A stretch of 64,000 nt of DNA from IMG/VR virus record IMGVR_UViG_3300037010_003311, positions 1-64,000 of that record; one strand, given 5' to 3'. Numbering within the stretch: the stretch's first letter is position 1; the number at the start of each line of letters is the position of its first letter. A program made the translations under genes and the position numbers. This document shows, piece after piece, positions 1 to 64,000 of this stretch. The notes beneath the pieces are model-generated. The model had not been told where the DNA came from and ran no database searches. It worked only from the letters and a program-made list of their open reading frames with translations.

Positions 1-24
1 ACATAGAAATTATATTATTGAATA
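1..24. repeat. dyad element A, copy 1 (right half only, cut by window edge)
   Basis: ACATAGAAATTATATTATTGAATA matches the right part of copies 2-4. Confidence 0.75.
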
Positions 25-59
25 AAACAAAAAGGCCAAAAGAGCCAAAAAGGAATAAC

Positions 60-218
60 ATGAAAAATGTCGAAATAAAAAATATTGCGCCAAGAGCGCT
101 AGTTGCCAGAACGCGTTATGCGTTCGAGCGTGCAACAATAGGTACGATTGAGTACAAAAAAGCATTAATTGCTTATGATAGGGCATTGAGAAATGCCGAA
201 AGAAGAAGAAGTGCGTAA
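60..218 (+). CDS. small basic hypothetical protein
   Basis: ATG at 60 after AAGGA; followed by a GNRA-loop hairpin. Confidence 0.55.
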   Translation: MKNVEIKNIAPRALVARTRYAFERATIGTIEYKKALIAYDRALRNAERRRSA

Positions 219-226
219 GCACTTCT
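207..226 (+). terminator. hairpin, probable terminator
   Basis: AGAAGTGC-GTAA-GCACTTCT over the stop codon, T-rich downstream. Confidence 0.6.
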
Positions 227-269
227 ATATTTGTACAGTTATTTATTTTTATTAGAGGATAAAAGGTCG

Positions 270-330
270 TTATTTCTATACTACATTAAATAATTATTAA
301 TAGTTAACATAGAAATAATATTATTGAATA
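270..330. repeat. dyad element A, copy 2
   Basis: TTATTTCTATACTA-N21-TAACATAGAAATAA then TATTATTGAATA. Confidence 0.8.
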
Positions 331-539
331 ACTAGATGGAATGATATATTAGAGGGCATTAGTTAGAGTAAATTAAATTGATAAGATTAAGTATTAACCT
401 ACTTAGTCGAGTAATACCAATTTGAGGAGTAGACGTAAAAGTTTATGAATTAGAACGATATTAAAATCAGTATAACACTTTAACAAAATGTGTTCGAAAT
501 GTTGAAGCCCATTTTAGTTTTTGTTTAAATCTATTCTTT

Positions 540-598
540 ATTTCTATGTTACCGTAAATAAATATTATAGTTTAACATAGAAATTATAATATTGAATA
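540..598. repeat. dyad element A, copy 3
   Basis: perfect 12-bp inverted repeat ATTTCTATGTTA/TAACATAGAAAT, 21-bp spacer, then TATAATATTGAATA. Confidence 0.8.
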
Positions 599-625
599 GG
601 AGATAACAGACCCTATTTGCTACCC

Positions 626-657
626 TGATTGGGCCGACGGGCCCAATCAATTTTGTT
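626..657 (+). terminator. GC-rich hairpin (terminator or leader structure)
   Basis: TGATTGGGCC-GACG-GGCCCAATCA followed by ATTTTGTT. Confidence 0.55.
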
Positions 658-679
658 AATTTTTTTAAAAGGTTATATT

Positions 680-1321
680 ATGGAAAATATTAAAAGTGCT
701 GTAGAAAGCTATTACCAAGCGGAAATTGCGCGGAATGATACCGCTCATAATTTGGATCATATTAGATCGGTTGCGGAAAAAGTTATTGTGATCAGAAAAG
801 ATCTTTATCCAGATAAGCCAGAATTTGATTATCTTTTAATTTTGTGCGCATATTTACATGATTTAAAATGTCAGGTAAGTAGAAAAATGCATAATGAATT
901 AGCATCCGAATATATTCTGACTCATTATAAAACTGACAAATTCTTAAAAGAATTATGTCTAGGAGATGTAAAACGAATAGCGAATGCTGTTTATTTGCAT
1001 AGATCATCTATCGAATTAGATGAAATGAATCCAAAGCATAAGGATCCCTTAGTTTTAATTCTACGGTTGGCCGATAAAAACCGACCAGAACTAAGGGAAA
1101 TGTTAAAGAGATCATTAAAGTTTAATAAGTATAATGCAGAAGGAGTTCTTAATCATTTAAAGGAGAAATTCTCTAGAAATGGTTATGCCTCAAAAGATAA
1201 GCATTATGCCGAATATTATAAAAAGGATCTCGAGCAATTGTGGAATAAAATAGATAAATTAACGTTGCGTAATATGGAGCGTTACAGTAAATATTTTAAA
1301 TCAATTGATTCTAATCTTTAA
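680..1321 (+). CDS. HD-domain phosphohydrolase
   Basis: H..H (AHNLDH), LHD, H and late D (LADK) motifs; ATG at 680 after AAAAGG. Confidence 0.8.
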   Translation: MENIKSAVESYYQAEIARNDTAHNLDHIRSVAEKVIVIRKDLYPDKPEFDYLLILCAYLHDLKCQVSRKMHNELASEYILTHYKTDKFLKELCLGDVKRIANAVYLHRSSIELDEMNPKHKDPLVLILRLADKNRPELREMLKRSLKFNKYNAEGVLNHLKEKFSRNGYASKDKHYAEYYKKDLEQLWNKIDKLTLRNMERYSKYFKSIDSNL

Positions 1322-1354
1322 GAAGTAAGTGGTAGTAGAAGGGAGGATATTAGT

Positions 1355-1418
1355 ATATTATTTCTATACTACCTTAAATAATTATTAATAGTTAGTATAG
1401 AAATAATATTATTGAATA
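1355..1418. repeat. dyad element A, copy 4
   Basis: perfect 17-bp inverted repeat ATATTATTTCTATACTA/TAGTATAGAAATAATAT, 21-bp spacer, then TATTGAATA. Confidence 0.85.
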
Positions 1419-1461
1419 AGGACAAAGAACCTTATTGAAATTAAAAGTACGGGAGTACAAA

Positions 1462-1638
1462 ATGAATGCGAAAAAAATAGAAAAAGAAATATTGCAAATA
1501 AAGTTGACAATATCAAAGATTGAATTGGATAGATTTGAATATATCCAAAAAGTTAAAGAGCTAAGAAACACGAGAGAAAGTCTCAAAAATGATTTGGCTA
1601 TGTTGGAGCTTATGCTCCTAGTAGCGGATGATCTATAA
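1462..1638 (+). CDS. small coiled-coil hypothetical protein
   Basis: ATG after GGGAG; helical, charged sequence. Confidence 0.55.
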   Translation: MNAKKIEKEILQIKLTISKIELDRFEYIQKVKELRNTRESLKNDLAMLELMLLVADDL

Positions 1639-1663
1639 CCAAACGGTTATAGATCATCTTTTG
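1627..1663 (+). terminator. intrinsic terminator
   Basis: 14-bp stem GATGATCTATAACC/GGTTATAGATCATC plus TTTTT. Confidence 0.8.
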
Positions 1664-1773
1664 TGACCGGAATGTCGTAAAACTATAACATATAGTGTAA
1701 CTCATTTATCGCAATGAATGAGTTTCTCACCAATTATAGTAAATAAAAAATAACTCAAAAAGAAGGAAATATT

Positions 1774-2448
1774 ATGACACAATCAAATGAAATTAAAAAC
1801 GAGAACAACACAATTACTCCAAAGTATAAACTTGGAGCAGCAAAAGAGTTTAACGGAAAAACTCTTTTTAGAATTATCGCTCTTAGATCTTTCAGCAATG
1901 TAATTGCTGGAGATATTGGCGGCTGGATTGAAAGCGAAGCCAATTTATCCCATGACGGAAACGCATGGGTATTTGACGAAGCCATGGTATATGGTAATGC
2001 CAAAGTATTTGGCAATGCCGAATTATGGGGTAATGCCGAAGTATTCGGCAATGCTCGCGTATACAACTACGCGCGCATTGCCGATAATGCCATGGTATGG
2101 GACAATACCATGGTATATGATTATGCCTTGGTATTGGATGATGCCAAGGTATATGAAAATTCCCATGTATTTGGGAATGGTGTAGTGAGAGGTGACACCT
2201 CAATATTTGGTGACGCTATAGTCACCAAAGCGGCAGTGTCGCTTCCAACCGACGAACATATGATTGTCATCACTGACAATCATATATCGATTGGGGGGAA
2301 AAATTTCCCAATCGAGAATTGGAACGAAACTGATAAAGAAATAGCCAAAATAAATTTTGGCGCTGACAATTGGTGGAAAAAATGGAAACCAATTGCCTTT
2401 GGGATAATTGAGGCTTATCCCAACGGGGCCTTCGTAAAAAGAGGTTAA
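1774..2448 (+). CDS. capped hexapeptide-repeat (beta-helix) protein, dispersed copy
   Basis: N-cap KYKLG..TLFR..ALR.F..GDIGGWIE..NLSH.G.AW, V[YF][GD]NAx repeats, C-cap ITDN.I.IG...WWK.WKPI. Confidence 0.9.
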   Translation: MTQSNEIKNENNTITPKYKLGAAKEFNGKTLFRIIALRSFSNVIAGDIGGWIESEANLSHDGNAWVFDEAMVYGNAKVFGNAELWGNAEVFGNARVYNYARIADNAMVWDNTMVYDYALVLDDAKVYENSHVFGNGVVRGDTSIFGDAIVTKAAVSLPTDEHMIVITDNHISIGGKNFPIENWNETDKEIAKINFGADNWWKKWKPIAFGIIEAYPNGAFVKRG

Positions 2449-2456
2449 CACTATAA

Positions 2457-2500
2457 CGTTTGATGCACTTAATCATACAATCGATTAAGTGTATTAAACG
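2457..2500 (+). terminator. long RNA hairpin (terminator or processing site)
   Basis: 18-bp stem whose two mismatches are G-U pairs on the + strand transcript. Confidence 0.6.
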
Positions 2501-2547
2501 TGAGGTGTTACCATCGAACTTTTTTTATTAATGAAAGGATATATATA

Positions 2548-2796
2548 ATGTTAAAATTAAAAAAAGGACTGAGTTTTGAGGAATTAGGTTTAGTCATTTC
2601 CTCGATAGAAAGTAGAGGGTCGACACTCGACTTGTTTTATATAGACCCAAAAATAATCAAAAAAATTAAAGTTGACGAAATATGTAGATATCTCGTTATT
2701 ATTAATGACGAAATCGAGATTCGTTTTAGTAGATCCGATTATGAGAAAGTCAATCTCAAACAACTCGAAGATTGGATTGATATTTATTTGATTTAA
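2548..2796 (+). CDS. hypothetical protein
   Basis: ATG after AAAGGA. Confidence 0.6.
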   Translation: MLKLKKGLSFEELGLVISSIESRGSTLDLFYIDPKIIKKIKVDEICRYLVIINDEIEIRFSRSDYEKVNLKQLEDWIDIYLI

Positions 2797-2809
2797 TTGG
2801 AGGATAAAT

Positions 2810-3790
2810 ATGAACATATTAAGGTTTGCCATTTTAGTGGCTATTTCTGCAGCAATTCTTAATGCAACCCCAGACTGGTTCCAAGATCGGTCTTTAATTG
2901 CCGATAAAACTTTTATTGGTTACGGTGAAGATGCTAATCTTCAAAATGCGGTTACCTTAGCTAGAGCTGATATTAGTAATCAGTTACAGACGAAGGTTAA
3001 TAGTAATATTAGCATTACACAAGCTGATCATAATGGTGTAATCAGTAGTGATTCTGTGCAGCAAAATGACTCAACTAGTGCTTCGGTGTTAGAGGAGTCC
3101 CAAATCATTAAGCAATCATACCAAGATGGTAGATGGTTTGTTGCGGTACAGTATCAAGAACTTACCCAAATAAATCGCTTTGTAAAAAAAGTTGAAGCTA
3201 GTAAGGGCTCAGAAAATATAACTGAGCACCAAAATCAATATTTTGTACATACTTATTTAGGTATGGAACTTAATAAGAAACTTGGTAAGATGGATATCGG
3301 TCTCCAGCGTCAAGCTGGCGAATGGTATCTTAATTATAAAGATATCTATCAAAAAATAGATATCAATATTCCAGATCTTTTTATTACGTTTTCTACTACT
3401 GAAGCAAATAGATTAGATATTGAAAAAAGCAGTAGGTTCGAAAGAATCATCAATGATGGCGAACCAGTTCACTTTCACCCAGTATCTAAAAAAAGGTATT
3501 GGAGCCTATTTGCTATGTCACCAGAGGGTGAAGTATATGTTATAGAAGACAACATGCCTATAAACATGAAACCAGGAAATTTTAATTTCAGGAAGAAAAC
3601 TGGGGACACAGAACGTCCAACAATGTTTGTAGCAGTCTTTAGTAATAGTCGTATAGATAACTCATACTTCCGTTTAATGAATGGTTATGAGTCATTAGAT
3701 ACTTACAAAAACGATAAAGTTCGTTTTAATAAATTTATCGAATTTTTAGATGACAAAGAATATGTCACTAAAAAAATGATAATTAAATAA
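2810..3790 (+). CDS. secreted LPP20-like domain protein
   Basis: N-terminal signal peptide; PDWF..FIGYG..A..ARADISNQLQTKV pattern. Confidence 0.6.
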   Translation: MNILRFAILVAISAAILNATPDWFQDRSLIADKTFIGYGEDANLQNAVTLARADISNQLQTKVNSNISITQADHNGVISSDSVQQNDSTSASVLEESQIIKQSYQDGRWFVAVQYQELTQINRFVKKVEASKGSENITEHQNQYFVHTYLGMELNKKLGKMDIGLQRQAGEWYLNYKDIYQKIDINIPDLFITFSTTEANRLDIEKSSRFERIINDGEPVHFHPVSKKRYWSLFAMSPEGEVYVIEDNMPINMKPGNFNFRKKTGDTERPTMFVAVFSNSRIDNSYFRLMNGYESLDTYKNDKVRFNKFIEFLDDKEYVTKKMIIK

Positions 3791-3803
3791 AAAAGGAGAA
3801 ATA

Positions 3804-4565
3804 ATGAAAAAATTGTTAGTTGCGAGTATGAGTGGTGGATTAGATTCAGCCACTTTGGTCCGTAAAGCATTAGGGGAAGGATATATAGTTCTTCCCGTAA
3901 ATTTTCAATATGGTCAAAAAAACTATATTGAATCCGTCGCTCAAAGCAATCTTATCGAATTTTTCGATAAGAAATTTCCAAACCAAATTTTAAAAACGGT
4001 TAGTATAGACACCACCCGTATTATTTCGGACTTTATTGTCCAATACCAAAGTGCTAGAGATAGTGGTTTGGTATTGGAGAAAACCGGGGAGGAGTTCTAT
4101 ACCCCAAGCCGAAATCTTTTATTTATGACCCTATGTGCGGTCATAGGTGAAATTACGGCAATAGGTAGTGGATACGATGAGATCAGTATTGGTCTCGGTA
4201 TTCATAAACATAGTAGTGAAAACTACAAAAAGGACTACTGGGATATAACCCCAGAGTTCGTAAACCGGTTACAAAACCTGCTGGAGTTAAATGATAGTGT
4301 GAAAATCAATATCTATTCTCCATATGTGGAAGAATTCAAATCTGGTATCATTCAAGATGCCGAAGATATGAATCTTCCATTTTCTTTAACTTGGTCATGC
4401 TATGATCCGGTTTTAGAAATCCACGAAGATGGATTTTCTTCGAAAAAAAATATTTTTAAACCATGTAAAGCATGCGAAGCATGTCTCGAAAGAGATTCAC
4501 AAGCCCGTAAAATTGGAATATATGGAATTAATGATTATTTCATAGAAACTAAAATAGCAAACTAA
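3804..4565 (+). CDS. queC: 7-cyano-7-deazaguanine synthase
   Basis: SGGLDS PP-loop, YGQK, P.RN, TWSCY and PCxxCxxC zinc motif. Confidence 0.93.
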   Translation: MKKLLVASMSGGLDSATLVRKALGEGYIVLPVNFQYGQKNYIESVAQSNLIEFFDKKFPNQILKTVSIDTTRIISDFIVQYQSARDSGLVLEKTGEEFYTPSRNLLFMTLCAVIGEITAIGSGYDEISIGLGIHKHSSENYKKDYWDITPEFVNRLQNLLELNDSVKINIYSPYVEEFKSGIIQDAEDMNLPFSLTWSCYDPVLEIHEDGFSSKKNIFKPCKACEACLERDSQARKIGIYGINDYFIETKIAN

Positions 4566-4645
4566 AACGATAGATGGTGTGGTAGTTGTAGGGATATCGT
4601 AATGATATTTCTATACTACTTTTCCTGTCGCAAAAAAGGATATTA

Positions 4646-4954
4646 ATGATAAAATTATCGTACATAAATGCCCCAGAAACTAGTGTGGGTGATATTATGA
4701 TAAAAGGGTTTGGTTCTAAAAAATATAAATTTAGTGTTTGTTTACATAATGGTATCAATCATGACCAAAGGATTAAGATAATACATGATTCTAACCCTAT
4801 ATCTTATAATCCAGGGAATGAGTATATACTATTGATTAAGACGCACCTTTTTTCGGTATGGCGTTATCCAAATGGATATGATTATTTATTTATAATAGAT
4901 CATCATCAAGTTATAGTTGATCCATTTATACCTAAGTGGTGTTATTTGGATTAA
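4646..4954 (+). CDS. hypothetical protein
   Basis: ORF with AAGGA RBS. Confidence 0.55.
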   Translation: MIKLSYINAPETSVGDIMIKGFGSKKYKFSVCLHNGINHDQRIKIIHDSNPISYNPGNEYILLIKTHLFSVWRYPNGYDYLFIIDHHQVIVDPFIPKWCYLD

Positions 4955-4989
4955 ACCTAATGCCCAAAGTGGTTCTAATAAGGAAAAAA

Positions 4990-5544
4990 ATGAAAGAGGA
5001 AACATTAAATCTAACAAGCGTTAAAAACGACTTGCAAAAAATTAAAGATAGTAATAGTAAAATAATCTATCTTTATAACGCGATAAGCTTTATGTTTAAT
5101 TTACTAAAAGAGAAAAATCTTTTAATTAAATATTGGCGAGAGCGAGCAGAAGCCCTTGGGGATAATATCCTAGTCGAAAAAGATGCGGAAATTATTAAAC
5201 TGAAGGAGCAGTTACAGAAATCCAAATGTAATCTGGAGCAGGCCAAGGCCACAGAAAAATTGTTGCTTGAGAAGCTAGCATCTTCACTCAAACAAGTCGA
5301 AGAAACATTCAAAGTTCTTAAACAAGAGCGACAGTTGAATAAATTAGGTGATATGACGGAAGCTTGGAAAAATCAAGTAAAAGTTTTAGTTGATAATGAA
5401 TTAACTATAACTACCACTAACACTACTACAATATCTTCTAGTATTCCAATCCGAGAAATTAAAGATGAAGACCGTCCAAGTTCTCGGATATTATATAAAC
5501 AGCATACTAGTTATAATAAATATGGTAATGGTTTTAGATATTAA
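4990..5544 (+). CDS. coiled-coil hypothetical protein
   Basis: ATG after AAGGA; heptad-rich. Confidence 0.6.
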   Translation: MKEETLNLTSVKNDLQKIKDSNSKIIYLYNAISFMFNLLKEKNLLIKYWRERAEALGDNILVEKDAEIIKLKEQLQKSKCNLEQAKATEKLLLEKLASSLKQVEETFKVLKQERQLNKLGDMTEAWKNQVKVLVDNELTITTTNTTTISSSIPIREIKDEDRPSSRILYKQHTSYNKYGNGFRY

Positions 5545-5584
5545 CTGGCGCATAGTAGTCGAATTTCAAATTAAAGGACTAACA

Positions 5585-6190
5585 ATGAAAATCATTACAA
5601 AATTTTTACTAACCTTTATGTTGTTGGTAAGTACCGCAATTACATTAAATGGAGCAGTGGCTCCGGCTGCCGGAGCCACTGAGGTAATTATTAATATTAG
5701 AGATGGTGACGTTTCAATAAACGGTGGTAACGTTATTTATAAAAAATCAACAACTACTAATTTACTGGACGTATTATTATCGCATACAAATGCTGGTGAT
5801 TCAAAACCAAACGATAATAATAATAATCAATCTATGATTGACAATATTATTATAGGGAAAAGTACTTATAAATTTATAGGTACTCCAGTTATCACTTTAA
5901 CTGGTACGGGAACTGGTGCAAAGTTTTATGGAAAATTAAATAATGATAGAACATTAAATTCCATTTTAACAGTTTCTCCTGGTTCTGGTTATACTCCGGG
6001 TAATGTTGTATCTATTACTGATAGCGCAACTGGAAAAGTAGTACCTATAACCACAGGTGTAGTTTTAGATAGACAAGTTAAGTTTGGAGATGGGGGTGGT
6101 AAGTTTTGGGATGGGGGTGGTTCATACTTCTCAAGTTTAGTTGTGGCGATTATGATAGTAATGTTAGCATTTGTATTCCTCTCATTGTAA
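5585..6190 (+). CDS. exported, C-terminally membrane-anchored protein
   Basis: signal peptide, Gly/Thr-rich core, hydrophobic C-terminus. Confidence 0.65.
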   Translation: MKIITKFLLTFMLLVSTAITLNGAVAPAAGATEVIINIRDGDVSINGGNVIYKKSTTTNLLDVLLSHTNAGDSKPNDNNNNQSMIDNIIIGKSTYKFIGTPVITLTGTGTGAKFYGKLNNDRTLNSILTVSPGSGYTPGNVVSITDSATGKVVPITTGVVLDRQVKFGDGGGKFWDGGGSYFSSLVVAIMIVMLAFVFLSL

Positions 6191-6292
6191 AAGTTGGTAA
6201 CCAGTCATTAAGTGTTGAGGTGAGATTTGTAACAGCTACCGGCAATGGTTTTAGATATTAGTCGAACTCAAATAATTTTTAAAGGATAATAA

Positions 6293-6550
6293 ATGTTAAT
6301 AGAAAAACAATCAGACCTACTTGCTGAGAGTGTAGCGAATTGTATGGTTGATCCACAAAAGGCGCTGGAAGATGCTTTCGGTGATGAGTACTGTGAATTG
6401 GCTCAAGCCATAGTGGAACCAAAAGGTATAGACGATGAGTACTATACCTTTATGGAAGTTGATCCCTATAACTGGATGGGGTTTGTATTAACCGTAATAG
6501 GGAGTAAGTACAAAGATTTTGTACAACATATTATCGATAATGGTTATTAA
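6293..6550 (+). CDS. acidic hypothetical protein
   Basis: RBS plus ORF. Confidence 0.6.
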   Translation: MLIEKQSDLLAESVANCMVDPQKALEDAFGDEYCELAQAIVEPKGIDDEYYTFMEVDPYNWMGFVLTVIGSKYKDFVQHIIDNGY

Positions 6551-6634
6551 ATAATAATTAAATACCAATCCAAATTAAATCTATTTGGAAAAGGTTAGAT
6601 TAGTAACTTATAATAACTTAATTCGAATAAGGAG

Positions 6635-7393
6635 GTGATGAAAGAAAAACTAAATACCAAACCAAAACTACAAAGGAGAAATATGACACAAAGTTCCCGG
6701 AGCCATTTTGTGAGCACTAGGAAAGCTTGCGAAACGGAAAACTTATTTAAAACATTTAGTTCTGGCATAAGAAAATATTTCTATATTTTCTTAATTTTCG
6801 TGGTAATGATTATTGGGGTATTCGAATATACGGAATCCGAATTTGAACATAGTACGAGATTTAACGTTTATGAGAAAAAGATACAACAATTGCAACAGCA
6901 AGTCATAGAAGCTGAAAAAGCTAAAGTGGCTGAACAGCAACAAGTTGCCAAGTTAAAGAAAATTGTTGCCCTTCAAGATCAAAAACGCACGCAGATTAAT
7001 AGTATTATTAAGGACTTAGATCGGTGTAAACATCCGAAGATAGCATTGGGTATTGGGTTTAGCGAATCGCACTTAAGATACGATGTTAAACATCCAACAA
7101 CCGATACACATGGAATAGGTGGTATTAAAGATGGGTACTGGAGTAAACAGCTTCGTGCCCATAATATACCACTGAATAGTCTGCAGGCAATAGACTATGT
7201 TTTTAATGCTTCATTAAAACTGAAAGGTAATAATTATGAAGCATTAAAGTTCTATAAAGGTTCAAAAGATAATGATTATAGTTATCGTTTGACTAAAACC
7301 TATATAGAAAAGGTTGAGCATTCGCCAAACTTTAAAAAGTTAATTGCTATCAATCAATTGCAAACCAACCTTAAGCGCGAGGTTGGTATTTAA
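6635..7393 (+). CDS. membrane-anchored coiled-coil protein with lysozyme/transglycosylase-like domain
   Basis: TM helix, coiled coil, IALGIGFSES catalytic-Glu-like motif, GIGGI, YKG. Confidence 0.55.
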   Translation: MMKEKLNTKPKLQRRNMTQSSRSHFVSTRKACETENLFKTFSSGIRKYFYIFLIFVVMIIGVFEYTESEFEHSTRFNVYEKKIQQLQQQVIEAEKAKVAEQQQVAKLKKIVALQDQKRTQINSIIKDLDRCKHPKIALGIGFSESHLRYDVKHPTTDTHGIGGIKDGYWSKQLRAHNIPLNSLQAIDYVFNASLKLKGNNYEALKFYKGSKDNDYSYRLTKTYIEKVEHSPNFKKLIAINQLQTNLKREVGI

Positions 7394-7404
7394 TTTTTAG
7401 CGCT

Positions 7405-7420
7405 GGGGGGTTCGCCCTCC
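7405..7420 (+). terminator. UUCG-tetraloop hairpin
   Basis: GGGGGG-TTCG-CCCTCC between genes; followed by an A tract, not a U tract. Confidence 0.45.
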
Positions 7421-7436
7421 TAAAAAAAGGTTAAAG

Positions 7437-7820
7437 ATGGAAGAAGAAAATACCAATAACTTGGGTGATCCAAAAGTGGTTGCCCAAAACCAAGTAAAAA
7501 AAATTGTGAACCATTTTATTTGGTCAAAAAATAGGACTCATTATTTAAAATGGGAATTATTTCACCATTTAGATAAACATTGGTCAATACGATTTTATTT
7601 TACTTTCGATCATAAAAAAGAGTATGTTGGCAAATGGGTGCTTAAGCATCATGTAGACAAAGTTTATATTATATTAACCAGCGGGGAAGCTCGCAGGTAT
7701 ATACAATATTATGCAAAACAACTAGAACCAAAAGAGTTCTGGTCAGTGAGAGAGGGTAAACGTTATCGTAGGTCTATAATTGACCATAGTACGTTGCAAT
7801 CACAATTTATATTAGAATAA
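7437..7820 (+). CDS. hypothetical protein
   Basis: ORF with RBS. Confidence 0.6.
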   Translation: MEEENTNNLGDPKVVAQNQVKKIVNHFIWSKNRTHYLKWELFHHLDKHWSIRFYFTFDHKKEYVGKWVLKHHVDKVYIILTSGEARRYIQYYAKQLEPKEFWSVREGKRYRRSIIDHSTLQSQFILE

Positions 7821-7840
7821 TTAAGTAATGAGGTATCAGG

Positions 7841-8380
7841 ATGAAAAAATTAGTTACCTTCCTATTCGCTATAGGTTTAGCTACTAATTTAGTAGCTAAA
7901 AAAATAAGCGTGTCACCAGTTGAGGTCTGGAATATTGCCAGTAAACATACTGACCAACCAGATGTGTTGGTTGGTATTGCTTACACTGAAAGCTCTTTTG
8001 GTAAAAGCAAGATTGGGGATATCCCAAAAGATGGAAACCTCTCTAAAGCCTCTTTTGGGGTATGCCAAATAAAACTGGAAACGGTAAGATTTCTTGCAAA
8101 GCGGGATAAATCATTAGCTTGGGCTAAAACAGTTAATGATCGCACTTTAATTTCGGAACTTGTGAATAATGATAAATTTAATATCATTGTTGCCAGCAAA
8201 TATATAAATTGGCTTAAACAACATAACTCCAACGAAATTAAAACAATAGGTGCCATCAGTAGATATAATGGTGGCAATAATAATATCGTTTATATAAACC
8301 GTATTATGATCGCTAGAGACATGTATATGCCAATGGTAGATACTGGTCTAGCTATACAAAATGCATTAGCATTAAACTAG
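7841..8380 (+). CDS. lytic transglycosylase (SLT family) with signal peptide
   Basis: IAYTESS, FGVCQI and AISRYNGG motifs. Confidence 0.85.
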   Translation: MKKLVTFLFAIGLATNLVAKKISVSPVEVWNIASKHTDQPDVLVGIAYTESSFGKSKIGDIPKDGNLSKASFGVCQIKLETVRFLAKRDKSLAWAKTVNDRTLISELVNNDKFNIIVASKYINWLKQHNSNEIKTIGAISRYNGGNNNIVYINRIMIARDMYMPMVDTGLAIQNALALN

Positions 8381-8389
8381 GAGTAAATT

Positions 8390-8593
8390 ATGTTAGAATC
8401 TCTCTTAATGGTGGTAATATGCCATCGGCAAGTAACTGCTACCGAAAAACTTAGTGAGGATGGTTGCAAAAAAGCAACCGAATACATTATGGATAAAAGT
8501 AGCTGTACAGCAGAATGTGTACCAATTGGTGGCCTTAAAGGCTTAAAAGATAGGGCTAAGAATGGTCTTAAAAAAGTGGAGGAAAAATTATAA
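8390..8593 (+). CDS. hypothetical protein
   Basis: GGAG RBS; stop overlaps next start. Confidence 0.55.
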   Translation: MLESLLMVVICHRQVTATEKLSEDGCKKATEYIMDKSSCTAECVPIGGLKGLKDRAKNGLKKVEEKL

Positions 8594-9480
8594 TGAAAAA
8601 AAATAAAGTTTCCAAAGCTAAGATTCTTAGTCTTTTAAAACGAATTGCAGAAGCTTCATTTACTATAACTAAATGGAATAATAAAATAGAAGTTAGGTTC
8701 CAGACTCCATTTTATAAAGATCATTACACTTGGAGGAATAATGAAGTAAAATGGATTGCTCCAGATAATAACCTTATCTGGGAAAGTAGTAGATCAAATG
8801 TATTAACCCTCAACAATGTTACAAATAACATTCTTACAAACGAGGAAAAAATGTTATTTGAACGATGTGGGTTCCAAGTTATGGGTAATGATGTTATTTT
8901 GTTTATGAGTAATTTGGAGTTATCTATTAATATTGGAACTGAGGAAAGCCTTAAAGAAATTTTTATTGCTGCAAAAAACCGGGCAGAAAAAGAAGCCAGT
9001 AAGATCACAGATCCAACAAAGTTTCATTTTAAAAAAAAGGCAATTGGTACCAATTACAAGGTGGAAGCTTTTATTCAAAAGGATGGCCGACCAACATTAT
9101 CTACTCTAATCTTAAATGAGAACGAACTTAGTTTCGTGCAGGAAGCCATAAAACTCTTCAAAAATAAGAAAGCCACTACTACCAAAATTGTAGATTTTTT
9201 TATTAAGTACAAATTTGAAGTTTGTAAAAATGTAAGATCCAGTCGGGATAATGGGTATGGTAGTTACACCTATTTCAATGCTCAATATAAATTAATACTA
9301 CCAGGTCCTGCAGTGGATCACACCAACCAGCAGGTTCTAGATTTTAAAAAGATTATGCCAATTCTAACGGATGCCTATCGTATTTATATGCAACCGAGGT
9401 CTGGTTTATATCTTGATAATGAAACGAGCACTGGATGGGCAATATATAGTACTCAAGGGGGATACACATATGTTGGATAA
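8593..9480 (+). CDS. hypothetical protein
   Basis: 295-aa ORF. Confidence 0.7.
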   Translation: MKKNKVSKAKILSLLKRIAEASFTITKWNNKIEVRFQTPFYKDHYTWRNNEVKWIAPDNNLIWESSRSNVLTLNNVTNNILTNEEKMLFERCGFQVMGNDVILFMSNLELSINIGTEESLKEIFIAAKNRAEKEASKITDPTKFHFKKKAIGTNYKVEAFIQKDGRPTLSTLILNENELSFVQEAIKLFKNKKATTTKIVDFFIKYKFEVCKNVRSSRDNGYGSYTYFNAQYKLILPGPAVDHTNQQVLDFKKIMPILTDAYRIYMQPRSGLYLDNETSTGWAIYSTQGGYTYVG

Positions 9481-9880
9481 ATTGGAACATTATAAACCAG
9501 GGAATGAAGAGTTGATTCAAGATATCAAACTTATTCATCTTAATGTAAAAAAATATGGTGTCACATTAAAAGATGCCGATATTTCCCGAGAGGATATTTT
9601 AATTATAAAAAAACCTCTAGTTGCAATACTTGAAAGTTTCGATATCCAGCTTTTAAAAACTGGTATTTTTGTCGATTTGTATAAAAAGAAACATAGTTAT
9701 TTGAAAGTAAAGATAACTATTAATCCAGTTAAATGGAAAAAGGTTGATCAGGAGTTAGTTGATAGCATATTTGATGCAGTAGATAAAGCTACTAATGGTC
9801 TGGTGAAAGTTGAATACTTTGACTCAAAGTTTCAATTTTTTAATTTATGGTTTACGGACCCAAAAAACTTAAAAGGATAA
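9470..9880 (+). CDS. hypothetical protein
   Basis: ATG after AAGGGGG. Confidence 0.6.
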   Translation: MLDKLEHYKPGNEELIQDIKLIHLNVKKYGVTLKDADISREDILIIKKPLVAILESFDIQLLKTGIFVDLYKKKHSYLKVKITINPVKWKKVDQELVDSIFDAVDKATNGLVKVEYFDSKFQFFNLWFTDPKNLKG

Positions 9881-9883
9881 ATA

Positions 9884-10324
9884 ATGATTAACAGTATTGA
9901 TTTTAAGGATAATGGTAATAGAAATTTTACTTTAAAGGGTGCCTGGTATTTCTTGGGCAATAAAAATTTTACTTTAAAAGGTGCCCGTTATTTCTTGGGT
10001 CATATGGAATTTACCTATAATGCAAAAGATCATAATTGGGAGCATTTTGTAGAACAACTTGATATCAATAAACAGGTGTTATGGTATGATAAAAATATTA
10101 TAACTTACCAAGAGGACTATGATAAAGCGGATGAGGTGATTAAGAAATATTCTTATATTTCTAGTTTTAAAAAAGAACTGAATAAGCAGACCGAAATTTG
10201 TAAACAAAAACAACTGCATATCAATGAACTTAAGCAGGCTAGAGAGACAATCCTATCTAATCAAAATGATAAGGATGCATTTATTTATGGGCTTGTGGCT
10301 GCTAAAATACTAAGATCTCAGTAA
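9884..10324 (+). CDS. hypothetical protein with a 14-aa internal tandem duplication
   Basis: NFTLKGA.YFLG twice (42-bp unit, about 9917-10000). Confidence 0.65.
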   Translation: MINSIDFKDNGNRNFTLKGAWYFLGNKNFTLKGARYFLGHMEFTYNAKDHNWEHFVEQLDINKQVLWYDKNIITYQEDYDKADEVIKKYSYISSFKKELNKQTEICKQKQLHINELKQARETILSNQNDKDAFIYGLVAAKILRSQ

Positions 10325-10360
10325 TTCAAAAATAAATATAAAAACTTAAAAGGATAAATA

Positions 10361-10915
10361 ATGAAAAACTGGAAAAATGAAATAACGGCAACAGATATAA
10401 AAGATAATGATATCCATCAGGCTATTCTAAATATCATGTATAATGAATGGAGAACTATCAAGGCCATTTCGTATGAAGATATGGTTCGTAAGTTTTGGGG
10501 TGAATATGGTGATCTCGCAGCTTTTGCTGTACTTATAGGTAAATATAATCAGCAGGTTTGTAATGGTGGTCACTATCAATACTTTGATAATGGCTATGCT
10601 GGAAAGAATATGGACCAGGATATTAGTCTTCATAAAGTTTTAATTGATCTTTTTCCAATCGAATTATTGAATGAAAAAGATCTGTTTCAAAATACAATTA
10701 TTCAAAAAGTTTATACAATTTTGAATAAGTTCAACGTTGTATTATATAATGAGGAGGATATTGATGATGATGATGATTATAGTGATGATATAGTGGCTAA
10801 TTTTAATGAACTAGAGGACTTAGACAACGAGTACTATGAAGTATCCGATCAGTTTATGATACTCTTAGAAAACTTTTTTGAAGCTAAATATCATGAACCG
10901 AGTGAAATTAAATAA
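10361..10915 (+). CDS. DMP19/DUF4375-like acidic protein (putative DNA mimic)
   Basis: QVCNGGHYQYFDN motif, very acidic, LDNEYYE. Confidence 0.6.
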   Translation: MKNWKNEITATDIKDNDIHQAILNIMYNEWRTIKAISYEDMVRKFWGEYGDLAAFAVLIGKYNQQVCNGGHYQYFDNGYAGKNMDQDISLHKVLIDLFPIELLNEKDLFQNTIIQKVYTILNKFNVVLYNEEDIDDDDDYSDDIVANFNELEDLDNEYYEVSDQFMILLENFFEAKYHEPSEIK

Positions 10916-10925
10916 AGGATAAAAG

Positions 10926-11474
10926 ATGAAAGATATAACTAAAGTATTAAAAGGCAAAATAATAGACCTTTTAAGTGGTAAGAATCAAAACGAAGGTACC
11001 TTAGAATACTCAACATCTATTAAGCAATTGATTGATACATACTATAAGTATAATACCCTTTTAGAAGCGGCTAAGCAAGTAAAATTTATAGAACCAACTA
11101 TTTTCCAAAATAGTTGGAAAACGGAGGTTGTGAAATCTAGGGGTCGACCTCGTGGTCCGGTTGGCAACATTAATCCCCAACTTGTTGATAATAAAATAAC
11201 GTTTCGGAAAAAACAGAAATCCGGCACAAAGCATACCCACCATAAATCCCCGGTATATCTAAGTCACACAATTTGGACAAATACCGAAGTTCAATTGCTT
11301 ACAGAAGCAATTGAACAATATCCGCCAAAAACTACGGTGGTTGAACTATTTAAACTATTTGACTACCGTTCAAATAGTTCAGTTTTAAGTAAGTTATATA
11401 AACTAGGTGGCTATATAAAAAATGGTCTAGTAATTAAAGATCGAAGTGATATAAATGAAAAGGTTAAAAAATGA
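10926..11474 (+). CDS. putative DNA-binding protein
   Basis: AT-hook-like RGRPR and a Myb-like WT..E..LL C-terminus. Confidence 0.45.
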   Translation: MKDITKVLKGKIIDLLSGKNQNEGTLEYSTSIKQLIDTYYKYNTLLEAAKQVKFIEPTIFQNSWKTEVVKSRGRPRGPVGNINPQLVDNKITFRKKQKSGTKHTHHKSPVYLSHTIWTNTEVQLLTEAIEQYPPKTTVVELFKLFDYRSNSSVLSKLYKLGGYIKNGLVIKDRSDINEKVKK

Positions 11475-11833
11475 ATGCAAAAAATATAATCAAAAATCTA
11501 AAACTATATGAGGACTTAGAATATTGTTCATTTGATGTTCCGATGATACCATTAGAAATAATCAGTTGGAGAGGCTCATATTCGGAACCGGCAATTGTAT
11601 GTACTACTAGTTCGAATTATCCAAAAACTAGTGTAAAAGAATGGATTGAGTTTTTTGAAAAAATTGAAGGGACTACAGTAACTGGTTATAAGGGTGGAAC
11701 GTTTACCCTTTCTGAAAATGATGACATATGGTTAGTATCTGGCCCAAGTAATGTTCACCATTGTGGAATTTCGCATATAACATGCGTTGATAACTTCGAA
11801 GTTATTATTCATACATGTTATCAGAAAGTATAA
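11471..11833 (+). CDS. phage hypothetical protein
   Basis: SWRGSY and GYKGG motifs. Confidence 0.6.
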   Translation: MNAKNIIKNLKLYEDLEYCSFDVPMIPLEIISWRGSYSEPAIVCTTSSNYPKTSVKEWIEFFEKIEGTTVTGYKGGTFTLSENDDIWLVSGPSNVHHCGISHITCVDNFEVIIHTCYQKV

Positions 11834-11835
11834 AA

Positions 11836-12105
11836 ATGAATACGAATGATAAACTAAATAGTTATGTATTTACTTTTGGATCCGGACAATTAAAAAAATT
11901 TAATGTTTCGAATCCAAATGATATAGCTTTACTAATTAAAGCTAAAACCGAGTCTGAAGCCAGACGAATAGTTTTTGATGATCCAGATATTGGATCAGAG
12001 TTTTGTACAAGTTATACACTTGATACATTCAATGAACAATTCCAAATTTATAGAATAGAATTGCTAGATCTAGTTGCTTTAAAAAAAAGGAAAACTGATG
12101 CCTAA
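11836..12105 (+). CDS. phage hypothetical protein
   Basis: YVFTFGSGQ motif. Confidence 0.55.
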   Translation: MNTNDKLNSYVFTFGSGQLKKFNVSNPNDIALLIKAKTESEARRIVFDDPDIGSEFCTSYTLDTFNEQFQIYRIELLDLVALKKRKTDA

Positions 12106-13633
12106 AGAAATAATCGAAATAATCACTAACGTTAGTAACTGCTCGAAAAGTAGTGAGAAAAAGAAAATATTAGAGGAAATAGATCTTAATACCGATTTAG
12201 GGAAAAAGTTTATAACATATATGAATTATGTTTATAACGAAGCGGATTATGTTTACAATATTAAAAATTTATTGAGTCTTTTTGATCAGGACGATATAAT
12301 TAATGAAAAACATGGTACCTTTGATATAGGAGATCTTTTTTTATTACTTGAGCAACTTAATGCTGGATCTGGGGGAAAAGATGAAAAACAATTAATTCGT
12401 GACTTTATAGACAATTCCAGTTTCGACTTATATCAGTTACTTGAGTACGCAATTGATCGCACTATTCGAGCTGGGATTGATGTTAAAGGATTAGTAAATG
12501 CTATCCCAGAACTGAGCTATTTAATTACTCCATATATGAGATGCGAGAAAGAAGAGAAGCTGGATACTAGAATTACGTATCCAGCGATTGCTCAGGTTAA
12601 GGCTGATGGTCTATTTATAAATATGATCTGTGATGAAGATATAAAATTTGTAACTCGTTATGGTAATAAGGTTGATTTTGATGGCCCCTTAAAAGTTGCT
12701 TTAAAAAACCTTTTAAGTGAAATAGTTGGTGAAAAAAGTACGGATATTAGTACCCAAGTTATAATGGGTGAGCTACTAGTACTTGATCAAAATGGTGAAC
12801 CACTACCTCGCGAGGTAGGTAATGGTTTACTAAATTCATTATTTAAACGTGTAGCAACTGAGAGAGGTCTGGAAGCAAAACTTATTAAAGCTAAAACACC
12901 AAAAGCTAAAAAGAAGTTAATGGAAGAACAGGCCTTAAATATTAGCGAATGGGAAAATACGAGAAAGAATATTGTAGCAAAAGTTTGGGACATAGTTCCT
13001 TATGAAGATTATAAGAAACTTTCATGTAGTATTCCATATAGTGATAGACTAGAAACTCTCAAAACTTTACTAGCTAATGTCCCATCGCCTAGTATAAACA
13101 TCATCGATACTAAAATAGTGAACTCAAAAAATGATATTTACAATTACTACGGTGAAGTGCTAGACAAAGGAGAAGAGGGATTAGTTGTTAAAAATTTTAA
13201 TATTACTTGGAAGCATGGTACTAGCACCGAGGGTATGATTAAAATGAAAGAATTCTTTGACTGTGATCTTAAGATCACTGGTTGGGTACCAGGTGAAGAT
13301 AGTTATACTGGTGGTATTGGAGCACTAATATGTGAAAGTTCCGATGGAATAATAAAGGTTGACCCTAGTTCTGGATTAAGTATGGCTCAACGTGGACTAC
13401 AAAGAGTCGACGAAGAGGACTCAAGTAAAGGTTGGGAACCGATCCCATGCTTCGATTTAAATCAATACACAGGTTTAATAGCAGCAATAAAGTTTAATAC
13501 TCTTATGGTTGAAAAGGAAGATGGTACTAGATCTCTATTTTTACCAAAAATTGTAGAGATTCGGGATCCATCGGATAAACGCGAGGCGGATAGTATAGAA
13601 GATATATTATCAGAAATTAAATCAAAAAAATAG
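12098..13633 (+). CDS. ATP-dependent DNA ligase (T4 gp30-like)
   Basis: KADG adenylation motif, MGEL, EGLVVK, C-terminal SLFLP..VEIR..DK. Confidence 0.92.
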   Translation: MPKEIIEIITNVSNCSKSSEKKKILEEIDLNTDLGKKFITYMNYVYNEADYVYNIKNLLSLFDQDDIINEKHGTFDIGDLFLLLEQLNAGSGGKDEKQLIRDFIDNSSFDLYQLLEYAIDRTIRAGIDVKGLVNAIPELSYLITPYMRCEKEEKLDTRITYPAIAQVKADGLFINMICDEDIKFVTRYGNKVDFDGPLKVALKNLLSEIVGEKSTDISTQVIMGELLVLDQNGEPLPREVGNGLLNSLFKRVATERGLEAKLIKAKTPKAKKKLMEEQALNISEWENTRKNIVAKVWDIVPYEDYKKLSCSIPYSDRLETLKTLLANVPSPSINIIDTKIVNSKNDIYNYYGEVLDKGEEGLVVKNFNITWKHGTSTEGMIKMKEFFDCDLKITGWVPGEDSYTGGIGALICESSDGIIKVDPSSGLSMAQRGLQRVDEEDSSKGWEPIPCFDLNQYTGLIAAIKFNTLMVEKEDGTRSLFLPKIVEIRDPSDKREADSIEDILSEIKSKK

Positions 13634-13687
13634 AAATAATAGTTATTTTTATTTCTATTTAAATTAAATAAAGGATAAAGGATAAAG

Positions 13688-14278
13688 ATGATGCAAGAAC
13701 CTCTTACCGAAGAAAAAGGGATTGAAATACTTAAAGAGTATTTTGAACACGATGCCGATGCTCAGAAATATTTAAAAGCTTTTGAAGATGGTGAAACCTT
13801 AGTTAACTGTTTAAGACGTATTTCAATGCGTCGAAGTAATGGTGTAAAACCAAAGGTAATTGCTTGGAACTTTTACCAAGCTAAATTGATCAACTTGGCT
13901 CAACTTGGTTTTATAATCAACATCGGGCCAAACGAACGATTAATCACACAAAAATTAAAAAGCTTTAATTCTACATATTTTTTAGAATCTGATGGTTGTA
14001 ACTTTGCTTTCTCTACTATTAGTGATTCAGTTATGGCTAAATATTTTTTAGGGGAAAGGTTCACCAAGAATACTACTTTCTCGAACCAGATACAGATAGC
14101 TAAAACTAAAAAAAATTCGTCTGATATTGATCCGGATTGGTATAAAAATGCTATCGAAGATTGGATGAAAAAAAATAATTTTACCGAGATTCCTTATTAT
14201 GAGGGAAATAAACCTATAAACAGAGAAGCAAAACTTCAAGTTAAGCGGCAACGCATGAATACAAAAGATAAGGACTAA
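13688..14278 (+). CDS. hypothetical protein
   Basis: ORF with RBS. Confidence 0.65.
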   Translation: MMQEPLTEEKGIEILKEYFEHDADAQKYLKAFEDGETLVNCLRRISMRRSNGVKPKVIAWNFYQAKLINLAQLGFIINIGPNERLITQKLKSFNSTYFLESDGCNFAFSTISDSVMAKYFLGERFTKNTTFSNQIQIAKTKKNSSDIDPDWYKNAIEDWMKKNNFTEIPYYEGNKPINREAKLQVKRQRMNTKDKD

Positions 14279-14279
14279 T

Positions 14280-14903
14280 ATGTGTGAAAAATATAATGAT
14301 AATCAAGTTAAAGTTAATTTTGGGAAAATTATACAAACTACAAAAATCGTTCCAGGATTTAAATACATCAAACCATCTAAAATAGTTGGGGAGGTTAATG
14401 GTAAGAATATTGAATGGGAATCAATTAAACAAAAGGATTCGGTTCATATTATTATTAATGACAAAGTTCGGGAGGAGATTATTTTAGTTCTCCAAGTAAG
14501 GTTACCGGTTTATGTAAATGATCGAAACCATAATGGGTTTGTATTTGAGGCATGTGCTGGTCTGGTTGATAAAGAATTCTCTGGTACTAAAATTGAAAAT
14601 CTTAAAAAGATTGCTCAAGAAGAACTAGCAGAAGAGATAGGTTTAATCGCCTCAACTAACAGTTTAAAGTATATTCGGACTATTAAAACAAACGTTGGTA
14701 TTAGTGGTAGTAATGCTTATTTATTCTACCTCGACTTCCAAAATTGTATGATGGCTAAACCAAAAGAGGAAGACCTCCCGATCAGTCTTGCAAAATTATC
14801 ATATAATGATGTTAATGAATTTATTATGGATGATGAAATAAATACTGATGCAGTAACTTTATTTCTTATTTCCTATGTAATGAATCGTGAGTTTGAAAAA
14901 TAG
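14280..14903 (+). CDS. Nudix hydrolase (NudF/NudK-like)
   Basis: Q.R.P, EACAGLVD..AQEELAEEIG Nudix box. Confidence 0.85.
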   Translation: MCEKYNDNQVKVNFGKIIQTTKIVPGFKYIKPSKIVGEVNGKNIEWESIKQKDSVHIIINDKVREEIILVLQVRLPVYVNDRNHNGFVFEACAGLVDKEFSGTKIENLKKIAQEELAEEIGLIASTNSLKYIRTIKTNVGISGSNAYLFYLDFQNCMMAKPKEEDLPISLAKLSYNDVNEFIMDDEINTDAVTLFLISYVMNREFEK

Positions 14904-14911
14904 GGGGTAAA

Positions 14912-15121
14912 ATGGGTAATAATATATATATCAAACATGGTTTCAAATCAAGAAACGATTATTTACTTGATTTGGCTGATAGCTATGGAGTAGAACCCGA
15001 AAAGGTTTTTCAATTGGCTAATATGCTTGGGGAAACCGAAGATTTTGATGGTTTAGTAACTGCTATTCAGGATATGGATTGGGATATGAAAGGTTACGAT
15101 GATAATTGGGATGACGAATGA
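14912..15121 (+). CDS. small acidic hypothetical protein
   Basis: RBS; overlaps topoisomerase start. Confidence 0.6.
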   Translation: MGNNIYIKHGFKSRNDYLLDLADSYGVEPEKVFQLANMLGETEDFDGLVTAIQDMDWDMKGYDDNWDDE

Positions 15122-17016
15122 AAGAAAATAAAGTCAAAAAACTCAATTTTATTGAAAAGGTTTTGAAGCGACCCGCTCGCTTCATTGGTAGTACGCAAAT
15201 ACAAACTCATACCCGGCACATATTAAACGATGAGACTAAAAAAATTGAATATAAAAGTATTCAATATTCGCCAGGGTTAATCAAAATATTCAAAGAGCCT
15301 TTGGATAATGCATTGGATGAAGCAGTACGTACAAACTTTAAAATTTGTAATAAAATTGAGATAACTATTAAAGATGGTTGGATTGAAATTATAGATAATG
15401 GTCGAGGAATTCCTTCGGAAATTGGGGAAGATGAACACAAGGTGCCGACATTAGTTGCTGACTTATGTTGGTGTCATCTAGATGCTGGATCAAATTTTGA
15501 TGATGAAGAAACCAACCAAACTGCTGGTCAGAATGGGGAAGGGGTTTGTCTTACCAATATTTTCAGCAAAGAATTTATTGGGGAAACACAAGATGGTAAA
15601 TTATTTACTACTTTAAAATGTAGTAATAATCTTGGTACAAAAGATTTGAACCAAAGTAAAATTAAAAATAAAAAAACTTTTACCAAAGTTAAATTTTTAC
15701 CCGATTATAGTAAGTTTAATGTTACTAGTATAGAAGATTTTGATCATATGGCATTAATTAAATTCGATATAATTAATGCTAGTGTAAATTTTCCACTTGT
15801 AGATATCTATCTTAATGGGGAACTGGTTAAATATAGTTTTAGTGATTACTGTGGCCTATTCCAAGTAGAAACTTATGAATCTTTCAGATACCGGGGTTTG
15901 GATATTATGGTGTTCCCTAGTGAGGAGGAGTTTCAGTTTATACATTTTATTAATGGTATAAACGTTAATCGTGGTGGTACTGCTTTAGATTGGGTAACTG
16001 ATAATATAGTAGATGAACTTCGTGATAAATTGTCTCGAGGTTGTAAAGGTATTAAACCAGGGGATATTAAAAACAAGCTTGGGCTAATTGCTATATTTTA
16101 TGGGATGTATAATCCTAGGTTTGAAGATCAGGCTAAAACGATTTGTGAAACTACTTATGTACAATTTAAATCACAAATCGAAGATATTAATTTCGAAAAG
16201 CTTGGTAATACAATTTATAAAAATAAAGTAATTATCGATCCAATAATTGCACTATTCCAAGCTAAAGCCTCGGCTGAGGATATGAAAGCTATTAAAGCCA
16301 AAGATAAAATTCTTAAGAAAAAAGAGGTTGAGAAATATAAACCGGCTTTTAAAAAGAAATATGGTTTAATACTATCCGAAGGAGATAGTGCGATCGATTC
16401 TGTTGTAGCAAATGTTGGTAGAGAGAACTATGGGTTCTTACCCACTAGTGGGGTTCCACAAAACTCACTAGAAAAAGAGACTAGTAAAATCATTAATAGT
16501 GATAAATTTGCAGATCTCGCAGTGGTACTTGGTATCGAGTTTAGTAAAGCACCAAAGGAGGTATTAAATTATGAAATCATTATTCTGGGTATGGATGCCG
16601 ATTACGATGGCATTCATATTATTGGGCTTTATCTTGCCTTTTTTTATAGGTATTGTCCTGCCTATTTATTTGGTGGAAAAATTTTTATATTTAAAACGCC
16701 AGTAGCGATGTTAAAAGATAGGAATGATAAAACCATAGATGTATTCCTTACCCAAGCTGAATTCGAAAAGTATTCCAAAAATCCAAAAGCTAAATACCAC
16801 ACGGAAATTAAAAAAGGTCTTGGTTCACTAAGTGAAACTGAATGGGATGAATTTTTTAATATAATCCCATTTGAAAAAACTCTGGAGCCACTTATAGTTA
16901 AAAATAAAGAAGCCGTCGAGGATATACTTTATAACTGGTTAGGTGACTCTAATCATAATATTACTTACAGGAAGCAACAGATAATCGATTATAGAAAAAA
17001 TAAAAAGGAGACGTAA
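15118..17016 (+). CDS. type IIA DNA topoisomerase large subunit (GHKL ATPase + TOPRIM; T4 gp39+gp60-like)
   Basis: EPLDNALDE, DNGRGIP, GQNGEG, EGDSA, DADYDG, KGLGS. Confidence 0.95.
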   Translation: MKENKVKKLNFIEKVLKRPARFIGSTQIQTHTRHILNDETKKIEYKSIQYSPGLIKIFKEPLDNALDEAVRTNFKICNKIEITIKDGWIEIIDNGRGIPSEIGEDEHKVPTLVADLCWCHLDAGSNFDDEETNQTAGQNGEGVCLTNIFSKEFIGETQDGKLFTTLKCSNNLGTKDLNQSKIKNKKTFTKVKFLPDYSKFNVTSIEDFDHMALIKFDIINASVNFPLVDIYLNGELVKYSFSDYCGLFQVETYESFRYRGLDIMVFPSEEEFQFIHFINGINVNRGGTALDWVTDNIVDELRDKLSRGCKGIKPGDIKNKLGLIAIFYGMYNPRFEDQAKTICETTYVQFKSQIEDINFEKLGNTIYKNKVIIDPIIALFQAKASAEDMKAIKAKDKILKKKEVEKYKPAFKKKYGLILSEGDSAIDSVVANVGRENYGFLPTSGVPQNSLEKETSKIINSDKFADLAVVLGIEFSKAPKEVLNYEIIILGMDADYDGIHIIGLYLAFFYRYCPAYLFGGKIFIFKTPVAMLKDRNDKTIDVFLTQAEFEKYSKNPKAKYHTEIKKGLGSLSETEWDEFFNIIPFEKTLEPLIVKNKEAVEDILYNWLGDSNHNITYRKQQIIDYRKNKKET

Positions 17017-17450
17017 TGAACAGATATGAAAAGCGGTTTTTACGAATTGATAGGGAAAAAGCCAGAAAAAATAAAATGGTGAAACCTAAACCAGTAATCA
17101 ATACTGAGCGAGTAAAGGCTATCTCATTAGCGATAGCTGAATACTTTAAAAATTCGGAAAAATATAAACAGGAACCAAAACCGCGACCAAAACAGTATTA
17201 TACTGTGCCCAGAATATTGAAACGATTTCAAAAAGAAGTATCCATAACATTAATAAACGAAATTAAAAACTTACCAAGAGATCGGATTAATATTAATTAT
17301 CTCAGTAAGAAATTTAACGTTAGTATCAAGACCATATATAGTTGGAAAAAATTTGGGTTTGATATTATTAACAGCGAAGTAGATAAAATACAATTTATTG
17401 AGGCTGTACAAAATAGCCCGAAAAAATTTATAATTCGGTGGGGTGAATAA
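17016..17450 (+). CDS. basic helix-turn-helix protein
   Basis: INYLSKKFNVSIKTIYSW HTH-like segment. Confidence 0.55.
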   Translation: MNRYEKRFLRIDREKARKNKMVKPKPVINTERVKAISLAIAEYFKNSEKYKQEPKPRPKQYYTVPRILKRFQKEVSITLINEIKNLPRDRININYLSKKFNVSIKTIYSWKKFGFDIINSEVDKIQFIEAVQNSPKKFIIRWGE

Positions 17451-17462
17451 TGAGGACTAACT

Positions 17463-18938
17463 ATGTTTATTGAAGATTTCTTTAATGAGGAATACGTAGT
17501 TTTTGCGAACTACCGGACGACGCAACGGTTACCAAATTACGATGGATTAATTGAAACCCAACGTAAGGTGGTTTATACATTCCTGGAATTAAATAAAACC
17601 GGAAAAGAGAAAACCGTAACCTTAATATCAGACGTAATGAAACATACCCATTATAATCACGGGGATAAATCGGTTGGTACCGTTATTAATACTTTAGCTG
17701 CGAGTTGGGGAAATAATATTCCTTTACTTACTGAAGATGGTTCATTTGGTTACAGGTCTAATAACCGAGCTGCCGATTCCAGATATACCTATACTAGGAT
17801 GAAAGAGTATTTAAAAGTACTTTTTAATCCAATTGATAATGAACATTTCGTAGATAAAAAGACAGATGGTGATGGCAATAAAATAGAACCAAATTCTTTA
17901 ATACCAATTTTACCACTCTTAATAATAAATGGGCAAAATCAAATTGGTGTAGGATTTGCTACTAAGGTCTTACCGAGAGATCCAAAGGTTATAATAGGTC
18001 TTATTAAGGATATATTAGAAAAGAAAACCACTAAAATACCAAGTAATATTGCTCCTTGGTATTGGTGCTTTAATGGTACCATAGAACCAGTATTAAATAG
18101 TTCGAGTTGGAATATCAATGGTTTATGGAGCAGAGGTAAAAATAATACAATTATAATTACAGAAGTTCCATTTAAGTATGATCGAGACGGGTATTTAAAG
18201 CTATTAAACGATCTAAAAGAACCACAAGTAGTCAAAGCTATTAAAACCAAGAAAGGTGACCCTAAGCTTGAGATTACACCAGTTATAAGTTATAAAGAGA
18301 ATATAAATAAAAATTCTTTTTATCTAGAAGTTAAAGTAGATAAACTGATTTACGATCTACCGGATAATAAATTAGAAGAATTTTTATCGTTGACTTCTAC
18401 CGAATCGGAATTCTTCACAATTATAAATGAAAAGAATGAAATAGTTAGTATAGAAAACATTGGGGTATATCTTTATAACTTTATTAAATGGCGGCTTGGT
18501 ATTTATACTAAACGAAAAGCATATTTGCTAAAAAAGATGAAAGATGATATCCAGACTATTAAAGAAATAGTTCGATTCATTAACTTAGTGAATAATAATG
18601 TTATCATTATCCATAAGCAGAGTAAAGCCAATTTAATTAAGCAGATTGAAAATAACCAGTTTCTACCAATTAATGATTCTTTTAATTATATACTTAATGT
18701 AAAAATTTATGAACTTACAACGGAAAGGATTATTGATTATTTAGATGAAGTAGATAAGTTACAGAAAGAACATGATAGGCTTGAAAAGGTTACAATTTCT
18801 GAACTTTGGTTGGAGGATATTAAAAAATTTGAAGCTTTATTTTTTAAAAATGAAAAGGTTCCAAAAGTATTAAAACCAAAACCAGAGAAGTTAGGAAAAC
18901 CAGAGAAAAAGACAAGAACCAAAAAAGGAGCAATATGA
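17463..18938 (+). CDS. type IIA DNA topoisomerase breakage-reunion subunit (T4 gp52-like)
   Basis: DGL..QRK, YNHGD, AADSRY catalytic Tyr, IGVGFAT, ITEVP. Confidence 0.95.
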   Translation: MFIEDFFNEEYVVFANYRTTQRLPNYDGLIETQRKVVYTFLELNKTGKEKTVTLISDVMKHTHYNHGDKSVGTVINTLAASWGNNIPLLTEDGSFGYRSNNRAADSRYTYTRMKEYLKVLFNPIDNEHFVDKKTDGDGNKIEPNSLIPILPLLIINGQNQIGVGFATKVLPRDPKVIIGLIKDILEKKTTKIPSNIAPWYWCFNGTIEPVLNSSSWNINGLWSRGKNNTIIITEVPFKYDRDGYLKLLNDLKEPQVVKAIKTKKGDPKLEITPVISYKENINKNSFYLEVKVDKLIYDLPDNKLEEFLSLTSTESEFFTIINEKNEIVSIENIGVYLYNFIKWRLGIYTKRKAYLLKKMKDDIQTIKEIVRFINLVNNNVIIIHKQSKANLIKQIENNQFLPINDSFNYILNVKIYELTTERIIDYLDEVDKLQKEHDRLEKVTISELWLEDIKKFEALFFKNEKVPKVLKPKPEKLGKPEKKTRTKKGAI

Positions 18939-19228
18939 ATTATGATATAAGTGTCGTAGTAGATCTTATTCGTATTAAGGTTGAAAATGCTGGCTATAAA
19001 CTCCGGCAGATAAATTTGAAAAAAATAGATAGTGAAATTTTTTGTTTCACTATACAAGGCGCTGATGGCAGAAGAGCCCCTTTAACTATTAGTAATAATC
19101 GGGATTGGTCAAAATTCGTAATGGAAAATATCACTAGGTTTATTTATCCAGGTTGGGGGATACTTTGTGGTGGAGCTGGAAATTTTTCAGAGCCATATTA
19201 TTTTAAACTTTATAAAGTTAATAGCTAG
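18935..19228 (+). CDS. hypothetical protein
   Basis: AAGGAG RBS, coupled start. Confidence 0.55.
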   Translation: MNYDISVVVDLIRIKVENAGYKLRQINLKKIDSEIFCFTIQGADGRRAPLTISNNRDWSKFVMENITRFIYPGWGILCGGAGNFSEPYYFKLYKVNS

Positions 19229-19255
19229 GGATCTAAAATTAAATAAAGGATAAAG

Positions 19256-19627
19256 GTGACACATGAAATTAAGGAAATAACTTTTTTACATACTAATACT
19301 ATGTGTAAGTTATTAAAGATAAAAAAATATATTGAGGAGGATGATCCGGTTTGTTTATTTGATAAAATGAGATTATACTTTAATATATCCGATATTTTTG
19401 TATTCAAATTGAATACCAGAAAAGATCATTCATTACTAATACCTAAACCTCTTATCCAGAGAGATATGATTATTAAGGTACCAATTTATCTTCGAGAAGA
19501 TATCGGTTCATTCGTAGGCAAAAAAGCTAATAACCTTAAACGGTTATTAACAGAAATAAACGAATACAGTTCCCGATATAATCTATCAGAAGTTAAAACA
19601 ATAAACTATGTGGGATTCGACTTATGA
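19256..19627 (+). CDS. protein with KH-like RNA-binding motif
   Basis: IGSFVGKKANNLKRL resembles the KH GxxG region. Confidence 0.45.
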   Translation: MTHEIKEITFLHTNTMCKLLKIKKYIEEDDPVCLFDKMRLYFNISDIFVFKLNTRKDHSLLIPKPLIQRDMIIKVPIYLREDIGSFVGKKANNLKRLLTEINEYSSRYNLSEVKTINYVGFDL

Positions 19628-19866
19628 AAACCTTAATAATATTAATAATTTTAATAAGTTCAATTTTTGCCACAACGAATACACAAAATAAATGTGATTT
19701 ACCATTTGAAACATTTATTAAAAATAGAGAGCAAGAAAATTGCAAAAGTATAAAAATTGCAGCTCTAGCTTTTACTCAACTCCAATCATTAAGGTGTAAA
19801 CTAGATGACCTAGATATAGATCTTGGACATTATGTATTGGAACAAGCGAAATATTGTACCGATTAA
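19624..19866 (+). CDS. small secreted Cys-containing protein
   Basis: signal peptide, four Cys. Confidence 0.55.
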   Translation: MKTLIILIILISSIFATTNTQNKCDLPFETFIKNREQENCKSIKIAALAFTQLQSLRCKLDDLDIDLGHYVLEQAKYCTD

Positions 19867-19878
19867 AAGGAGAGAAAA

Positions 19879-20160
19879 ATGGAAATATGTGCAAAAGACC
19901 TAAAGCAGTTTGGTTATAATTCCGAGCAGTCTAGATCCATAATTACAACTCTGATCCGAGAAAATGTACCATATGTATCCCAGCTACCGGAAGGAACTAC
20001 AAACTTACGTCTCAGTACTCGGTATTTAGATATTGATGTTTGCATTAATACTTTAACTAGGATTATTCAAGAAAATCGGGTCCCTTGGATAAAAAATCAT
20101 ATTGAGCATAAGAAAAAAATACTAGAAGCTCTAATAGAGATTAAAAAGATTAAAAATTAA
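19879..20160 (+). CDS. hypothetical protein
   Basis: AAGGAG RBS. Confidence 0.6.
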   Translation: MEICAKDLKQFGYNSEQSRSIITTLIRENVPYVSQLPEGTTNLRLSTRYLDIDVCINTLTRIIQENRVPWIKNHIEHKKKILEALIEIKKIKN

Positions 20161-20170
20161 AAGGATTAAA

Positions 20171-20782
20171 ATGTTTAGTGATGATAAAGATTGGGAATTA
20201 ACTTTAGATGTTAAAAAACAAGAAGAATTAAATGTTATAGAACCTGCGATAAAAGCATTGGAAGATATAGCATCAGATTGTAAAATTTTAACGAATGAAG
20301 TGACCCGGTTGACGGAAGAAAAAATTGCTTTAATGCAAGAAGTTGATTTATTAAAAATGCAATTAATGGAATCTAAAGCCCAGATCCTAAACCGCGAGGT
20401 TACCCCATGGGAACCAAAGGGTGGTAGTTGGTATATTTTAATAGAAGGTGTAAGATTCTCAACGAGCTCTAAGAAACATAGACAATTTGGTCTCGTATAC
20501 GAAACTGAAGAGCAAGCAAAGTTAGCTAGAGATAATATGCGAACCCGTAATCGTTTACTCGCATATGTGGCGGAGCATGATATAGATGAAAATGGTAACC
20601 AATGGGTTCCAGTTTGGAAAGATAATAAGCAACCTAAAGGATTAGTATTATACGATGGTTATAGGGAAACTTATGAAGCTACTACAGTATGGGGTAACCA
20701 ACTTGTAGGCGCAGTATATATGTCACAAAAATGTGCTGAAAAGCTAGCAAAAGATTTAAATTCAGGGAGAGTAAAATTATGA
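20171..20782 (+). CDS. phage hypothetical protein with coiled coil
   Basis: 203-aa ORF with RBS. Confidence 0.7.
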   Translation: MFSDDKDWELTLDVKKQEELNVIEPAIKALEDIASDCKILTNEVTRLTEEKIALMQEVDLLKMQLMESKAQILNREVTPWEPKGGSWYILIEGVRFSTSSKKHRQFGLVYETEEQAKLARDNMRTRNRLLAYVAEHDIDENGNQWVPVWKDNKQPKGLVLYDGYRETYEATTVWGNQLVGAVYMSQKCAEKLAKDLNSGRVKL

Positions 20783-21645
20783 GCAAAGATAAAAAAGGGT
20801 TATCTCTAGAAATGGAAAAAATAAAATTACCAACCATAGTTTTTATAGGTTTTGGTGTAGTTGGTCAATCAGTATATAATGCATTAGTCCCGAAAGCAAA
20901 AGAAAATGTTTATATAGTCGACCCAAATAAAATCATAGATACTAAGCATCAATGGGACCTAGCAGTTAGTATAAGTGATTCGGCCGATGGGTATCAGGAT
21001 GCTATTATTTTTTTAAGTGTACCAACTAGTACTGGTTTAGATATTAATGCTGAATATAATCCAGAACTAGTGGTTTATTATTTAAATGAATTATACGTTG
21101 CTGGATATAAAGGATTGGTGGTTATAAAAAGTACTATCCTTTATGCTGATATTATGAGTTTTACTAATAAGTTAAAAATTATTTATTGGCCAGAGTTCTT
21201 AAATGATCTTACACCAAATAGTGATTTCATAAATGAAATTGATATAATTCTTGGTTCTGATATGATGGAGCAGGATACTATTAAAAATTGTATACTGATA
21301 GAAAGTGTATTTGATCATATTGAAAATATAGATTATTTATCAATATCAGATGCCATAAATTTTAAATATATACGCAATAGCTATATTGCTTGGAAAATTA
21401 CATTCTGGAATATGATGGCAGATAGTAGTTTAATGGATCAACGGACACTTAAAAAGCTGATGAGAAAATATCCATTAAAATCAGAAATGATTGAAATAGC
21501 TTTGGATGGGAAACTTGGTTATGGTGGTAAATGTATTCCAAAGGATTTTGATGCATTCCATAGCACATTATCTAATAAATCAAAAATTATGTTTGAAGCA
21601 GTGAGCTCTTTTAATAGAATAATTAGAAAATTTGAAAAGGAATAA
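20779..21645 (+). CDS. UDP-glucose/GDP-mannose dehydrogenase family protein (short form)
   Basis: GFGVVG Rossmann motif, VPT, IKST, PEFL, KY..N, GYGGKCIPKD; no C-terminal domain. Confidence 0.85.
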   Translation: MSKDKKGLSLEMEKIKLPTIVFIGFGVVGQSVYNALVPKAKENVYIVDPNKIIDTKHQWDLAVSISDSADGYQDAIIFLSVPTSTGLDINAEYNPELVVYYLNELYVAGYKGLVVIKSTILYADIMSFTNKLKIIYWPEFLNDLTPNSDFINEIDIILGSDMMEQDTIKNCILIESVFDHIENIDYLSISDAINFKYIRNSYIAWKITFWNMMADSSLMDQRTLKKLMRKYPLKSEMIEIALDGKLGYGGKCIPKDFDAFHSTLSNKSKIMFEAVSSFNRIIRKFEKE

Positions 21646-21646
21646 A

Positions 21647-22150
21647 ATGAATAAATTGAATGAATTGAATAAATATCAAAAATTATTTGATATTTTTGAT
21701 TTAGTTATCCAGGATTTTCAGCATCCGGATGGCAGTGTTGGTTTTACAACAGCTGAAAAGTTTAGAATGCTAAATGAATACCAAAACTTATTAGCTGACC
21801 GTATCGAACATTCAAATAATAAACAGATGCAAAGCGCTATGAGTCGAACAGCAATGTATGAACTCAATGAAGTATTCCAAGATATTAAAAGGGCTGAAAA
21901 ACTTAAAAAATGGAGTCATAAATACCACCGGTTGGTAAATATGTTTTGTCTTAATATCACTAGTGTTGATATGTTGGAGCATCTAACCCCACTAGATATT
22001 AAGGTATATGATTACTTAATGTCTAAGAAAGAAGACATACTTGAACATTCTGGTTGGTATTATAGAGTAATACCTGAATCAATTTGGTTGTTAAAACATA
22101 TGTTTGCAATAAAGGATTCCGAAAATAATATAACCAAGGATAAAAAATGA
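21647..22150 (+). CDS. hypothetical protein
   Basis: ATG after AAGGA. Confidence 0.65.
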   Translation: MNKLNELNKYQKLFDIFDLVIQDFQHPDGSVGFTTAEKFRMLNEYQNLLADRIEHSNNKQMQSAMSRTAMYELNEVFQDIKRAEKLKKWSHKYHRLVNMFCLNITSVDMLEHLTPLDIKVYDYLMSKKEDILEHSGWYYRVIPESIWLLKHMFAIKDSENNITKDKK

Positions 22151-22473
22151 GAGAATATGCAAAATTATGGGTAGGTATTGCGATAGGTTTTGCAGTTTGT
22201 TGTATGACAACTTTTCTGGAACCATTTCATTTAAGAGGTGTAATCGAAGCTTTAAAGGATAATAATATGGCTTATTACAATAAAGCCGGTAATTTTGTTT
22301 TAAATAGACCTACACCATTAGTATGTAATAATCTTAGTGTAGTTAATAATGAGATTATATCTAATGAAGTCGAAGTTACTAATTGGTCTTTAACGGACCA
22401 AAAGGTTATACGAGATAATGAAACGAAGAGCCTTTACTCATTCGAAGGTTGCAAAATTTCAAAAACCAAATAA
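22147..22473 (+). CDS. membrane-anchored protein, paralog of 23126-23470
   Basis: N-terminal TM; shared MAYYNKA.NFVLNRPTPLVC..VTNWSLTD. Confidence 0.75.
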   Translation: MREYAKLWVGIAIGFAVCCMTTFLEPFHLRGVIEALKDNNMAYYNKAGNFVLNRPTPLVCNNLSVVNNEIISNEVEVTNWSLTDQKVIRDNETKSLYSFEGCKISKTK

Positions 22474-22775
22474 AAGGACAAAGAATAGAATATATTCAAT
22501 ATTTGATTATTAGATTAATCAGAAAACTTAAAAATAAAATGGCATATTTTTACTGGCGGATGCGACTTAATAACTTAACCGATTATAGATTAAGCTTATC
22601 TTTTTATGAAACGGTTTTTAATAAAAATTACCGTTTAACATTATGGTATATTGCTGGTAAGCGGCATGGTTACCGGGGCGCTATTCATTATGCATTCTTT
22701 AAAGTATATCACTTTTGGGGAATGGATATCTTAGATGAAAAAGAAGCAGAAGGCTTCTAATTAAAAGGAATTAAA

Positions 22776-22871
22776 ATGGGATTAATATTTTTAATAATTA
22801 GTGTTGTGTGCTTGTTCACTGGAAATTTTCTATTTGCATTAATATTTTTTACATTAATGTTTCTAGTATAA
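22776..22871 (+). CDS. 31-aa hydrophobic membrane peptide (not in ORF track)
   Basis: AAAAGGA RBS; MGLIFLIISVVCLFTGNFLFALIFFTLMFLV fills the gap between genes. Confidence 0.55.
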   Translation: MGLIFLIISVVCLFTGNFLFALIFFTLMFLV

Positions 22872-22880
22872 GGATTAAAG

Positions 22881-23111
22881 ATGGGAGAAAATCAATGTGG
22901 TCCAATTATTGAATTCACATTCGATCATTTGGATGATTTTGGGCGCAAAGTTTATAAAGGTAAATGCGAAGGATTTTCATTTACTGATATTTATAAGATG
23001 GTGAATGGTATAATTCATTACTGTACAAAAGATGGTGAACCAAGTGCCCCAACGGCGTATAATTATGTAATCATAAAAGATTACGAAGGGGTAGATCACA
23101 CATCAAATTAA
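22881..23111 (+). CDS. hypothetical protein
   Basis: RBS plus ORF. Confidence 0.6.
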   Translation: MGENQCGPIIEFTFDHLDDFGRKVYKGKCEGFSFTDIYKMVNGIIHYCTKDGEPSAPTAYNYVIIKDYEGVDHTSN

Positions 23112-23125
23112 ATAAAGGATACGAA

Positions 23126-23470
23126 ATGAGATTATTTACCAAAACTGGGTTATGGTGTGGATTAGGTTTTATAGTTTTTTGTATAGCAACTTTTTTTCAG
23201 CTAATTAGTGTAAGACATGAACTGGTTAAAAACGATATGGCTTATTACAATAAAGCCGATAATTTTGTTTTAAATAGACCAACACCATTAGTATGTAAGA
23301 GAGATACATTCATTAATAATGAGTATACTGTTAAAGAATTCGACGTTACTAATTGGTCTCTAACTGATGAAAAGTTTATACTAGATAACGAGACGAATCG
23401 GCTTTTCACATTTGAAAGTTGCAAAATTTCAAAAGATGTTATTAAAAAGGGGATAAATGAAAATAGTTAG
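23126..23470 (+). CDS. membrane-anchored protein, paralog of 22147-22473
   Basis: clear protein and DNA similarity to 22147-22473. Confidence 0.75.
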   Translation: MRLFTKTGLWCGLGFIVFCIATFFQLISVRHELVKNDMAYYNKADNFVLNRPTPLVCKRDTFINNEYTVKEFDVTNWSLTDEKFILDNETNRLFTFESCKISKDVIKKGINENS

Positions 23471-24053
23471 AGATATGAATGTATTTGATTATATTAATAC
23501 TATAAAAGAGAAACCAGAGAAGGTACATTATGGGTTTGAAACTCTGCAGCGGAAGTATCAGACAAGTTCTGGACCAAGTACTATACTAAATTTAATTATG
23601 CTTGGTAACGAGTACGATGATGAATTAATCATACCTGACTACCAAAGAGATCTAGTTTGGACCTTAAAACAGAAGCAAGATCTTATATTAAGTATTTTAT
23701 TTGGTAATCCAATCGGAGACTTTATTTTTAAGAAAGTTAAATATAAAGGTAGTACTACGCATATAATCTGGTCGGTTATAGATGGTCAACAACGCATGAA
23801 TGCAATAAAAGGTTTTGTGACCAATGAATTTAATCTACCAGATGGAAGAAAATTTGAAGATCTTGAGTATTGGGATATACGCGAGTTTATAGATGGATAT
23901 CAATTGCAATCATATGTGGTTGGTGATATATCCAAAGAGGCCGAACTGGAACTATATTTCAAAAGAAATTTTGGTGGTACAGCTCACTCATTAGAAGATT
24001 TGAAACGTTTTTATGAAATAGATTTAAAAATAAAGGATACATACGGACAATAG
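23457..24053 (+). CDS. DUF262 (GmrS/ParB-Srx-like) domain protein
   Basis: IPDYQRDLVW, P.G, IDGQQR motifs. Confidence 0.85.
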   Translation: MKIVRDMNVFDYINTIKEKPEKVHYGFETLQRKYQTSSGPSTILNLIMLGNEYDDELIIPDYQRDLVWTLKQKQDLILSILFGNPIGDFIFKKVKYKGSTTHIIWSVIDGQQRMNAIKGFVTNEFNLPDGRKFEDLEYWDIREFIDGYQLQSYVVGDISKEAELELYFKRNFGGTAHSLEDLKRFYEIDLKIKDTYGQ

Positions 24054-24176
24054 AACACCGAGTAGAAACACTGGCGCTAAGTATCTAGGTTGGGTAAGAT
24101 ACCTGAAGATGAAGCTGATTTAACTAAACCGTTAGATCATAAATTATATAATAACTTTGGTTATTAAGGAGATAAA

Positions 24177-24821
24177 ATGGAAATCAAAATTTTAATGGAT
24201 ACTGAGTTTACTAGAGTGATTAAAATACAGGATAAGGTATTTAAACTTATTTATATTAATGAGTGCCATACTAATGGTACTATCAAATATATTTTCACAA
24301 TTGATACCTTACTGCCTAATAATACTTGGGAACGGGTCGCTACTCATTTAGATACTGACTATAAACCAGGAAAAGGAACTTGGGCGGTGGGTGAAAAAGC
24401 TAAAGATCAAGAACAATATTACGAAAGCATGATATCTTACATTAAAAAAGTTTTTTTAGTCGATACCGAAACAGAAGATAAAAAATATACAAATATACCA
24501 ATTAGTGGTATATTATTAGAAATTGATCGAGAAATTGGTAAAATCACTTTAGATAATAATTGGACATATGATTTTGGGAGCCTCAGCCTAACTATGATCA
24601 AAAATATCCACAGTGATGAAAGTTATAATGATATTTTTATTCATAATGGTATGCAACTATCGGATAGCGGATATCTAGCTCATACAACGAACAATGGAAT
24701 ACGACTTGGCCATACTGAACTTATATTGAATGAAGCTTCAAGCCTTCAAAAAAATAAGTTACTAACAATGATCGCTTCAATTGCTGATGGAGCAAAACTA
24801 GTTAATTGGGAGAATCAATGA
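24177..24821 (+). CDS. hypothetical protein
   Basis: AAGGAG RBS. Confidence 0.65.
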   Translation: MEIKILMDTEFTRVIKIQDKVFKLIYINECHTNGTIKYIFTIDTLLPNNTWERVATHLDTDYKPGKGTWAVGEKAKDQEQYYESMISYIKKVFLVDTETEDKKYTNIPISGILLEIDREIGKITLDNNWTYDFGSLSLTMIKNIHSDESYNDIFIHNGMQLSDSGYLAHTTNNGIRLGHTELILNEASSLQKNKLLTMIASIADGAKLVNWENQ

Positions 24822-25045
24822 AAAAGGGGCAAAAATCAAAAGATGGTAGAGAGATAATTACAAAAACAGTATTAAAAACAATGTTTGATGAGGTACTTAA
24901 TGATAAGGGCCCTATCGATATTTATGGTACTGAATATTTACCATCTAATATTCATAAGCGTTTAAATTCTAAAAAGTACGAAAGAGGACTTAAAGAATTT
25001 TATGATAGTGTAGGTCGGTTCTACTGTAAAACCTACGAGGGTTAA
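24818..25045 (+). CDS. hypothetical protein
   Basis: ATGA overlap with upstream gene. Confidence 0.55.
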   Translation: MKKGQKSKDGREIITKTVLKTMFDEVLNDKGPIDIYGTEYLPSNIHKRLNSKKYERGLKEFYDSVGRFYCKTYEG

Positions 25046-25066
25046 AATTAAAATAAAGGCTATAAA

Positions 25067-25498
25067 ATGGATACAATGTCCCTTATAGGGCTTATTCGGA
25101 ATAATGGGATTGATTTAAATCAATCAGAAAATGAGTTATGGTGGGATATTATCGAGGTGGCTAATTTTAGCTTAGAAACACATGGTGATGATATGGCTTC
25201 GGAATTAATCGATGAGCTAATGAGAAGCAAAAAATATTATATTGATATATGGGAGGAAATGATTTTACCGGCTCTTAAAAAACGTAGAGCCCAAGGAAAA
25301 ACTATTGATCCTTTTCGGGTTATTTATGTTTTAGTGAACTATCATCCAGGGAAACATAAGCATACCGATATAGATATGATAAAAGAACATTTATTATCAG
25401 CTCTAGGTTTATATCACCAACGGATGTTACCGGAAGAGGTCGTAGATTATTTGAAAGCAGAAGAACTATATCCAGAAGAGTGGATAGAAGAACTATAA
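25067..25498 (+). CDS. acidic hypothetical protein
   Basis: ORF with RBS. Confidence 0.65.
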   Translation: MDTMSLIGLIRNNGIDLNQSENELWWDIIEVANFSLETHGDDMASELIDELMRSKKYYIDIWEEMILPALKKRRAQGKTIDPFRVIYVLVNYHPGKHKHTDIDMIKEHLLSALGLYHQRMLPEEVVDYLKAEELYPEEWIEEL

Positions 25499-25516
25499 CA
25501 GTAAGAAAGGTTATAA

Positions 25517-25918
25517 ATGTTTAAGGGTGCAAAAATTGGAGATAAAGTTTGGTACATAGGTAGAGGATGGGGAACAATAGTTGACATTGTTCCTAATTCA
25601 TCATACCCAATCGTGGTTGAGTTTAAACTGGATCAGGTGATTTCCTTTTTAGTTGATGGCCGTTTATTTATAGAGGATGAGTATCCAGTATTATTTTGGA
25701 ACGAGGTTGTTATATCAGATAGTGCTTATAAAAAACCTTTACCTAAAGATACAAAAGTTCTGGTATGGGATATAGATGAATTTGAAGCATTAAAAAGACA
25801 CTTTAGTCATTTCGATAAAGATGGTAGAATTTGGGTATTTAATTGTGGTACCACATCGTGGTCATCGAATACAGTAAGTTCGTGGCCTAATTATAAAATA
25901 GTTGAGGAGAATGAATGA
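25517..25918 (+). CDS. phage hypothetical protein, possibly distantly related to the 40.5-42.8 kb family
   Basis: YPIVV..F..DG and VLVWD..HFSHF...G segments. Confidence 0.6.
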   Translation: MFKGAKIGDKVWYIGRGWGTIVDIVPNSSYPIVVEFKLDQVISFLVDGRLFIEDEYPVLFWNEVVISDSAYKKPLPKDTKVLVWDIDEFEALKRHFSHFDKDGRIWVFNCGTTSWSSNTVSSWPNYKIVEENE

Positions 25919-25964
25919 TTATACGTTTCGATCCTTTTAAAATAGAACACTTAGGAGATGATTA

Positions 25965-26195
25965 ATGGAATTACGAGAAACCCACACAACTGTTTCAGTT
26001 GAAATGACTCTTCATGAAATCGAGTACATTCGCCGTATGACTCAGAATTATATGGCTGGACCCGAGGAATCATCAACTGATTTCCAAACTCGTTTATCCT
26101 TATTCGTAGGATCATCAAGAATATTAGGTTATGATATGGAGGACGACGGTTCCATAAAAAAGGCAAAAGAAATTATAGCTATACTGGATCAGTAA
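25965..26195 (+). CDS. hypothetical protein
   Basis: AGGAG RBS. Confidence 0.55.
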   Translation: MELRETHTTVSVEMTLHEIEYIRRMTQNYMAGPEESSTDFQTRLSLFVGSSRILGYDMEDDGSIKKAKEIIAILDQ

Positions 26196-26227
26196 GCTAT
26201 ATAAAATTATATACAACGGACAAAAAA

Positions 26228-26458
26228 ATGAATTATGATTTAAAAGCAGACGATAAAAAATTTACGGTAAAGATCGATTCAGCCAAACAATATGGATATT
26301 TTGAACATCACACGTATGGTGATGAAATGGGTGGTGGATTGTGGTTTGAGAATAAAATCTTAACCGATTTCGATGGAATGATGGTACTTCCTAAAGAAGT
26401 GGCCAATCTTATAAATGAATTAGGCTATTATGCCAACTTGGAGGAATTTTGTGAGTAA
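26228..26458 (+). CDS. phage hypothetical protein
   Basis: GYFEH..GGLWF..DFDG...LPKEV. Confidence 0.65.
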   Translation: MNYDLKADDKKFTVKIDSAKQYGYFEHHTYGDEMGGGLWFENKILTDFDGMMVLPKEVANLINELGYYANLEEFCE

Positions 26459-26684
26459 TAAAAAATTTATACAACTGGTACCAAAATTTAAAATGGGGCA
26501 ACTGGTTTGGTTAGCGAATGGATCATCGGGTAGAGTATCAGAAATTACTATTCGTGAGGATACTATACTGTATCGGCTGAATAATATTCATAGCGAAATG
26601 AAGCTTGAATACCAGGTATTTAGTGATAAAGATGAATATCTAAATTTTCATGCTTCACAATTTAAGGAGAGTAACGATGAATGA
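26451..26684 (+). CDS. hypothetical protein
   Basis: GTG after GGAGG. Confidence 0.5.
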   Translation: MSNKKFIQLVPKFKMGQLVWLANGSSGRVSEITIREDTILYRLNNIHSEMKLEYQVFSDKDEYLNFHASQFKESNDE

Positions 26685-26937
26685 AATCGAACGCAATACG
26701 ATAGTTAAAGCAACTAGAACTAAAGATGGTTTTAGTTATCAAGCAAAATATTATGCTAAGTGTGGAGATAAGCATGCTGTTGATTTCAATGGTACGAATG
26801 CTATGTTAGTCGATGAAGTAGAAGTACTTTCAACTTTATCCAAAAAAGAAGCGAAGCAAATCATTTCGCAAATGTTTAGTAAAGGTCGAACCCCGACATC
26901 TAGCATGATTCGGGAAGTTATTGATCTTATACAATGA
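26677..26937 (+). CDS. hypothetical protein
   Basis: ATG after AAGGAG. Confidence 0.55.
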   Translation: MNEIERNTIVKATRTKDGFSYQAKYYAKCGDKHAVDFNGTNAMLVDEVEVLSTLSKKEAKQIISQMFSKGRTPTSSMIREVIDLIQ

Positions 26938-26979
26938 GTCAAAAATTAGATAAAATAAACAACGCATAAAGGAAATAAA

Positions 26980-28194
26980 ATGCAAAACTGTTATAAATCA
27001 AACCCATATAGTGGGTCAGTGTTAGATATTAATATTGCTAAACAACTAGTTCGTAATATAGTAAATTTATGCGAATCGAAATCTATATTGCTATCCGATG
27101 GTAAAAGCAAAATCGAAACAATTTTCATTGGACTTGATTTGGTAAGAACTATTTATAATGTACTTGGGATTGATTACCAAGAATCAGTAACTGGGGACAA
27201 AGAAATAGACAACAAAAATTTTTTGGAATCGATTACATCAAATATTGAAAAATTTATAAAATATTATGATGGAGGAATATTTATGGGATTCGTGAAAAAA
27301 AATAAGGACTATTATTTGATATTAGATACAACTGATGAATCAGTTCGTCAAGCATTAAGAGATGGTAGTTTATTCGCACCAACTGGAGATGAACCAGTTG
27401 ATGATAAAGTTAGTTTAGATGATCAGAAAGAAACCACAGGAGATTATTCTCCTCAAATTTCAACATTGTTAGAGTGTTTTGGTATTCAACTTGAAGACGT
27501 TATAGATGAAACAATTGAAAACATTAAACTAAAAGATCTAGAAAAAACTAGAAAAGAGTTTGAGAACCTAGTAATCAAACATAATGAAAAAGTTGAGCAG
27601 CTATTTACTAGTAACTCAAAATGGGGCCATATCATGGAAGCTGCTAAACAGCTTAACCCAAATATTACACCGGAGTATTTAAACCAGTACAGTGCACTAT
27701 CGATTCTCAATAATCAATATGTTGATGATAATTTTGATTTAATTTCAATTTTTAAAGCTTACATACCAACAATTGAAAATGCTGCAACGGATATTAATCC
27801 AGATTTAAAATTACCAGTCATTTTCGTGGATGGTACTGGCTTGTTTGTAGAAATTACTGGTAAAGTTAAAATAGATGTTAACTCTAAATTATATTCTATG
27901 GAGGAAATTAATGACGAATTAACCGAATTAGTTTATAAAATTCGTGTGATACCAAATGTTTGGTTCTATCATACCGATAATTTATCTGATCATTATAAGG
28001 ATATAATTGAATATCTAAATACAGATTTTTACAAAATTGATTCAATTTCCACGTTTGAGACAATACTCGGTTACCAATATATTAAATTAAAAGAAAATAT
28101 TGATAAAATATTGGGACTCTATGTTAAGATTTTTCAATATATGTTAGTTGCTTCGAATATGCAAAAACTTGATAACTATGATTTAATCTCATGA
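26980..28194 (+). CDS. large acidic hypothetical protein
   Basis: 404-aa ORF with RBS. Confidence 0.75.
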   Translation: MQNCYKSNPYSGSVLDINIAKQLVRNIVNLCESKSILLSDGKSKIETIFIGLDLVRTIYNVLGIDYQESVTGDKEIDNKNFLESITSNIEKFIKYYDGGIFMGFVKKNKDYYLILDTTDESVRQALRDGSLFAPTGDEPVDDKVSLDDQKETTGDYSPQISTLLECFGIQLEDVIDETIENIKLKDLEKTRKEFENLVIKHNEKVEQLFTSNSKWGHIMEAAKQLNPNITPEYLNQYSALSILNNQYVDDNFDLISIFKAYIPTIENAATDINPDLKLPVIFVDGTGLFVEITGKVKIDVNSKLYSMEEINDELTELVYKIRVIPNVWFYHTDNLSDHYKDIIEYLNTDFYKIDSISTFETILGYQYIKLKENIDKILGLYVKIFQYMLVASNMQKLDNYDLIS

Positions 28195-28538
28195 AATTAG
28201 TAGTTATTGGAAGTCGAGGCTTTAATAACTACTAATTGTTATTTCAAACACTAGAAAAAATCAATGAATCTGGAAATATAGAGTTAATTGTTTCTGGTGG
28301 AGCAGCTGGTGCAGATAGTTTAGCTGAACGTTATGCTAAAGAACGTAATATTCCTATTCTTATCATTAAGCCAGAATGGGAACTTTATGGTAAATCGGCT
28401 GGTTTCATACGTAATGAAAAATTATGGAATGCCGCAACACAAGGTATAGCATTCTGGGATGGGCAAAGTAAAGGTACTGCCCATTCATTCCAGATTGCCA
28501 AAAAGCAGAATAAACCACTTACTATCATAAGGTATTAA
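28191..28538 (+). pseudogene. SLOG/YspA (DUF2493-like) protein interrupted by an in-frame TAA
   Basis: ATG at 28191 reads MKLVVIGSRGFNNY*LLFQ..., continuing in frame into VSGGAAGAD..AG.IRN..AFWDG.SKGT. Confidence 0.75.
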
Positions 28539-28539
28539 T

Positions 28540-28752
28540 ATGAATAAAAAAAATAAAAGGATGCCAGTCCATAAATTAAAACGTGGTAGCCAATTTTCAT
28601 TACTAGATGATGATGGGAATATACTTAAGTGTACTTTTATAAAATGCGATGGGGCTTATGCCCAAATTATAATACAGTCTACAAATGAGTTACAATTTAT
28701 AGGTTGTATGACCGAGATTGAGGTTGTTCCGGACAGAAAGGATACCAAATGA
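28540..28752 (+). CDS. hypothetical protein
   Basis: ORF packed between neighbours. Confidence 0.55.
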   Translation: MNKKNKRMPVHKLKRGSQFSLLDDDGNILKCTFIKCDGAYAQIIIQSTNELQFIGCMTEIEVVPDRKDTK

Positions 28753-29003
28753 AAAAAGGTGATTGGATATATGACCCAAATGATGGTGATATCTGGCAGC
28801 TAGAGATTGATGCTGAACCGGGTAGTTACGCAATGGAGGACTGTATTTTATGGGAACCGATCCATGGTTCAGATTATATTGCAATTAAGAACGATGAGGA
28901 TGAAAACAGTTTCACCGTAGCTATATTTAATAAGCAATTACATGATAACTTAAAGTATGAACCATATCTTGGTCCATTACCAACCTGGTTATTAAAAAAT
29001 TAA
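28749..29003 (+). CDS. hypothetical protein
   Basis: ATGA overlap, RBS. Confidence 0.6.
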   Translation: MKKGDWIYDPNDGDIWQLEIDAEPGSYAMEDCILWEPIHGSDYIAIKNDEDENSFTVAIFNKQLHDNLKYEPYLGPLPTWLLKN

Positions 29004-29016
29004 AAAAGGATAAATT

Positions 29017-29334
29017 ATGGCAACACCATGTGTAATTAAAATTGAAGGTATAAATTTTGCAAAAATCTATAAACATTGGGATGGGGATAGTGACGATCTT
29101 TTCATCTGGTTACAAGATTTCAATAAAAAGTTTGAAGCTATTAGAAAGAGTGACCCAGAATATAAGTTTGCACAATTATTGCGAAATGCTTATGCAGATG
29201 CTTTAAATTCCCCAAATTCCCCACTAGATGGTTCATTGGATACTGGTTGGGGGGTCGTTAGCTTTAATGACCAAACTGGGGCATATGTTGAATACCTTCT
29301 AACTGGAACTGAGGTTATTAAAAAAATTTTATAA
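29017..29334 (+). CDS. phage hypothetical protein
   Basis: IYKHWDG motif. Confidence 0.65.
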   Translation: MATPCVIKIEGINFAKIYKHWDGDSDDLFIWLQDFNKKFEAIRKSDPEYKFAQLLRNAYADALNSPNSPLDGSLDTGWGVVSFNDQTGAYVEYLLTGTEVIKKIL

Positions 29335-29342
29335 AGGCACCA

Positions 29343-30428
29343 ATGATGAAAATGATTAATACTAAAGCCGAGCTAATAGAATATTTATTTGAATTATCAA
29401 AAGATACAATCCAAATAAATCCAGATTTAAATGGTATAGTAGTTGATATTCACAGGAAGTTATTAGATCAACCAAAGATCAAAAAACAGATTAAAGGTGT
29501 TGATATTATTTGGATTGATGATAGCAATGAGTTGATAAATAGACATAAAGGATTAATTGAAAAATTCGATATAAAGCGTAGTGCTTTATTTCCATTTAAA
29601 ATCAATGATCTATTACAATGGTTATTTGATGGAGCTTCTGTGGAAATCCCGGAGTTATTTCTATATTACAAGAAAGAGATAGATGGAATACTTTGGTATC
29701 TTCATAATAGCTTTTTAAAGAATATAAGATTTGTAGTTCTTTTAAATGAACATGGTAATAGTCTTTATAACAATGATACTTTCCAGGTATTAAAGTTTTA
29801 TAAGTTTTTGATTCAGCAACAGAAGTTAAATCAATCACAACTGATGCAATATTTTCCAAATAAAAACTATCGTAAAGAATTTGTAGCTAGGATGAATGAA
29901 ATCCAACTTGCCGATACGGGGAATGCTAAATCACTTTATGAATTACTATTATCTGGAGCATTTGGAAAAAATTATAGTGCCGCAGATATTCAAAAACTTA
30001 TCGAATCAACTTATGGTGAAGTAGTTGATACTAAAACAGATACCACTACACTTGAGGAAATCAATAATATTTTATCCAGTCATGAAGATAGTAAACGTAT
30101 GCAAGATTCTAAAGTTATTACTACTCTTAACCAGCAAGTAATAGATGATCTCCAACTGACTATATTTGATGTAAGGACCATCAAAGCAAAGAATCTTATA
30201 TTATATATCTTTATCGATAAAGATAATAATAAACGGTATTATTACGAACCATTTAGTTATACTTTTTTCATATCTATGAATCCAAGTATTATTCAAAATG
30301 ATTATTTGGTTGATTACGATCCCCAAATTCATATACCATACACTATGACTAATTATGATCAGGTTACAAAATTTAAATTTGCAATAACCGATCTATATAA
30401 AAAGCATATGGTTAAATTTTTAAAATAG
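29343..30428 (+). CDS. hypothetical protein
   Basis: 361-aa ORF. Confidence 0.75.
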   Translation: MMKMINTKAELIEYLFELSKDTIQINPDLNGIVVDIHRKLLDQPKIKKQIKGVDIIWIDDSNELINRHKGLIEKFDIKRSALFPFKINDLLQWLFDGASVEIPELFLYYKKEIDGILWYLHNSFLKNIRFVVLLNEHGNSLYNNDTFQVLKFYKFLIQQQKLNQSQLMQYFPNKNYRKEFVARMNEIQLADTGNAKSLYELLLSGAFGKNYSAADIQKLIESTYGEVVDTKTDTTTLEEINNILSSHEDSKRMQDSKVITTLNQQVIDDLQLTIFDVRTIKAKNLILYIFIDKDNNKRYYYEPFSYTFFISMNPSIIQNDYLVDYDPQIHIPYTMTNYDQVTKFKFAITDLYKKHMVKFLK

Positions 30429-30440
30429 AATTGGGGGTTA

Positions 30441-30653
30441 ATGATGAGTAAACATGTCGTATATATTAATCGTGGTGATGAAAAAGAAAAAATTGTAATC
30501 GTAATAAGTGATACAACGGTGGCCACAAAACCTCACAATATGCTAATCGAAGATGCTGTAGTAGAAATGATAGAGGATATTGGAGAATTTGATTATGCCT
30601 ATCTTAAAGAATTGGTACAACAGGATTGTCACTTGCATCCAGGGAGTATGTGA
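30441..30653 (+). CDS. hypothetical protein
   Basis: ORF with GGGG RBS. Confidence 0.5.
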   Translation: MMSKHVVYINRGDEKEKIVIVISDTTVATKPHNMLIEDAVVEMIEDIGEFDYAYLKELVQQDCHLHPGSM

Positions 30654-30720
30654 GAGCGTAGTGGTACTAAGTACTAGATAAATCGTTCGAGAGTTGATGA
30701 ATATATAATGGAGATTATAA

Positions 30721-30933
30721 ATGGCACAAATGACTTTTTGTAGAGACAAAGATGGAGTAATAGTTAGAGCTACTACAGCGTTGGGCGTGAAAAAGCTCTA
30801 TGCTATAGGTTGCAAAATTTTATTCGCTATTAGTGGTAGGAACTTATCCTTTGTTGATATTCATGATAATTGTATTTTAGCAAATGAATATTTAAGGGGT
30901 AAAGATATAAATAAAGTTTCGATAAAGGAGTAG
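30721..30933 (+). CDS. hypothetical protein
   Basis: GGAG RBS. Confidence 0.5.
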   Translation: MAQMTFCRDKDGVIVRATTALGVKKLYAIGCKILFAISGRNLSFVDIHDNCILANEYLRGKDINKVSIKE

Positions 30934-30940
30934 TGATTCA

Positions 30941-31411
30941 ATGGCTAAGAAAAAGAACGAACAAGAAGAACTCCTATGGTATGATTATAATGTTGCGGAC
31001 GAGAAGCAGTTTAAAATGGTAGTTAAAGCCATACAAAAGGTTTGTCGGGGGTCTTTGGAATATGATCAGTGGCAAACTAGAACTAAAGCTGGTTCTAAAA
31101 CCTGCCCAATATGCGACGAGTTTTATACGTATATGAAATCAGAAACTCATCATTATCCCAAAACAATGTATTCAGTCTGCGAGGAAGTAATAGAAAAACA
31201 TATATACGAAAACACATTAGATGAACAATCAGGATTTGGTATTTGCCAAGAGATTATGAATAAACATATACTTGGTAATGTTGAATACATAGTGCTTTGT
31301 AAAAGCTGTCATGAGAAATTTCATGCCGACCATCCGGAAGTTTGTACTAAAGTTAGTGAAGTATATAAACAACAGTTGCTGGATAAGCAGAATAAGCTAG
31401 ATAATAAATAA
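30941..31411 (+). CDS. HNH-like zinc-binding protein
   Basis: CPIC, ETHH, LCKSCHEKFH. Confidence 0.6.
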   Translation: MAKKKNEQEELLWYDYNVADEKQFKMVVKAIQKVCRGSLEYDQWQTRTKAGSKTCPICDEFYTYMKSETHHYPKTMYSVCEEVIEKHIYENTLDEQSGFGICQEIMNKHILGNVEYIVLCKSCHEKFHADHPEVCTKVSEVYKQQLLDKQNKLDNK

Positions 31412-31427
31412 AGGGTAAAGATAAAGA

Positions 31428-32453
31428 ATGACAACAGTTAAAATTAAAAATAAAGATAAAACAGTTGGGCCAAAATATAAACTAGGTGAGCCAAAAGATT
31501 TTAACGGAAGAACTCTGTTTAGAGTTATAGCATTAAGAGCTTTTAGCAATGTAAATATTGGCGATATCGGTGGCTGGATTGAAACCGAAGATAACTTGTC
31601 CCATAGTGGTGACGCTTGGGTAGGCGATGAGGCAAGAGTCTATGACGAGGCAAGAGTATATGATAATGCTCATGTATTTAATAATGCCTGCGTGTATGGT
31701 AAGGCTCAAGTTAGGGGCGATGCCAGAATATATGACCAAGCTACTATATTTGGTAAAGCTAATGTATTTGGTAAAGCCCAAATATTTGAGGATGCAAATA
31801 TATACGATGAGGCTAAGGTTTATAATAATGCAAGAGTGCGTGGTAATACCAAAGTATATAATAATGCTAAAATACATGATCGAGCTAGAGTAAGTGATAA
31901 TGCTAGAGTAAGTGATAACGCAATAATAGATGGATCGGCTCAGGTATATGGTAATGTTAGGATATATGGGAATTCTAGAATTTTTGGTAATGCCAAAGTA
32001 TATGATGATGCCTGCGTGTATGGTAAGGCTCAAGTTAGAGGTGAGGCCAGAATATATGACGAAGCTACTATATTTGGTAAAGCTAAGGTATTTGGTAAAG
32101 CTCAAATATATGAGGAAGCAAATATATATGATGATGCTCAAGTGTACGGTAATACTAAAATATCTGGTTATGGTGAAGTATATGATAATGCTCAGGTATT
32201 TGGTAATGGATTGATTAAGGGTAATACCCAAGTATATGGTGACGCCATAGTTACCAAAGCCGTTAATACAATATCCACTTCTAGATATGATATTACGATT
32301 ACCGACAATTATCTAAAAATCGGGAGTGAAAATCACCCAATCGATGATTGGGAAGCTTTTACAGACGAGCAGATAGCTGACATGGATACCGGAGCACTAG
32401 AGTGGTGGAACATTTGGAAGCCAAGCATATTCAGCATGATAAAAAAGTATTAA
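31428..32453 (+). CDS. capped hexapeptide-repeat protein
   Basis: N-cap, long repeat tract with an internal block duplication, C-cap. Confidence 0.9.
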   Translation: MTTVKIKNKDKTVGPKYKLGEPKDFNGRTLFRVIALRAFSNVNIGDIGGWIETEDNLSHSGDAWVGDEARVYDEARVYDNAHVFNNACVYGKAQVRGDARIYDQATIFGKANVFGKAQIFEDANIYDEAKVYNNARVRGNTKVYNNAKIHDRARVSDNARVSDNAIIDGSAQVYGNVRIYGNSRIFGNAKVYDDACVYGKAQVRGEARIYDEATIFGKAKVFGKAQIYEEANIYDDAQVYGNTKISGYGEVYDNAQVFGNGLIKGNTQVYGDAIVTKAVNTISTSRYDITITDNYLKIGSENHPIDDWEAFTDEQIADMDTGALEWWNIWKPSIFSMIKKY

Positions 32454-32555
32454 ATTATAATAATTTTAATTTATAATGTGACTGAGGGTTGAGGTTTAGA
32501 ATTCCATATTATATAACGATTCGCGAAGCTGAATCGGTAAAGAGAAAGGTAACTT

Positions 32556-32855
32556 ATGAAATACGTAATACTTGATTTTAATAACGGTAAAGTCTTCCCA
32601 GATAATCATTTATATCAAGAAGCTTTAAACTTTTGTAATTCTGATATGCAAACTATAACGATTGGGTCCGAATTATTTTTTCATCAGTTTAGACTGTTGG
32701 TTAAAACCAAAGTTATCAATAATGAAGATTATCAGTTTATTTTCAAAACTGATAATCACGAAATGTTATTAAATGTTAGCTCCGATGGTGCGTTATGTGA
32801 ATGGTATCCATCGGATTATAATGTATCATTTAATACAATTATCAAAATTATATAA
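32556..32855 (+). CDS. hypothetical protein inside the repeat-gene cluster
   Basis: ORF with RBS. Confidence 0.6.
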   Translation: MKYVILDFNNGKVFPDNHLYQEALNFCNSDMQTITIGSELFFHQFRLLVKTKVINNEDYQFIFKTDNHEMLLNVSSDGALCEWYPSDYNVSFNTIIKII

Positions 32856-32951
32856 CTGGAATATTATGACATTACAAAAAGAAATTAAAATCCTTTAGAA
32901 GATGTTCAATTACTGTATAAATAAAAAATAACTCAAAAAGAAGGAAATATT

Positions 32952-33785
32952 ATGACACAATCAAATGAAATTAAAAACGAGAATAAAGCAATTGCACCAA
33001 AATATAAACTTGGTGAAGCAAAAACGTTTAACGGGAAAACTCTTTTTAGAGTTGTAGCATTGAGAACATTTAGCAATGTTGCTGCTGGTGATATCGGTGG
33101 CTGGATTGAAATCGAAGCTAACTTGTCCCATAGTGGAGATGCTTGGGTTTATGACGAAGCTATGGTATATGATGGGGCAAGAGTTAGTGGTAATGCTATG
33201 GTATTGGATCATGCTATTGTATTTGGTAACTCGATGATATACGATAATGCCATGGTATTGGATCATGCTATTGTATTTGGTAACTCGATGGTATTTGATA
33301 ATGCCATGGTATTTGATAATGCTATGGTATTTGATTATGCTATGGTATTTGATAATGCCATGGTATTTGATTATGCTATGGCATATTGTAAAGCTAGGGT
33401 ATATGGTGATGCTCGGGTATTTGGTAATGCTGAAGTATATGGTGATGCTCGGGTATTTGGTAATGCTGAAGTATATGGTGATGCGGTTGTATATGGTAAC
33501 TCGATGGTATACTCCGGAGCTAAAGTATATGGTGGTGCTCAGGTGTATGGCGAAACTGAGATTTCAGATAGTGCTCAAGTATGGGGTAATGCAAAAATTT
33601 TTGGTAAAGCAAAAATTTCTGGGAACGCAAGAGTTTTTGATAAAGCCGAAGTTTTTGGTAATATTTGGGTTTATGGTGATACATTAGTTCATGATAACAC
33701 AAAAATTTATGATAATGCTAAAATTTCTTGTAAAACAATCATTTGGGGCAAAACACTTATTACTGAAACATACAAGGATAAGTAA
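32952..33785 (+). CDS. hexapeptide-repeat protein without C-cap
   Basis: N-cap and repeats; divergent end. Confidence 0.9.
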   Translation: MTQSNEIKNENKAIAPKYKLGEAKTFNGKTLFRVVALRTFSNVAAGDIGGWIEIEANLSHSGDAWVYDEAMVYDGARVSGNAMVLDHAIVFGNSMIYDNAMVLDHAIVFGNSMVFDNAMVFDNAMVFDYAMVFDNAMVFDYAMAYCKARVYGDARVFGNAEVYGDARVFGNAEVYGDAVVYGNSMVYSGAKVYGGAQVYGETEISDSAQVWGNAKIFGKAKISGNARVFDKAEVFGNIWVYGDTLVHDNTKIYDNAKISCKTIIWGKTLITETYKDK

Positions 33786-34489
33786 TGATAGAATTAAAAT
33801 ATAAACTAGGTGAATCAAAAGAGTTCGAAGGGAGAACTCTTTTTAGGGTCGTAGCACTGAGATCATTTAGCAATGTAACAGCCGGTGATATCGGTGGCTG
33901 GATTGAAATCGAAGATAATTTGTCACATAGTGGAGATGCTTGGGTCTATCGTGATGCTAAGGTATATGGGAATGCCCGAGTATTTGGTGATGCTCATATA
34001 AGTAATAATGCTCAGGTATTTGGTAATGCTCGAATAAATGATGATGCCTGGATAGGCAATAATGCTCAGATATATGGTAATGCTTGCGTGCATGGTAATG
34101 CTCAGGTATATGATAATGCTGAAGTATATGATAATGCCGAAGTATTTGATAATGCCGAAGTATTTGATAATGCCTGCGTATATGGTAATGTTCAGGTATT
34201 TGATAATGCTGAAGTATATGGTGATGCCCGGGTGGTTGATAATGGTGTAGTTGATAGTAATGCTCAAGTATGTGGCAATGCTTTGGTAACTAAAGCAGTT
34301 AATACAATAACCACCAATAAATATATTATCACGATTGCTGACAATTACATGAAAATCGGTTGTCGGAATCACCCAATCGATGATTGGGAAGCTTTTACAG
34401 ACGAGCAGATATCTGACATGGATACCGGAGCATTAGCTTGGTGGAAAGTTTGGAAGCCAATTATATTTACCATAATAAATGCTTATTAA
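33785..34489 (+). CDS. capped hexapeptide-repeat protein
   Basis: N-cap, repeats, C-cap ending WKPIIFTIINAY. Confidence 0.9.
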   Translation: MIELKYKLGESKEFEGRTLFRVVALRSFSNVTAGDIGGWIEIEDNLSHSGDAWVYRDAKVYGNARVFGDAHISNNAQVFGNARINDDAWIGNNAQIYGNACVHGNAQVYDNAEVYDNAEVFDNAEVFDNACVYGNVQVFDNAEVYGDARVVDNGVVDSNAQVCGNALVTKAVNTITTNKYIITIADNYMKIGCRNHPIDDWEAFTDEQISDMDTGALAWWKVWKPIIFTIINAY

Positions 34490-34516
34490 ATAAGCTAACT
34501 ACAAAAAGGAAAGATT

Positions 34517-35167
34517 ATGATACAATCAACTGAAATTAAAAACGAGAATAAAGCAATTGAACCAAAATATAAACTTGGAGGCACAAAAACATTTAACGGG
34601 AGAACTCTTTTTAGAGTTATAGCATTAAGATCTTTTAGCGATGTGATGGCTGGTGATATCGGTGGTTGGGTAGAAACTGAAGATAACCTAGCACAAGATG
34701 GTGACGCTTGGGTCTATGATGATGCTATGGTATATGATGGGGCAAGAGTTAGTGGTAATGCTGTGGTATTGGATCATGCTATTGTATTTGGTAACTCGAT
34801 GATATACGATAATGCCATGGTATTTGATAATGCCGTGGTATATGGTAATGCCATGGTATATGATTATGCTATGGCATATTGTAAAGCTAGGGTATATGGC
34901 AATGCTCGGGTATTTGGTAAGGGATTGGTTAAAGGTAAAGCCCAAGTATATGGTAACGCCATAGCTACCAAAGCAGTTAATACGATGCATACTGATGCTT
35001 ACAATATTACCATTATTGATAATTATATAACTATTGGGTTCGAAAATCACCCAATCGCTGATTGGGAAGCATTTACCGACGAGCAGATAGCTGACATGGA
35101 TACTGGAGCCCTAGCGTGGTGGAAAGTTTGGAAGCCAATTATATTTGCTATAATAAATGCTTATTAA
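34517..35167 (+). CDS. capped hexapeptide-repeat protein
   Basis: N-cap, repeats, C-cap. Confidence 0.9.
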   Translation: MIQSTEIKNENKAIEPKYKLGGTKTFNGRTLFRVIALRSFSDVMAGDIGGWVETEDNLAQDGDAWVYDDAMVYDGARVSGNAVVLDHAIVFGNSMIYDNAMVFDNAVVYGNAMVYDYAMAYCKARVYGNARVFGKGLVKGKAQVYGNAIATKAVNTMHTDAYNITIIDNYITIGFENHPIADWEAFTDEQIADMDTGALAWWKVWKPIIFAIINAY

Positions 35168-35194
35168 CTAAGCTAACTGCAAAAAGGAAATAAT

Positions 35195-35974
35195 ATGACA
35201 AAAGTAGATAATAAAGCAATTATACCAAAATATAAACTTGGTGTAGCAAAAGAGTTCGATGGGAGAACTCTTTTTAGAGTTGTAGCGTTAAGAGATTTCG
35301 GTGACATAAAAGCCGGTGATATCGGTGGCTGGATCGAAACTGAAACTAACTTATCTCATAGTGGTAACGCTTGGGTCTATGATGATGCCAAAGTACAAGA
35401 TAATGCAAGAGTGAAGGATAATGCAGTAATTTGGGATAATGTGGTTGTATATGATAACGCAATGGTATATGGTAATGCAGTAATTTGGGATAATGTGGTT
35501 GTATATGATAACGCAATGGTATATGGTAATGCAGTAATTTGGGATAATGTGGTTGTATATGATAACGCAATGGTATATGGTAATGCCCGGATATTGGATA
35601 ATGCCAAAGTATATGATAACGCAATGGTATATGATAATGCAAGAGTTAGTGATACCGCCCAGGTTTATGGTAATGCTAAAATATATGGTATGGTTGAAGC
35701 ATACGATAATGTTCGTATATTTGGTGACACATGGGTTACCGGTAATACTTAAGTATATGGTAACGCCATAGCTACCAAAGCAGTTAATACGATGCATACT
35801 GATGCTTACAATATTACCATTATTGATAATTATATAACGATTGGATTCGAAAATCACCCAATCGTTGATTGGGAAACATTTACAGATGATGAAATATCTA
35901 AAATGGATACCGGAGCACTAGCGTGGTGGAAAGTTTGGAAGCCAATTATATTTGCTATAATAAATGCGTATTAA
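35195..35974 (+). pseudogene. capped hexapeptide-repeat gene with a single in-frame TAA (35750-35752)
   Basis: GGT AAT ACT TAA GTA TAT here versus GGT AAT ACT CAA GTA TAT in the paralog at 36427-36444; frame continues to an intact C-cap. Confidence 0.85.
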
Positions 35975-35991
35975 ATAAATAAGGATAAAAA

Positions 35992-37584
35992 ATGGTAGGA
36001 AAAAAATATAAACTTGGAGAATCAAAAAAGTCCCAAGGAAGAACTCTTTTTAGAGTTGTAGCGTTAAGAGATTTCGGTGACGTAAAAGCAGGTGATATCG
36101 GTGGTTGGATAGAAACTGAAACTAACTTATCTCATAGTGGTGATTCTTGGGTCTATGATGAGGCCAGAGTTAGTGGTGATACTTGGGTCTATGGTAATGC
36201 CAAAATATCCAATAATGCACAGATATTCGGTAATGCCTGCATATATGGTAATACCAAAGTAGGGGATGAAGCTCAGGTATTTGGTAATGCCATCGTATAT
36301 GGTAATGCTTTGATATATGGTTCTACTCAGGTATTTGGTAATGTTGAAATATATGAGAATGCCCAAGTATTTGGTATGGCTAAAGCATACGATAATGTTC
36401 GTATATTTGGTTATGCATGGATTACCGGTAATACTCAAGTATATGGTAACACCATAGTTACCAAAGCGGTTAATACAATATACACTGGTGAGTATGATAT
36501 TATCATTACTGACAACTATATAAAGATTTGGTGGGAAAATCACCCAATCGACGTTTGGGAAGCATTTACCGACGAGCAGATAGCTGACATGGATACCGGA
36601 GCGCTAGCGTGGTGGAAAGTTTGGAAGCCAATTATATTTGATATAATACAAAAAGGAAATAATATGACATCACAAAAAGAAATTAAAAACTTCTGGGAAA
36701 AGATGCTTAATTACCGTATAAATAAAAATAACTCCAAAAAAGAAGGAAATAATATGATGCAATCAAATGAAATTAAAAACGAGAATAAAGCAATTGTACC
36801 AAAATATAAACTTGGTGAAGCAAAAACCTTTAATGTAAGAACTCTTTTTAGAGTTGAAGCTCTGAGATCATTTGGCAATGTGTCTACCGGTGATATCGGT
36901 GGCTGGATTGAAAACGAAGATAATTTGTCTCATAGTGGAGATGCTTGGGTCTATGACGAAGCTATGGTATATGGTAATGCTCGAGTGAGTAATGACGCAA
37001 TAGTGAGGGATAATGCCTGCATATATGGTAATACCAAAGTAGGGGATGAAGCTCAGGTATTTGGTAATGCCATCGTATATGGTAATGCTTGTATAAGTGA
37101 TAATGCTCAGGTATATGGTAATGCTCGTATAAGTGATGACGCCCAAGTATACGATACAGCTCATGTATTCGATAACGCATATATAATCGATAATGCTTGG
37201 ATAGGTAATAATGCAAGAGTATGTGGCAATGCGCGTATAACTGATGATTCGCGAGTATACGATAACGCATTGATTAGTGGTCATTCCTTGATTTCTGATA
37301 GGGCTTTGATATATGGCAATGCCCAGGTATTTGATAATGGCTTGGTTAAGGGTAATACCCATGTATGGGGTAACGCCGAAGTTACCAAAGCAGTTATTAC
37401 GATACATACCGATGCTTACAATATTACCATTACTGATAATTATATAACTATTGGGTTCGAAAATCACCCAATCGCTGATTGGGAAACATTTACTGATGAT
37501 GAAATATCCAAAATGGATGCAGGAGCGTTAGATTGGTGGCGAGTCTGGAAGCCAATTATATTTGCTATAATAAATGCTTATTAA
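35992..37584 (+). CDS. in-frame fusion of two capped hexapeptide-repeat genes
   Basis: two complete N-cap/repeat/C-cap units; former intergenic DNA with its RBS is read through; internal start near 36754. Confidence 0.85.
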   Translation: MVGKKYKLGESKKSQGRTLFRVVALRDFGDVKAGDIGGWIETETNLSHSGDSWVYDEARVSGDTWVYGNAKISNNAQIFGNACIYGNTKVGDEAQVFGNAIVYGNALIYGSTQVFGNVEIYENAQVFGMAKAYDNVRIFGYAWITGNTQVYGNTIVTKAVNTIYTGEYDIIITDNYIKIWWENHPIDVWEAFTDEQIADMDTGALAWWKVWKPIIFDIIQKGNNMTSQKEIKNFWEKMLNYRINKNNSKKEGNNMMQSNEIKNENKAIVPKYKLGEAKTFNVRTLFRVEALRSFGNVSTGDIGGWIENEDNLSHSGDAWVYDEAMVYGNARVSNDAIVRDNACIYGNTKVGDEAQVFGNAIVYGNACISDNAQVYGNARISDDAQVYDTAHVFDNAYIIDNAWIGNNARVCGNARITDDSRVYDNALISGHSLISDRALIYGNAQVFDNGLVKGNTHVWGNAEVTKAVITIHTDAYNITITDNYITIGFENHPIADWETFTDDEISKMDAGALDWWRVWKPIIFAIINAY

Positions 37585-37610
37585 ATAGCTAACCGCAAAA
37601 AGGAAATAAT

Positions 37611-38360
37611 ATGATGCAATCAAATGAAATTAAAAACGAGAATAAAGCAATGGTAACTCCAAAATATAAGCTTGGTGAGTCAAAAGAGGTCTTAGGGAGA
37701 ACTCTTTTTAGAGTTGTAGCGTTAAGAGATTTCGGTGACGTAAAAGCAGGTGATATCGGTGGTTGGGTAGAAACTGAAGATAACCTAGCACAAGATGGTG
37801 GAGCTTGGGTAGAAACTGAAGATAACCTAGCACAAGATGGTGGAGCTTGGGTCTATGATGAAGCTATGGTATATGATGGGGCAAGAGTCTATGATGACGC
37901 AAGAATATTTGATAAAGCGATTGTATGTGGTAACTCGCTGGTATATGGTAACTCGCTGGTGCGCGAGTATGCTATGGTATATGATAATGCTGAGGTAGCT
38001 GGTAAGGCCGGGATAGCTGGTAATGCTAAAGTATATGATAACGCGTTAGTTAGTGGCTATTCCTTGGTCTCTGGTAATGCTTCGATATATGGTGCAGCCC
38101 GGATATTTGATAATGGGGTAGTTGATAGTATCGCCCAAGTATGCGGTAACGCAGTAGTTACCAAAGCAGTTAATACCATACACACTGATAAATATATTAT
38201 CACGATTACTGATAATTATCTAAAAATTGGATGTCAGAATCACCCGATCGACGTTTGGGAAGCATTTACCGACGAGCAGATAGCTGACATGGAGGTAGGA
38301 GCATTAGATTGGTGGCGAGTCTGGAAGCCAATTATATTTACCATAATAAATGCTTATTAA
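37611..38360 (+). CDS. capped hexapeptide-repeat protein
   Basis: has a 42-bp tandem duplication encoding WVETEDNLAQDGGA twice. Confidence 0.9.
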   Translation: MMQSNEIKNENKAMVTPKYKLGESKEVLGRTLFRVVALRDFGDVKAGDIGGWVETEDNLAQDGGAWVETEDNLAQDGGAWVYDEAMVYDGARVYDDARIFDKAIVCGNSLVYGNSLVREYAMVYDNAEVAGKAGIAGNAKVYDNALVSGYSLVSGNASIYGAARIFDNGVVDSIAQVCGNAVVTKAVNTIHTDKYIITITDNYLKIGCQNHPIDVWEAFTDEQIADMEVGALDWWRVWKPIIFTIINAY

Positions 38361-38387
38361 CTAAGCTAACTATGAAAAGGAAAGATT

Positions 38388-38963
38388 ATGACAAAAGTAG
38401 ATAATAAAGAAATTACACCAAAATATAAACTTGGTGAAGCAAAAGAGTTCGATGGGAGAACTCTTTTTAGGGTCGTAGCGTTAAGAGATTTCGGTGACGT
38501 AAAAGCCGGTGATATCGGTGGTTGGGTAGAAAATGAAACTAACTTGTTTCATAGTGGTGACGCTTGGGTCTATGATGAGGCTAGAGTTAGTGGTGATGCT
38601 TGGGTCTATGATGAGGCTAGAGTTAGTGGTGATGCGCGGGCATATGGTAATGCCTGCATATATGGTAATACCAAAGTAGGGGATGAAGCTCAGGTATTTG
38701 GTAATGCCATCGTATATGGTAATGCTTGTATAAGTGATAATGCTCAGGTATATGGTAATGCTCGTATAGGTAATAATGCGCGGGTATATGGTAATGCTTG
38801 CGTGCATGGTAATGCTCAGGTATATGGTAATGCTGAAGTATATGGTAATGCTGAAGTATATGGTAATGCTGAAGTATATGGTAATGCTGAAGTATATGGC
38901 AGCGCAAAAATATCTAACAATATTTGGATATTTGATAATGCCCGTATATATGGTAAGGCCTAA
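38388..38963 (+). CDS. truncated hexapeptide-repeat protein (decaying copy)
   Basis: TAA at a Q position of the repeat; degenerate repeat sequence continues to about 39045; no C-cap. Confidence 0.75.
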   Translation: MTKVDNKEITPKYKLGEAKEFDGRTLFRVVALRDFGDVKAGDIGGWVENETNLFHSGDAWVYDEARVSGDAWVYDEARVSGDARAYGNACIYGNTKVGDEAQVFGNAIVYGNACISDNAQVYGNARIGNNARVYGNACVHGNAQVYGNAEVYGNAEVYGNAEVYGNAEVYGSAKISNNIWIFDNARIYGKA

Positions 38964-39077
38964 ATATTTGATAACGCTCAAGCATACGATAATGCATTGA
39001 TTAGGGGGTTAGTCCACGATCTCTGGTAATGATTTGATATACGCGGATTAAATAGCTAAATACAAAAAGGAAAGATT

Positions 39078-39857
39078 ATGACAAAAGCAGATAATAAAGG
39101 TGTGACACCAAAATATAAACTTGGTGAAGCAAAAACCTTTAATGGAAGAACTCTTTTTAGAGTTGTAGCATTGAGAACATTTAGCAATGTTGCTGCTGGT
39201 GATATCGGTGGCTGGATTGAAATCGAAGCTAACTTGTCCCATAGTGGAGATGCTTGGGTCTATGATGAAGCTATGGTATATGGTAAGGCCAGAGTTGGTA
39301 ATGACGCAATAGTGAGGGATAATGCCAGAATGAGTGATAATGCTCATGTATATGGTAATGCGTTGATAGGTGGTAATGCGGTTGTATATGGTAACGCAAT
39401 AGTATACGCTAGAGCGCAAGTATATGATAATGCACAAATATCTGGTGATACCCATGTGTGCGATAATGCTAAGGTATTTAATAATGCTAAGGTATATGGT
39501 AATGCTCAAATTTCTGGTTATGCTAAGGTATTTAATAATGCTAAGGTATATGGTAATGCCCATATCCATGGTAATGCTAATGTTGGGGATAATGCTAAAG
39601 TATATGGTAATGGTTTGGTTGGCGGATATACTAGGATATATGTTGATACGATAGTTACCAAAGCAGTTAATACCATATTCACTGATAAATATGAGGTTAC
39701 AATTTCTGACAATTATATAAAAATCGATTGCGAGAATCACTCACTATTCGATTGGGAAAATTTTACTGATAATCAGATATCCAAAATGGATACTGGAGCA
39801 TTAGAATGGTGGAAAGTTTGGAAGCCAATTATATTTGCTATAATAAATGCAGATTAA
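39078..39857 (+). CDS. capped hexapeptide-repeat protein
   Basis: N-cap, repeats, C-cap. Confidence 0.9.
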   Translation: MTKADNKGVTPKYKLGEAKTFNGRTLFRVVALRTFSNVAAGDIGGWIEIEANLSHSGDAWVYDEAMVYGKARVGNDAIVRDNARMSDNAHVYGNALIGGNAVVYGNAIVYARAQVYDNAQISGDTHVCDNAKVFNNAKVYGNAQISGYAKVFNNAKVYGNAHIHGNANVGDNAKVYGNGLVGGYTRIYVDTIVTKAVNTIFTDKYEVTISDNYIKIDCENHSLFDWENFTDNQISKMDTGALEWWKVWKPIIFAIINAD

Positions 39858-39912
39858 ATTAGAATAATTTAATCCCGTATAAGAATAACTACGAAAAAAG
39901 AAGGTATTTAAA

Positions 39913-40167
39913 ATGAAAATTAAAGGATTACGAAATAAACAATACTGAACATTTAAATGGTACGGGTAAAAGTAAATATACCCATGTAATGATAAACCGG
40001 TTCAAATATTGAGTACGGATAGAAAAAATAATTTATATCCAGTATTAGCGCACAGTGATGAATTCCAAGAAGAATGTGGCGTAAGGGCATTTACTAAATT
40101 TGGAAAGTTTACTCACGGAATAGATTCGGTATATGATCTAGTAGAGTTGAATACATTAAAACTTTAG
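39913..40167 (+). pseudogene. frameshifted remnant of the MKISM-KKYT family
   Basis: frame from 39985 reads CNDKPVQILSTDRKNNLYPV...FT..G...YDLVE; upstream KYT and MKI are out of frame. Confidence 0.6.
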
Positions 40168-40215
40168 AATCAATAATTTATAATTTTGGATTAAAAAAAT
40201 AGTAAAGGAGTTATC

Positions 40216-40527
40216 ATGCATGTACATGATTGGATAAACGAAAGAATGTATGGGAAATGCCCGGATGAAGAAAAATATGCTGTAGCTTTTTTACATATAA
40301 AGGCTACTACAACAGCAGTAAGTACTTGGGTTATAGAACCCATAATGAAACAACATAAACTTTTTTGTACGTACAAAGGAAGCAAATATAGAGTCACTGG
40401 ATGCAGCCGTATGGGTGATATATGGTTAGTAAAAAATTATAATAAAGATAATGGATACGATCTTAGAGTAGACGTTGAAGAGTGTACGGATTGGTCTGAA
40501 AAATTGGATAAAGAAAAAGGAGAATGA
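40216..40527 (+). CDS. phage hypothetical protein
   Basis: YRVTGCSRMGDIWL..GYDLRV. Confidence 0.7.
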   Translation: MHVHDWINERMYGKCPDEEKYAVAFLHIKATTTAVSTWVIEPIMKQHKLFCTYKGSKYRVTGCSRMGDIWLVKNYNKDNGYDLRVDVEECTDWSEKLDKEKGE

Positions 40528-40528
40528 T

Positions 40529-40882
40529 ATGAAGATATCAATGGATAAAAAATATACATGTTGCGGAGAGCCAATACGTATATTATGTATAGATGGAAAT
40601 GACAGTCTCTATCCGGTCATTGGGCTGAGAGATGATGGAACTATACTTAAATTCAGAGAAGATGGGAAATGTTCGCCAGAGTATAACCTCGTGGAGGTTT
40701 GGGAACCAGTAGTAGAAGAATGGTGCCTATTTACCGATGAAACATTAGTTGGGGCATGGTTGTTGCAATTTCTTGATAATGAAGATGGTCGTTTTTATGC
40801 CCTGGGGGTATCGGATAGTTTTGATAAATGTTATAAATTTACGGGAACCATCCCTAAACACTTAAAAGGAAATTTAAAATGA
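40529..40882 (+). CDS. tandem family 2 member (MKISMDKKYT...LPEHL type)
   Basis: shares RILC.D, NLVEVWEP..EWC.F and CYKF.G with neighbours. Confidence 0.85.
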   Translation: MKISMDKKYTCCGEPIRILCIDGNDSLYPVIGLRDDGTILKFREDGKCSPEYNLVEVWEPVVEEWCLFTDETLVGAWLLQFLDNEDGRFYALGVSDSFDKCYKFTGTIPKHLKGNLK

Positions 40883-41238
40883 AAATAGAAATGGGTAAGA
40901 AATATACGAGTAATGGTGACTCTGTTCGAATATTATGTACCGATAGACCTAACGATAATGGGTACACAGTTGTTGGATTATTTGAAAATGGCATGATAGG
41001 CTATTTTACAGAAGACGGGGAAAGTACAACTACTGATCGTCGTAACTTAGTTGAGGTCTGGGAACCGCAACGTGGCGAGTGGTGCCTATTTACAGATTCA
41101 TCATTTAATGGAGCAATGCTGATGCAATTTCTTGTTTGTACAATTTATGGTAGATTTCATGCGATGGGGTCGTACCGCAGTTTTGATCACTGTTATAAAT
41201 TTGATGGAATACTCCCAGAACACTTAAAAGGAGAATGA
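40879..41238 (+). CDS. tandem family 2 member
   Basis: same motif set. Confidence 0.85.
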   Translation: MKIEMGKKYTSNGDSVRILCTDRPNDNGYTVVGLFENGMIGYFTEDGESTTTDRRNLVEVWEPQRGEWCLFTDSSFNGAMLMQFLVCTIYGRFHAMGSYRSFDHCYKFDGILPEHLKGE

Positions 41239-41239
41239 T

Positions 41240-41956
41240 ATGAAGATATCAATGGATAAAAAGTATACAAGTAATGGGCAAGCAGTAAGAATTTTGTGCA
41301 TAGACCGAAAGAATGATTTGTCAGTCGTAGGAATGCTTACGAATAGTAAAATATGTTATTTTTCGGATAACGGTCATAGTCTCGCCGGAGAATGTTATAA
41401 CTTAGTAGAAGCATGGGAACCGCAACGTGGAGAGTGGTGCCTGTTTTATAATATTCTGCAGCCTCACATCATTTTAGATCAATTTGTAGAAATGACTGAT
41501 CAAGGAGAATTCAAAACTCCCGATAATTTAAGTTGGAAATATTGTTATAAATTTACTGGTATTCTACCAGAACATTTACAAGTGCAGAAAAAATATATAG
41601 AACTAACGGTAGAAATGGATAAAAAATATACGTCTGATGGAAGGCCAGTTCGCATATTATGTAATGATAGACCAAGTGGTGATTCTGTAGTAGGACTTTA
41701 TGAAAATGGCGATTTATGTTATTTTACTGGTAAAGGTTATAGTCTCGCCGGAGAATGTTATAACTTAGTAGAAGCATGGGAACCGCAACGTGGAGAGTGG
41801 TGTTTATTTTGTAATGTTCTGAAACCACACAACACTATTTTAGATCAATTTGTAGAAATGACCGAACTCGGAGAATTCCAAACTCCTGATAATTTAAGTT
41901 GGAAATATTGTTATAAATTTACTGGTATTCTACCAGAACACTTAAAAGGAGAATGA
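41240..41956 (+). CDS. tandem family 2 member with two fused units
   Basis: unit repeated twice, second halves near-identical. Confidence 0.85.
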   Translation: MKISMDKKYTSNGQAVRILCIDRKNDLSVVGMLTNSKICYFSDNGHSLAGECYNLVEAWEPQRGEWCLFYNILQPHIILDQFVEMTDQGEFKTPDNLSWKYCYKFTGILPEHLQVQKKYIELTVEMDKKYTSDGRPVRILCNDRPSGDSVVGLYENGDLCYFTGKGYSLAGECYNLVEAWEPQRGEWCLFCNVLKPHNTILDQFVEMTELGEFQTPDNLSWKYCYKFTGILPEHLKGE

Positions 41957-41957
41957 T

Positions 41958-42314
41958 ATGAAGATATCAATGGATAAAAAGTATACAAGTAATGGACAAG
42001 CAGTAAGAATTTTGTGTATAGATGGGTATAAAGAAGATTACCCAGTCGTCGCGATGTATTTAGATGGTGATATTAGATATTTTACTGAAGATGGAGAAAG
42101 TGCAACTGGTGCTCATCGTAACTTAGTTGAGGTATGGGAACCGCAAGTTGGTGAGTGGTGTTGGTTCTGGGATAGTAATGATCAAAAACATGCATCTTTA
42201 TATGAATTCGTAAAAATGGATGATGTTGGAAAATTTACCTCCACTGCTGGTTGTCATTGGAAACATTGTGCCCAATTTGATGGAACTCTCCCAGAACACT
42301 TAAACGGAGAATGA
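41958..42314 (+). CDS. tandem family 2 member
   Basis: same motif set. Confidence 0.85.
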   Translation: MKISMDKKYTSNGQAVRILCIDGYKEDYPVVAMYLDGDIRYFTEDGESATGAHRNLVEVWEPQVGEWCWFWDSNDQKHASLYEFVKMDDVGKFTSTAGCHWKHCAQFDGTLPEHLNGE

Positions 42315-42315
42315 T

Positions 42316-42834
42316 ATGAAGATATCAATGGGTAAAAAGTATACAAGTAATGGAAAGAACTTACGTGTAGTTTGTATAGATAGAGAAAATACATTTGGGT
42401 ATAAAGTTGTTGGGGTATTTGATGATGGAGATATAAAATGCTTTAGATCAAATGGTGATAGCGCGCTTGACTCAAAATATGACTTACAAGAAGTATGGGA
42501 ACCAACTGAAAACGAGTGGTGTTGGTTCTGGGATTGTAATGATTCACAACATATAATTTTATCTAAATTTAAGGAAAAGAATGCTGATGGAATGTTCGGG
42601 TCGGTCGATGGATATTTCTGGATTTATTGTGCTAAATTTACTGGAGAACTACCAGAACATTTACAAGAGAAGACTATAGATTTTAAAAAAACTTTTGTAG
42701 CGAGGGAAGCCAGATGTCAGGATTGTACATATTTGCTTGAATTAGATGGTGAGGGGTATTGTAATTCGGTTAATGATATAGTTAAGAATATAATCGACTG
42801 TCCTTATGGCCGCAGCGAAATTCATAATTGTTAA
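42316..42834 (+). CDS. tandem family 2 member with Cys-rich C-terminal extension
   Basis: unit plus CxxC...C...C tail. Confidence 0.85.
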   Translation: MKISMGKKYTSNGKNLRVVCIDRENTFGYKVVGVFDDGDIKCFRSNGDSALDSKYDLQEVWEPTENEWCWFWDCNDSQHIILSKFKEKNADGMFGSVDGYFWIYCAKFTGELPEHLQEKTIDFKKTFVAREARCQDCTYLLELDGEGYCNSVNDIVKNIIDCPYGRSEIHNC

Positions 42835-42915
42835 ACGTACCCAATATGAGCTTAGTATTATTTGGGATAATTGATGTTGATATGCATAAATAGAAAAATA
42901 TAAAAAAGGAAATAA

Positions 42916-43482
42916 ATGGCTACTAAAGAACTTGAATTAACAGAAGAACAACAGGCCAAGTTTAAGTTGTATTATGAAAATGTTCATTATAAAATGTTGG
43001 GTATTAAACGGGTTAAATACACTTTTTATAAATGTGAGGTGTGCATCAGAGAAGTTGAAGTTAAATTGAACGAAATTAAACGTAGAATAAAAGTAGGTAA
43101 ACCTTTAATTTGTAGTAAATGTAGAGCAAAAGGTTTACACCTCTTGGCACCAAAATTTTCATCCGATGAATATTCTAAGATGATTTCTTCTCGAGGATTA
43201 AGTAAAACTAATACATCCGGTTATTTAGGTTCATCTCTGTATACCACAAAAGGTTATACATGCGTACGCAACCAAGTTAGGTACAAACTAGTACGAAAAT
43301 GTTTTCATATTCCGTATAACTCAGATGATGATTTAAAATGGGGGGCCTGGTTACGCGATGATTATATTAGGAGTATGGGGTACCCACATGCTTTAAATTT
43401 TTCAGATGAAGAACATGAAGCGTTACGCATTAAGTACCAGGACCACCCAAAGAAAGATTGGGTATCAAAAAATAAGGGATAA
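42916..43482 (+). CDS. zinc-ribbon plus AP2-like DNA-binding protein
   Basis: two CxxC; NTSGY.G ... A..RD ... LNF AP2 signature. Confidence 0.7.
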   Translation: MATKELELTEEQQAKFKLYYENVHYKMLGIKRVKYTFYKCEVCIREVEVKLNEIKRRIKVGKPLICSKCRAKGLHLLAPKFSSDEYSKMISSRGLSKTNTSGYLGSSLYTTKGYTCVRNQVRYKLVRKCFHIPYNSDDDLKWGAWLRDDYIRSMGYPHALNFSDEEHEALRIKYQDHPKKDWVSKNKG

Positions 43483-43485
43483 AGT

Positions 43486-43653
43486 ATGTATGATGCATTA
43501 ATCAAAGCCACTAGCCTTATGGTTATAATGGTAGCGATACTACTTATACTGGGGGAAATTGCAATAACTGTGGTTTATGGTCATTGGGGTTATGCAATTG
43601 GTGAAATATTTATAATATTATTTTTTGCGGCATTATATGACTTACGAACGTAA
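43486..43653 (+). CDS. 55-aa membrane protein (not in ORF track)
   Basis: RBS; hydrophobic; shares YGHW.Y.IGEIFII with the next ORF. Confidence 0.7.
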   Translation: MYDALIKATSLMVIMVAILLILGEIAITVVYGHWGYAIGEIFIILFFAALYDLRT

Positions 43654-43695
43654 TTCATATAGTTATGAGAAAAAATTAAATAAAAAGGTTAAAGA

Positions 43696-43866
43696 ATGTT
43701 TGATGCGTTACGAAATACAATTATTTTGGTGGTTATAGCGGCATTGATGTTACTTATACCGGGCGGAATCGTAATAACCATGATTTATGGTCATTGGGAT
43801 TATATAATTGGTGAAATATTTATAATATTCTTTGCTATTGTATTATCTTACGTCTACGCCGAATAA
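43696..43866 (+). CDS. 56-aa membrane protein, tandem paralog (not in ORF track)
   Basis: paralog of 43486-43653; shared downstream TTATGAGAAAAAATTAAATAAAAA. Confidence 0.7.
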   Translation: MFDALRNTIILVVIAALMLLIPGGIVITMIYGHWDYIIGEIFIIFFAIVLSYVYAE

Positions 43867-43909
43867 TGAAATAATTATGAGAAAAAATTAAATAAAAAAA
43901 GGATAAAGA

Positions 43910-44308
43910 ATGAAATATGTACACTGCGCAGACTGGTGTGACACGGATGAAATCGAGATCACAGAAGTTATTAAATACGAGGTACTAGTAACTTTTGGTG
44001 GTGGAATGGGTGGAGCAAATATTACTTATTATAGTAAGGATATTATGAAATCAACTATAATAGATAATGAAAATTATATTAGTATTGATCATTTTGGTGA
44101 TATAATTGAATTAAATCTTGCTCACGTAGTTGAACTAAAAAAATGTTTAGTAATTGAAATGCTTAATAAAACCAAAAATAGTTTTAGAGTATTTAAGGTT
44201 GGCAGAATAGATACAAACTATGAAATTGTATACCGCTACACTGGAGACTGGTATAAATCTTTATTATATGAAATAAAAAATCTTGAAACTGACACAAAGG
44301 ATATATAA
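43910..44308 (+). CDS. hypothetical protein
   Basis: RBS plus ORF. Confidence 0.65.
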   Translation: MKYVHCADWCDTDEIEITEVIKYEVLVTFGGGMGGANITYYSKDIMKSTIIDNENYISIDHFGDIIELNLAHVVELKKCLVIEMLNKTKNSFRVFKVGRIDTNYEIVYRYTGDWYKSLLYEIKNLETDTKDI

Positions 44309-44523
44309 TGAAAGTAAAACTAAAACACGTTGCTAGCCACCGGTTAGCTCATTTTGAAAATTGTGTAGGGGAATTGGAATTCTTACCAAATAATGTTTTT
44401 ACATTTAAAACTTCTGATCGTGAACTAACGTCTACGACGATTACTGAAATAGAAGAGTATGATAAGCATATCAATATTTATACTATTAATTCAGTATTTG
44501 CGTTCAAGAAAAAAGATAAGTAA
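44308..44523 (+). CDS. hypothetical protein
   Basis: TAATG coupling at both ends. Confidence 0.6.
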   Translation: MKVKLKHVASHRLAHFENCVGELEFLPNNVFTFKTSDRELTSTTITEIEEYDKHINIYTINSVFAFKKKDK

Positions 44524-45347
44524 TGAAAGTTTGTAGAACCTTACGAGTAGAAGAACTAGTAGATGTCAACTGGGCGGAAGAGATATTAAATAATTTTCAT
44601 CAAACCTTAAAATCAAAAGGTTTTAATTTTTGCGAAATTAGGTATAGCGGATTTAATTCGCAAGGTGATGGAGCATCATTTACTTTTAATTCCGTCGATG
44701 TCGAGCGGTTTATTAAAATAAATAGCTGTGCTAGTAAATACAAACATTTACTTAAAGCTATTAATAATGGTATGACCCAACTAACCTTCCATAGTCAAAT
44801 TGTGAATCATTTTTACGCTCATAATAAAACCATTATTATTGAGGCATCTAAATATATATCAGATAATGTTTCGGAAAAAAAATGCATTAAAATAAATAAC
44901 GAAATTATCGAACTACAAAATGAGATTGAAGAAAAATATATATCATTATGTGATGAGATCTATAAGGAGTTAGAACAAGCATATTATGGTTTGGTTGAGA
45001 ATATAGAAGAAGATCTCAAGGAAGAAGAAGAAACCAAACGTAAAAATGAAGAAATATTTAAAAAGTATAATGGTGAACTGGTAAAATTTCAGTGCCTTGG
45101 AAAATTTAGACCGGGTTTAGTAATTGGATATGATTATGATACAACATGTCTTAGAATTGCAACACCCTCTGGTCTCGGAACTGCGACCTTTCCAGAGTTT
45201 GGGATTGTTGCGCCAGAAGTACAAAAAAGCTTTCTAATCATATTACCAATTAAGGATTGTGAAATTATTATAACTGATCCTAATATGGTTAATGATATTA
45301 AAGCTGGAATTCTAGCTGCTTTTAATAAAAGATATGGAGATGACTAA
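44523..45347 (+). CDS. phage hypothetical protein
   Basis: YSGFNSQGDGASF motif. Confidence 0.7.
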   Translation: MKVCRTLRVEELVDVNWAEEILNNFHQTLKSKGFNFCEIRYSGFNSQGDGASFTFNSVDVERFIKINSCASKYKHLLKAINNGMTQLTFHSQIVNHFYAHNKTIIIEASKYISDNVSEKKCIKINNEIIELQNEIEEKYISLCDEIYKELEQAYYGLVENIEEDLKEEEETKRKNEEIFKKYNGELVKFQCLGKFRPGLVIGYDYDTTCLRIATPSGLGTATFPEFGIVAPEVQKSFLIILPIKDCEIIITDPNMVNDIKAGILAAFNKRYGDD

Positions 45348-45751
45348 TGATTAACCCGGAGATATTTACAGTACCAGAAAGAATCAATACCCTTAAACCA
45401 AATGAGGTTTTTGTATTTGGTTCTAACTTGGCGGGTATACATGGTGCTGGTGCAGCACTGCTTGCTCGTAATAAGTTTGGTGCGGCCCAAGGTTTTGGGT
45501 ATGGTTTATGTGGACAATCGTTTGCAATACCAACTAAAGATATGCAGATCAAAACATTACCATTAAGTAAAATTAAAAATTATGTTGATCTGTTTATATT
45601 GGAAGCCGCTAAGCACCCAACTAAAACATTTTTGATTACCCAAATCGGTTGTGGACTAGCTGGTTATAAACCAGAAAACATGTTTCCACTTTTTGAAAAA
45701 GTACCAAGTAATTGTAGATTACCAATAGCTTGGTCATATTTAAATAAATAA
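45347..45751 (+). CDS. macro-domain-like phage protein (A1S_2505-like family)
   Basis: VFVFGSN..G.HGAGAA, GQSFAIPT, IGCGLAG. Confidence 0.75.
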   Translation: MINPEIFTVPERINTLKPNEVFVFGSNLAGIHGAGAALLARNKFGAAQGFGYGLCGQSFAIPTKDMQIKTLPLSKIKNYVDLFILEAAKHPTKTFLITQIGCGLAGYKPENMFPLFEKVPSNCRLPIAWSYLNK

Positions 45752-45761
45752 AGGATTACAA

Positions 45762-46304
45762 ATGAAATTCGGATTAATCGAAAATAAAAAACGTTTACCA
45801 TTCTTTGGTTTTATGTGGTTAGTGCTTATAGTTGGATTTTTTCTTGGTTCTAATGTAATTGGAAATGAATTAAAATCAACGGAATTAATATGTACCAATG
45901 CTGAAATTAAAAATATTATAACTGATGGTTATAATAAAAGTGGTCATAATTTATTCGGTCAGATGTTTTTTAATACAGAATCCGCTATTTCGAGTAAAAA
46001 TAAAAATATTGTAAAAATTTGGTTATATTTTATGTTTAATCAAATTGGTGCCCATGAAATAACGACTTATGCTTCGGATAGAGATTTATTATATTTTAAC
46101 CCATTAGGATATCAAAAGTCGTTAGTTGAAATCGATTTAAATAAAAATTTAATAAGAAAATCGTCTGATTCGTATTATGATTGTAATGGTAGAATTATAT
46201 CAAAAAATGTAATTTCCGAAAAATGGGAGCCGATAAGTGTTGGATCACCTAATAATTATGTATTAGAAGTTCTTAAAAACAGTAGAAACCAAATGGGTAA
46301 ATAA
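45762..46304 (+). CDS. exported protein, surface-adhesin-E-like
   Basis: N-terminal TM; VKIW..., YYD.NG..I...W.PI..GS. Confidence 0.5.
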   Translation: MKFGLIENKKRLPFFGFMWLVLIVGFFLGSNVIGNELKSTELICTNAEIKNIITDGYNKSGHNLFGQMFFNTESAISSKNKNIVKIWLYFMFNQIGAHEITTYASDRDLLYFNPLGYQKSLVEIDLNKNLIRKSSDSYYDCNGRIISKNVISEKWEPISVGSPNNYVLEVLKNSRNQMGK

Positions 46305-46660
46305 TGAAGTTTAAGCGAATTGGATTCAATGTTGCCAAAACAGTAGCGGCCATTATTGGTATATTTGGTTTATTAATAAATTCCCAGTTTATTATAAGTG
46401 AGTCAAAATTATTATGTGATAATGACAATAATACGAATCTTATTTCTAATTATATCATTACTAATCAGTTAGCAAATGGCTCAACATATCAGATACTTAG
46501 TATTAAAGAGCAACAACTGAATACCGAACATAATTTGAAACAATGTCAAATTACTTATAGTGATGCAAAAAATGAGCAAACTACCTTAATATATTCAATT
46601 GGGATAAATAATAATCAGATTGAACTTATCGATGTAAAACCAGAGAATTTAAATATTTAA
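46304..46660 (+). CDS. membrane-anchored hypothetical protein
   Basis: N-terminal TM. Confidence 0.6.
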   Translation: MKFKRIGFNVAKTVAAIIGIFGLLINSQFIISESKLLCDNDNNTNLISNYIITNQLANGSTYQILSIKEQQLNTEHNLKQCQITYSDAKNEQTTLIYSIGINNNQIELIDVKPENLNI

Positions 46661-46845
46661 CTATTTTATTTATCTTAGTATAAGGGGCAATATGTTTAAT
46701 ATATTATAGTAGTGCAACTATGATCATAAATATAGAAATATATTAGTGTTTCGCTTATTTTAAAAGTACATAAGCGATATGTATACTGATATCGTCTTCC
46801 GTACATAAGGTACGAAAAATAATTTAAAAGGTAAAAGGATTAAAA

Positions 46846-47577
46846 ATGGCAAGTAAAGTTATTTCTACTTATTATATAGGAAATGTTCCAGTATATGCCG
46901 GAGCTCAAGGTGGTGCTCATACTCAAAATGGGTGCATGTTTAATTTTAACATCCGAGTTAAACCAGAAATCAATAATGTTGGGATTATGATTATTAAAAC
47001 GAATGATCCAATAATTCATAGTTATGATAATACAACTAGGGCTCCAGAATTCGAATTGGATCTTAGTAATCTCACAAAACTGATTACGCTTTTAAAAGTA
47101 AGAGGTTTCGCTAGCCCAACACAAGGAGCTCAGGAGTTTATTAAACTTGGAGTGACTACTCAAGCGAAATATGCAGACCGCATAAAAATGGCATGGGTTA
47201 AATCTTTTCAAGATACTACAACCTTTATAATTGAAACTAACGGTCAACAAGAAATGTTCGTGGTAGAAGGGATATTTCAAAATGAATATCTATTAGATGT
47301 ATTACAATCAACAAGAGAACTTTTAATTAGCTCTAAAGTAGCCGATGAAATAATCGTTACTCGTGGTACAACTAATAATGTTGGAAATTCGATGCCTGGT
47401 ATTCCAGGTGGAATAGGTATGTCACCAGTATCTACCGTTGGAACAATGTTACCAAACTTTACTGGAACTCCAGCGGCACCTACTGCTCCAGCGGCACCTA
47501 CTGCTCCAGCGGCACCTACTGCTCCAGCGGCACCAGCAATACCAGGTGTACCAAATATGCCTGGATTGCCGGCTTAA
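46846..47577 (+). CDS. hypothetical protein with Pro/Ala-rich tail; candidate Whirly/PC4-like ssDNA-binding protein
   Basis: SYD...FELDLSNLTKL segment; low-complexity tail. Confidence 0.4.
   Translation: MASKVISTYYIGNVPVYAGAQGGAHTQNGCMFNFNIRVKPEINNVGIMIIKTNDPIIHSYDNTTRAPEFELDLSNLTKLITLLKVRGFASPTQGAQEFIKLGVTTQAKYADRIKMAWVKSFQDTTTFIIETNGQQEMFVVEGIFQNEYLLDVLQSTRELLISSKVADEIIVTRGTTNNVGNSMPGIPGGIGMSPVSTVGTMLPNFTGTPAAPTAPAAPTAPAAPTAPAAPAIPGVPNMPGLPA
47468..47534 (+). repeat. 18-bp in-frame tandem repeat (PAAPTA, about 3.7 copies)
   Basis: CTCCAGCGGCACCTACTG repeated. Confidence 0.9.
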
Positions 47578-47610
47578 TAAATTAAATAAATTTCAAGGAC
47601 CATATATAAT

Positions 47611-48378
47611 ATGTTAACCGAGCAAGATAAATTAAAAATCGTTTTAAAAAGTATGTCTAAAAAAAGATATAAAGCAGCGTTAAAAGAGCTTAACAATATT
47701 CCGTTATTTAAAGCTGATGGCAACTATCCGTTGTCGTTAGATGTTAGAGCTGTAATGGCGAATGAGGGTTCGATTGGTTTGGCTAAACTTTTAAGAGATA
47801 CGTTTAGATTTGATTTAACAGATCCAAACGTTAAAGATACCCCAAGTAGAGTAGCTAGTATGTGGGTAAATGAACTTATGGTTGGCAGATATACGGATAA
47901 ACCACGTCTGGAAGCATTTCCCGTCGAGGAAAAACATTTAAGTAAACATAGTATAGAAATGTTGCACGAAGATGCCTCTGTTTTAGAGTACGATGGGATA
48001 ATCATTAAAAAGATTGATGTTCGATCATTATGTTCGCATCATCTTATGCCTTTCTTTTCTGATGGTAAAAAGTCTTTTGCTTTAGTAGCTTATATACCAA
48101 CAACTAAGTTTTTAGGTATTAGTAAAATTCAACGTTTATCTAATTGGTATGGTGCAAGACCATCACTACAAGAGCAATTAACTTGGTCAATATATAAAGA
48201 GATGTGTGACACTCTTGGTACAGACGATGTATTTGTAATTATGAAAAACATTACACATACTTGCGAAACTCTACGTGGAGCTAAAACTGAAGATGGTAGT
48301 ACTACTACTATGTTCTATGGTGGAAAATTTAAAGATATCAAGAAACGTAATGAAGTAATCAATTTGGCAGCAGATTAA
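47611..48378 (+). CDS. folE: GTP cyclohydrolase I
   Basis: DTP.RVA, SLCSHHLMPF, GISKI.R, LQE, HTC..RG. Confidence 0.93.
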   Translation: MLTEQDKLKIVLKSMSKKRYKAALKELNNIPLFKADGNYPLSLDVRAVMANEGSIGLAKLLRDTFRFDLTDPNVKDTPSRVASMWVNELMVGRYTDKPRLEAFPVEEKHLSKHSIEMLHEDASVLEYDGIIIKKIDVRSLCSHHLMPFFSDGKKSFALVAYIPTTKFLGISKIQRLSNWYGARPSLQEQLTWSIYKEMCDTLGTDDVFVIMKNITHTCETLRGAKTEDGSTTTMFYGGKFKDIKKRNEVINLAAD

Positions 48379-48418
48379 TCGTTTAGGTTAAGTTATATCC
48401 AAATTAGAGGAGGTAATT

Positions 48419-48877
48419 ATGGAGAATAATGCAATTAATGATCTATGGTTTCTACCATTAGATTTCATTGAAAAGACCGAAAACGATAAGCGTTTAGTGT
48501 ATAGTGATACTGATTCTGTGGTGGGAAATTCAATTATTATAGTAAATGGTAAACCTATTAAAATTGAAGATTTTTATAATTCTTTACCTAATAACTATAT
48601 TGAAGAAAAAGATCATCACTTTGTAAAAAAAAGTGATGGTTTTGTAACGTTAACCGTTAATGATAATCATGAGCTCATAGATAAAGAAATTATTTATTGT
48701 ATGAAGCATTTAGTAAAAAAAAGATTTTTCCGAATTAAAACTGATACAAATGAAGTAATAATCACAGAGGATCATTCATTGATGGTTAAAAGAAATGGTT
48801 ATTTAATTGGTATAAAAGTTAAAGAACTGATGGAAGGTGATGAAATATATGAAATTTCAGAATCCCCCACTTTGTAG
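48419..48877 (+). CDS. family B DNA polymerase fragment (32-aa N-extein ending YSDTD) fused to split-intein N part
   Basis: YSDTD|SVVGNS block A, ITEDH block B; ORF ends after about 120 intein residues. Confidence 0.88.
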   Translation: MENNAINDLWFLPLDFIEKTENDKRLVYSDTDSVVGNSIIIVNGKPIKIEDFYNSLPNNYIEEKDHHFVKKSDGFVTLTVNDNHELIDKEIIYCMKHLVKKRFFRIKTDTNEVIITEDHSLMVKRNGYLIGIKVKELMEGDEIYEISESPTL

Positions 48878-49022
48878 AACGTGCTCTAATAAATTGATTG
48901 ATGATTCAATTTGGCAAAAATATATTAATGGTGAAACCGATCTAAAGGATAAAAAATTTTTCAATAATTTTTATTCTAAACTTAAAAAAAGGATATCAAA
49001 TGATATTAAAATTGAAAAATGA
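48849..49022 (+). CDS. small CxxC ORF between the split-intein halves (possible homing endonuclease remnant)
   Basis: MKFQNPPLCRTCSNKL; overlaps both flanking ORFs in a third frame. Confidence 0.45.
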   Translation: MKFQNPPLCRTCSNKLIDDSIWQKYINGETDLKDKKFFNNFYSKLKKRISNDIKIEK

Positions 49023-50004
49023 TTTTATAGTTGAAGATTTAGGTATTCGAGAAGAATGGGTTTATGATATAGAAGTTAAAGATAATCATAATTTCTTTGC
49101 AAATAATATCTTAGTACACAATTCCGCATATTTGCTATTCGATTTACCATTCAATAAATTTGATGATATCCGGCAACTGGTTGATTATATACAGCAGTTG
49201 TCGACTAAAATTGATACAGAATACAATAATGCTTTAAATTATTATGGTTCAATGTTTGCGGGGTTAAATCCTGAATTCAATATTATGAAATTTAAATCAG
49301 AAGTTGTAGCGTATCAAGGCTTCTTCAACACCAAAAAGTTTTATGCATTGAGTAAAGCTTGGGACGAAGGAGCTTTCTTTGATACGCCAGAAATTAAAAA
49401 GACCGGTGGCCAAATTAAGAAAGCAGACGTTACTAAGATATCGGAACAGCTTTTATCCTTAGTCTATAAAATACTTGTTTTACCATCAGAAACTAAAGAT
49501 CTTGAGTCATTATATAAAAAGATCTTTATTGAGACTAAAAACCGTATTAAAATGCAACTAAAGCATGATATAGATAATCTTGATTTTAAAAGTTTCGGTG
49601 TACCAAAAAAATGGAGTTTTAAAGCTACAAAAGATATGCAGTGGGTAACCGGTGCAAGATTGTATAATCAAATAGTGGAGGATCTTCACCGCCCTGGAGA
49701 TTCAATGTTAACTCTTCCAATTAAAGGGAATTTTAACATTCTTCAAAACTATGATGAACAATTATCTTTAAAAAATAAAGATTTAACTTATCTACTTAAA
49801 GCTGATGATTATAATGATATATCTACTTTAAGTATTCCACCGAATATGAATTCTGAACAAGTACAAAAACTATCAGCGGCATTTGAAAAATATTCAATTC
49901 GAGTAGATTTTGATCAGGTAATGTTATTTAATATAGATATGAAATTGGAAGTATTTGAAAAACTATTTCCCCCAGAAATTAAATTATTGGTAAAGGGAGA
50001 TTGA
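49000..50004 (+). CDS. split-intein C part (41 aa) fused to family B DNA polymerase C-terminal palm/thumb
   Basis: own AAAGGA RBS; VYDIEV..NHNFFANNILVHN|SAY; downstream FKSE and KKFY PolB-like motifs. Confidence 0.88.
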   Translation: MILKLKNDFIVEDLGIREEWVYDIEVKDNHNFFANNILVHNSAYLLFDLPFNKFDDIRQLVDYIQQLSTKIDTEYNNALNYYGSMFAGLNPEFNIMKFKSEVVAYQGFFNTKKFYALSKAWDEGAFFDTPEIKKTGGQIKKADVTKISEQLLSLVYKILVLPSETKDLESLYKKIFIETKNRIKMQLKHDIDNLDFKSFGVPKKWSFKATKDMQWVTGARLYNQIVEDLHRPGDSMLTLPIKGNFNILQNYDEQLSLKNKDLTYLLKADDYNDISTLSIPPNMNSEQVQKLSAAFEKYSIRVDFDQVMLFNIDMKLEVFEKLFPPEIKLLVKGD

Positions 50005-51089
50005 TGTTAATAGATCCTGCGAATACTCATATTTGTACCCCAGAACTTTATCAACAGTTAATGGATATGATTAAAAAACAACAAATTGCATTTCATCAAT
50101 TTTATAACGTTGAGATAGAAACTGATGAATTACCATTTCTAAATTTCATGCAAACCTATAAAGATAATCAAGCTACAAAGGTTTTAAATAAAACCTACTA
50201 CGATATCGAAACTTATGGTGTCAATGAAAATGGTGAAATAGTAGATGAATTCCCGGAAGTAGATAAAGCTGCGTTTCCAGTAAACGCTGTAGCCTTATAT
50301 AACAATATTACTAATGAAGCTACCATTATATCTTATGTAAATGATTGTAACATTACTGATCCAGTAGCTTTACAAGCTGGGGTTGAAGAATACTATGCTA
50401 AAACGGTCATAGAAAATCCAATCTATGAAATTCAAGATTTAAAAATCATAGTCGAAATAGTTGAAAATGAAAAACAACTTTTCCAATCATTTCATACCAA
50501 AATTCATTCGTTAGATACACTAATGTTGATTGGATTCAATAGTTCATTATTCGATGATGTATATATGATGAATAGAGGATCTAAGCTTTTTGGTGAGGAA
50601 GTATATCATAGTATGGTTTCAGAATTTCAAGTTACCAAATATAGTAGCCGGGTATTTGAGTGGCCAGATTATCTTTTGGTTGATCTATTAAAACTATACC
50701 AACCAGTTGATTCTGGTGGTATGGGCCTAGGCCAATCATTATCAAGTTATAAGCTAGATAATATTGCCGAAGTTGAATTAGGTATACAAAAATTAGATCT
50801 TGATGGGGGTTTCGTAAAAACCTATAGAACCAACATCGTTCAATATTTGACATACAACCTGATGGATACACTATTGACTTTTAAATTAGATCAAAAACTT
50901 CAATTTATTGAGCAAATTTATAGCTTATCGAAGTATAATAATTCGTCGATTGGTGCAACTATTAATGGTCGGTCAATCATGTATAAATATAGAAACGATC
51001 TTATTTATGCTAATCAAAAAAAATTGATCCGTGCTAAAAAATATTCTAGGGAAGTTTTTTATCAGATTGAAAAGGAGGTTAAAAAGTGA
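50004..51089 (+). CDS. family B DNA polymerase 3'-5' exonuclease domain as a separate gene
   Basis: ExoI YDIET, ExoII GFNS..FD..Y, YKLD.IA..ELG..K, ExoIII YN..D. Confidence 0.88.
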   Translation: MLIDPANTHICTPELYQQLMDMIKKQQIAFHQFYNVEIETDELPFLNFMQTYKDNQATKVLNKTYYDIETYGVNENGEIVDEFPEVDKAAFPVNAVALYNNITNEATIISYVNDCNITDPVALQAGVEEYYAKTVIENPIYEIQDLKIIVEIVENEKQLFQSFHTKIHSLDTLMLIGFNSSLFDDVYMMNRGSKLFGEEVYHSMVSEFQVTKYSSRVFEWPDYLLVDLLKLYQPVDSGGMGLGQSLSSYKLDNIAEVELGIQKLDLDGGFVKTYRTNIVQYLTYNLMDTLLTFKLDQKLQFIEQIYSLSKYNNSSIGATINGRSIMYKYRNDLIYANQKKLIRAKKYSREVFYQIEKEVKK

Positions 51090-51529
51090 AACAACTTGGA
51101 TCCGAGAATTTAACTATAATTGATAAATTAGAAAATATTAATAAGTTAACTTCCGATATAGACCAAAATATAAAACTGTGTAAATCAATTATAACAGTAA
51201 ATAATAAAGTCTCCGAGGATACATTAGAGCTCATCGAATCTATAAATTTAGATATTGATAAGCTTAAACAAGAGCAATTTTATATACTCGAAAATAATTA
51301 TAATTCAAAACTAACGTTCCGTGGCATCGAATATCGAGTATTAGAATTGATTAAAATTAAAGAAGCGTTAAAAGCTAAAATGGATGCAATTATTGATTAT
51401 TTAAAAGTCATGGAAGATCAGGAGATTGATCAATACCACCTTAGAGTCCAAACCTTATTAAATACAATAAAAACGGAATACCGAGATATAAATAGAGTGT
51501 TGTATCTCCACAATACTAAAAAGGCTTAG
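51086..51529 (+). CDS. coiled-coil hypothetical protein
   Basis: GTG after AGGAGG. Confidence 0.6.
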   Translation: MKQLGSENLTIIDKLENINKLTSDIDQNIKLCKSIITVNNKVSEDTLELIESINLDIDKLKQEQFYILENNYNSKLTFRGIEYRVLELIKIKEALKAKMDAIIDYLKVMEDQEIDQYHLRVQTLLNTIKTEYRDINRVLYLHNTKKA

Positions 51530-51540
51530 AAAGGCGCAAG

Positions 51541-52383
51541 ATGAAAGAAAACGAAAAAAATAGATTCGAGTTAAGTGAAAGGGATCCATATCTTTCACAA
51601 ACTTTTTATAGCTTAGAGGGTGAAGGAATGACTCTAGGGCGAACAGCTTTATTCTTAAGAATAAATGGTTGTAATGCTACTTGTACATTCTGTGACACAA
51701 GTTTTAGTATCAAGGGTGAAGAAAAATATAATCTTGTAAATATGGCAGAACCAGAATTTGTGGATTATCTTCGTAAAGAATACCAGCATCTTGATATTGA
51801 ACATGTGAATTCTATTACTATAACCGGTGGTGAACCACTTAAAAATATTAAACAGTTTAATAGAATGTTTAAAAATATTCTACATGTGTTTCCTAAAGTG
51901 GAGCATGTAATATTCGAAACTAATGGTACCTACCTAAGTTCGACTAGTAACTGTTTAAAGCTATTACGAGAAATTGGAGAATTTATTAATATAGATCAGA
52001 TTAACTTTACTTTAAGTATCAGTCCAAAACTATCCAGTAAAATGAGCTGGAGTAAAACAGATGATGCTGAAGTTTTATCTTGGTATAACGATATTCTTCA
52101 TAATTATAAATATTATCTAAATCGTTATTTAGATATACAAATGAAGTTTATTCAATTTCCAAATGATAGTGAATACTTTAATTTGAATCAAAATCTAATA
52201 AATTTATGTAAGGAATACAATATTCCAAACTATAAGATATTGATTATGCCTTTTACTCCACCAGATCCACTTGGTAAAGATAGTGCTATTTGGACAGAAT
52301 CTAAAGATACTGCGGCGAGATATGCGTTAAAGCATAATTTTAGATACAGTCCTCGTATCCATATTGATCGCAAATTGGATTAA
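51541..52383 (+). CDS. queE: 7-carboxy-7-deazaguanine synthase (radical SAM)
   Basis: FYSLEGEG, FLR..GCNxxCxFCDT, TGGEP, ETNG, ISPK, SPRIH. Confidence 0.92.
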   Translation: MKENEKNRFELSERDPYLSQTFYSLEGEGMTLGRTALFLRINGCNATCTFCDTSFSIKGEEKYNLVNMAEPEFVDYLRKEYQHLDIEHVNSITITGGEPLKNIKQFNRMFKNILHVFPKVEHVIFETNGTYLSSTSNCLKLLREIGEFINIDQINFTLSISPKLSSKMSWSKTDDAEVLSWYNDILHNYKYYLNRYLDIQMKFIQFPNDSEYFNLNQNLINLCKEYNIPNYKILIMPFTPPDPLGKDSAIWTESKDTAARYALKHNFRYSPRIHIDRKLD

Positions 52384-52385
52384 TT

Positions 52386-53666
52386 ATGGGAAATGTTAGT
52401 ATCCGGGATATTACTGCTTATGTTTGGAATACATCTCTTAATAACTACAGTCCGGTAGCTACATCTGATTTCGAAGTACATAAAGATCCGATCAGGACCC
52501 AACACAGTGATGGTAACCAGTATCGATTAAAGATTAATGCTATCTCAAGTACTATAGATGAGGTTAATCCAGTTTTTAATATGTTTGGTATTATTAATAC
52601 AACTGATACAAATAATGAGCATTTCTGGCTTAAAAAATGTTTTAAAGTTGAGGTTAACATATCATCTCAAATTAAAGTAATTTATCTGTTACCAATGTCC
52701 TATAATGTTAACTTGGAGAAATCAGTAACTTATATCTGTATGGAAATGAGCGAACGATTATTAGAGCTTGGAAATTTTAAATACTTTACGGAATTAGGAT
52801 TATCCGATTTTACAACATTTTTCAAAAATCGGATAACTGAAGCAAATAACTATTTAAATGAATTGGCCAAGTTAGCTTGCAAGCTTGATAAGTCTTTTGA
52901 AGGATTTAAGATTATTCCGAGAGCACCAGTTAGTACTATGGATCGGGCTTCTAATCAGATAAATAATAATAACATTATGCAGCTAGCCGATCAGTTATTC
53001 GAACTCGGCTGGTTTAAATGTCCAGCATATGCGAGTTATGATTCCTTTGATTTACAAGCTATGTCAGCTAACCCAAAAGATAAGTGTATTATAACGTATA
53101 AGATACTTGATCTAGGGGATATTCGAAAAATAACTAACGCAGTAAATGTTACTACTATGGCTCTATATTCTGGGTTACAAGATCAAACAGTGAAGCCATT
53201 TTTTGATACCGCATTTTTTGATAATTTTATCAATAAGAAAGCTACATTTGAATTTTCAAAATATGGTTCTTGGGTAAACTGTCTTATGGATGGTGGGCTT
53301 GAACAGGGTGATAGTACTAATCGTATTGAATTGGAAGCATTATTTGGTTCCAAAGAAAATATGGAAGCTAAACTCTGTTGTTTAAAACAACTCGTAGCTA
53401 TTAATCCACAAGTCTATTCATATGTATTACCAAATATGTTGTTAGGCGCAGATTTTGGGGTTTATAATCTTGGCTCGGGTGGTATTACTGCCTATGATTT
53501 TATAGTAGCTATAAACTATTCGGCCACCAATTTAGATGGCCGAACGGATGGTAGCAATTTAACGTTTACTACTAAATTAAAAACGCTAAAATTTAATTAT
53601 CCGATAATACAAACGGATTTTTATAATAACTTAAATATTAATGGGACACCATGTTTAAATGGATGA
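52386..53666 (+). CDS. hypothetical protein
   Basis: 426-aa ORF, no motif recognised. Confidence 0.75.
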   Translation: MGNVSIRDITAYVWNTSLNNYSPVATSDFEVHKDPIRTQHSDGNQYRLKINAISSTIDEVNPVFNMFGIINTTDTNNEHFWLKKCFKVEVNISSQIKVIYLLPMSYNVNLEKSVTYICMEMSERLLELGNFKYFTELGLSDFTTFFKNRITEANNYLNELAKLACKLDKSFEGFKIIPRAPVSTMDRASNQINNNNIMQLADQLFELGWFKCPAYASYDSFDLQAMSANPKDKCIITYKILDLGDIRKITNAVNVTTMALYSGLQDQTVKPFFDTAFFDNFINKKATFEFSKYGSWVNCLMDGGLEQGDSTNRIELEALFGSKENMEAKLCCLKQLVAINPQVYSYVLPNMLLGADFGVYNLGSGGITAYDFIVAINYSATNLDGRTDGSNLTFTTKLKTLKFNYPIIQTDFYNNLNINGTPCLNG

Positions 53667-53697
53667 CATTAATAACAATAACCATTAAAGGGAAATC

Positions 53698-54168
53698 ATG
53701 GGAACGCACAAACGAAAGTCGAAGCGAGTAGAACTCCTTGAATTATCAAGGCAGCAGGAATTAAGAAGTGTATTAACTCCAGAAGAATACGATTATAAAT
53801 TTAAGTCGTTTCTGACAGAGTTTAATATTGATCCGGCTTATATGAATTTTTATAAATTTTTACAAGATCCGGAATTCGAATTACCTCTTCAGGGGCTTTT
53901 AAGTCTTATACGTGGCGCTGGTTTTGATCTTCAGTTAACACTAGTGAATAAAAATTTTAAATACGATGATGCAAAAGAGTGGGACCAATTCCTAACTCAT
54001 TTAAAAAATGTAGTATTTAAATACCATGTACCTAAAAAGATTATTGACCCAACAGATGGAAAACCTCTCAAAAAGAGAGTTAGTTCGAAAACAATAATGA
54101 CTTCTATGAACGAGGTTGATACAATATCTACTTCAGAATTACAAAATCTTATGGATGAGGTTTGGTAA
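53698..54168 (+). CDS. hypothetical protein
   Basis: ORF with RBS. Confidence 0.65.
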   Translation: MGTHKRKSKRVELLELSRQQELRSVLTPEEYDYKFKSFLTEFNIDPAYMNFYKFLQDPEFELPLQGLLSLIRGAGFDLQLTLVNKNFKYDDAKEWDQFLTHLKNVVFKYHVPKKIIDPTDGKPLKKRVSSKTIMTSMNEVDTISTSELQNLMDEVW

Positions 54169-54189
54169 TTTAATATATAAAGAGGTTTT

Positions 54190-54942
54190 ATGACAGGATT
54201 ACCAGGGGCGGGAATACCAGGACAAGGTGTACCACAATATCAACAACAGGTACCATCATCATATCAACAAGTTGGTGTACCACAAGCTACGGTGCCAATG
54301 CAACAAGCTACGGTGCCAATGCAACCAATGCAACAAGCTACGGTGCCAATGCAACCAATGCAACAAGCTACGGTGCCAAGCAACGGATTACCAGGACCGA
54401 CGAATACTAGTACCTACCGAAATTTAATTACTGTAGGAACTATTACCCATACTGGTAACCAACTATTTGAAATTAATGGTAGAATTGATATTACCGATAA
54501 ATTCCCAGATGAATTTGCGTTTGTTTGGATTGCACCATCAGTTATTAATAATACTAAACAATCAAATAGAAGTTATGTATTGACTGATAAAATTAATATG
54601 AAATTCAGTTCAGAAGAGTTGCATGGATTAGCAGAAGCTTTAACAGAAGCTGGTATGTGGGGACGTTGTTCTTTTATTAAATTTAGTGATCCAAAAAAAT
54701 CGGGGTCGAACAATAACACTACCTCAAATGATTCAAAAAAGTTTACTGTTACTGCAAGCGTAGAAGGTGATAAAGTTAAAGTATTTATGAACATCATACA
54801 GGGTTCTAAAAAAATAGCTATGCCATTAGAAAAGTATACCGCATTAGGTTTAGCTCATCAAATACATGATTTAGCTACGGAAATTAATAGAATGAAATTT
54901 GAGCTAGATAGAGAAAGAGCAAAAAATTTTATTAAACAATAG
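54190..54942 (+). CDS. candidate Whirly-like ssDNA-binding protein with Gln/Pro-rich N-terminus
   Basis: IAP..RSY...K..MKFS..E, F.DP.K, KKFTV, IAMPL in the same order as plant Whirly motifs. Confidence 0.55.
   Translation: MTGLPGAGIPGQGVPQYQQQVPSSYQQVGVPQATVPMQQATVPMQPMQQATVPMQPMQQATVPSNGLPGPTNTSTYRNLITVGTITHTGNQLFEINGRIDITDKFPDEFAFVWIAPSVINNTKQSNRSYVLTDKINMKFSSEELHGLAEALTEAGMWGRCSFIKFSDPKKSGSNNNTTSNDSKKFTVTASVEGDKVKVFMNIIQGSKKIAMPLEKYTALGLAHQIHDLATEINRMKFELDRERAKNFIKQ
54283..54379 (+). repeat. in-frame 21/30-bp tandem repeat (QQATVPM(QPM))
   Basis: CAAGCTACGGTGCCAA four times. Confidence 0.9.
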
Positions 54943-54953
54943 GATTAGACAAT

Positions 54954-55406
54954 TTGAAACTTGATTCTAATATTTCGAATCAGACTTATACTGATTATCT
55001 ATTATCAAAATCAAATCGGTCTTTACGAGATACCGGGATACCCGGTATTCATATTCATTATTCCAGGAATAGGAGCGAAGTTTTTTTCCGGCCAACCCTA
55101 AAGATAAATAAAAAAGATATAATGAAACATCGTAATTTTGATTTAAACTATTTTGGGCTTTGGATAGCAATCCGATATTACAATAAAATAGTTTTAGATT
55201 TTGCAACAGATGAAAAAAATAAGGATACTCGGTTAAATATAAATACAGTTTTCGATTTTATGTTATTCAATAACGTAAAACTTGATCAACAAGTATACGA
55301 AGCTATTGCAAATAGAGATGAAAAATCTTTACAATTGCTTTATGAAATTACTTTCAATCAAAAACCATTTGATTTCGAAAGTATTATTAACGATATACAA
55401 ACGTGA
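54954..55406 (+). CDS. hypothetical protein
   Basis: TTG after AGGA. Confidence 0.55.
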   Translation: MKLDSNISNQTYTDYLLSKSNRSLRDTGIPGIHIHYSRNRSEVFFRPTLKINKKDIMKHRNFDLNYFGLWIAIRYYNKIVLDFATDEKNKDTRLNINTVFDFMLFNNVKLDQQVYEAIANRDEKSLQLLYEITFNQKPFDFESIINDIQT

Positions 55407-55433
55407 AAAATATAAAGGTTAAAAGGATTAATT

Positions 55434-55865
55434 TTGATAGATTTAAAAATGAGTGAAACAGAAGTATCTCCACCAGCAATTGCGGAAGTAAATGCCTCTA
55501 CCGATTTAGATACTGGTGGGAAATATACAAAGATTATAAATCTTACGAATCATAAACTAACGGAAATTCTTAGTGGGATCCAAATTGATTTCTCTGAGAG
55601 TGGCGTAGCTAGAGTTGATTGTAGAGATGAAATCATTTATCGTGATCCATCTGGTTATACAATTTCTCGTACAAAATATGTACATATTGTTGGCATCGAT
55701 TTGGATAATATTAATCCAAATCATTTATACATAGTTTCAGCTGTGGTATTGAATGCCATTCGTGAACGTGGATTACAATTTGATAATATTGTGGCACCAG
55801 CTAAAATCATTAGGGATAGTGATAACAACGTTATTGCGGCTAGGGGGTTCCGAGTAAATGGTTAA
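55434..55865 (+). CDS. phage hypothetical protein
   Basis: NLT.H, SGVARV, YIVS, RD..N.I...GF motifs. Confidence 0.65.
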   Translation: MIDLKMSETEVSPPAIAEVNASTDLDTGGKYTKIINLTNHKLTEILSGIQIDFSESGVARVDCRDEIIYRDPSGYTISRTKYVHIVGIDLDNINPNHLYIVSAVVLNAIRERGLQFDNIVAPAKIIRDSDNNVIAARGFRVNG

Positions 55866-57418
55866 TGGAAAAGTTAAAATTAGAAATTGAGCAAAAATTA
55901 TTCAATTCCAGGAACCGAATCGATTATGTATATTTGAAAAAATATCCAGAAATCTTAAATCGGGCCCAAGAGCATATGACTGGATTTGATGATAAGATTA
56001 CTTCATCTCAATTAGTTTTATTTTTTTACGAAGGTATATTGTCACCACCTAAGTGTCAGAACGCACATTGTGAAAAATATGTTAAGTGGTGGTCGAATAA
56101 AAAATGCTTTTCCAAATATTGTTGCATAAAATGTAGTAATTCTGATCCAGAAAAAGATCAAACAACTATTAAAAATAATATGGAAAAATATGGTGTACCA
56201 AGAGCATCTATGACCACTGAATCTAAACAGAAACTTTTAAATACTAATTTGTGCCGGTATGGTGTAAGTAGTACCGCTCAATTAAAAGAAGTAAAAGATA
56301 AAGCTAAACAAACCTGTTTAAAAAAGTATAATTATATATCAAGTTCTATATCCGATATAAAAAATCTGGAAGAATATTCTAATCGGGATTTTATAATTGA
56401 AAATTTTATAAACGATAATATTTTTGATTTATATGGATTTCGAAATTATTTTAATTGTGGTCAAGTTGCTGCTCATAATACTTTAAACCGCTTAAATATT
56501 GATTATAATAAGTACGCGGCAAGAAATACTTTTATAGAGCGGATCGTTGAAGATTTTTTAAAAGAAAATAATATAACTTTTATCAAAAATGATAGAATGG
56601 TTCTTAATGGTAAAGAACTTGATTTCTATTTACCAGAGCATAAGCTTGGAGTAGAATTAAATGGTTTATATTGGCATAGTTATAATACAAAAACAAAAAT
56701 TTTAAAATCAAAAAAAGATATTAAAAATTTTCACCGTATTAAAACCGATAGATGTGAAGAACAGAATATACAACTTTTTCATATATTCGAAAATGAAATT
56801 CTTTATAAGTTTGAGATATGGAAATCAGTATTAGAAAACACTCTTGGTAGAAGCATACAACTAGAAGCCGAGGATCATACTATTAAGCCGGTACCCAAAT
56901 ATGATATAAAACCATTTCTAGAAGCTAATCACTTACAAGGTTACTGCTCAAGTTCAATTGCTTATGGTCTGTATTATAATAACAATAATACTGGAATACC
57001 AGAGCTAATAAGCATTATGACTTTTACTAAAGGTAGTGGAAGTGCTGATTGGGAGCTAATGCGATTTTGTAATAAACTTGGTTATAATGTTTATGGTGCA
57101 GCAAGCAGATTGCTTAAAGCATTTCGGGTTGGGTACAAAGGAAATATTAAAACCTGTGTAAATAGGCGCTGGTCGAATGGTAACTTATACCGACAACTTG
57201 GTTTCCAAGAAATTGGTATAAGTGAACCGAATAAATTCATTATTAATTTTAATAAGATTAATAATTTATATAGTAGACTAGCTTTTCAAAAATACAAATT
57301 GCCAAAAAATTCAAATTTCGATAATACTTTATCAGCTGATGAAAATATCATAAATAATGGTTATGGAATCATTTGGGATTCTGGTCAAATAAATTTTATC
57401 TTAAAAGGAGATATATGA
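55865..57418 (+). CDS. Hef-like free-standing homing endonuclease with C-terminal GNAT-like region
   Basis: N-terminal Cys cluster, KYG repeats, ELDFY..GVELNGLYWHS nuclease motif, NHLQG..ELMRF..GAASRL..LGF..WDSG. Confidence 0.75.
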   Translation: MEKLKLEIEQKLFNSRNRIDYVYLKKYPEILNRAQEHMTGFDDKITSSQLVLFFYEGILSPPKCQNAHCEKYVKWWSNKKCFSKYCCIKCSNSDPEKDQTTIKNNMEKYGVPRASMTTESKQKLLNTNLCRYGVSSTAQLKEVKDKAKQTCLKKYNYISSSISDIKNLEEYSNRDFIIENFINDNIFDLYGFRNYFNCGQVAAHNTLNRLNIDYNKYAARNTFIERIVEDFLKENNITFIKNDRMVLNGKELDFYLPEHKLGVELNGLYWHSYNTKTKILKSKKDIKNFHRIKTDRCEEQNIQLFHIFENEILYKFEIWKSVLENTLGRSIQLEAEDHTIKPVPKYDIKPFLEANHLQGYCSSSIAYGLYYNNNNTGIPELISIMTFTKGSGSADWELMRFCNKLGYNVYGAASRLLKAFRVGYKGNIKTCVNRRWSNGNLYRQLGFQEIGISEPNKFIINFNKINNLYSRLAFQKYKLPKNSNFDNTLSADENIINNGYGIIWDSGQINFILKGDI

Positions 57419-58737
57419 AATATGCAGCGGTATTAAGCTCACAACCTGGTGCGGATGTATATACGCCAATCTTTAATTACTTCCCGGATTACTTAATTAC
57501 GCTTGGTGAACCAACAGCTGGTAATGCAAATAAGATTAAAACAGCAGGTTGGGATATCCAAACAATTGTAAAGCATGCAAAAAAAATAATCTATAAAGAG
57601 AATATGGGGGATGGAAAAAATCTTTACATAGATTCAGGTGGTTTTCAAATCATCAAAGGGCACATCACTAGAAATATGCTATCGGTATACGAGCAATGCT
57701 TCCATGATATTATTGAAAAAATGTATAGTGACATCTATCGTATATTTTCATTAGATATTTTTAATTTTAAGATGTCCCCAGAAGATGCCCATTACTATAA
57801 TATGGTTAGTATTCGTGACAGTATTGATCTAATTAAAATGATACCATCTATTGCAGATAAAGAACTATTTGTAATTCAAAGTACGAATAAGAATATGTTT
57901 GATCTTTGGAAACAGATTATGGTAGAACAAAAAGTTTTTGATTATTTTAAACTATGGTCACTTGGTGGGTTAGTTGGTTTAAAAAAAGATACTAATGCTG
58001 ATTTCAGTCATGCAGTACCAGCTACTTTGTGGTTACTAACCTATGCTAAGCACTATAATGGTACAATTAACCAGGTGCACTGGTTAGGGCAAAGTTCAAG
58101 GCTTGCGTTTTTAAGTATGGCAATGATTGAATCATTATATGGTATAAACATGACTGCTGATAGCAGTCAGTTAATAAAATTCGCCCCGATTGAGCAGAAG
58201 ATGCCATTTATGTCTTTTGATGATGATATACAAGATTTCGTACTAGCCCAAGATCATATATCGATCGAAAAAATGCTTGCTAAACATTCACTTGGGTCAG
58301 CACATAGTAAAAAAGCGTTACAAAGTTTTAAAAACTATGCAATTAATAGCTCAACGTTTGTTGTTGCAGATCATGATGGTTCGGAAGAAGAACTATCCGA
58401 AGCCGATTACGATGATGCAATTTCTAATTTTTCTAAAAAATCGAAAAGCAAATTCAGTATCCCAAATGAAGATATAATTGAATTGCAGTCTCAAAATATA
58501 TTTTACGAGATGAAATTTGCTGAGAAGATTGTTACAGAATTGCTCAAGCATCCACTAGAGCATTGGAATACCGATAACCTAAAAGAGGTACACCCAATTC
58601 TTAATCGCGGCCGTATTGCTAAAGAGTTTAATAACAATCTAAACTATTTTAGAATCTTCGCTCCAATCATTGAAGCTGGTGATATTAAAGCGGCCGATGA
58701 AGTTATGTACAGTGTTCTAGAAAAATTCTCGAGATAA
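57415..58737 (+). CDS. divergent DpdA/TGT-like guanine transglycosylase
   Basis: YIDSGGFQ, SLD, VIQ, SLGGLV, H.LG, ADSS TGT-barrel motifs; context with queC, queE and folE. Confidence 0.72.
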   Translation: MKYAAVLSSQPGADVYTPIFNYFPDYLITLGEPTAGNANKIKTAGWDIQTIVKHAKKIIYKENMGDGKNLYIDSGGFQIIKGHITRNMLSVYEQCFHDIIEKMYSDIYRIFSLDIFNFKMSPEDAHYYNMVSIRDSIDLIKMIPSIADKELFVIQSTNKNMFDLWKQIMVEQKVFDYFKLWSLGGLVGLKKDTNADFSHAVPATLWLLTYAKHYNGTINQVHWLGQSSRLAFLSMAMIESLYGINMTADSSQLIKFAPIEQKMPFMSFDDDIQDFVLAQDHISIEKMLAKHSLGSAHSKKALQSFKNYAINSSTFVVADHDGSEEELSEADYDDAISNFSKKSKSKFSIPNEDIIELQSQNIFYEMKFAEKIVTELLKHPLEHWNTDNLKEVHPILNRGRIAKEFNNNLNYFRIFAPIIEAGDIKAADEVMYSVLEKFSR

Positions 58738-58746
58738 GGAATAGTT

Positions 58747-58926
58747 ATGGAAAAAAAATTTAAATTAGTTGAAATACTAAATGGTTGTAAAACTGGTGAA
58801 AGTATAACTCTTACCGAAGATGAATACAATAAGCTTAATCTAAAAAATGTTTTTAAAATCCATAAAGGGAATAACGTGCAAGAAATTGCGGTCGACAATA
58901 CATATTTTAAAAGCTTAAAATCATGA
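58747..58926 (+). CDS. 59-aa hypothetical protein (not in ORF track)
   Basis: AAGGA RBS; ATGA overlap with the next gene. Confidence 0.55.
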   Translation: MEKKFKLVEILNGCKTGESITLTEDEYNKLNLKNVFKIHKGNNVQEIAVDNTYFKSLKS

Positions 58927-59387
58927 GTGGTACAAACCACTCGGATACTATCTTAAAGACGATTGTCTTAATAAGTTGCGTCTCCAAGAAAAAGGCTGGT
59001 AAGCAACCAGCATGTAACTTATATGGTGGCCCATTGTTTTCAAGCAGTTGGGAATACGCCAAAAATCTTAAACCAGACTTCATTCATATTATGAGTGCAA
59101 AATATGGGTTAATTGATTATAAAGAGGTTATTGAACCATATGATGTTACATTAAATGATATGGATAAAGAAACAATACAAGTATGGTCAGATAAAGTATT
59201 CGAAGATTTAAAATCTAAATACGATATCGAAAAAACCAAGTTTATTATTCTTGCGGGTAAAAACTATTATTCTGGATTTATCGATAAATTACCACATATT
59301 GAATTACCACTTGGTAGTCTCCCTATTGGTAAAAGAGTACAATATCTTCAAAATCTGAATAAAAAATATAATCAAGGATTGTTATGA
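58923..59387 (+). CDS. DUF6884/YaaA-like protein
   Basis: LISC..KK, A..LY.G..F, SAKYGLI, I.PYD, AG..Y, IGKR. Confidence 0.75.
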   Translation: MSGTNHSDTILKTIVLISCVSKKKAGKQPACNLYGGPLFSSSWEYAKNLKPDFIHIMSAKYGLIDYKEVIEPYDVTLNDMDKETIQVWSDKVFEDLKSKYDIEKTKFIILAGKNYYSGFIDKLPHIELPLGSLPIGKRVQYLQNLNKKYNQGLL

Positions 59388-60118
59388 AGTATAAGGAAGA
59401 TTCCAGGGATAATCAAACGTTATTTCTATGGTTAGATCTTGAGACTACTGGTCTTAATAGTAAGACTTGTGGTATTATTGAAGCAGCTGGATGCTTTGAA
59501 TTAAATGGAGAAGTGTTAAAAGAATTTGAACTTTTAATTAACCCGTTTACATATCCAAATCAAATTGAAGTACAAGAAAAGGCTCTAGCTGTAAACAATC
59601 GAACTATTCCAGAAATACAAACATTCCTGGATCAGAAACAATGTCTAGACTGGTTAAATAGTTGGATCGAATACTACATAACACAATATGGTTGTAATAG
59701 GCCATATATAGTTGGGTATAATGTTGGATTCGATGTAGATTTCGTTAAAGAGTGGTACGCGGCTAATAACGTGAAGTATTCATTGTATTTTCAATATAAA
59801 TTTATTGATGTGATGCAACATGTTATGATGTTAAGCTATCTTGGAGTACTTGATCCTTATAATAACACCCTAAAAGAGATGTGTTTAAAGTTTGGGATTA
59901 ATATTGATAATGCTCATACGGCAATTGCTGATATCCGAGCAACAAGAGAATTAAGTCAAAAGTTAGTACAAACTCATAAATATATACAGTGGTTAAAACC
60001 AACACCTATAGAGGAGGGAAGCACAGACATAGATAGTATTGTAGCAAACTGGGGTTCAAAAAGAGTTACTGAAAAATTAGGTTTAGTACAACATGATGTT
60101 ACTAAAGATTATAATTAG
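59384..60118 (+). CDS. DnaQ-like DEDDh 3'-5' exonuclease
   Basis: DLETTG, GYNV.FD, AH.A.AD. Confidence 0.88.
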   Translation: MKYKEDSRDNQTLFLWLDLETTGLNSKTCGIIEAAGCFELNGEVLKEFELLINPFTYPNQIEVQEKALAVNNRTIPEIQTFLDQKQCLDWLNSWIEYYITQYGCNRPYIVGYNVGFDVDFVKEWYAANNVKYSLYFQYKFIDVMQHVMMLSYLGVLDPYNNTLKEMCLKFGINIDNAHTAIADIRATRELSQKLVQTHKYIQWLKPTPIEEGSTDIDSIVANWGSKRVTEKLGLVQHDVTKDYN

Positions 60119-60160
60119 AATTCATTCTAATTCAAAATAAAATAAGATAAAGGCTAAAAG

Positions 60161-61615
60161 ATGACATATGATATTTCCAACTCAAGCATTCTTCTAATGG
60201 AGAATAACAAGAAAAAGTTTATAAATCTGGACGCGACATTTAAACCATTCGAACCAGAATTATTAAAAATGATCCTTATTGATCAAAAATCTTTTACAGA
60301 AATTTGTAATTTTGTAGATTCAAAAATTAATGCGTTAGTTAAGGCGGTTGAATCAACAACTACCCCGACCGAATTAAAAATGGTCAAGATAGATGACTTC
60401 TTGGATGATACACCTCTTACTGGAGAAGAGGCAAAAATAATTAACTCTGATAAATTAGAAGAGTTAATTGAATTTAGTTCTGGGCAATTAACTATAAAAG
60501 ATAATACTTTATATTGGAGAGGGGAACCTATCTATAATAAAAAGATGATTGAATTCATTAGTCATTATCAATCAAATATGGTAAATATTGAATTCGTTGA
60601 ACGTTTTTTAGATAAAGTCTATCAGAATCCAGATGTAAACGTTCGTAACGATATTTTCGATTTCATTGTTAATAGATGTGGTATCTTAAGCGATGGGGAT
60701 TTCTTAGCCTATAAAAGAGTTCGTGATTCATATATGGATATTCATTCTAATTCTATGGATAACAGTATTGGAAAAATAGTTTTTATGGACCGTATAAAAT
60801 GTGATCCAAACTCTAATCGCACCTGTTCTAGAGGGCTTCATGTTTGTACGAAGGGTTATTTATCTTCGTTTTCTGGAGATAGAATAGTACTTTGTAAAGT
60901 TAATCCAAAAGATGTTGTAGCTATACCAGTTGATTATAGTGCTATGAAAATGCGTACATGCTACTATAAAGTAGTAGGTGAAGTTAAAAGTAATAGTGAG
61001 TTTTCTGATATCTTAGCAAATCTATATGATGATCCAACCAGTGGTGATAAATTATTTATGGAAGTAGCGGAAATCAATGACAATATTGAAGTTGGTATTC
61101 AAGTAAACACAACTACCGTAGAAACTGATTCTCGAGTTCCAGTTACTCCGGCTGGTAAAGTTATAGATATAGAAGTAACAACTCCGGAAGAAACATTATT
61201 GTTAATTTTCGGTAATGATTCTAAAGTACTAAGTTCCTTAAATGTTGCTAAGAAAGCTTATGCTGAACATAAGGATTTAGATTTATATAATACTGATCTT
61301 ATTAATAGGGCTACAAAAATTAGACCTAAAAATACTAAACTATTATATGCTATTGATGTTTGGTCTACTAGAACTACTAAAGCCAAACAACTTGATGAAG
61401 TGTTAAAAAACAATGCTTCGGTTACTGATGATGCTAAAACAATTAAAGAAGTAATTGAACTCTTTAGTACGGACACTAAGGTAGCAAAAGCATTAGAAAA
61501 AATAGTGGAACCTGAAGAGAATAAAAATTTATTCGAAACTATAGTTGATCGGATTAAACAACTGCGTCCAACTAGTGCTAAACTAGTTAAGTTTCTAGAT
61601 AATTTAAAAAAATAA
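60161..61615 (+). CDS. rIIB: RIIB-like protein with C-terminal extension
   Basis: DG.FLAYK.V, D.HS, CSRGLH, KVNP.DVV.IP.DY...KMR.C.Y. Confidence 0.88.
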   Translation: MTYDISNSSILLMENNKKKFINLDATFKPFEPELLKMILIDQKSFTEICNFVDSKINALVKAVESTTTPTELKMVKIDDFLDDTPLTGEEAKIINSDKLEELIEFSSGQLTIKDNTLYWRGEPIYNKKMIEFISHYQSNMVNIEFVERFLDKVYQNPDVNVRNDIFDFIVNRCGILSDGDFLAYKRVRDSYMDIHSNSMDNSIGKIVFMDRIKCDPNSNRTCSRGLHVCTKGYLSSFSGDRIVLCKVNPKDVVAIPVDYSAMKMRTCYYKVVGEVKSNSEFSDILANLYDDPTSGDKLFMEVAEINDNIEVGIQVNTTTVETDSRVPVTPAGKVIDIEVTTPEETLLLIFGNDSKVLSSLNVAKKAYAEHKDLDLYNTDLINRATKIRPKNTKLLYAIDVWSTRTTKAKQLDEVLKNNASVTDDAKTIKEVIELFSTDTKVAKALEKIVEPEENKNLFETIVDRIKQLRPTSAKLVKFLDNLKK

Positions 61616-61662
61616 AAAACTTACCGGATAACCCGGTAAGTTTTCCTGTCGCTAAAAAAGGA
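61616..61662 (+). repeat. hairpin element B, copy 1 (probable terminator plus CCTGTCGC box)
   Basis: AAAACTTACCGG-ATAAC-CCGGTAAGTTTT then CCTGTCGCTAAAAAAGGA. Confidence 0.8.
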
Positions 61663-61699
61663 GATGGTATGAAAGCAGAAAGGGCAAGAGGGAATATAA

Positions 61700-62629
61700 A
61701 TGGTAGAAAAAAAATATAAACTTGGTGAGTCAAAAGGGTTCCAAGGAAGAACTCTTTTTAGAGTTGTAGCAATAGTTGGATTCGCTGATGTAAACATTGG
61801 TGAAATCGGTGGTTGGGTAGAGAAAGAAAATAACCTAGCTCACGATGGTGATGCCTGGATCTATGGTGACGCTATGGTATATGGGGATGCTCGAGTTAGT
61901 GGTGATGCTATAGTATATGGTGATGCCCGAGTTAGTGGTGAGGCCCGAGTATATGGTAAGGCTCACGTTAGTGGTGAGGCTCGCGTTAGTGGTGAGGCTC
62001 ACGTTAGGGATAATGCTGAAGTATATGGTAATGCTCAAGTATACGGTTATGCTATGGTATATGGTAATGCTGAAGCATATCGTTTTGCCAAAGTATATGA
62101 TTATACCGAAGTGTATGATAATGCAGAAGTATATGGTAATGCTGAAGTATATTGTGATGCTCGAGTTAGTGGTAATGCTAAGGTGCATGGTAATGCGATG
62201 GTATATGGTAATACTCGAGTTAGTGGTAATGTTATGATACATGGTAATGCGATGGTATATGGTAATTCTGAGGTATATGATAGAGCTCAAGTATATGGGG
62301 AGGCCCAAGTGTATGATAATGCCAAAGTGTATGGTGATACTTATATATATGATAAAGCCATTATATACGATGATGCTGAAGTGTATGATAATGCTAAAGT
62401 ATATGATAATGCCCAAGTGTATGGTTTTGCTGAAGTATATGATAATGCTAAAGTATATGATAGGGCTCAGGTATCTGGTATTGCTGAAGTATATGGTAGG
62501 GCTCAGGTATCTGGTATTGCTGAAGTATATGATAGGGCTCAGGTATATGGTATGGCTCAGGTATATGGTTGGGCCAAAGTATATAACGATACTCATGTAT
62601 CTGGTTATGATGAAGTCTATAGTGTATGA
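61700..62629 (+). CDS. hexapeptide-repeat protein, second cluster, no C-cap
   Basis: N-cap plus repeats ending NDTHVSGYDEVYSV. Confidence 0.9.
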   Translation: MVEKKYKLGESKGFQGRTLFRVVAIVGFADVNIGEIGGWVEKENNLAHDGDAWIYGDAMVYGDARVSGDAIVYGDARVSGEARVYGKAHVSGEARVSGEAHVRDNAEVYGNAQVYGYAMVYGNAEAYRFAKVYDYTEVYDNAEVYGNAEVYCDARVSGNAKVHGNAMVYGNTRVSGNVMIHGNAMVYGNSEVYDRAQVYGEAQVYDNAKVYGDTYIYDKAIIYDDAEVYDNAKVYDNAQVYGFAEVYDNAKVYDRAQVSGIAEVYGRAQVSGIAEVYDRAQVYGMAQVYGWAKVYNDTHVSGYDEVYSV

Positions 62630-62714
62630 TATCAAAGTAATACCATCATATAAACCAAAGTTGCCAATACCGGACCGAGGACATACTACTTCAGAACTTG
62701 AAGCTAAGTTATGA
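62626..62714 (+). pseudogene. frameshifted and internally deleted copy of 63358-63630
   Basis: shares SYKPKLPI and TTS.LEAK; its ATG is out of frame. Confidence 0.55.
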
Positions 62715-62729
62715 AGATTGAAACGAAAG

Positions 62730-62769
62730 AACTTACCGGATAACCAGGTAAGTTTCCCGGTCGCTAAAA
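62730..62769 (+). repeat. hairpin element B, copy 2
   Basis: AACTTACCGG-ATAAC-CAGGTAAGTT then CCGGTCGCTAAAA. Confidence 0.75.
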
Positions 62770-62827
62770 TGTTACAGATTGAAATTTGATACAATATACT
62801 AGCGGTCGATCATTAAAAGGAATATAA

Positions 62828-63361
62828 ATGGTGGAAAAAAAATATAAACTTGGTGAGTCAGAAGAGTTTCCATCTGGAACTCTTTTTAGAGTTATAGCAT
62901 TAAAAGATTTTAACGATGTAACTGCTGGTGAAATCGGTGGTTGGATCGAAAAAGAAGATAACCTAGCGCAAGATGGTGACGCTTGGGTCTATGGTGACGC
63001 TATGGTATATGGTGATGCTCGAGTTAGTGATGATGCTCAGGTATATGGTAATGCCCGAGTTAGTGGTGAGGCTCGAGTATATGATAAGGCTCACGTTAAG
63101 GATAATGCTGAAGTATATGGTAATGCTCAAGTATATGGTTATGCTATGGTATATGGTAATGCTGAAGCATATCGTTTTGCCAAAGTATATGATTATGCCG
63201 AAGTATATGATTATGCCGAAGTGTATGATAATGCTCAAGTGTATGATTATGCTGAAGTATATGATAATGCTGAAGTATATGGTATGGCTCAGGTATACGG
63301 TTGGGCCAAAGTATATAACGATACTCATGTATCTGGTTATGATGAAGTATATAGTGTATGA
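62828..63361 (+). CDS. hexapeptide-repeat protein, shorter paralog of 61700-62629
   Basis: same C-terminal 25 aa, fewer repeats. Confidence 0.9.
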   Translation: MVEKKYKLGESEEFPSGTLFRVIALKDFNDVTAGEIGGWIEKEDNLAQDGDAWVYGDAMVYGDARVSDDAQVYGNARVSGEARVYDKAHVKDNAEVYGNAQVYGYAMVYGNAEAYRFAKVYDYAEVYDYAEVYDNAQVYDYAEVYDNAEVYGMAQVYGWAKVYNDTHVSGYDEVYSV

Positions 63362-63630
63362 TGACAAAGTATATGCTATCCTATAAACCAAAGTTACCAA
63401 TACAAGAACTCAGCGAAGAAACTTTTAAAAGGGAATACCTAAGCGAGGATATACTTTACGCTAAGTCATATAATATGTGCGGTGAATGTATTTTCTTTGA
63501 ACCGGGTCGTGGGTGTACTACTTCAAAACTTGAAGCTAAGTACGGGAATAGTCGTACACCAGCCTGCGAAGAATTTAAAATAAAAGGAATGAGCAATGAC
63601 AACGAAAGAGCTTACCGGGATATCCGGTAA
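63358..63630 (+). CDS. small Cys-containing hypothetical protein
   Basis: CxxC...C...PAC..F. Confidence 0.55.
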   Translation: MMTKYMLSYKPKLPIQELSEETFKREYLSEDILYAKSYNMCGECIFFEPGRGCTTSKLEAKYGNSRTPACEEFKIKGMSNDNERAYRDIR

Positions 63631-63650
63631 GCTCTCCTGTCGCGAAAAAG
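63607..63650 (+). repeat. hairpin element B, copy 3
   Basis: AGAGCTTACCGG-GATAT-CCGGTAAGCTCT then CCTGTCGCGAAAAAG. Confidence 0.8.
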
Positions 63651-63707
63651 AAGACATAATGAAATTGGATATACTATACTATCGTATGATCATTAAAAGG
63701 AATATAA

Positions 63708-64000
63708 ATGGTAGGAAAAAAATATAAACTTGGGGAGTCAGAAGAGTTCTTAGGAAGAACTATTTTTAGAATTATAGCACTAAGAACATTTAATGATGTA
63801 TCTATCGGAGACATTGGTGGATGGGTCGAAAGTGAAAATAACTTAGATCATAATGGTGGTGCCTGGATTTATGGTAATGCTATGGTATATGGTGATACTC
63901 GAGTTAGTTGTAATGCTATGGTATATGGTAATGCTATGGTATATGATAATGCTCAGGTATATGGTGATGCTCAAGTATACGGGGATGCCCAAGTATATGG
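63708..64000 (+). CDS. hexapeptide-repeat protein, partial (runs off the window)
   Basis: MVGKKYKLGE..TIFRIIALR.F..GDIGGWVE then VYG[DN]A repeats. Confidence 0.88.
   Translation, partial: MVGKKYKLGESEEFLGRTIFRIIALRTFNDVSIGDIGGWVESENNLDHNGGAWIYGNAMVYGDTRVSCNAMVYGNAMVYDNAQVYGDAQVYGDAQVY

What the first reader, a model, noticed from the sequence alone, without database searches (positions are those of the whole stretch)
39913..42834. Second tandem gene family directly after the beta-helix array
Seen: five genes with six units of about 118 aa (KKYT.NG..RILC.D...NLVE.WEP..GEWC.F...CYKF.G.LPEHL) plus a decayed seventh. The junction AAAGGAGAATGATATGAAGATATCAATGG recurs almost exactly four times, so each gene end supplies the next RBS and any new duplicate is expressed automatically. 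Conserved Cys/Trp scaffold with variable segments between. Inference: a second diversifying family, possibly functionally linked to the first.
Basis: partly seen in the sequence, partly recalled or inferred. Interest (0 to 1): 0.6.

Follow-up and report, generated by a model that had tools for sequence, protein, structure and literature searches.

The report
Tandem array of twin-barrel phage genes
A large T4-like phage from microbial mats carries six tandem copies, plus one decayed copy, of an uncharacterised small protein built from two SH3/Tudor-like barrels; related phages have gained, lost and reordered these copies, but each copy is conserved rather than fast-diversifying and its function is unknown.

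Summary
Window 40529-42834 has five back-to-back genes with six ~118-aa units (43-57% identical, 73% for U3/U4). A decayed N-terminal half lies at 39913-40167. The 29-nt junction (SD, stop, start) occurs four times against zero expected.

The window is the start of a 227-kb T4-like virus record from microbial-mat/sediment metagenomes. The family has no Pfam, NCBIfam or PADLOC match, and only function-less PHROGs. A confident AF2 model (pLDDT 92) shows two small five-stranded beta-barrels of the generic SH3/Tudor/KOW type. The proteins are acidic and lack export signals.

Related contigs carry one to about six units. One relative has the decayed copy intact and the cassettes in a different order with the same junction. 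The family also occurs as a single copy in unrelated siphovirus-like contigs.

Orthologue dN/dS is 0.17-0.25, and the genome has no reverse transcriptase. The family is therefore expanded and reshuffled, not under gene-wide diversifying selection. Beta-helix genes are neighbours in five related loci, but neither family depends on the other, and co-folding gave no verdict.

Best reading, with function inferred only: co-expressed early accessory binding proteins, each paralogue specialised. The array evolves by recombination at conserved gene-end/gene-start homology.

The parts
39913..40167 (+). Decayed seventh unit ('unit 0'): a short start ORF, then a frameshifted N-terminal barrel remnant; the C-terminal barrel is missing
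   Evidence: Sequence reading. HMM match E 5.8e-5 to profile positions 9-59. Own-genome match with 3 stops. Closest relatives are P0042/P0027-type proteins. An intact 148-aa orthologue sits at the same place in relative L026. Strain L027 and run X4 lack about 40038-40164/40193.
40156..40184 (+). Sigma-70-like promoter match (TTAAAA-17-TATAAT) ahead of ORF103; a possible start of the transcription unit. Weak evidence.
   Evidence: Promoter-like sites are not enriched over shuffles, and the array has no plus-strand terminator-like site.
40216..40527 (+). 103-aa ORF unrelated to the family. Its last ~14 nt are the family junction (it ends ...KGE, stop).
   Evidence: 98% identical in L027. No family assignment.
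40529..40882 (+). U1, a single twin-barrel unit (117 aa)
   Evidence: Orthologues P0028/P0029 and L026/L027 at 82-90% aa, dN/dS 0.17-0.25.
40879..41238 (+). U2, a single unit (119 aa). Its start overlaps the U1 stop (ATGA); this is the second junction type.
   Evidence: Orthologues at 92-94% aa in L026/L027 with the same junction type.
41240..41956 (+). U3+U4, two units fused in one 238-aa protein; they are sister copies (73% aa)
   Evidence: The fusion is conserved in L026 (235 aa, 81%) and in P0033.
41958..42314 (+). U5, a single unit (118 aa); this is the sequence that was modelled
42316..42834 (+). U6, a unit (to ~42675) plus a lineage-specific Cys-rich tail of about 54 aa
   Evidence: U6-type orthologues P0012 and L009_a lack the tail. 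Related contigs diverge at ~42663.
41191..41304 (+). Extended junction repeat (gene 3' end + SD + stop + start + gene 5' end). It is 94% identical to 41909-42022 and 81% identical to 42267-42380. The 29-mer cores lie at 40516, 41227, 41945 and 42303.
   Evidence: The core contains a 6-bp palindrome (TGATAT-GAAG-ATATCA) spanning the stop and start codons.
31428..39857 (+). Upstream beta-solenoid (YdcK/hexapeptide/bactofilin-like) paralogue array. It is context only and has not been shown to belong to the same system.

Best explanation
This is a co-oriented, apparently co-transcribed and translationally coupled array of paralogous accessory genes. It lies in the variable, non-core part of the replication/early region of a T4-like jumbo phage. 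Each unit encodes a small, acidic protein with no apparent export signal, made of two SH3/Tudor-like beta-barrels with a conserved core (three invariant Cys plus Trp/Phe/Tyr) and variable loops.

Evolution of the array (shown). It follows a birth-and-death and cassette-shuffling pattern. There is one recent in-situ duplication that became a fusion (U3/U4). There are older paralogues that each have orthologues in other phages. One copy is decaying. Cassette order is permuted in a relative.

Recombination mechanism (inferred). Recombination probably uses the homology provided by the conserved gene ends and starts. Because that tract also carries the SD, stop and start, every rearranged cassette stays expressed.

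Function (inferred, not shown). Each paralogue is held by purifying selection, and differences concentrate in loops. The units are therefore most likely specialised protein-binding modules that act early in infection on different host (or phage) proteins, in host take-over or counter-defence.
For: Array, units and junction.

Genome context: topoisomerase II subunits, DNA ligase, PolB exonuclease domain and GTP cyclohydrolase I, all on one strand. The nearest catalogued phages share only ~30% identity in topo II.

Fold: AF2 pLDDT 92.4, pTM 0.70, nine strands in two barrels. Matches are to Tudor/PWWP/chromo/KOW/SH3 domains and to B. subtilis protein YorP, at Z <= 5.3. Single-barrel phage hypotheticals match at rmsd 1.4-3 A. 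Atlas neighbours are viral hypothetical proteins.

Protein properties: pI 4.7-5.1; variability is concentrated at residues 24-27, 47-54, 73-80 and 82-100.

Selection: orthologue dN/dS 0.17-0.25.

Tree: the window units are not monophyletic. U3+U4 are sisters. U1 and U2 cluster with P0028/P0029. U6 clusters with P0012/L009_a.

Loss and reordering: L026 has unit 0 intact and the order unit0, U3U4, U1, foreign gene, C-barrel fragment, U2, with the same junction. L027 has a further deletion. Alternative joints U4-end to U1-start and U6-end to U1-start occur in contigs from co-occurring populations.

Mosaic synonymous divergence: for U3 vs U4, pS is 0.33 in the gene body but 0.91 in the first 25 codons, while U3 vs U5 is 0.30 in those 25 codons. 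The junction tracts are 114 nt long with 7 mismatches.

Early-region placement elsewhere: single copies lie next to ERF/SSB/Gp157 genes and next to primase/AAA_24 genes in unrelated small phage contigs from the same samples.
Against: No functional evidence of any kind: there is no characterised homologue, the host is unknown and no RNA data exist. The fold matches lie in the range the tool itself calls generic (Z under 8). Co-transcription and translational coupling are read from sequence only; promoter-like sites are not enriched and the junction RNA is not unusually structured. Junction conservation is largely explained by conserved protein termini, which are the same in single-copy genes of unrelated phages, so the junction need not be a dedicated recombination element. 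Joints seen in Logan contigs at 85% likeness come from related phages, not proven variants of this one. Three invariant cysteines could point to a metal or redox role rather than plain binding.
Confidence: 0.5

Rival explanations
1. The twin-barrel proteins are partners (adaptors, chaperones, regulators or inhibitors) of the neighbouring beta-solenoid proteins, so the two arrays form one two-component system.
For: Beta-solenoid family genes flank family members in five related loci: L007, L010/L011, L018, L026, L027. Both families are expanded side by side here.
Against: The same genome has beta-solenoid genes at 1774-2448 and 61700-64343 with no twin-barrel gene nearby. The beta-solenoid family matches 198 catalogued phage records, while a tblastn search of that collection with the U3U4 protein found nothing. 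The twin-barrel gene occurs alone in L009, L012, L014/15, L020 and L022. Copy numbers do not pair: about 10 beta-solenoid genes against 6-7 units. The adjacency is seen only in contigs related to this phage, so it may simply be inherited synteny of one variable region.
Confidence: 0.12
2. The units are nucleic-acid-binding regulators, as many Tudor/KOW/PWWP/chromo-like barrels are, acting on phage or host DNA/RNA or on the transcription machinery.
For: Fold neighbours include the Shuguo PWWP-ssDNA complex, NusG/Spt5 KOW domains, and the CarD and UvrD/PcrA Tudor domains that bind RNA polymerase. The array sits within a replication-gene region.
Against: All units are acidic, with net charge -5 to -9 and pI 4.7-5.1. 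All these matches are at generic Z values of 4.5-5.3 with 2-20% identity. No sequence-family match exists.
Confidence: 0.1
3. The family is an arms-race family under diversifying (positive) selection, in which new copies are fixed because they escape or match fast-changing host targets.
For: There are variable loops on a conserved scaffold. Copy number ranges from 1 to about 6 among relatives. Gains, losses and a pseudogene are observed.
Against: Whole-gene dN/dS is 0.17-0.25 between orthologues at dS 0.16-0.53, lower than the 0.38 of a neighbouring beta-solenoid gene. Each paralogue lineage is conserved across phages. The genome has no reverse transcriptase or DGR. Site-specific positive selection was not tested.
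Confidence: 0.12
4. The copies are redundant duplicates with no separate roles: dosage amplification or neutral repeat expansion that is on its way to decay.
For: One copy is decayed and further deleted in a close strain. One relative carries a C-barrel-only fragment.
Against: Paralogues are old (dS saturated, 43-57% aa identity), yet all six are intact and under purifying selection, with orthologues retained in other phages. Redundant copies would not persist this long in a phage genome.
Confidence: 0.06

Closest known systems
PeSL-mediated modular shuffling in hyperplastic regions of T4-type phages (Arbiol et al. 2010, PMC2839356; Comeau et al. 2014, PMC4122927)
   Same: Small non-essential ORFs of unknown function lie in the variable regions of a T4-like genome. 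They are separated by a short repeated regulatory sequence. Related phages differ by insertion, deletion and reordering of whole cassettes at those repeats.
   Different: PeSLs are intergenic early promoter plus stem-loop terminator units flanking unrelated ORFans. Here the repeat is the coding 3' end + SD + stop + start + coding 5' end of paralogous genes. The array shows no promoter or terminator signal, and the cassettes are homologous to each other.
Tandem Tudor / SH3-like small beta-barrel domains (e.g. 53BP1, FXR1/2, UHRF1 TTD, Spt5 KOW pairs; bacterial CarD and UvrD/PcrA Tudor domains; B. subtilis YorP, PDB 2heq)
   Same: The model has two consecutive five-stranded small barrels of ~55-60 aa each. 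The best structural neighbours all belong to this fold class.
   Different: Only generic similarity: Z <= 5.3, Foldseek E >= 0.1, 2-20% identity. There is no sequence-family match. The three invariant cysteines are not a feature of those families.
Uncharacterised phage families phrog_4466, phrog_21026, phrog_21668, phrog_16354; Pfam PF26890 (Phage_HP1_YO09) as an Atlas look-alike
   Same: The N-terminal barrel matches phrog_4466 weakly (E 2e-7 for the fused gene). Distant superfamily members match these PHROGs. Atlas neighbours include PF26890 clusters.
   Different: None of these families has a known function. The window proteins do not match PF26890 even at E <= 1. The two-barrel architecture with the WEPxxGEWC linker belongs to a narrow group: 16 clusters at E <= 1e-30.
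Kelch repeat motif
   Same: The linker segment ('VEVWEPxxGEW') resembles the Kelch blade consensus. This produces summed hits to designed six-blade SAKe propellers.
   Different: No single stretch passes threshold ('stretches 0'). The confident model shows barrels, not four-stranded blades, and no propeller appears in any fold search.
Gene 'accordion' expansions of host-interaction genes in large DNA viruses (poxvirus K3L; cited from my own knowledge, not checked here)
   Same: Tandem copy-number change of a small accessory gene by recombination between repeats, with later divergence and loss of copies.
   Different: Accordions are recent, near-identical amplifications under strong positive selection. 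Here the copies are old and divergent, and each is under purifying selection.

Membership tests
SH3-like / Tudor-like small beta-barrel fold class | Five-stranded, highly bent antiparallel barrel of ~50-70 residues | tested here: met
   The AF2 model (pLDDT 92.4) has strands 8-11, 14-20, 30-34, 39-42, 56-59 in the first barrel and 67-71, 80-87, 93-95, 103-106 in the second. Each half aligns to Tudor/KOW/PWWP/SH3 chains at rmsd 1.7-3.4 A over 42-63 residues.
SH3-like / Tudor-like small beta-barrel fold class | Homology (not just shared shape) to a named Tudor/SH3/KOW family | tested here: inconclusive
   Best Z is 5.3 and Foldseek E >= 0.1, within the tool's stated background. No Pfam hit.
Tudor 'reader' domains | Aromatic cage that binds methyl-lysine or methyl-arginine | not testable with these tools
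Conserved aromatics exist (Y9, F42, W60, W67, F70, F107), but their spatial arrangement is unknown.
Pfam PF26890 Phage_HP1_YO09 | Match to the family HMM at or above the gathering score | tested here: not met
   No hit for any unit even at E <= 1. The similarity comes only from the Atlas feature and shape searches (score 0.80, TM 0.48-0.53).
phrog_4466 | Significant full-length match to the 70-position profile | tested here: inconclusive
   Only profile positions 1-38 match, covering the N-terminal barrel start. E is 2e-7 for the two-unit gene and 0.017-0.086 for single units.
Kelch repeat / beta-propeller | Four-stranded blades arranged in a propeller | tested here: not met
   Motif-level sequence hits only, with no passing stretch. 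The model and fold searches show barrels.
PeSL regulatory cassettes of T4-type phages | Strong sigma-70-like early promoter plus stem-loop terminator between ORFs | tested here: not met
   Thirteen promoter-like sites against 25.5 expected. No plus-strand terminator-like site in 39000-44000. Junction folds have z-scores of -1.6 to +1.2.
PeSL regulatory cassettes of T4-type phages | Related phages differ by cassette gain, loss or reordering at the repeats | tested here: met
   Comparison of L026 and L027 with the window; alternative joints in co-occurring contigs.
Diversity-generating retroelement target | Reverse transcriptase plus template/variable repeat pair | tested here: not met
   No RVT_1 match in the 227-kb record, although controls were positive. 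The record is ~81% complete, so absence is not absolute.
Family under diversifying selection | dN/dS above 1, gene-wide or at sites | tested here: not met
   Gene-wide dN/dS is 0.17-0.25 for orthologues and 0.22-0.51 for paralogues. Site models were not run.

The most novel reading that the evidence does not exclude
The twin-barrel units are a new family of phage counter-defence or host-take-over binders. Each paralogue would neutralise a different host protein. The coding-embedded junction (conserved protein termini + SD + stop + start) would work as a built-in cassette-exchange site, letting related and even unrelated co-infecting phages swap, stack and fuse ready-to-express binder modules.
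Probability: 0.15. Interest if true: 0.7.

Novelty: new variant of a known kind. Interest (0 to 1): 0.38.

Why it matters
If the reading holds, this adds an uncharacterised two-barrel domain architecture to the catalogue of phage accessory proteins. The wider superfamily has about 1,000 clusters at 50% identity, all from metagenomes and viruses. It also gives a clear natural example of how a paralogue array in a jumbo phage is built and reshuffled, with expression signals embedded in the conserved gene ends. It offers six related but distinct binders in one operon for partner-finding experiments. As things stand, it is an ordinary kind of phenomenon: lineage-specific expansion in a variable phage region, with function unknown.

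Tried and rejected
1. Catalogued phages (INPHARED): megablast of the whole array and tblastn of the two-unit protein found nothing.

2. Family libraries: Pfam, NCBIfam and PADLOC gave nothing credible for any unit, ORF103 or the 188-aa downstream ORF. Pfam on 20 longer distant relatives and on 43 superfamily members gave only one Lcl_C fusion and sub-threshold hits.

3. Kelch/propeller idea from the PDB sequence hits: rejected.

4. First AF2 run with only the six paralogues gave pLDDT 64. It was superseded by the 34-sequence run.

5. Co-folding of beta-solenoid protein 39078-39857 with U5 gave score 0.00 and no verdict. This is evidence neither for nor against binding.

6. Host search in 185k prokaryote genomes found only one weak C-barrel hit, in an Ignavibacteria MAG. 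No host was inferred.

7. DGR: no reverse transcriptase.

8. Promoter/terminator scan and junction RNA folds found nothing above background, apart from a tiny 6-bp palindrome over the stop and start codons.

9. Uniform homogenisation of gene termini: rejected. Mean synonymous difference is 0.61 (5' end), 0.66 (middle) and 0.48 (3' end); only particular pairs share near-identical ends.

10. RNA evidence: no RNA run holds the stretch.

11. A literature search on jumbo-phage paralogue arrays returned nothing relevant.

Compliance: read laying was given 4,501 letters. Only table 11 was used.
Full report
**1. What is there**

The window is the first 64 kb of a 226,657-bp linear IMG/VR virus record, estimated ~81% complete. 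GC content is ~32% and essentially all genes are on the plus strand.

Recognisable genes are those of a T4-like replication module:
- topoisomerase II large and medium subunits (15118-18938)
- ATP-dependent DNA ligase (12098-13633)
- a family-B polymerase exonuclease domain (50001-51089)
- GTP cyclohydrolase I (47611-48378)

The closest catalogued phages (Vibrio phage Va1, Campylobacter phage CP220 and others) share only ~30% identity in topo II. Four public runs labelled microbial-mat or sediment metagenome hold the stretch.

**2. The observation**

Between 40529 and 42834 lie five abutting ORFs. They contain six ~118-aa units that align with 31 invariant positions at 43-57% identity; the U3/U4 pair reaches 73%.

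The phage's own genome has exactly these six units plus one broken match. The broken copy (39913-40167) keeps only a frameshifted N-terminal half.

The 29-nt junction occurs three times exactly and once with one mismatch, against none in 100 shuffles. It reads ...AAA GGA GAA TGA T ATG.... An AGGAG Shine-Dalgarno sequence lies inside the last codons, 6 nt before the next ATG, and the stop codon is 1 nt before that ATG.

- The first junction copy ends an unrelated 103-aa ORF (40216-40527).
- The U1/U2 boundary is a second junction type, an ATGA overlap.

Independent contigs and proteins from other samples reproduce the order ORF103-U1-U2-U3 (L027, 95% nt), the U3U4 fusion (P0033) and U5 (P0001). 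The array is therefore not an assembly artefact.

**3. The protein**

*Sequence families.* No unit matches Pfam, NCBIfam or PADLOC. PHROGs give only a weak N-terminal match to function-less phrog_4466.

*Relatives.* The word search found 32 relatives. All are metagenomic. All but one of the JGI-named ones are called 'hypothetical protein', and P0002 carries an unconfirmed JGI label (endonuclease YncB). The exhaustive profile search found 16 cluster representatives at E <= 1e-30, 76 at <= 1e-10 and 1,060 at <= 1e-3. In this wider superfamily the N-terminal and C-terminal halves also occur alone, repeated, or attached to other unannotated regions. Scans of 63 of those relatives revealed no informative domain.

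*Structure.* With the 34-sequence alignment, AF2 gives a confident model (pLDDT 92.4, pTM 0.70). It has two five-stranded small beta-barrels, residues ~1-60 and ~61-118. Fold searches return only the generic SH3/Tudor/KOW/PWWP/chromo class:
- VIA Z <= 5.3, within the tool's stated background
- Foldseek E >= 0.1
- single-barrel phage hypotheticals at rmsd 1.4-3 A in BFVD
- viral hypothetical clusters in the Atlas

A run of PDB sequence hits to designed Kelch propellers reflects the Kelch-like linker motif only.

*Properties.* The units are acidic (pI 4.7-5.1, net charge -5 to -9) and have no hydrophobic leader by inspection. Conservation is concentrated in the first 20 residues, the inter-barrel segment (LVEVWEPxxGEWCxF) and the last 15 residues. 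The most variable stretches are 24-27, 47-54, 73-80 and 82-100, mostly loops and the middle of the second barrel. Three cysteines (C20, C68, C104) are invariant across 34 sequences. Whether they form a metal or disulfide site could not be tested.

**4. How the array evolves**

*Paralogues are old.* dS is saturated (0.7 to above 2.5) and dN/dS is 0.22-0.51.

*The tree shows mixed ancestry.* In a maximum-likelihood tree the six window units are not one clade:
- U3 and U4 are sisters, i.e. an in-situ duplication, now fused.
- U1 and U2 group with P0028/P0029.
- U6 groups with P0012 and L009_a from other phages.

*Orthologues are under purifying selection.* Comparisons at unsaturated divergence (dS 0.16-0.53) give dN/dS of 0.25 and 0.17 (U1), 0.19 and 0.18 (U2) and 0.19 (U3/U3U4). 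A neighbouring beta-solenoid gene gives 0.38.

*Copy number varies.* Related viral contigs carry one unit (L007, L009, L012, L014/15), at least two (L008) or three plus fragments (L010/11).

*Order varies.* The 4-kb relative L026 has the order beta-solenoid, beta-solenoid, intact unit 0 (148 aa), U3U4 fusion, U1, an unrelated 136-aa gene, a C-barrel fragment, then U2. It keeps the same junction sequence between U3U4 and U1. The close strain L027 has lost ~127 bp more of the decayed copy.

*Co-occurring populations differ.* Logan contigs from the four runs break at the junctions. They contain alternative joints (U4-end to U1-start in three runs; U6-unit-end to U1-start in three runs) and the 40038-40193 deletion. 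These contigs were laid at 85% likeness, so they represent related co-occurring phages rather than proven variants of this genome.

*The units are mosaic.* Within the window, junction-spanning tracts of particular pairs are far more alike than the gene bodies. For example, 41191-41304 and 41909-42022 share 114 nt with 7 mismatches. The relationships conflict along the gene: U3 vs U4 has synonymous difference 0.33 in the body but 0.91 in the first 25 codons, where U3 instead resembles U5 (0.30). This is the signature of recombination or gene conversion near the junctions, not of uniform homogenisation.

*No DGR.* The genome has no reverse transcriptase.

**5. Relation to the beta-helix family**

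Beta-solenoid (YdcK/hexapeptide/bactofilin-like; phrog_7964/5070) genes flank family members in L007, L010/11, L018, L026 and L027.

Several facts argue against a required partnership:
- The same genome has further beta-solenoid genes at 1774-2448 and 61700-64343 without twin-barrel genes.
- The beta-solenoid family matches 198 catalogued phage records, whereas a tblastn search of that collection with the U3U4 protein found nothing.
- The twin-barrel gene stands alone in several viral contigs, and in siphovirus-like contigs next to ERF/SSB/Gp157 genes or primase/AAA_24 genes from the same samples.

The adjacency is therefore best read as inherited synteny of one variable region. An optional functional link is not excluded. 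The single co-folding job returned no verdict and counts neither way.

**6. Most likely mechanism**

*Shown:* the tandem, same-strand, abutting genes; the SD/stop/start arrangement; the two-barrel model; purifying selection per paralogue; gain, loss, fusion and reordering among relatives; mosaic junction regions.

*Inferred:*
- The genes are one translationally coupled transcription unit. A weak promoter-like site lies at 40156-40184 and there is no terminator-like site in the array.
- Recombination uses the homology created by the conserved protein termini, so every new arrangement stays expressed.
- The products are specialised protein-binding modules acting early in infection on host or phage proteins.

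The last point rests only on fold class, acidity, loop-focused variation, placement among early or replication genes in three unrelated phage backgrounds, and long-term retention of distinct paralogues. I give the overall explanation 0.5. The structural and evolutionary parts are much firmer than the functional part.

**7. Comparison with known systems**

The closest described phenomenon is modular shuffling at PeSL cassettes in the hyperplastic regions of T4-type phages (PMC2839356, PMC4122927). The outcome is the same, but the repeat is of a different kind (coding ends plus RBS rather than promoter plus terminator), and the promoter/terminator criterion is not met here.

The fold belongs to the SH3/Tudor-like class, without demonstrable membership of any named family.

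Overall this is a new variant of a known kind: a real, uncharacterised family in an ordinary evolutionary setting.

**8. Limits**

- No site-model software was at hand.
- The host is unknown.
- No RNA data exist.

Noticed in passing
window 31428-39857; also 1774-2448 and 61700-64000 (continuing to ~64343 in the record): The beta-solenoid family has about 10 genes in the main array. These include a double-length fusion (35992-37584, 530 aa) and members interrupted by stops (35219-35971; 38388-39017). There is also a lone copy and a second three-gene array elsewhere in the genome. The members share a conserved N-terminal ~60 aa and a C-terminal ~70-aa domain (ending ...WWKVWKPIIF.IINAY) around beta-helices of variable length.
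   Followed up: partly
window 40216-40527: This 103-aa ORF is unrelated to the family, but its last ~14 nt are the family junction. It sits where the missing C-terminal barrel of the decayed unit should be, which suggests insertion into, or replacement of, that unit. It is 98% conserved in strain L027 and absent from L026.
   Followed up: partly
window 40527-40542, 41238-41253, 41956-41971, 42314-42329: The junction core contains a perfect 6-bp palindrome (TGATAT GAAG ATATCA). It places the upstream stop and the downstream start in a small AU-rich hairpin. The surrounding RNA is not more structured than shuffles.
   Followed up: partly
window 42676-42834: U6 carries a ~54-aa tail with five cysteines (CxxC, then three spaced Cys). 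U6-type orthologues elsewhere lack it, and it matches nothing else in the window or the fetched loci.
   Followed up: partly
window 43486-43653 and 43696-43866: Two adjacent 55- and 56-aa hydrophobic ORFs are clearly paralogous (both have the motif ...YGHW.Y.IGEIFII.F...). This is another small tandem duplication, just downstream of the array.
   Followed up: no
window 49000-50004 and 50001-51089: An ORF with a sub-threshold intein-splicing-domain match lies directly upstream of the PolB exonuclease-domain ORF. The DNA polymerase gene may be split or contain an intein.
   Followed up: no
window 45347-45751 and 47611-48378: One ORF is an A1S_2505-family phage non-structural protein (NCBIfam E 1e-42). 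The other is a GTP cyclohydrolase I gene, which could belong to a 7-deazaguanine DNA-modification pathway.
   Followed up: no
L020 (6001-6357) and L022 (6001-6387): Single-copy family members occur in small siphovirus-like contigs (ERF/SSB/Sipho_Gp157; DNA methylase/DUF3987/AAA_24). These come from the same JGI samples as the jumbo-phage relatives, which suggests exchange of this gene between unrelated phages in one habitat.
   Followed up: partly
L025 6001-6204 (Ignavibacteria MAG JASFSF010000001.1): This is the only hit in 185k prokaryote genomes: a C-terminal-barrel-only match at 31% identity. It could be a prophage remnant and a faint host hint.
   Followed up: no

What the first reader, a model, noticed from the sequence alone, without database searches (positions are those of the whole stretch)
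47611..59387. 7-deazaguanine DNA-modification genes interleaved with the replication genes, with a divergent transglycosylase
Seen: folE, queE, a TGT-fold gene and a DUF6884-like gene surround the polymerase pieces; queC lies about 43 kb upstream; no queD was recognised. Established: FolE, QueD, QueE and QueC make preQ0, phage DpdA proteins place 7-deazaguanines in DNA against restriction, and some Campylobacter phages replace dG extensively with a 7-deazaguanine derivative. The 440-aa TGT-like protein has an acidic insertion and no obvious C-terminal Cys zinc site. Inference: the genome is G-modified, possibly via a modified dNTP used by the fragmented polymerase. The unassigned 426-aa ORF directly after queE is a candidate new pathway enzyme.
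Basis: partly seen in the sequence, partly recalled or inferred. Interest (0 to 1): 0.68.

Follow-up and report, generated by a model that had tools for sequence, protein, structure and literature searches.

The report
Jumbo-phage 7-deazaguanine DNA modification module
An uncultured jumbo phage carries a complete gene set for making 7-deazaguanine bases and, most likely, swapping them into its own DNA after replication, using a new and very divergent branch of the known DpdA base-exchange enzymes plus a small DpdC-like tailoring protein; the 426-aa ORF after queE is probably not part of the pathway.

Summary
FolE (47611-48378), QueE (51541-52383), a TGT-fold protein (57415-58737), a DUF6884 protein (58923-59387) and QueC (3804-4565) are real and sit among split PolB pieces. 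QueD is not missing: it lies just outside the window (genome 71444-72064), as does a Gat-QueC-like fusion (90835-92271) next to the PolB palm piece.

The 440-aa protein matches no Pfam, PHROG, NCBIfam or PDB sequence. Its confident model (pLDDT 88) matches only tRNA-guanine transglycosylases (Z 18.4), and the catalytic-type Asp residues are invariant. Profile-profile comparison links it only to phage DpdA2 (90%). That distance is about the same as DpdA1 and DpdA3 show to DpdA2, so it is a new subfamily-level DpdA clade. The FolE-PolB-QueE-X-DpdA order is conserved in about 290-kb metagenomic phages. The missing Cys/Zn site and missing Pfam TGT hit are normal for phage DpdAs.

DUF6884 is the DpdC domain (dPreQ0 to dADG in DNA). 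It also flanks dpdA in two unrelated phages and appears fused to a DpdA-like barrel in archaea.

ORF426 is a fast-evolving, lineage-restricted ORF with tail or hub-like leads.

Verdict: post-replicative G to 7-deazaguanine exchange. It is a new variant of a known kind, and the chemistry is untested.

The parts
3804..4565 (+). QueC (preQ0 synthase), 253 aa
   Evidence: PF06508 E 1.4e-26; TIGR00364 E 1e-22. SGGLDS PP-loop and C-terminal CxxCxxC motif.
47611..48378 (+). FolE (GTP cyclohydrolase I), 255 aa, with an N-terminal extension of about 65 aa
   Evidence: PF01227 E 5.7e-35; phrog_2197 E 2e-40; NF006826 E 2e-33.
48419..50004 (+). N-terminal PolB piece, carried on two ORFs (48419-48877 and 49000-50004) that bear the N and C parts of an intein
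   Evidence: Intein_splicing N part at residues 43-144 of ORF1 and C part at residues 18-41 of ORF2. Relative L004 has one uninterrupted 319-aa gene at this position.
50001..51089 (+). PolB exonuclease-domain piece, 362 aa
   Evidence: PF03104 E 9e-8. tblastn to T4-like and jumbo-phage DNA polymerases at 24-29% identity. The palm piece is a separate gene at genome 88924-90168.
51541..52383 (+). QueE (7-carboxy-7-deazaguanine synthase), 280 aa
   Evidence: Radical_SAM and Fer4_12; phrog_2076 QueE-like E 2.9e-31; TIGR03963 E 4e-17; CNATCTFC cluster motif.
52386..53666 (+). ORF426. Function is unproven. It is probably a fast-evolving virion or tail-associated protein and not a pathway enzyme.
   Evidence: No family hit. 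6 homologues by word search and 5 representatives in 1.84e9 proteins. AF2 pLDDT 42.6. Atlas leads are Sipho_Gp37, DUF5048 tail protein and YqbQ/gpD. Positional equivalents carry PG-hydrolase domains.
55865..57418 (+). HNH/Vsr-like homing endonuclease, 517 aa. It is inserted just upstream of the dpdA-like gene, and its stop overlaps that gene's ATG.
   Evidence: phrog_3339 homing endonuclease E 6e-95; DUF7487. Absent at this position in relatives L004, L006, L022 and L023.
57415..58737 (+). DpdA-like DNA-guanine transglycosylase, 440 aa, from a new DpdA2-related clade
   Evidence: AF2 pLDDT 88.4. All top PDB matches are TGTs, Z 18.4. D73 (in DSGGFQ), F77, D114, H222 and D249 (in DSS) are invariant in 50 homologues. 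hhalign to a DpdA2 alignment gives 90%, E 1.6e-6. Synteny with FolE and QueE is conserved.
58923..59387 (+). Stand-alone DUF6884 (DpdC-domain) protein, 154 aa. Candidate tailoring enzyme acting on dPreQ0 in DNA.
   Evidence: PF21818 E 6e-38. PADLOC DpdC models E 2e-6 and 9e-5. CxxxK (C19..K23) and MSAKYG motifs. DpdC is reported to carry DUF6884. Homologues sit next to dpdA in phiFN37 and in the Rosebush cluster. An archaeal cluster looks like a fusion with a DpdA-like fold.
59384..60118 (+). DEDDh (RNase T-type) exonuclease, 244 aa. It is a replication or repair neighbour and is not shown to belong to the pathway.
   Evidence: PF00929 E 2e-11; PADLOC DEDDh E 3e-19. The same order DpdA-DUF6884-RNase_T occurs in L004.

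Best explanation
This is a phage-encoded system that modifies its own DNA with 7-deazaguanine after replication.

Base synthesis. FolE, QueD, QueE and QueC convert GTP to preQ0.

Base exchange. The 440-aa TGT-fold protein is a DpdA-type transglycosylase. It exchanges guanine in double-stranded phage DNA for the 7-deazaguanine base. The proposed mechanism is the double displacement known for TGT and DpdA: D249 in the DSS motif acts as nucleophile, D73 in DSGGFQ as general acid/base, and D114 and H222 bind the base.

Tailoring. Two tailoring enzymes are encoded. The stand-alone DUF6884 protein directly downstream carries the DpdC domain and could hydrate dPreQ0 in DNA to dADG. A Gat-QueC-like fusion beside the PolB palm gene could yield the archaeosine base (dG+).

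Expected benefit. The modified DNA should resist restriction enzymes and other DNA-targeting defences.

What is shown: gene content, motif integrity, fold, conservation of catalytic-type residues and conserved synteny.

What is inferred: DNA rather than tRNA as substrate, the identity of the final base(s), and the extent and sequence context of modification.
For: Pathway genes:
- The preQ0 pathway is complete and its motifs are intact.
- QueD has the CxxxHGH motif, so it is a QueD and not the DpdL decarboxylase.

The transglycosylase:
- The model is confident (pLDDT 88.4, pTM 0.88).
- All 50 listed PDB matches are tRNA-guanine transglycosylases, Z 16.4-18.4 with about 300 residues aligned; Foldseek probability is 1.00.
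- In BFVD the model matches phage TGT/DpdA-like proteins, including the 464-aa Vibrio phage nt-1 protein (same length as its DpdA2) at E 1.8e-6.
- The family has 171 homologues. D73, S74, G76, Q78, D114, H222 and D249-S-S are invariant.
- The motifs are collinear with DpdA2: D73/H222/D249 here against D76/H235/D266 in nt-1.
- hhalign of A1 against the DpdA2 alignment gives 90.1%, E 1.6e-6 over 176 columns, including DSGGxQ and HxLG.
- After D249 the model has a short beta-hairpin followed by a helical insertion. Solved bacterial DpdA shows the same order of elements in its Ins8 insertion (PMC10164549).

Synteny:
- FolE - PolB pieces - QueE - X - ... - DpdA-like is kept in relatives at 59%, 46%, 44% and 36% identity. 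These lie on 92-296 kb contigs.
- Known DpdA2 phages (ACP17, Moby) also place these genes among replication genes.

DUF6884:
- It matches DpdC models, and DpdC is reported to carry this domain.
- DpdC converts dPreQ0-DNA to dADG-DNA (PMC10164549).
- It sits next to dpdA in phiFN37 and in the Rosebush cluster.
- An archaeal cluster of 575-aa DUF6884 proteins matches the DpdA-like model over residues 1-417.

Gat-QueC-like protein:
- It has a QueC domain at E 3e-29 and an MCS N-terminus like that of MiCath Gat-QueC.
- It aligns collinearly with MiCath Gat-QueC from residue 94, E 3e-21.

tRNAs:
- The genome encodes only tRNA-Ala, tRNA-Val and tRNA-Gln, and none is a queuosine-family tRNA.
Against: - No biochemical or sequencing-signal evidence of modification could be obtained.
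- The protein is invisible to Pfam TGT and to HMMER searches against DpdA1-4 phage genomes. Homology therefore rests on fold, motifs and one 90% profile-profile hit.
- No residue-level structural superposition was available to prove that D73 and D249 occupy the catalytic positions.
- The Zn site that pins the insertion in bacterial DpdA and in TGTs is absent.
- Bacterial DpdA needs the ParB-like ATPase DpdB, and none was found in the 226 kb held.
- The DUF6884 protein is only half the length of DpdC and matches DpdC positions of about 48-110 only.
- Rosebush, which has a partial DUF6884 homologue, carries dPreQ0 with only trace dADG.
- The N-terminal domain of the Gat-QueC-like protein has no Pfam GATase hit. 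On its own it does not align significantly with MiCath.
- CATG is strongly avoided (O/E 0.60). This would be unnecessary if every G were replaced.
- The record is about 81% complete.
Confidence: 0.75

Rival explanations
1. The 7-deazaguanine is built up to a deoxynucleoside triphosphate and incorporated by the split family-B polymerase during replication, giving complete replacement of dG. The TGT-like protein would play a salvage or base-to-nucleotide role.
For: - Pathway genes are physically interleaved with polymerase pieces. FolE and QueE flank the N-terminal and exonuclease pieces, and the Gat-QueC-like gene follows the palm piece. This linkage is conserved in relatives.
- An ADG nucleoside was reported in cells infected by Campylobacter phage CP220 (quoted in PMC10516641).
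Against: - A DpdA-like protein with invariant catalytic-type Asp residues is present. This makes a nucleotide-level route unnecessary.
- No MazG or dGTP-clearing enzyme, no guanylate kinase and no QueF were found in the 226 kb held.
- Cui et al. 2023 conclude that all known phage 7-deazaguanines are inserted after replication by DpdA.
- Known DpdA2 phages show the same interleaving with replication genes.
- CATG avoidance argues against total G replacement.
Confidence: 0.07
2. The TGT-fold protein acts on RNA. The phage would make preQ0 and insert it into host tRNAs, by queuosine- or archaeosine-type modification, to tune translation. The phage DNA would stay unmodified.
For: - The closest solved folds are tRNA enzymes: arcTGT, bacterial TGT and eukaryotic TGT.
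- DNA as substrate is not demonstrated.
Against: - The Zn subdomain of the tRNA enzymes is absent. The 440-aa protein also lacks the long C-terminal region of the 576-aa arcTGT, where only chain residues 34-354 align.
- The only detectable sequence-profile link is to phage DpdA2.
- A DpdC-domain gene, whose characterised relative acts on DNA, follows directly.
- The gene lies in the replication module.
- The three phage tRNAs (Ala, Val, Gln) are not Q-family substrates.
Confidence: 0.08
3. ORF426 (52386-53666) is a new enzyme of the pathway.
For: - Its start lies 3 nt after the queE stop, on the same strand.
- A gene of about 400-670 aa always follows queE in relatives.
Against: - It belongs to no family, and only 5 representatives exist in 1.84e9 proteins.
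- It is 39-40% identical to the homologue in a relative whose DpdA is 59% identical. It is undetectable in relatives whose DpdA is 36-46% identical.
- The positional equivalents in those relatives carry DPBB_1/RlpA-like or endolysin/tail-transglycosylase domains.
- Language-model and shape leads point to tail, hub or gpD-like proteins.
- No cofactor or catalytic motif was recognised.
Confidence: 0.08

Closest known systems
Phage DpdA2 (Vibrio phage nt-1 YP_008125322, KVP40, Acidovorax phage ACP17, Stenotrophomonas phage Moby)
   Same: - Similar size: 403-464 aa against 440 aa.
- Collinear DSGG(F/L)Q, HxLGxxS and DS(S/T) motifs.
- Neither has a CxCxxC Zn site or a Pfam TGT hit.
- Both are encoded beside FolE, QueE and QueC among the replication genes of large T4-like phages.
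- DpdA2 is the only subfamily with a profile-profile link to the window's family: 90%, E 1.6e-6.
   Different: - HMMER with the family profile does not find DpdA2 in nt-1, even at E 10. tblastn against 50,697 phage records finds nothing real.
- With the DpdA2 profile as query, the window's protein scores 33 bits. That is about the same as DpdA3 (30) and DpdA1 (26), which are separate named subfamilies.
- The window's protein has a length-variable acidic disordered loop.
Bacterial DpdABC system (Salmonella Montevideo; PMC10164549)
   Same: - A TGT-fold transglycosylase paired with a DUF6884/DpdC-domain protein.
- Candidate counterparts of the three active-site Asp are invariant: D95/D130/D256 in DpdA against D73/D114/D249 here, matched by order and spacing.
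- A beta-hairpin followed by a helical insertion comes after the nucleophile.
   Different: - No CxCx2Cx22H zinc site.
- No DpdB (ParB-like ATPase) in the genome held.
- The DpdC-like protein has 154 aa, against about 310.
- No dpdD-K restriction genes were noted. Here the system would protect a phage genome rather than mark host DNA.
Queuovirinae-type phage systems (phage 9g, MiCath: QueE, Gat-QueC, QueD, FolE, DpdA1, then polymerases)
   Same: - Same gene vocabulary, including a Gat-QueC-type fusion, and placement next to DNA polymerase genes.
- 9g carries dG+ on about 25% of its G.
   Different: - DpdA1 has about 306 aa and lacks DSGG.
- hhalign of A1 against MiCath DpdA1 is not significant, although GG, HxxG and DSS line up.
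- The window's genome has both a separate QueC and the fusion, and its genes are scattered over about 90 kb.
DpdA3 (Cellulophaga phage phiST CGPG_00065; Campylobacter phage CP220), the 'complete replacement' subfamily
   Same: A distant TGT-fold protein encoded between the CDG pathway genes and the polymerase genes.
   Different: - No profile similarity.
- Foldseek E is only 0.02 to M4SLA5, the 259-aa phiST protein that has the length of CGPG_00065.
- The family profile finds nothing in CP220 or phiST.
- phiST DpdA3 has 259 aa and lacks the DSGG and DSS motifs.

Membership tests
TGT/DpdA transglycosylase superfamily | (beta/alpha)8 TIM-barrel TGT fold | tested here: met
   AF2 pLDDT 88.4. VIA Z 18.4, rmsd 4.2, 301 residues aligned to 1j2b. 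All 50 rows shown are TGTs. Foldseek probability 1.00.
TGT/DpdA transglycosylase superfamily | Three active-site Asp residues: general acid/base, base-binding and nucleophile. They are invariant in TGT and DpdA (PMC10164549). | tested here: inconclusive
   D73 (in DSGGFQ), D114 and D249 (in DSS) are invariant in 50 homologues. DSGGxQ aligns with DpdA2, and DSS aligns with DpdA1 and DpdA2. No residue-level structural superposition was available to confirm their positions.
TGT/DpdA transglycosylase superfamily | Structural Zn site CxCxxC...H | tested here: not met
   The protein has a single Cys (C95). The motif is also absent from the DpdA1, DpdA2 and DpdA3 representatives tested, so it does not discriminate among phage DpdAs.
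TGT/DpdA transglycosylase superfamily | Sequence match to Pfam PF01702 | tested here: not met
   No hit even at E 10. Controls: MiCath DpdA1, nt-1 DpdA2 and phiST DpdA3 also give no hit.
Phage DpdA2 subfamily | Recognisable sequence homology to nt-1 DpdA2 | tested here: inconclusive
   HMMER and tblastn find nothing. hhalign profile-profile gives 90%, E 1.6e-6. Its single-sequence score against the DpdA2 profile is about the same as those of DpdA1 and DpdA3. It is best treated as a sister clade rather than a member.
Phage DpdA (any subfamily) | Encoded together with preQ0 synthesis genes in a virus | tested here: met
   FolE, QueD, QueE and QueC are in the same genome. Synteny is conserved in four relatives.
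Phage DpdA (any subfamily) | Inserts a 7-deazaguanine base into DNA | not testable with these tools
   This needs LC-MS/MS or a guanine-exchange assay.
DpdA3 | Homology to phiST CGPG_00065 or the CP220 protein | tested here: not met
   hhalign probability 0.05%. The A1 profile finds nothing in CP220 or phiST. BFVD E 0.02.
DpdC / DUF6884 | PF21818 domain with the CxxxK and LSAxxG motifs | tested here: met
   130.5 bits against a cut-off of 30. C19..K23 and MSAKYG are present. PADLOC DpdC models give E 2e-6. The motifs are described in PMC11701544.
DpdC / DUF6884 | Full-length DpdC architecture (about 310 aa) and dPreQ0-to-dADG activity | tested here: not met
   The protein has 154 aa and matches DpdC model positions of about 48-110 of 312 only. 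Activity is not testable here.
Gat-QueC | Class-II (Ntn, Cys2) glutamine amidotransferase domain fused N-terminally to QueC | tested here: inconclusive
   The QueC domain covers residues 242-474, E 3e-29. The protein starts MCS, like MiCath Gat-QueC. BLASTP to MiCath Gat-QueC covers residues 94-476, E 3e-21. The N-terminal domain has no Pfam GATase hit, and its alignment alone gives E 0.8. The Atlas gave no hit.
preQ0 pathway (FolE-QueD-QueE-QueC) | All four enzymes present with catalytic motifs | tested here: met
   QueD CxxxHGH, QueE CxxxCxxC, and QueC SGGLDS plus CxxCxxC.

The most novel reading that the evidence does not exclude
The DpdA-like protein and the 154-aa stand-alone DUF6884 protein form a minimal two-gene phage 'DpdA/DpdC' writer that needs no DpdB. 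DUF6884 would be the self-sufficient catalytic core that hydrates the nitrile of dPreQ0 in DNA, through its conserved Cys of CxxxK, to give dADG. With the Gat-QueC-like enzyme, the phage would carry two different 7-deazaguanines (dADG and dG+). The archaeal 575-aa proteins that appear to join a DpdA-like barrel to DUF6884 would do both steps in one polypeptide. That would extend 7-deazaguanine DNA modification to Bathyarchaeota-type archaea.
Probability: 0.25. Interest if true: 0.7.

Novelty: new variant of a known kind. Interest (0 to 1): 0.52.

Why it matters
Phage 7-deazaguanine DNA modification is established. The catalogue of DpdA subfamilies (bDpdA and DpdA1-4) was built from cultured viruses. 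This window adds three things.

- A large family of at least 171 clusters, found only in metagenomes and typical of jumbo phages. It is as distant from DpdA2 as the named subfamilies are from each other, and no cultured phage carries it. Sequence-based surveys therefore undercount G-modified phages.
- Evidence that the DpdC domain (DUF6884) recurs next to dpdA in unrelated phages and appears fused to a DpdA-like fold in archaea. That gives DUF6884 a testable function outside the bacterial Dpd islands.
- A practical point: genomes of this clade may resist restriction-based cloning and show shifted nanopore signal at G.

Tried and rejected
- Sequence searches for the 440-aa protein found nothing useful. 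This covers Pfam, PHROGs, NCBIfam and PADLOC, phmmer and a profile against PDB sequences, and tblastn against 50,697 phage records at E 1e-5 and at E 10.
- megablast of the whole region against phages gave no match.
- The A1 profile against the nt-1, CP220, phiST, 9g and HVTV-1 genomes gave nothing. Pfam TGT on the same genomes also gave nothing, so neither negative result is informative on its own.
- ORF426: the word search found 6 proteins. The exhaustive profile search found 5 representatives plus one weak repeat match. The AF2 model had pLDDT 42.6 and was too poor for a fold search. There is no homology to the positional equivalents in relatives. PHROGs and PADLOC at relaxed E gave nothing.
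- N-terminal domain of the QueC fusion: the PDB sequence search, the Atlas and Pfam at E 10 gave nothing.
- The genes downstream of DpdA in distant relatives are not DpdC-like.
- The DUF6884 neighbourhoods in the Bradyrhizobium, Caulobacter, Myxococcus and Burkholderia phages are annotated only as hypothetical proteins. They neither support nor contradict the dpdA link.
- No alternative genetic code was needed or used.

Full report
**Source and setting**

The window is the first 64 kb of a 226,657-bp linear IMG/VR virus record, which CheckV estimates as 81% complete. GC content is about 32% and nearly all genes are on the + strand. No cultured phage is close. megablast of the region finds nothing. 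The PolB exonuclease piece is only 24-29% identical to T4-like and jumbo-phage polymerases.

**Checking the observation**

Family scans confirm the following genes:

- FolE, 47611-48378.
- Two small ORFs carrying the N and C halves of an intein, plus PolB N-terminal sequence, at 48419-48877 and 49000-50004.
- A PolB exonuclease piece, 50001-51089.
- QueE, 51541-52383.
- An unassigned 426-aa ORF, 52386-53666.
- A 517-aa homing endonuclease, 55865-57418.
- A 440-aa ORF with no family, 57415-58737.
- A DUF6884 protein, 58923-59387.
- A DEDDh exonuclease, 59384-60118.
- QueC, 3804-4565.

Motifs are intact in QueE (CxxxCxxC) and in QueC (SGGLDS, CxxCxxC).

QueD is not in the window, but it is in the genome at 71444-72064 and has the QueD signature CxxxHGH. 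It is therefore not the DpdL decarboxylase variant.

A second QueC-domain protein of 478 aa lies at 90835-92271. It sits directly after the PolB palm-domain gene at 88924-90168.

No QueF, ParB-like, guanylate kinase or MazG gene was found in the 226 kb held.

**The transglycosylase**

By sequence, the 440-aa protein is an orphan with respect to curated libraries and solved structures.

It belongs to a sizeable metagenome-only family. The family has 171 clusters at E of 1e-3 or better, members of 399-617 aa, and no Pfam domain. Many members lie on contigs of 90-296 kb.

A 50-sequence alignment (A1) shows these invariant residues: D73-S-G-G-F-Q, D114, G184-G185, H199, H222-x-L-G-Q-x-S and D249-S-S.

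The AlphaFold model built on that alignment is confident (pLDDT 88.4, pTM 0.88). Its matches are as follows.

- In the PDB, all listed matches are tRNA-guanine transglycosylases: Foldseek probability 1.00, and VIA Z 16.4-18.4 with about 300 residues aligned, best to archaeosine TGT 1j2b.
- Among viral models, it matches uncharacterised phage proteins and annotated phage TGTs. These include a 464-aa protein of Vibrio phage nt-1 (E 1.8e-6), which has the length of that phage's DpdA2. The 259-aa phiST protein, which has the length of DpdA3, scores only E 0.02.
- In the ESM Atlas, the nearest clusters are viral hypothetical proteins, one cluster in which 14% of members carry PF01702, and one cluster of DUF6884-bearing archaeal proteins.

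**Which DpdA?**

The A1 profile finds nothing by HMMER in the genomes of nt-1 (DpdA2), CP220 and phiST (DpdA3), 9g (DpdA1) or HVTV-1 (DpdA4). The Pfam TGT model fails on those genomes too, and on MiCath DpdA1, nt-1 DpdA2 and phiST DpdA3 as proteins. A missing Pfam hit is therefore normal for phage DpdAs.

I built a seven-member DpdA2 alignment (A3). hhalign of A1 against A3 gives 90.1% probability and E 1.6e-6 over 176 columns, which include DSGG(F/L)Q and HxLG.

As a yardstick, I ran the DpdA2 profile against single sequences.

| Query sequence | hhalign score | E-value |
|---|---|---|
| Window's protein | 33 | 0.0013 |
| phiST DpdA3 | 30 | 0.0021 |
| MiCath DpdA1 | 26 | 0.01 |

The window's family is thus about as far from DpdA2 as the already named subfamilies are. 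It is best described as a new subfamily-level clade whose nearest known relative is DpdA2.

The motif positions are collinear with DpdA2: D73/H222/D249 here against D76/H235/D266 in nt-1.

None of the DpdA1, DpdA2 or DpdA3 representatives has the CxCxxC zinc motif of bacterial DpdA and the TGTs.

After D249 the model shows a beta-hairpin followed by a helical insertion that contains the disordered acidic loop. The same order of elements is described for the Ins8 insertion of solved bacterial DpdA. This comparison is my inference from secondary structure only.

**Conserved context**

Four relatives keep the order FolE - PolB N pieces - PolB exonuclease piece - small ORF - QueE - a 394-672 aa ORF - ... 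- DpdA-like. QueD, or PolB palm pieces, lie nearby.

| Locus | DpdA identity to the window |
|---|---|
| L004 | 59% |
| L023 | 46% |
| L006 | 44% |
| L022 | 36% |

The linkage of the pathway to the split polymerase is therefore a clade property. It is not unique to this clade, however. The known DpdA2 phages ACP17 and Moby also place these genes between polymerase, primase/helicase and baseplate-hub genes.

**DUF6884 is the DpdC domain**

- The 154-aa protein hits PF21818 strongly and has that family's CxxxK and LSAxxG-type motifs.
- It also hits four PADLOC DpdC models (best E 2e-6, DpdC positions about 48-110 of 312). Its homologues in Fusobacterium phage phiFN37 and in Mycobacterium phage Rosebush hit DpdC models too.
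- A 2025 preprint states that DpdC carries DUF6884.
- DpdC converts dPreQ0-DNA to dADG-DNA (PMC10164549).
- In phiFN37 the best phage homologue (38% identity) lies exactly between dpdA and a queuosine-precursor transporter.
- In Rosebush it is gp8, beside the dpdA-queC-queD-queE-folE block.
- In the close relative L004 it abuts the DpdA-like gene.
- An archaeal cluster of 575-aa DUF6884 proteins matches the DpdA-like model over residues 1-417. This suggests a natural fusion.

There are caveats. The protein is half the length of DpdC. Rosebush DNA has dPreQ0 but only trace dADG. More distant relatives lack the gene. Other phages carry DUF6884 in neighbourhoods without annotation.

**The Gat-QueC-like protein**

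The 478-aa protein has a C-terminal QueC domain. It begins MCS, as MiCath Gat-QueC does. It aligns collinearly with that protein from residue 94 (E 3e-21). Its longest phage matches are annotated Gat-QueC fusions.

Its N-terminal domain gives no Pfam GATase hit and no significant alignment when taken alone. I therefore rate the amidotransferase assignment as likely but not shown.

**ORF426**

- It has six homologues, all in the nearest relatives. Only five representatives exist in 1.84 billion proteins.
- It is 39-40% identical to its L004 counterpart, where DpdA is 59% identical. It is not detectable in L006, L022 or L023.
- The genes at that position in L006 and L023 carry RlpA-like DPBB_1 or endolysin/tail-transglycosylase domains.
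- Language-model neighbours include tail-protein families, and the Atlas's own low-quality model resembles gpD/YqbQ/Gp37-type proteins.
- My own fold was unusable, at pLDDT 42.6.

The balance favours a fast-evolving virion or tail protein. It does not favour an enzyme of the pathway, but this is not proven.

**Mechanism and rivals**

The best reading (confidence about 0.75) has three steps. Step 1 is preQ0 synthesis. Step 2 is post-replicative G-to-7-deazaguanine exchange in duplex DNA by the DpdA-like enzyme. Step 3 is tailoring to dADG by the DpdC-like protein, to dG+ by the Gat-QueC-like protein, or both.

The final base and the fraction of G replaced cannot be read from the sequence. CATG is the only strongly avoided palindrome (O/E 0.60). 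That hints that protection is not total.

The dNTP/polymerase route (about 0.07) lacks any nucleotide-level enzymes and is made unnecessary by DpdA. A tRNA role (about 0.08) is disfavoured by the architecture, the DpdC neighbour, the replication context and the phage tRNA set of Ala, Val and Gln only.

**Limits**

- No chemistry or read-level signal was available.
- The homology claims rest on one confident model, invariant motifs and one 90% profile-profile hit.
- The genome is incomplete.
- In the held literature I found no description of this clade, or of a fifth phage DpdA subfamily. That library is not exhaustive.

Noticed in passing
window 48419-48877 and 49000-50004: The N-terminal PolB piece is carried on two ORFs. 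The first ends with an intein N-terminal splicing region and the second starts with the intein C-terminal region. Relative L004 has one uninterrupted 319-aa gene here, while L006 and L022 also carry intein pieces. This looks like a naturally split or degraded intein inside a polymerase that is already split.
   Followed up: partly
genome G000 88924-90168 (outside the window): The PolB palm-domain piece is a separate gene about 38 kb from the exonuclease piece, and the Gat-QueC-like gene follows shortly after it. The family-B polymerase is therefore encoded in at least three or four separate pieces.
   Followed up: partly
window 55865-57418: A 517-aa HNH/Vsr-like homing endonuclease sits immediately upstream of the dpdA-like gene, with a 4-nt overlap. 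It is absent at this position in all four relatives examined. L004 has a Tad6-family protein (PF25188) there instead.
   Followed up: partly
whole genome G000: CATG is the only strongly under-represented 4-bp palindrome (378 observed against 633 expected, O/E 0.60, z -17). GATC and TGCA are mildly low. G/C-containing 6-mers show no general avoidance. This suggests pressure from a host CATG-specific restriction system.
   Followed up: no
ESM Atlas cluster (row 5): A cluster of 575-aa, mostly Bathyarchaeota proteins carries PF21818 (DUF6884) and matches the DpdA-like model over residues 1-417 (TM 0.59). This is a possible DpdA-DpdC fusion in archaea.
   Followed up: no
L025 (Fusobacterium phage phiFN37) 4715-7024: A compact block of ParB-like, DpdA, DUF6884 and queuosine-precursor transporter genes. 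It looks like a phage version of dpdB-dpdA-dpdC that relies on salvaged preQ0.
   Followed up: partly
genome G000 70213-70815 and 70808-71428 (outside the window): ThyX (PF02511) is split over two overlapping ORFs just upstream of QueD. Relative L004 has a single 312-aa ThyX. The cause could be a frameshift, an assembly error or a real split.
   Followed up: no
L022 6884-8191: In a distant relative, QueE has 435 aa and carries intein/HINT signatures inside the radical-SAM enzyme.
   Followed up: no
window 2810-3790: A 326-aa protein with an LPP20 lipoprotein domain lies directly upstream of QueC, which is an odd neighbour for a pathway gene.
   Followed up: no
L022 18015-19271: A 418-aa WGR + PARP (ADP-ribosyltransferase) protein lies a few kb downstream of the DpdA-like gene in a relative.
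   Followed up: no
window 60161-61615: An rIIB-like protein (PHROG 609, E 3e-53) follows the module. Together with the PolB similarities, this points to distant T4-like ancestry for the clade.
   Followed up: no

What the first reader, a model, noticed from the sequence alone, without database searches (positions are those of the whole stretch)
48419..51089. Family B polymerase broken into at least four genes in permuted order
Seen: the order is motif-C peptide + IntN, then IntC + palm/thumb, then the 3'-5' exonuclease domain, which is normally N-terminal. No ORF in the window shows motif A (DxxSLYP) or motif B (KxxxNSxYG), so another piece should lie elsewhere. Two-part PolB genes are known in some T4-like and phiKZ-like phages; this degree of fragmentation implies a multi-subunit enzyme assembled both covalently and non-covalently (inference).
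Basis: partly seen in the sequence, partly recalled or inferred. Interest (0 to 1): 0.7.

Follow-up and report, generated by a model that had tools for sequence, protein, structure and literature searches.

The report
Phage DNA polymerase in four genes
An uncultured jumbo phage from microbial mats encodes its only replicative (family B) DNA polymerase as four separate genes in scrambled order, two of which are probably stitched together by a split intein, and the three-subunit layout is shared by a large group of uncultured relatives.

Summary
The window is the first 64 kb of a 226,657-bp viral record. It holds three polymerase genes:
- 48419-48877: a 32-residue motif-C peptide plus an N-intein.
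- 49000-50004: a C-intein plus the rest of the palm and the thumb.
- 50001-51089: the 3'-5' exonuclease domain.

The motif A/B gene (414 aa) lies 39 kb downstream, at genome 88,924-90,168. A T4-type PolB profile tiles these pieces once, without overlap. No other polymerase was found.

The fragmentation is not private to this phage. More than 100 protein clusters of stand-alone motif-A/B subunits exist. In all six related contigs that carry every piece, the thumb gene lies upstream of the exonuclease gene and the A/B gene lies 7-73 kb away.

The intein is of the known Aes123 PolB1 type (serine at both splice junctions, insertion at DTD|S). It is polymorphic among relatives: absent, contiguous or split. 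The 61-aa ORF between the halves is an internally deleted homing endonuclease.

Best reading: a working three-subunit PolB, one subunit made by trans-splicing. Assembly and splicing are inferred; the co-folding run was formally inconclusive. This is a new variant of a known kind.

The parts
48406..48413 (+). Shine-Dalgarno sequence (AGAGGAGG) 5 nt upstream of the ATG of the first polymerase gene
   Evidence: Read directly from the sequence.
48419..48514 (+). N-extein: 32 residues ending ...LVYSDTD, i.e. the beta-strand and first half of PolB motif C (both metal-binding Asp, D30 and D32)
   Evidence: It is colinear with the N-termini of intein-less thumb subunits of relatives up to DTD|S. Y28, D30, T31, D32 and S33 are invariant in that alignment.
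48515..48877 (+). N-intein: 120 residues. Ser1 is S33, block B TxxH is T116-H119, and His97 sits in a conserved MKH motif. The stop codon is included.
   Evidence: Pfam PF14890 2.9e-6, below the gathering score. Solved intein 9hth 1.8e-24. 45-46% identity to the Aeromonas phage Aes123/Aes508 split-intein polymerase pieces.
48837..49022 (+). [quoted passage not shown]
   Evidence: Residues 1-29 match residues 1-29 (E 2e-5), and residues 14-53 match residues 338-371 (E 4e-5), of the 373-aa endonuclease that sits between the intein halves in relative G006. No Pfam or PHROG family matches. The spacer RNA fold is unremarkable.
49000..49122 (+). C-intein: 41 residues, with blocks F and G (...VYDIEV...NILVHN)
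   Evidence: PF14890 positions 132-155, E 1e-5. 9hth 3.5e-8 and PolB16 intein 5e-5. Its own AAGGA plus ATG start was read from the sequence.
49123..50004 (+). C-extein: 293 residues starting at Ser+1 (S42). It holds the second half of motif C, the KKxY motif (K112, K113, Y115), the rest of the palm, the thumb and the C-terminal tail. The stop codon is included.
   Evidence: phrog_262 positions 581-793, 4e-14. The AlphaFold model aligns residues 38-334 to RB69 gp43 620-896, Z 12.3-13.3. 33 columns are invariant among 30 relatives.
50001..51089 (+). Exonuclease subunit (reduced N-terminal domain plus 3'-5' exonuclease), 361-362 aa. Exo I is D68/E70, Exo II is N180/F184/D185, Exo III is Y285/D289. 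The start overlaps the upstream stop (TGATG).
   Evidence: PF03104 above its cut-off. RB69 gp43 residues 120-351, 1.8e-13. Catalytic residues are invariant in 15 relatives. The nearest database representatives are stand-alone proteins of 345-365 aa.

Best explanation
This is the phage's single replicative family B DNA polymerase. It is encoded as four genes that yield three polypeptides.

1. Exonuclease subunit (about 361 aa): a reduced N-terminal domain plus the proofreading domain, equivalent to RB69 gp43 roughly up to residue 380.
2. Palm-N/fingers subunit (414 aa), encoded 39 kb away at genome 88,924-90,168. It carries motif A (D42-ARSLYPT) and motif B (K353-TTLNTGYG) and corresponds to RB69 385-612. 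It also has a helical insertion of about 145 residues after motif A and an enlarged finger tip.
3. Palm-C/thumb subunit (325 aa), equivalent to RB69 from before motif C to about 896.

The third subunit is made from two precursors of 152 and 334 aa. A class-1 split intein with Ser1 and Ser+1 (Aes123 PolB1 type) associates, excises itself and joins D32 to S42. This restores YSDTD-S, motif C. Because the splice site lies inside the catalytic motif, splicing is obligatory for activity.

The three polypeptides then assemble non-covalently. The palm sheet and active site are composite: motif A comes from one chain and motif C from another.

What is shown: the identity, completeness, uniqueness and conservation of the pieces; the ancestral thumb-before-exonuclease gene order; and the mobility of the intein. 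What is inferred: trans-splicing, heterotrimer formation and activity.

Likely history:
- An older break between fingers and motif C, with the thumb gene first. A two-subunit sister group shares this.
- A second break between the exonuclease domain and the palm, with relocation of the A/B gene.
- Invasion of the DTD|S site by an intein, which a free-standing homing endonuclease then split.
- Decay of that endonuclease to a 61-aa remnant in this phage.
For: Completeness and uniqueness:
- phrog_262 tiles once over the record, at 102-350 / 378-554 / 581-793.
- Motifs A, B and C each occur once.
- There is no PolA beyond a chance-level hit, no DnaE and no second PolB or Hint domain.

Fold:
- The A/B model (pLDDT 82.5) aligns to RB69 385-612, Z 8.7.
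- The thumb model aligns to RB69 620-896, Z up to 13.3.
- The exonuclease piece aligns to RB69 120-351.

Selection:
- Catalytic residues are invariant in alignments of 25, 30 and 15 relatives.
- There are 113 clusters of stand-alone A/B subunits of 390-459 aa, plus two shorter fragments, and 231 clusters of thumb subunits. The nearest exonuclease representatives are stand-alone proteins of 345-365 aa.

Synteny:
- G002, G003, G004, G006 and G007 all have the thumb gene upstream of the exonuclease gene and the A/B gene 7-73 kb away. In G004 the A/B gene is on the other strand.
- The two near-complete records (100% and 97%) have exactly these three pieces.
- The two-subunit sister group also has the thumb gene first.

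Intein:
- All splicing blocks are present.
- Homologous Aes123 PolB1 and PolB16 inteins are experimentally active split inteins (PMC11923092, PMC10189870).
- Intein-less alleles read straight through DTDS.

Expression signals: each gene has its own ribosome-binding site and start codon, and the thumb stop overlaps the exonuclease start.

Not an artefact: contigs from three other runs are identical.
Against: - No direct evidence exists of expression, splicing, assembly or activity.
- The co-folding job scored the A/B chain 0.81-0.84 against the other chains and 0.00 for unrelated partners. It scored 0.81 when the exonuclease chain was replaced by an unrelated protein. The tool's verdict is 'no answer', and the run says nothing about exonuclease docking.
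- The record is estimated to be only 81% complete, so a further polymerase in the missing part cannot be strictly excluded.
- Pfam PF00136 hits the A/B piece only weakly (16 bits). The A/B piece has no hit in PDB by sequence or in isolated phages.
- In G002 and G003 two unrelated genes separate thumb and exonuclease, so translational coupling is not universal.
- The exonuclease piece is about 46 residues shorter at its N-terminus than RB69. A separate N-terminal-domain piece was not searched for.
Confidence: 0.82

Rival explanations
1. The polymerase core is a two-part enzyme (A/B subunit plus spliced thumb subunit). The exonuclease protein is not a stable subunit: it acts as a free or transiently recruited 3'-5' nuclease, for example a dissociable proofreader or a nuclease with another role.
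For: Replacing the exonuclease chain with an unrelated protein left the co-folding score of the A/B chain unchanged (0.81 against 0.82). The only signal in that formally inconclusive run therefore does not involve the exonuclease chain. In G002 and G003 the exonuclease gene is separated from the thumb gene by ThyX-like and ClpP-like genes.
Against: The exonuclease piece keeps the N-terminal-domain segments that pack against the palm in RB69, including about 60 residues after Exo III. In the sister group it is fused to the A/B part in one chain of 666-709 aa. In this phage, G004, G006 and G007 its gene directly follows the thumb gene; its start overlaps the upstream stop in this phage and G006, while short gaps separate the two genes in G004 and G007.
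Confidence: 0.12
2. The pieces are decaying relics of a polymerase gene that mobile elements broke up, and the phage relies on a host polymerase or another polymerase.
For: The locus carries mobile-element debris: a split intein and an endonuclease remnant. The record is only 81% complete.
Against: All catalytic residues are intact and invariant across dozens of diverged relatives at 35-70% identity. Subunit termini are conserved. The same three pieces, and no other PolB, occur in the 97% and 100% complete relatives. No PolA or DnaE was found.
Confidence: 0.03
3. The apparent split and permutation are artefacts of assembly or sequencing: frameshifts within a contiguous intein, or a chimeric contig.
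For: This is a single metagenomic record, and the three ORFs around the intein lie in three different frames.
Against: Contigs from three other runs are identical, without indels, across 48300-49157, and X3 also covers 49290-50204. The same gene order appears in six independent related contigs. A relative carries a full endonuclease gene in exactly the spacer position.
Confidence: 0.02

Closest known systems
Aes123 PolB1 / Aes508-type split intein in the gp43 DNA polymerase of T4-like Aeromonas phages (parent of the engineered cysteine-less 'CL' intein); related solved inteins 9hth and PolB16 OarG
   Same: Same insertion site (DTD|S in motif C), Ser1 and Ser+1 chemistry, and a canonical split into an N-intein of about 120 aa and a C-intein of about 40 aa. 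Identity to the N-piece is 45-46% (PMC11923092, PMC10189870).
   Different: There the polymerase is otherwise one colinear gene: a long N-piece holding the exonuclease domain and motifs A and B, with an intact VSR-type endonuclease gene between the halves. Here the N-extein is only 32 residues, the endonuclease is a 61-aa remnant, and the rest of the enzyme is in two further genes.
Tenacibaculum jumbo phage PTm1 (Shirahamavirus) three-gene PolB
   Same: A jumbo phage of about 225 kb whose PolB lies in several genes, with the same split intein at motif C (36% identity). It is annotated 'intein-containing split DNA polymerase precursor'.
   Different: PTm1's pieces are colinear: ORF236 (N-terminal domain, exonuclease domain and motif A), ORF239 (motif B, motif C N-half and IntN), ORF241 (IntC and thumb). 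Its non-intein break lies between motifs A and B. There is no stand-alone exonuclease subunit and no permutation.
PhiKZ (chimallivirus) two-subunit PolB, DNAP-N gp82 + DNAP-C gp50
   Same: A family B polymerase of a jumbo phage made of separately encoded subunits at distant loci, with the active site composed from two chains. A stable 1:1 active complex was shown by cryo-EM (PMC13648687). It also has a large helical insertion just after motif A.
   Different: PhiKZ has one break, inside the palm insertion after motif A, and no intein. Its exonuclease domain is fused to the N-part of the palm. This phage has T4-like gene content (topoisomerase II, RIIB, ligase). Its breaks lie at RB69 ~352-385 and ~612, plus the intein at 623/624.
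Split gp43 (43A/43B) of Aeromonas phages 44RR and 25
   Same: A T4-related PolB split into two cistrons whose products co-purify and are active (PMC2988022, citing Petrov et al. 2010).
   Different: Two colinear, adjacent cistrons. There is no separate exonuclease subunit and no permutation.
'Fractured genes' (Dassa et al. 2009): split intein with a free-standing homing endonuclease between the halves
   Same: Relative G006 has exactly this layout, IntN piece - 373-aa endonuclease - IntC piece. The window's locus matches the model's later step, loss of the endonuclease (PMC2677866).
   Different: In the window the endonuclease is reduced to a 61-aa head-plus-tail ORF. The host gene is itself only one of three subunit genes.

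Membership tests
Family B DNA polymerase (T4/RB69 gp43 type) | 3'-5' exonuclease motifs Exo I (DxE), Exo II (NxxxFD), Exo III (YxxxD) | tested here: met
   D68/E70, N180/F184/D185 and Y285/D289 in ORF 50001-51089. They are invariant or nearly invariant in 15 relatives. PF03104 is above its cut-off.
Family B DNA polymerase (T4/RB69 gp43 type) | Motif A (DxxSLYPS) and motif B (KxxxNSxYG) | tested here: met
   D42-ARSLYPT and K353-TTLNTGYG in the 414-aa ORF at genome 88,924-90,168. D42, L46, Y47, P48, K353, N357, Y360 and G361 are invariant in 25 relatives. phrog_262 positions 378-554, 1.7e-17. In motif B, Ser is replaced by Thr.
Family B DNA polymerase (T4/RB69 gp43 type) | Motif C (YxDTDS) and the KKxY motif | tested here: met
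   YSDTD ends the N-extein and S42 begins the C-extein. Intein-less relatives read YSDTDS without interruption. K112, K113 and Y115 are invariant.
Family B DNA polymerase (T4/RB69 gp43 type) | Palm, fingers and thumb fold | tested here: met
   The A/B model aligns to RB69 385-612 (Z 8.7; about 200 of 414 residues aligned; the rest is insertion). The thumb model aligns to RB69 620-896 (Z 12.3-13.3).
Family B DNA polymerase (T4/RB69 gp43 type) | Polymerase and proofreading activity of the assembled enzyme | not testable with these tools
   The co-folding run gave 'no answer'. Biochemistry is required.
Class 1 split intein, Aes123 PolB1 type | Block A nucleophile at residue 1, block B TxxH, blocks F and G with terminal HN, and a nucleophile at +1 | tested here: met
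   S33 is intein Ser1. T116-E-D-H119 is block B. The C-intein ends ...NILVHN and is followed by S42.
Class 1 split intein, Aes123 PolB1 type | The two halves are separate translation units, with nothing of the Hint fold missing | tested here: met
   The N-intein has its own stop and the C-intein its own ribosome-binding site and ATG, in different frames. 120 + 41 = 161 residues, against 160-180 for contiguous alleles at the same site. The sequence is identical in three other runs.
Class 1 split intein, Aes123 PolB1 type | Protein trans-splicing activity | not testable with these tools
   Inferred from homology to experimentally active inteins (PMC11923092, PMC10189870).
Fractured gene sensu Dassa et al. 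2009 | A functional free-standing homing endonuclease gene between the two intein halves | tested here: not met
   Only a 61-aa ORF remains, matching the head and tail of the 373-aa endonuclease of G006. It has no family hit.
PhiKZ-type two-subunit PolB | A single break inside the palm insertion after motif A, with the exonuclease domain fused to motif A | tested here: not met
   The breaks here lie before motif A (exonuclease | A/B) and after motif B (A/B | thumb). The phiKZ layout is taken from PMC13648687.

The most novel reading that the evidence does not exclude
A large, uncultured clade of T4-like jumbo phages replicates with an obligate heterotrimeric family B polymerase. Proofreading, nucleotide selection (motif A and fingers) and catalysis with DNA grip (motif C and thumb) sit on three separate polypeptides. 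The conserved 'thumb gene first' order may reflect an assembly pathway. A stand-alone exonuclease subunit would allow its occupancy, and hence fidelity, to be regulated. In some members a mobile split intein adds a post-translational gate on active-site formation.
Probability: 0.2. Interest if true: 0.75.

Novelty: new variant of a known kind. Interest (0 to 1): 0.6.

Why it matters
Family B replicases are textbook single-chain enzymes. Known split versions have two parts: phiKZ, Aeromonas phages 44RR and 25, and some archaea.

Here the same fold is cut at both major domain boundaries, so the proofreading domain is a separate protein and the palm active site is built from two chains. The subunit genes are scrambled and dispersed, yet the layout is stable across more than a hundred diverged lineages.

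This gives:
- A natural test of how much covalent connectivity a PolB needs.
- Natural breakpoints for engineering split polymerases.
- Further Ser1/Ser+1 (cysteine-independent) split inteins, with matched intein-less, contiguous and split alleles.
- A caution for annotation. The A/B subunit escapes Pfam thresholds and BLAST against isolated phages, so such genomes can look polymerase-less or as if they hold only fragments.

Tried and rejected
- Megablast of the locus against isolated phages gave no match. tblastn of the A/B piece against isolated phages also gave none.
- phmmer of the A/B piece against PDB gave only a chance hit. Plain Foldseek of its model was weak (E about 0.07, although probability was 0.97-1.0 for RB69). 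The VIA second look gave the usable mapping.
- The search for related loci with the single A/B protein found nothing. An alignment was needed.
- Co-folding of four chains (exonuclease; N-extein 1-32; C-extein 42-233, truncated to fit 1000 residues; A/B) returned 'no answer'. It is not used as evidence.
- Cluster look-up of NCBI-sourced homologues returned no names.
- A gp45 clamp Pfam search found nothing, which is uninformative.
- The weak PolA hit in a 1,921-aa frame (13.6 bits) was judged to be chance.
- Read-through or frameshift joining of the intein halves was rejected. There are several stops, three different frames, and a remnant endonuclease ORF in between.
- RNA structure in the spacer is not above shuffles (z -0.55).
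- Promoter and terminator scans were not above shuffles.
- Pfam found nothing on ten neighbouring ORFs.
- Literature searches for a three-part or fragmented phage PolB found no description of this layout. The library excludes most subscription journals, so this is weak evidence of novelty.
Full report
**Setting.** The window is bases 1-64,000 of a 226,657-bp IMG/VR viral record with an estimated completeness of 81%. GC content is about 32%. Gene content is T4-like: a split topoisomerase II, RIIB, an ATP-dependent ligase and a homing endonuclease. Public runs holding the sequence are microbial-mat and sediment metagenomes.

**Observation.** Three consecutive + strand ORFs carry PolB parts.

- ORF 48419-48877 (152 aa) has a 32-residue N-extein ending YSDTD, followed by a 120-residue N-intein. 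The intein begins at Ser33 and has block B at T116-H119. It matches Pfam Intein_splicing at 2.9e-6, below the gathering score, phrog_27191 'DNA polymerase' at 5e-29, and the solved intein 9hth at 1.8e-24.
- ORF 49000-50004 (334 aa) starts with a 41-residue C-intein (...NILVHN), then Ser42 and 292 further residues. These match the T4-type profile phrog_262 at positions 581-793.
- ORF 50001-51089 (362 aa) is the exonuclease domain. PF03104 scores above its cut-off, and the ORF aligns to RB69 gp43 residues 120-351 at 1.8e-13.

Each gene has its own ribosome-binding site. The thumb gene's TGA stop overlaps the exonuclease gene's ATG (TGATG), which suggests translational coupling.

**The missing piece.** Motif A and motif B each occur once in the whole record. 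Both lie in a 414-aa ORF at genome 88,924-90,168, on the + strand and 39 kb downstream. phrog_262 tiles the record exactly once: exonuclease piece at 102-350, A/B piece at 378-554, C-extein at 581-793. There is no second PolB, only a chance-level PolA hit, no DnaE, and no Hint domain other than the two halves.

Structure models map the A/B piece to RB69 gp43 385-612 (Z 8.7; about 200 residues aligned). They map the C-extein to RB69 620-896 (Z up to 13.3). The whole of gp43 is therefore covered. The breaks fall at the exonuclease/palm boundary, at the fingers/palm boundary, and inside motif C at the equivalent of D623|S624.

By secondary structure, the A/B subunit also carries a helical insertion of about 145 residues after motif A and a larger finger tip. 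Neither has a convincing structural match.

**Not an artefact and not a relic.** Contigs from three other runs, from different samples and studies, are identical without indels across the N-intein stop, the spacer and the C-intein start. One of them also covers the thumb/exonuclease junction. Catalytic residues are invariant across diverged relatives:
- Exo I-III.
- Motifs A and B.
- DTD|S, KKxY and others.

**Relatives.**
- The A/B subunit has 113 homologous clusters, almost all stand-alone proteins of 390-459 aa, on contigs of up to 296 kb.
- The thumb subunit has 231 clusters.
- The nearest exonuclease representatives are stand-alone proteins of 345-365 aa.

In all five IMG/VR records that hold all the pieces, the thumb gene lies upstream of the exonuclease gene on the same strand. 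The two genes are either adjacent (G004, G006, G007) or separated by ThyX-like and ClpP-like genes (G002, G003). The A/B gene lies 7-73 kb away, and in G004 it is on the other strand. The 100% and 97% complete records have just these three pieces. The permuted three-subunit layout is therefore ancestral to a sizeable uncultured clade.

A more distant tier has exonuclease and A/B fused in one chain of 666-709 aa. That chain ends at the same C-terminal breakpoint, and a separate 316-aa thumb gene again lies upstream. The fingers|motif-C break and the thumb-first order are thus older than the exonuclease|palm break.

**The intein.** Among the best 120 thumb-subunit clusters:
- 71 lack an intein.
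- 34 have a contiguous mini-intein at DTD|S. All of these use Ser1 and are about 160-180 aa.
- About 10 are split.

A maximum-likelihood tree of the C-exteins needs at least 16 changes of state. Near-identical exteins occur with and without the intein. The window's allele is sister (support 99/98) to intein-less alleles at about 71% identity. The intein is therefore a mobile, polymorphic insert.

Relative G006 has the same four-gene layout, but with a 373-aa free-standing endonuclease between the halves. The window's 61-aa ORF (48837-49022) matches both the first 29 and the last ~34 residues of that endonuclease (E 2e-5 and 4e-5 in pairwise comparison). It is an internally deleted remnant. This corresponds to the endonuclease-loss step in the 'fractured genes' model (PMC2677866).

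The intein belongs with the Aes123/Aes508 PolB split inteins of Aeromonas phages and with 9hth and PolB16. These are experimentally active cysteine-independent split inteins (PMC11923092, PMC10189870).

**Mechanism (inferred).**
1. The two precursors associate through the intein halves.
2. Ser33 starts an N-O acyl shift, Ser42 attacks, and Asn41 cyclises.
3. This leaves a 325-residue thumb subunit with an intact YSDTDS. Both metal-binding aspartates sit on the 32-residue N-extein, so an unspliced enzyme cannot be active.
4. The A/B subunit supplies motif A, the steric-gate region and the fingers. The exonuclease subunit supplies proofreading.

Non-covalent assembly is supported only indirectly: by conservation, co-occurrence, partial translational coupling, the fused sister-group proteins, and precedent from phiKZ (PMC13648687) and phages 44RR and 25 (PMC2988022).

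It scored 0.81 when the exonuclease chain was swapped for an unrelated protein. The tool's verdict is 'no answer', and I do not count the run as evidence.

**Comparison and novelty.**
- The intein is a member of a known family.
- Two-part PolBs are known.
- PTm1 has a colinear three-gene PolB with different breakpoints.

Three things appear to be undescribed in the searchable literature (coverage is limited): a stand-alone exonuclease subunit plus a stand-alone motif-A/B subunit plus a thumb subunit; the conserved thumb-first, dispersed gene order; and the spread of this layout over more than 100 lineages. I rate this a new variant of a known kind, with interest 0.6.

Noticed in passing
window 47611-48378 and 51541-52383: A GTP cyclohydrolase I gene (PF01227, 5.7e-35) and a QueE-like radical-SAM gene (PF04055/PF13353) flank the polymerase genes. 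This suggests 7-deazaguanine DNA modification. A QueE-like gene also follows the exonuclease gene in relative G003, and QueC precedes the polymerase in Campylobacter phage F379.
   Followed up: partly
window 55865-57418: A 517-aa free-standing homing endonuclease (phrog_3339, 6e-95). It is not detectably related to the endonuclease that splits the intein in G006.
   Followed up: partly
window 46846-47577 and 54190-54942: Two ORFs with low-complexity tandem peptide repeats: PAAPTA-type at the C-terminus of one, and QQATVPMQPM-type near the N-terminus of the other. Neither has a Pfam family.
   Followed up: no
window 35992-37584: A 530-aa protein containing three copies of a PHROG domain of unknown function (phrog_5070, 2.8e-130, three stretches).
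   Followed up: no
L022 3492-4554 (relative G003): The ThyX-like gene between the thumb and exonuclease genes appears as two ORFs (196 and 168 aa). In G002 it is one 262-aa ORF. This may be another split gene.
   Followed up: no
protein P0275 (839 aa, sister group): A fused exonuclease+A/B protein carries a contiguous intein inside motif A (DLDAS|...VHN|TSLYPS). This is a second intein insertion site in this polymerase lineage.
   Followed up: no
proteins P0154 and P0254: These thumb-subunit genes have the N-terminal part of the homing endonuclease fused in frame to the C-intein. That N-terminus resembles the window's 61-aa remnant.
   Followed up: no
G007:C1:26625-27659: The exonuclease-subunit match in this relative contains four in-frame stops (2 TGA, 2 TAA). 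The cause may be an insertion, an intron or a broken copy.
   Followed up: no
whole window and genome: GC skew is positive in every 2-kb bin of the window. By my ORF selection, all but one of the long ORFs (300 aa or more) up to about 96 kb are on the + strand and all of them from about 98 kb onwards are on the - strand. This indicates two large divergent or convergent gene blocks.
   Followed up: no
window 48300-51200, runs X2 and X4: Co-occurring variant strains appear in other mat and sediment samples, with up to 12-13 differences per ~200 nt in the thumb and exonuclease genes. A related strain population is therefore present.
   Followed up: no
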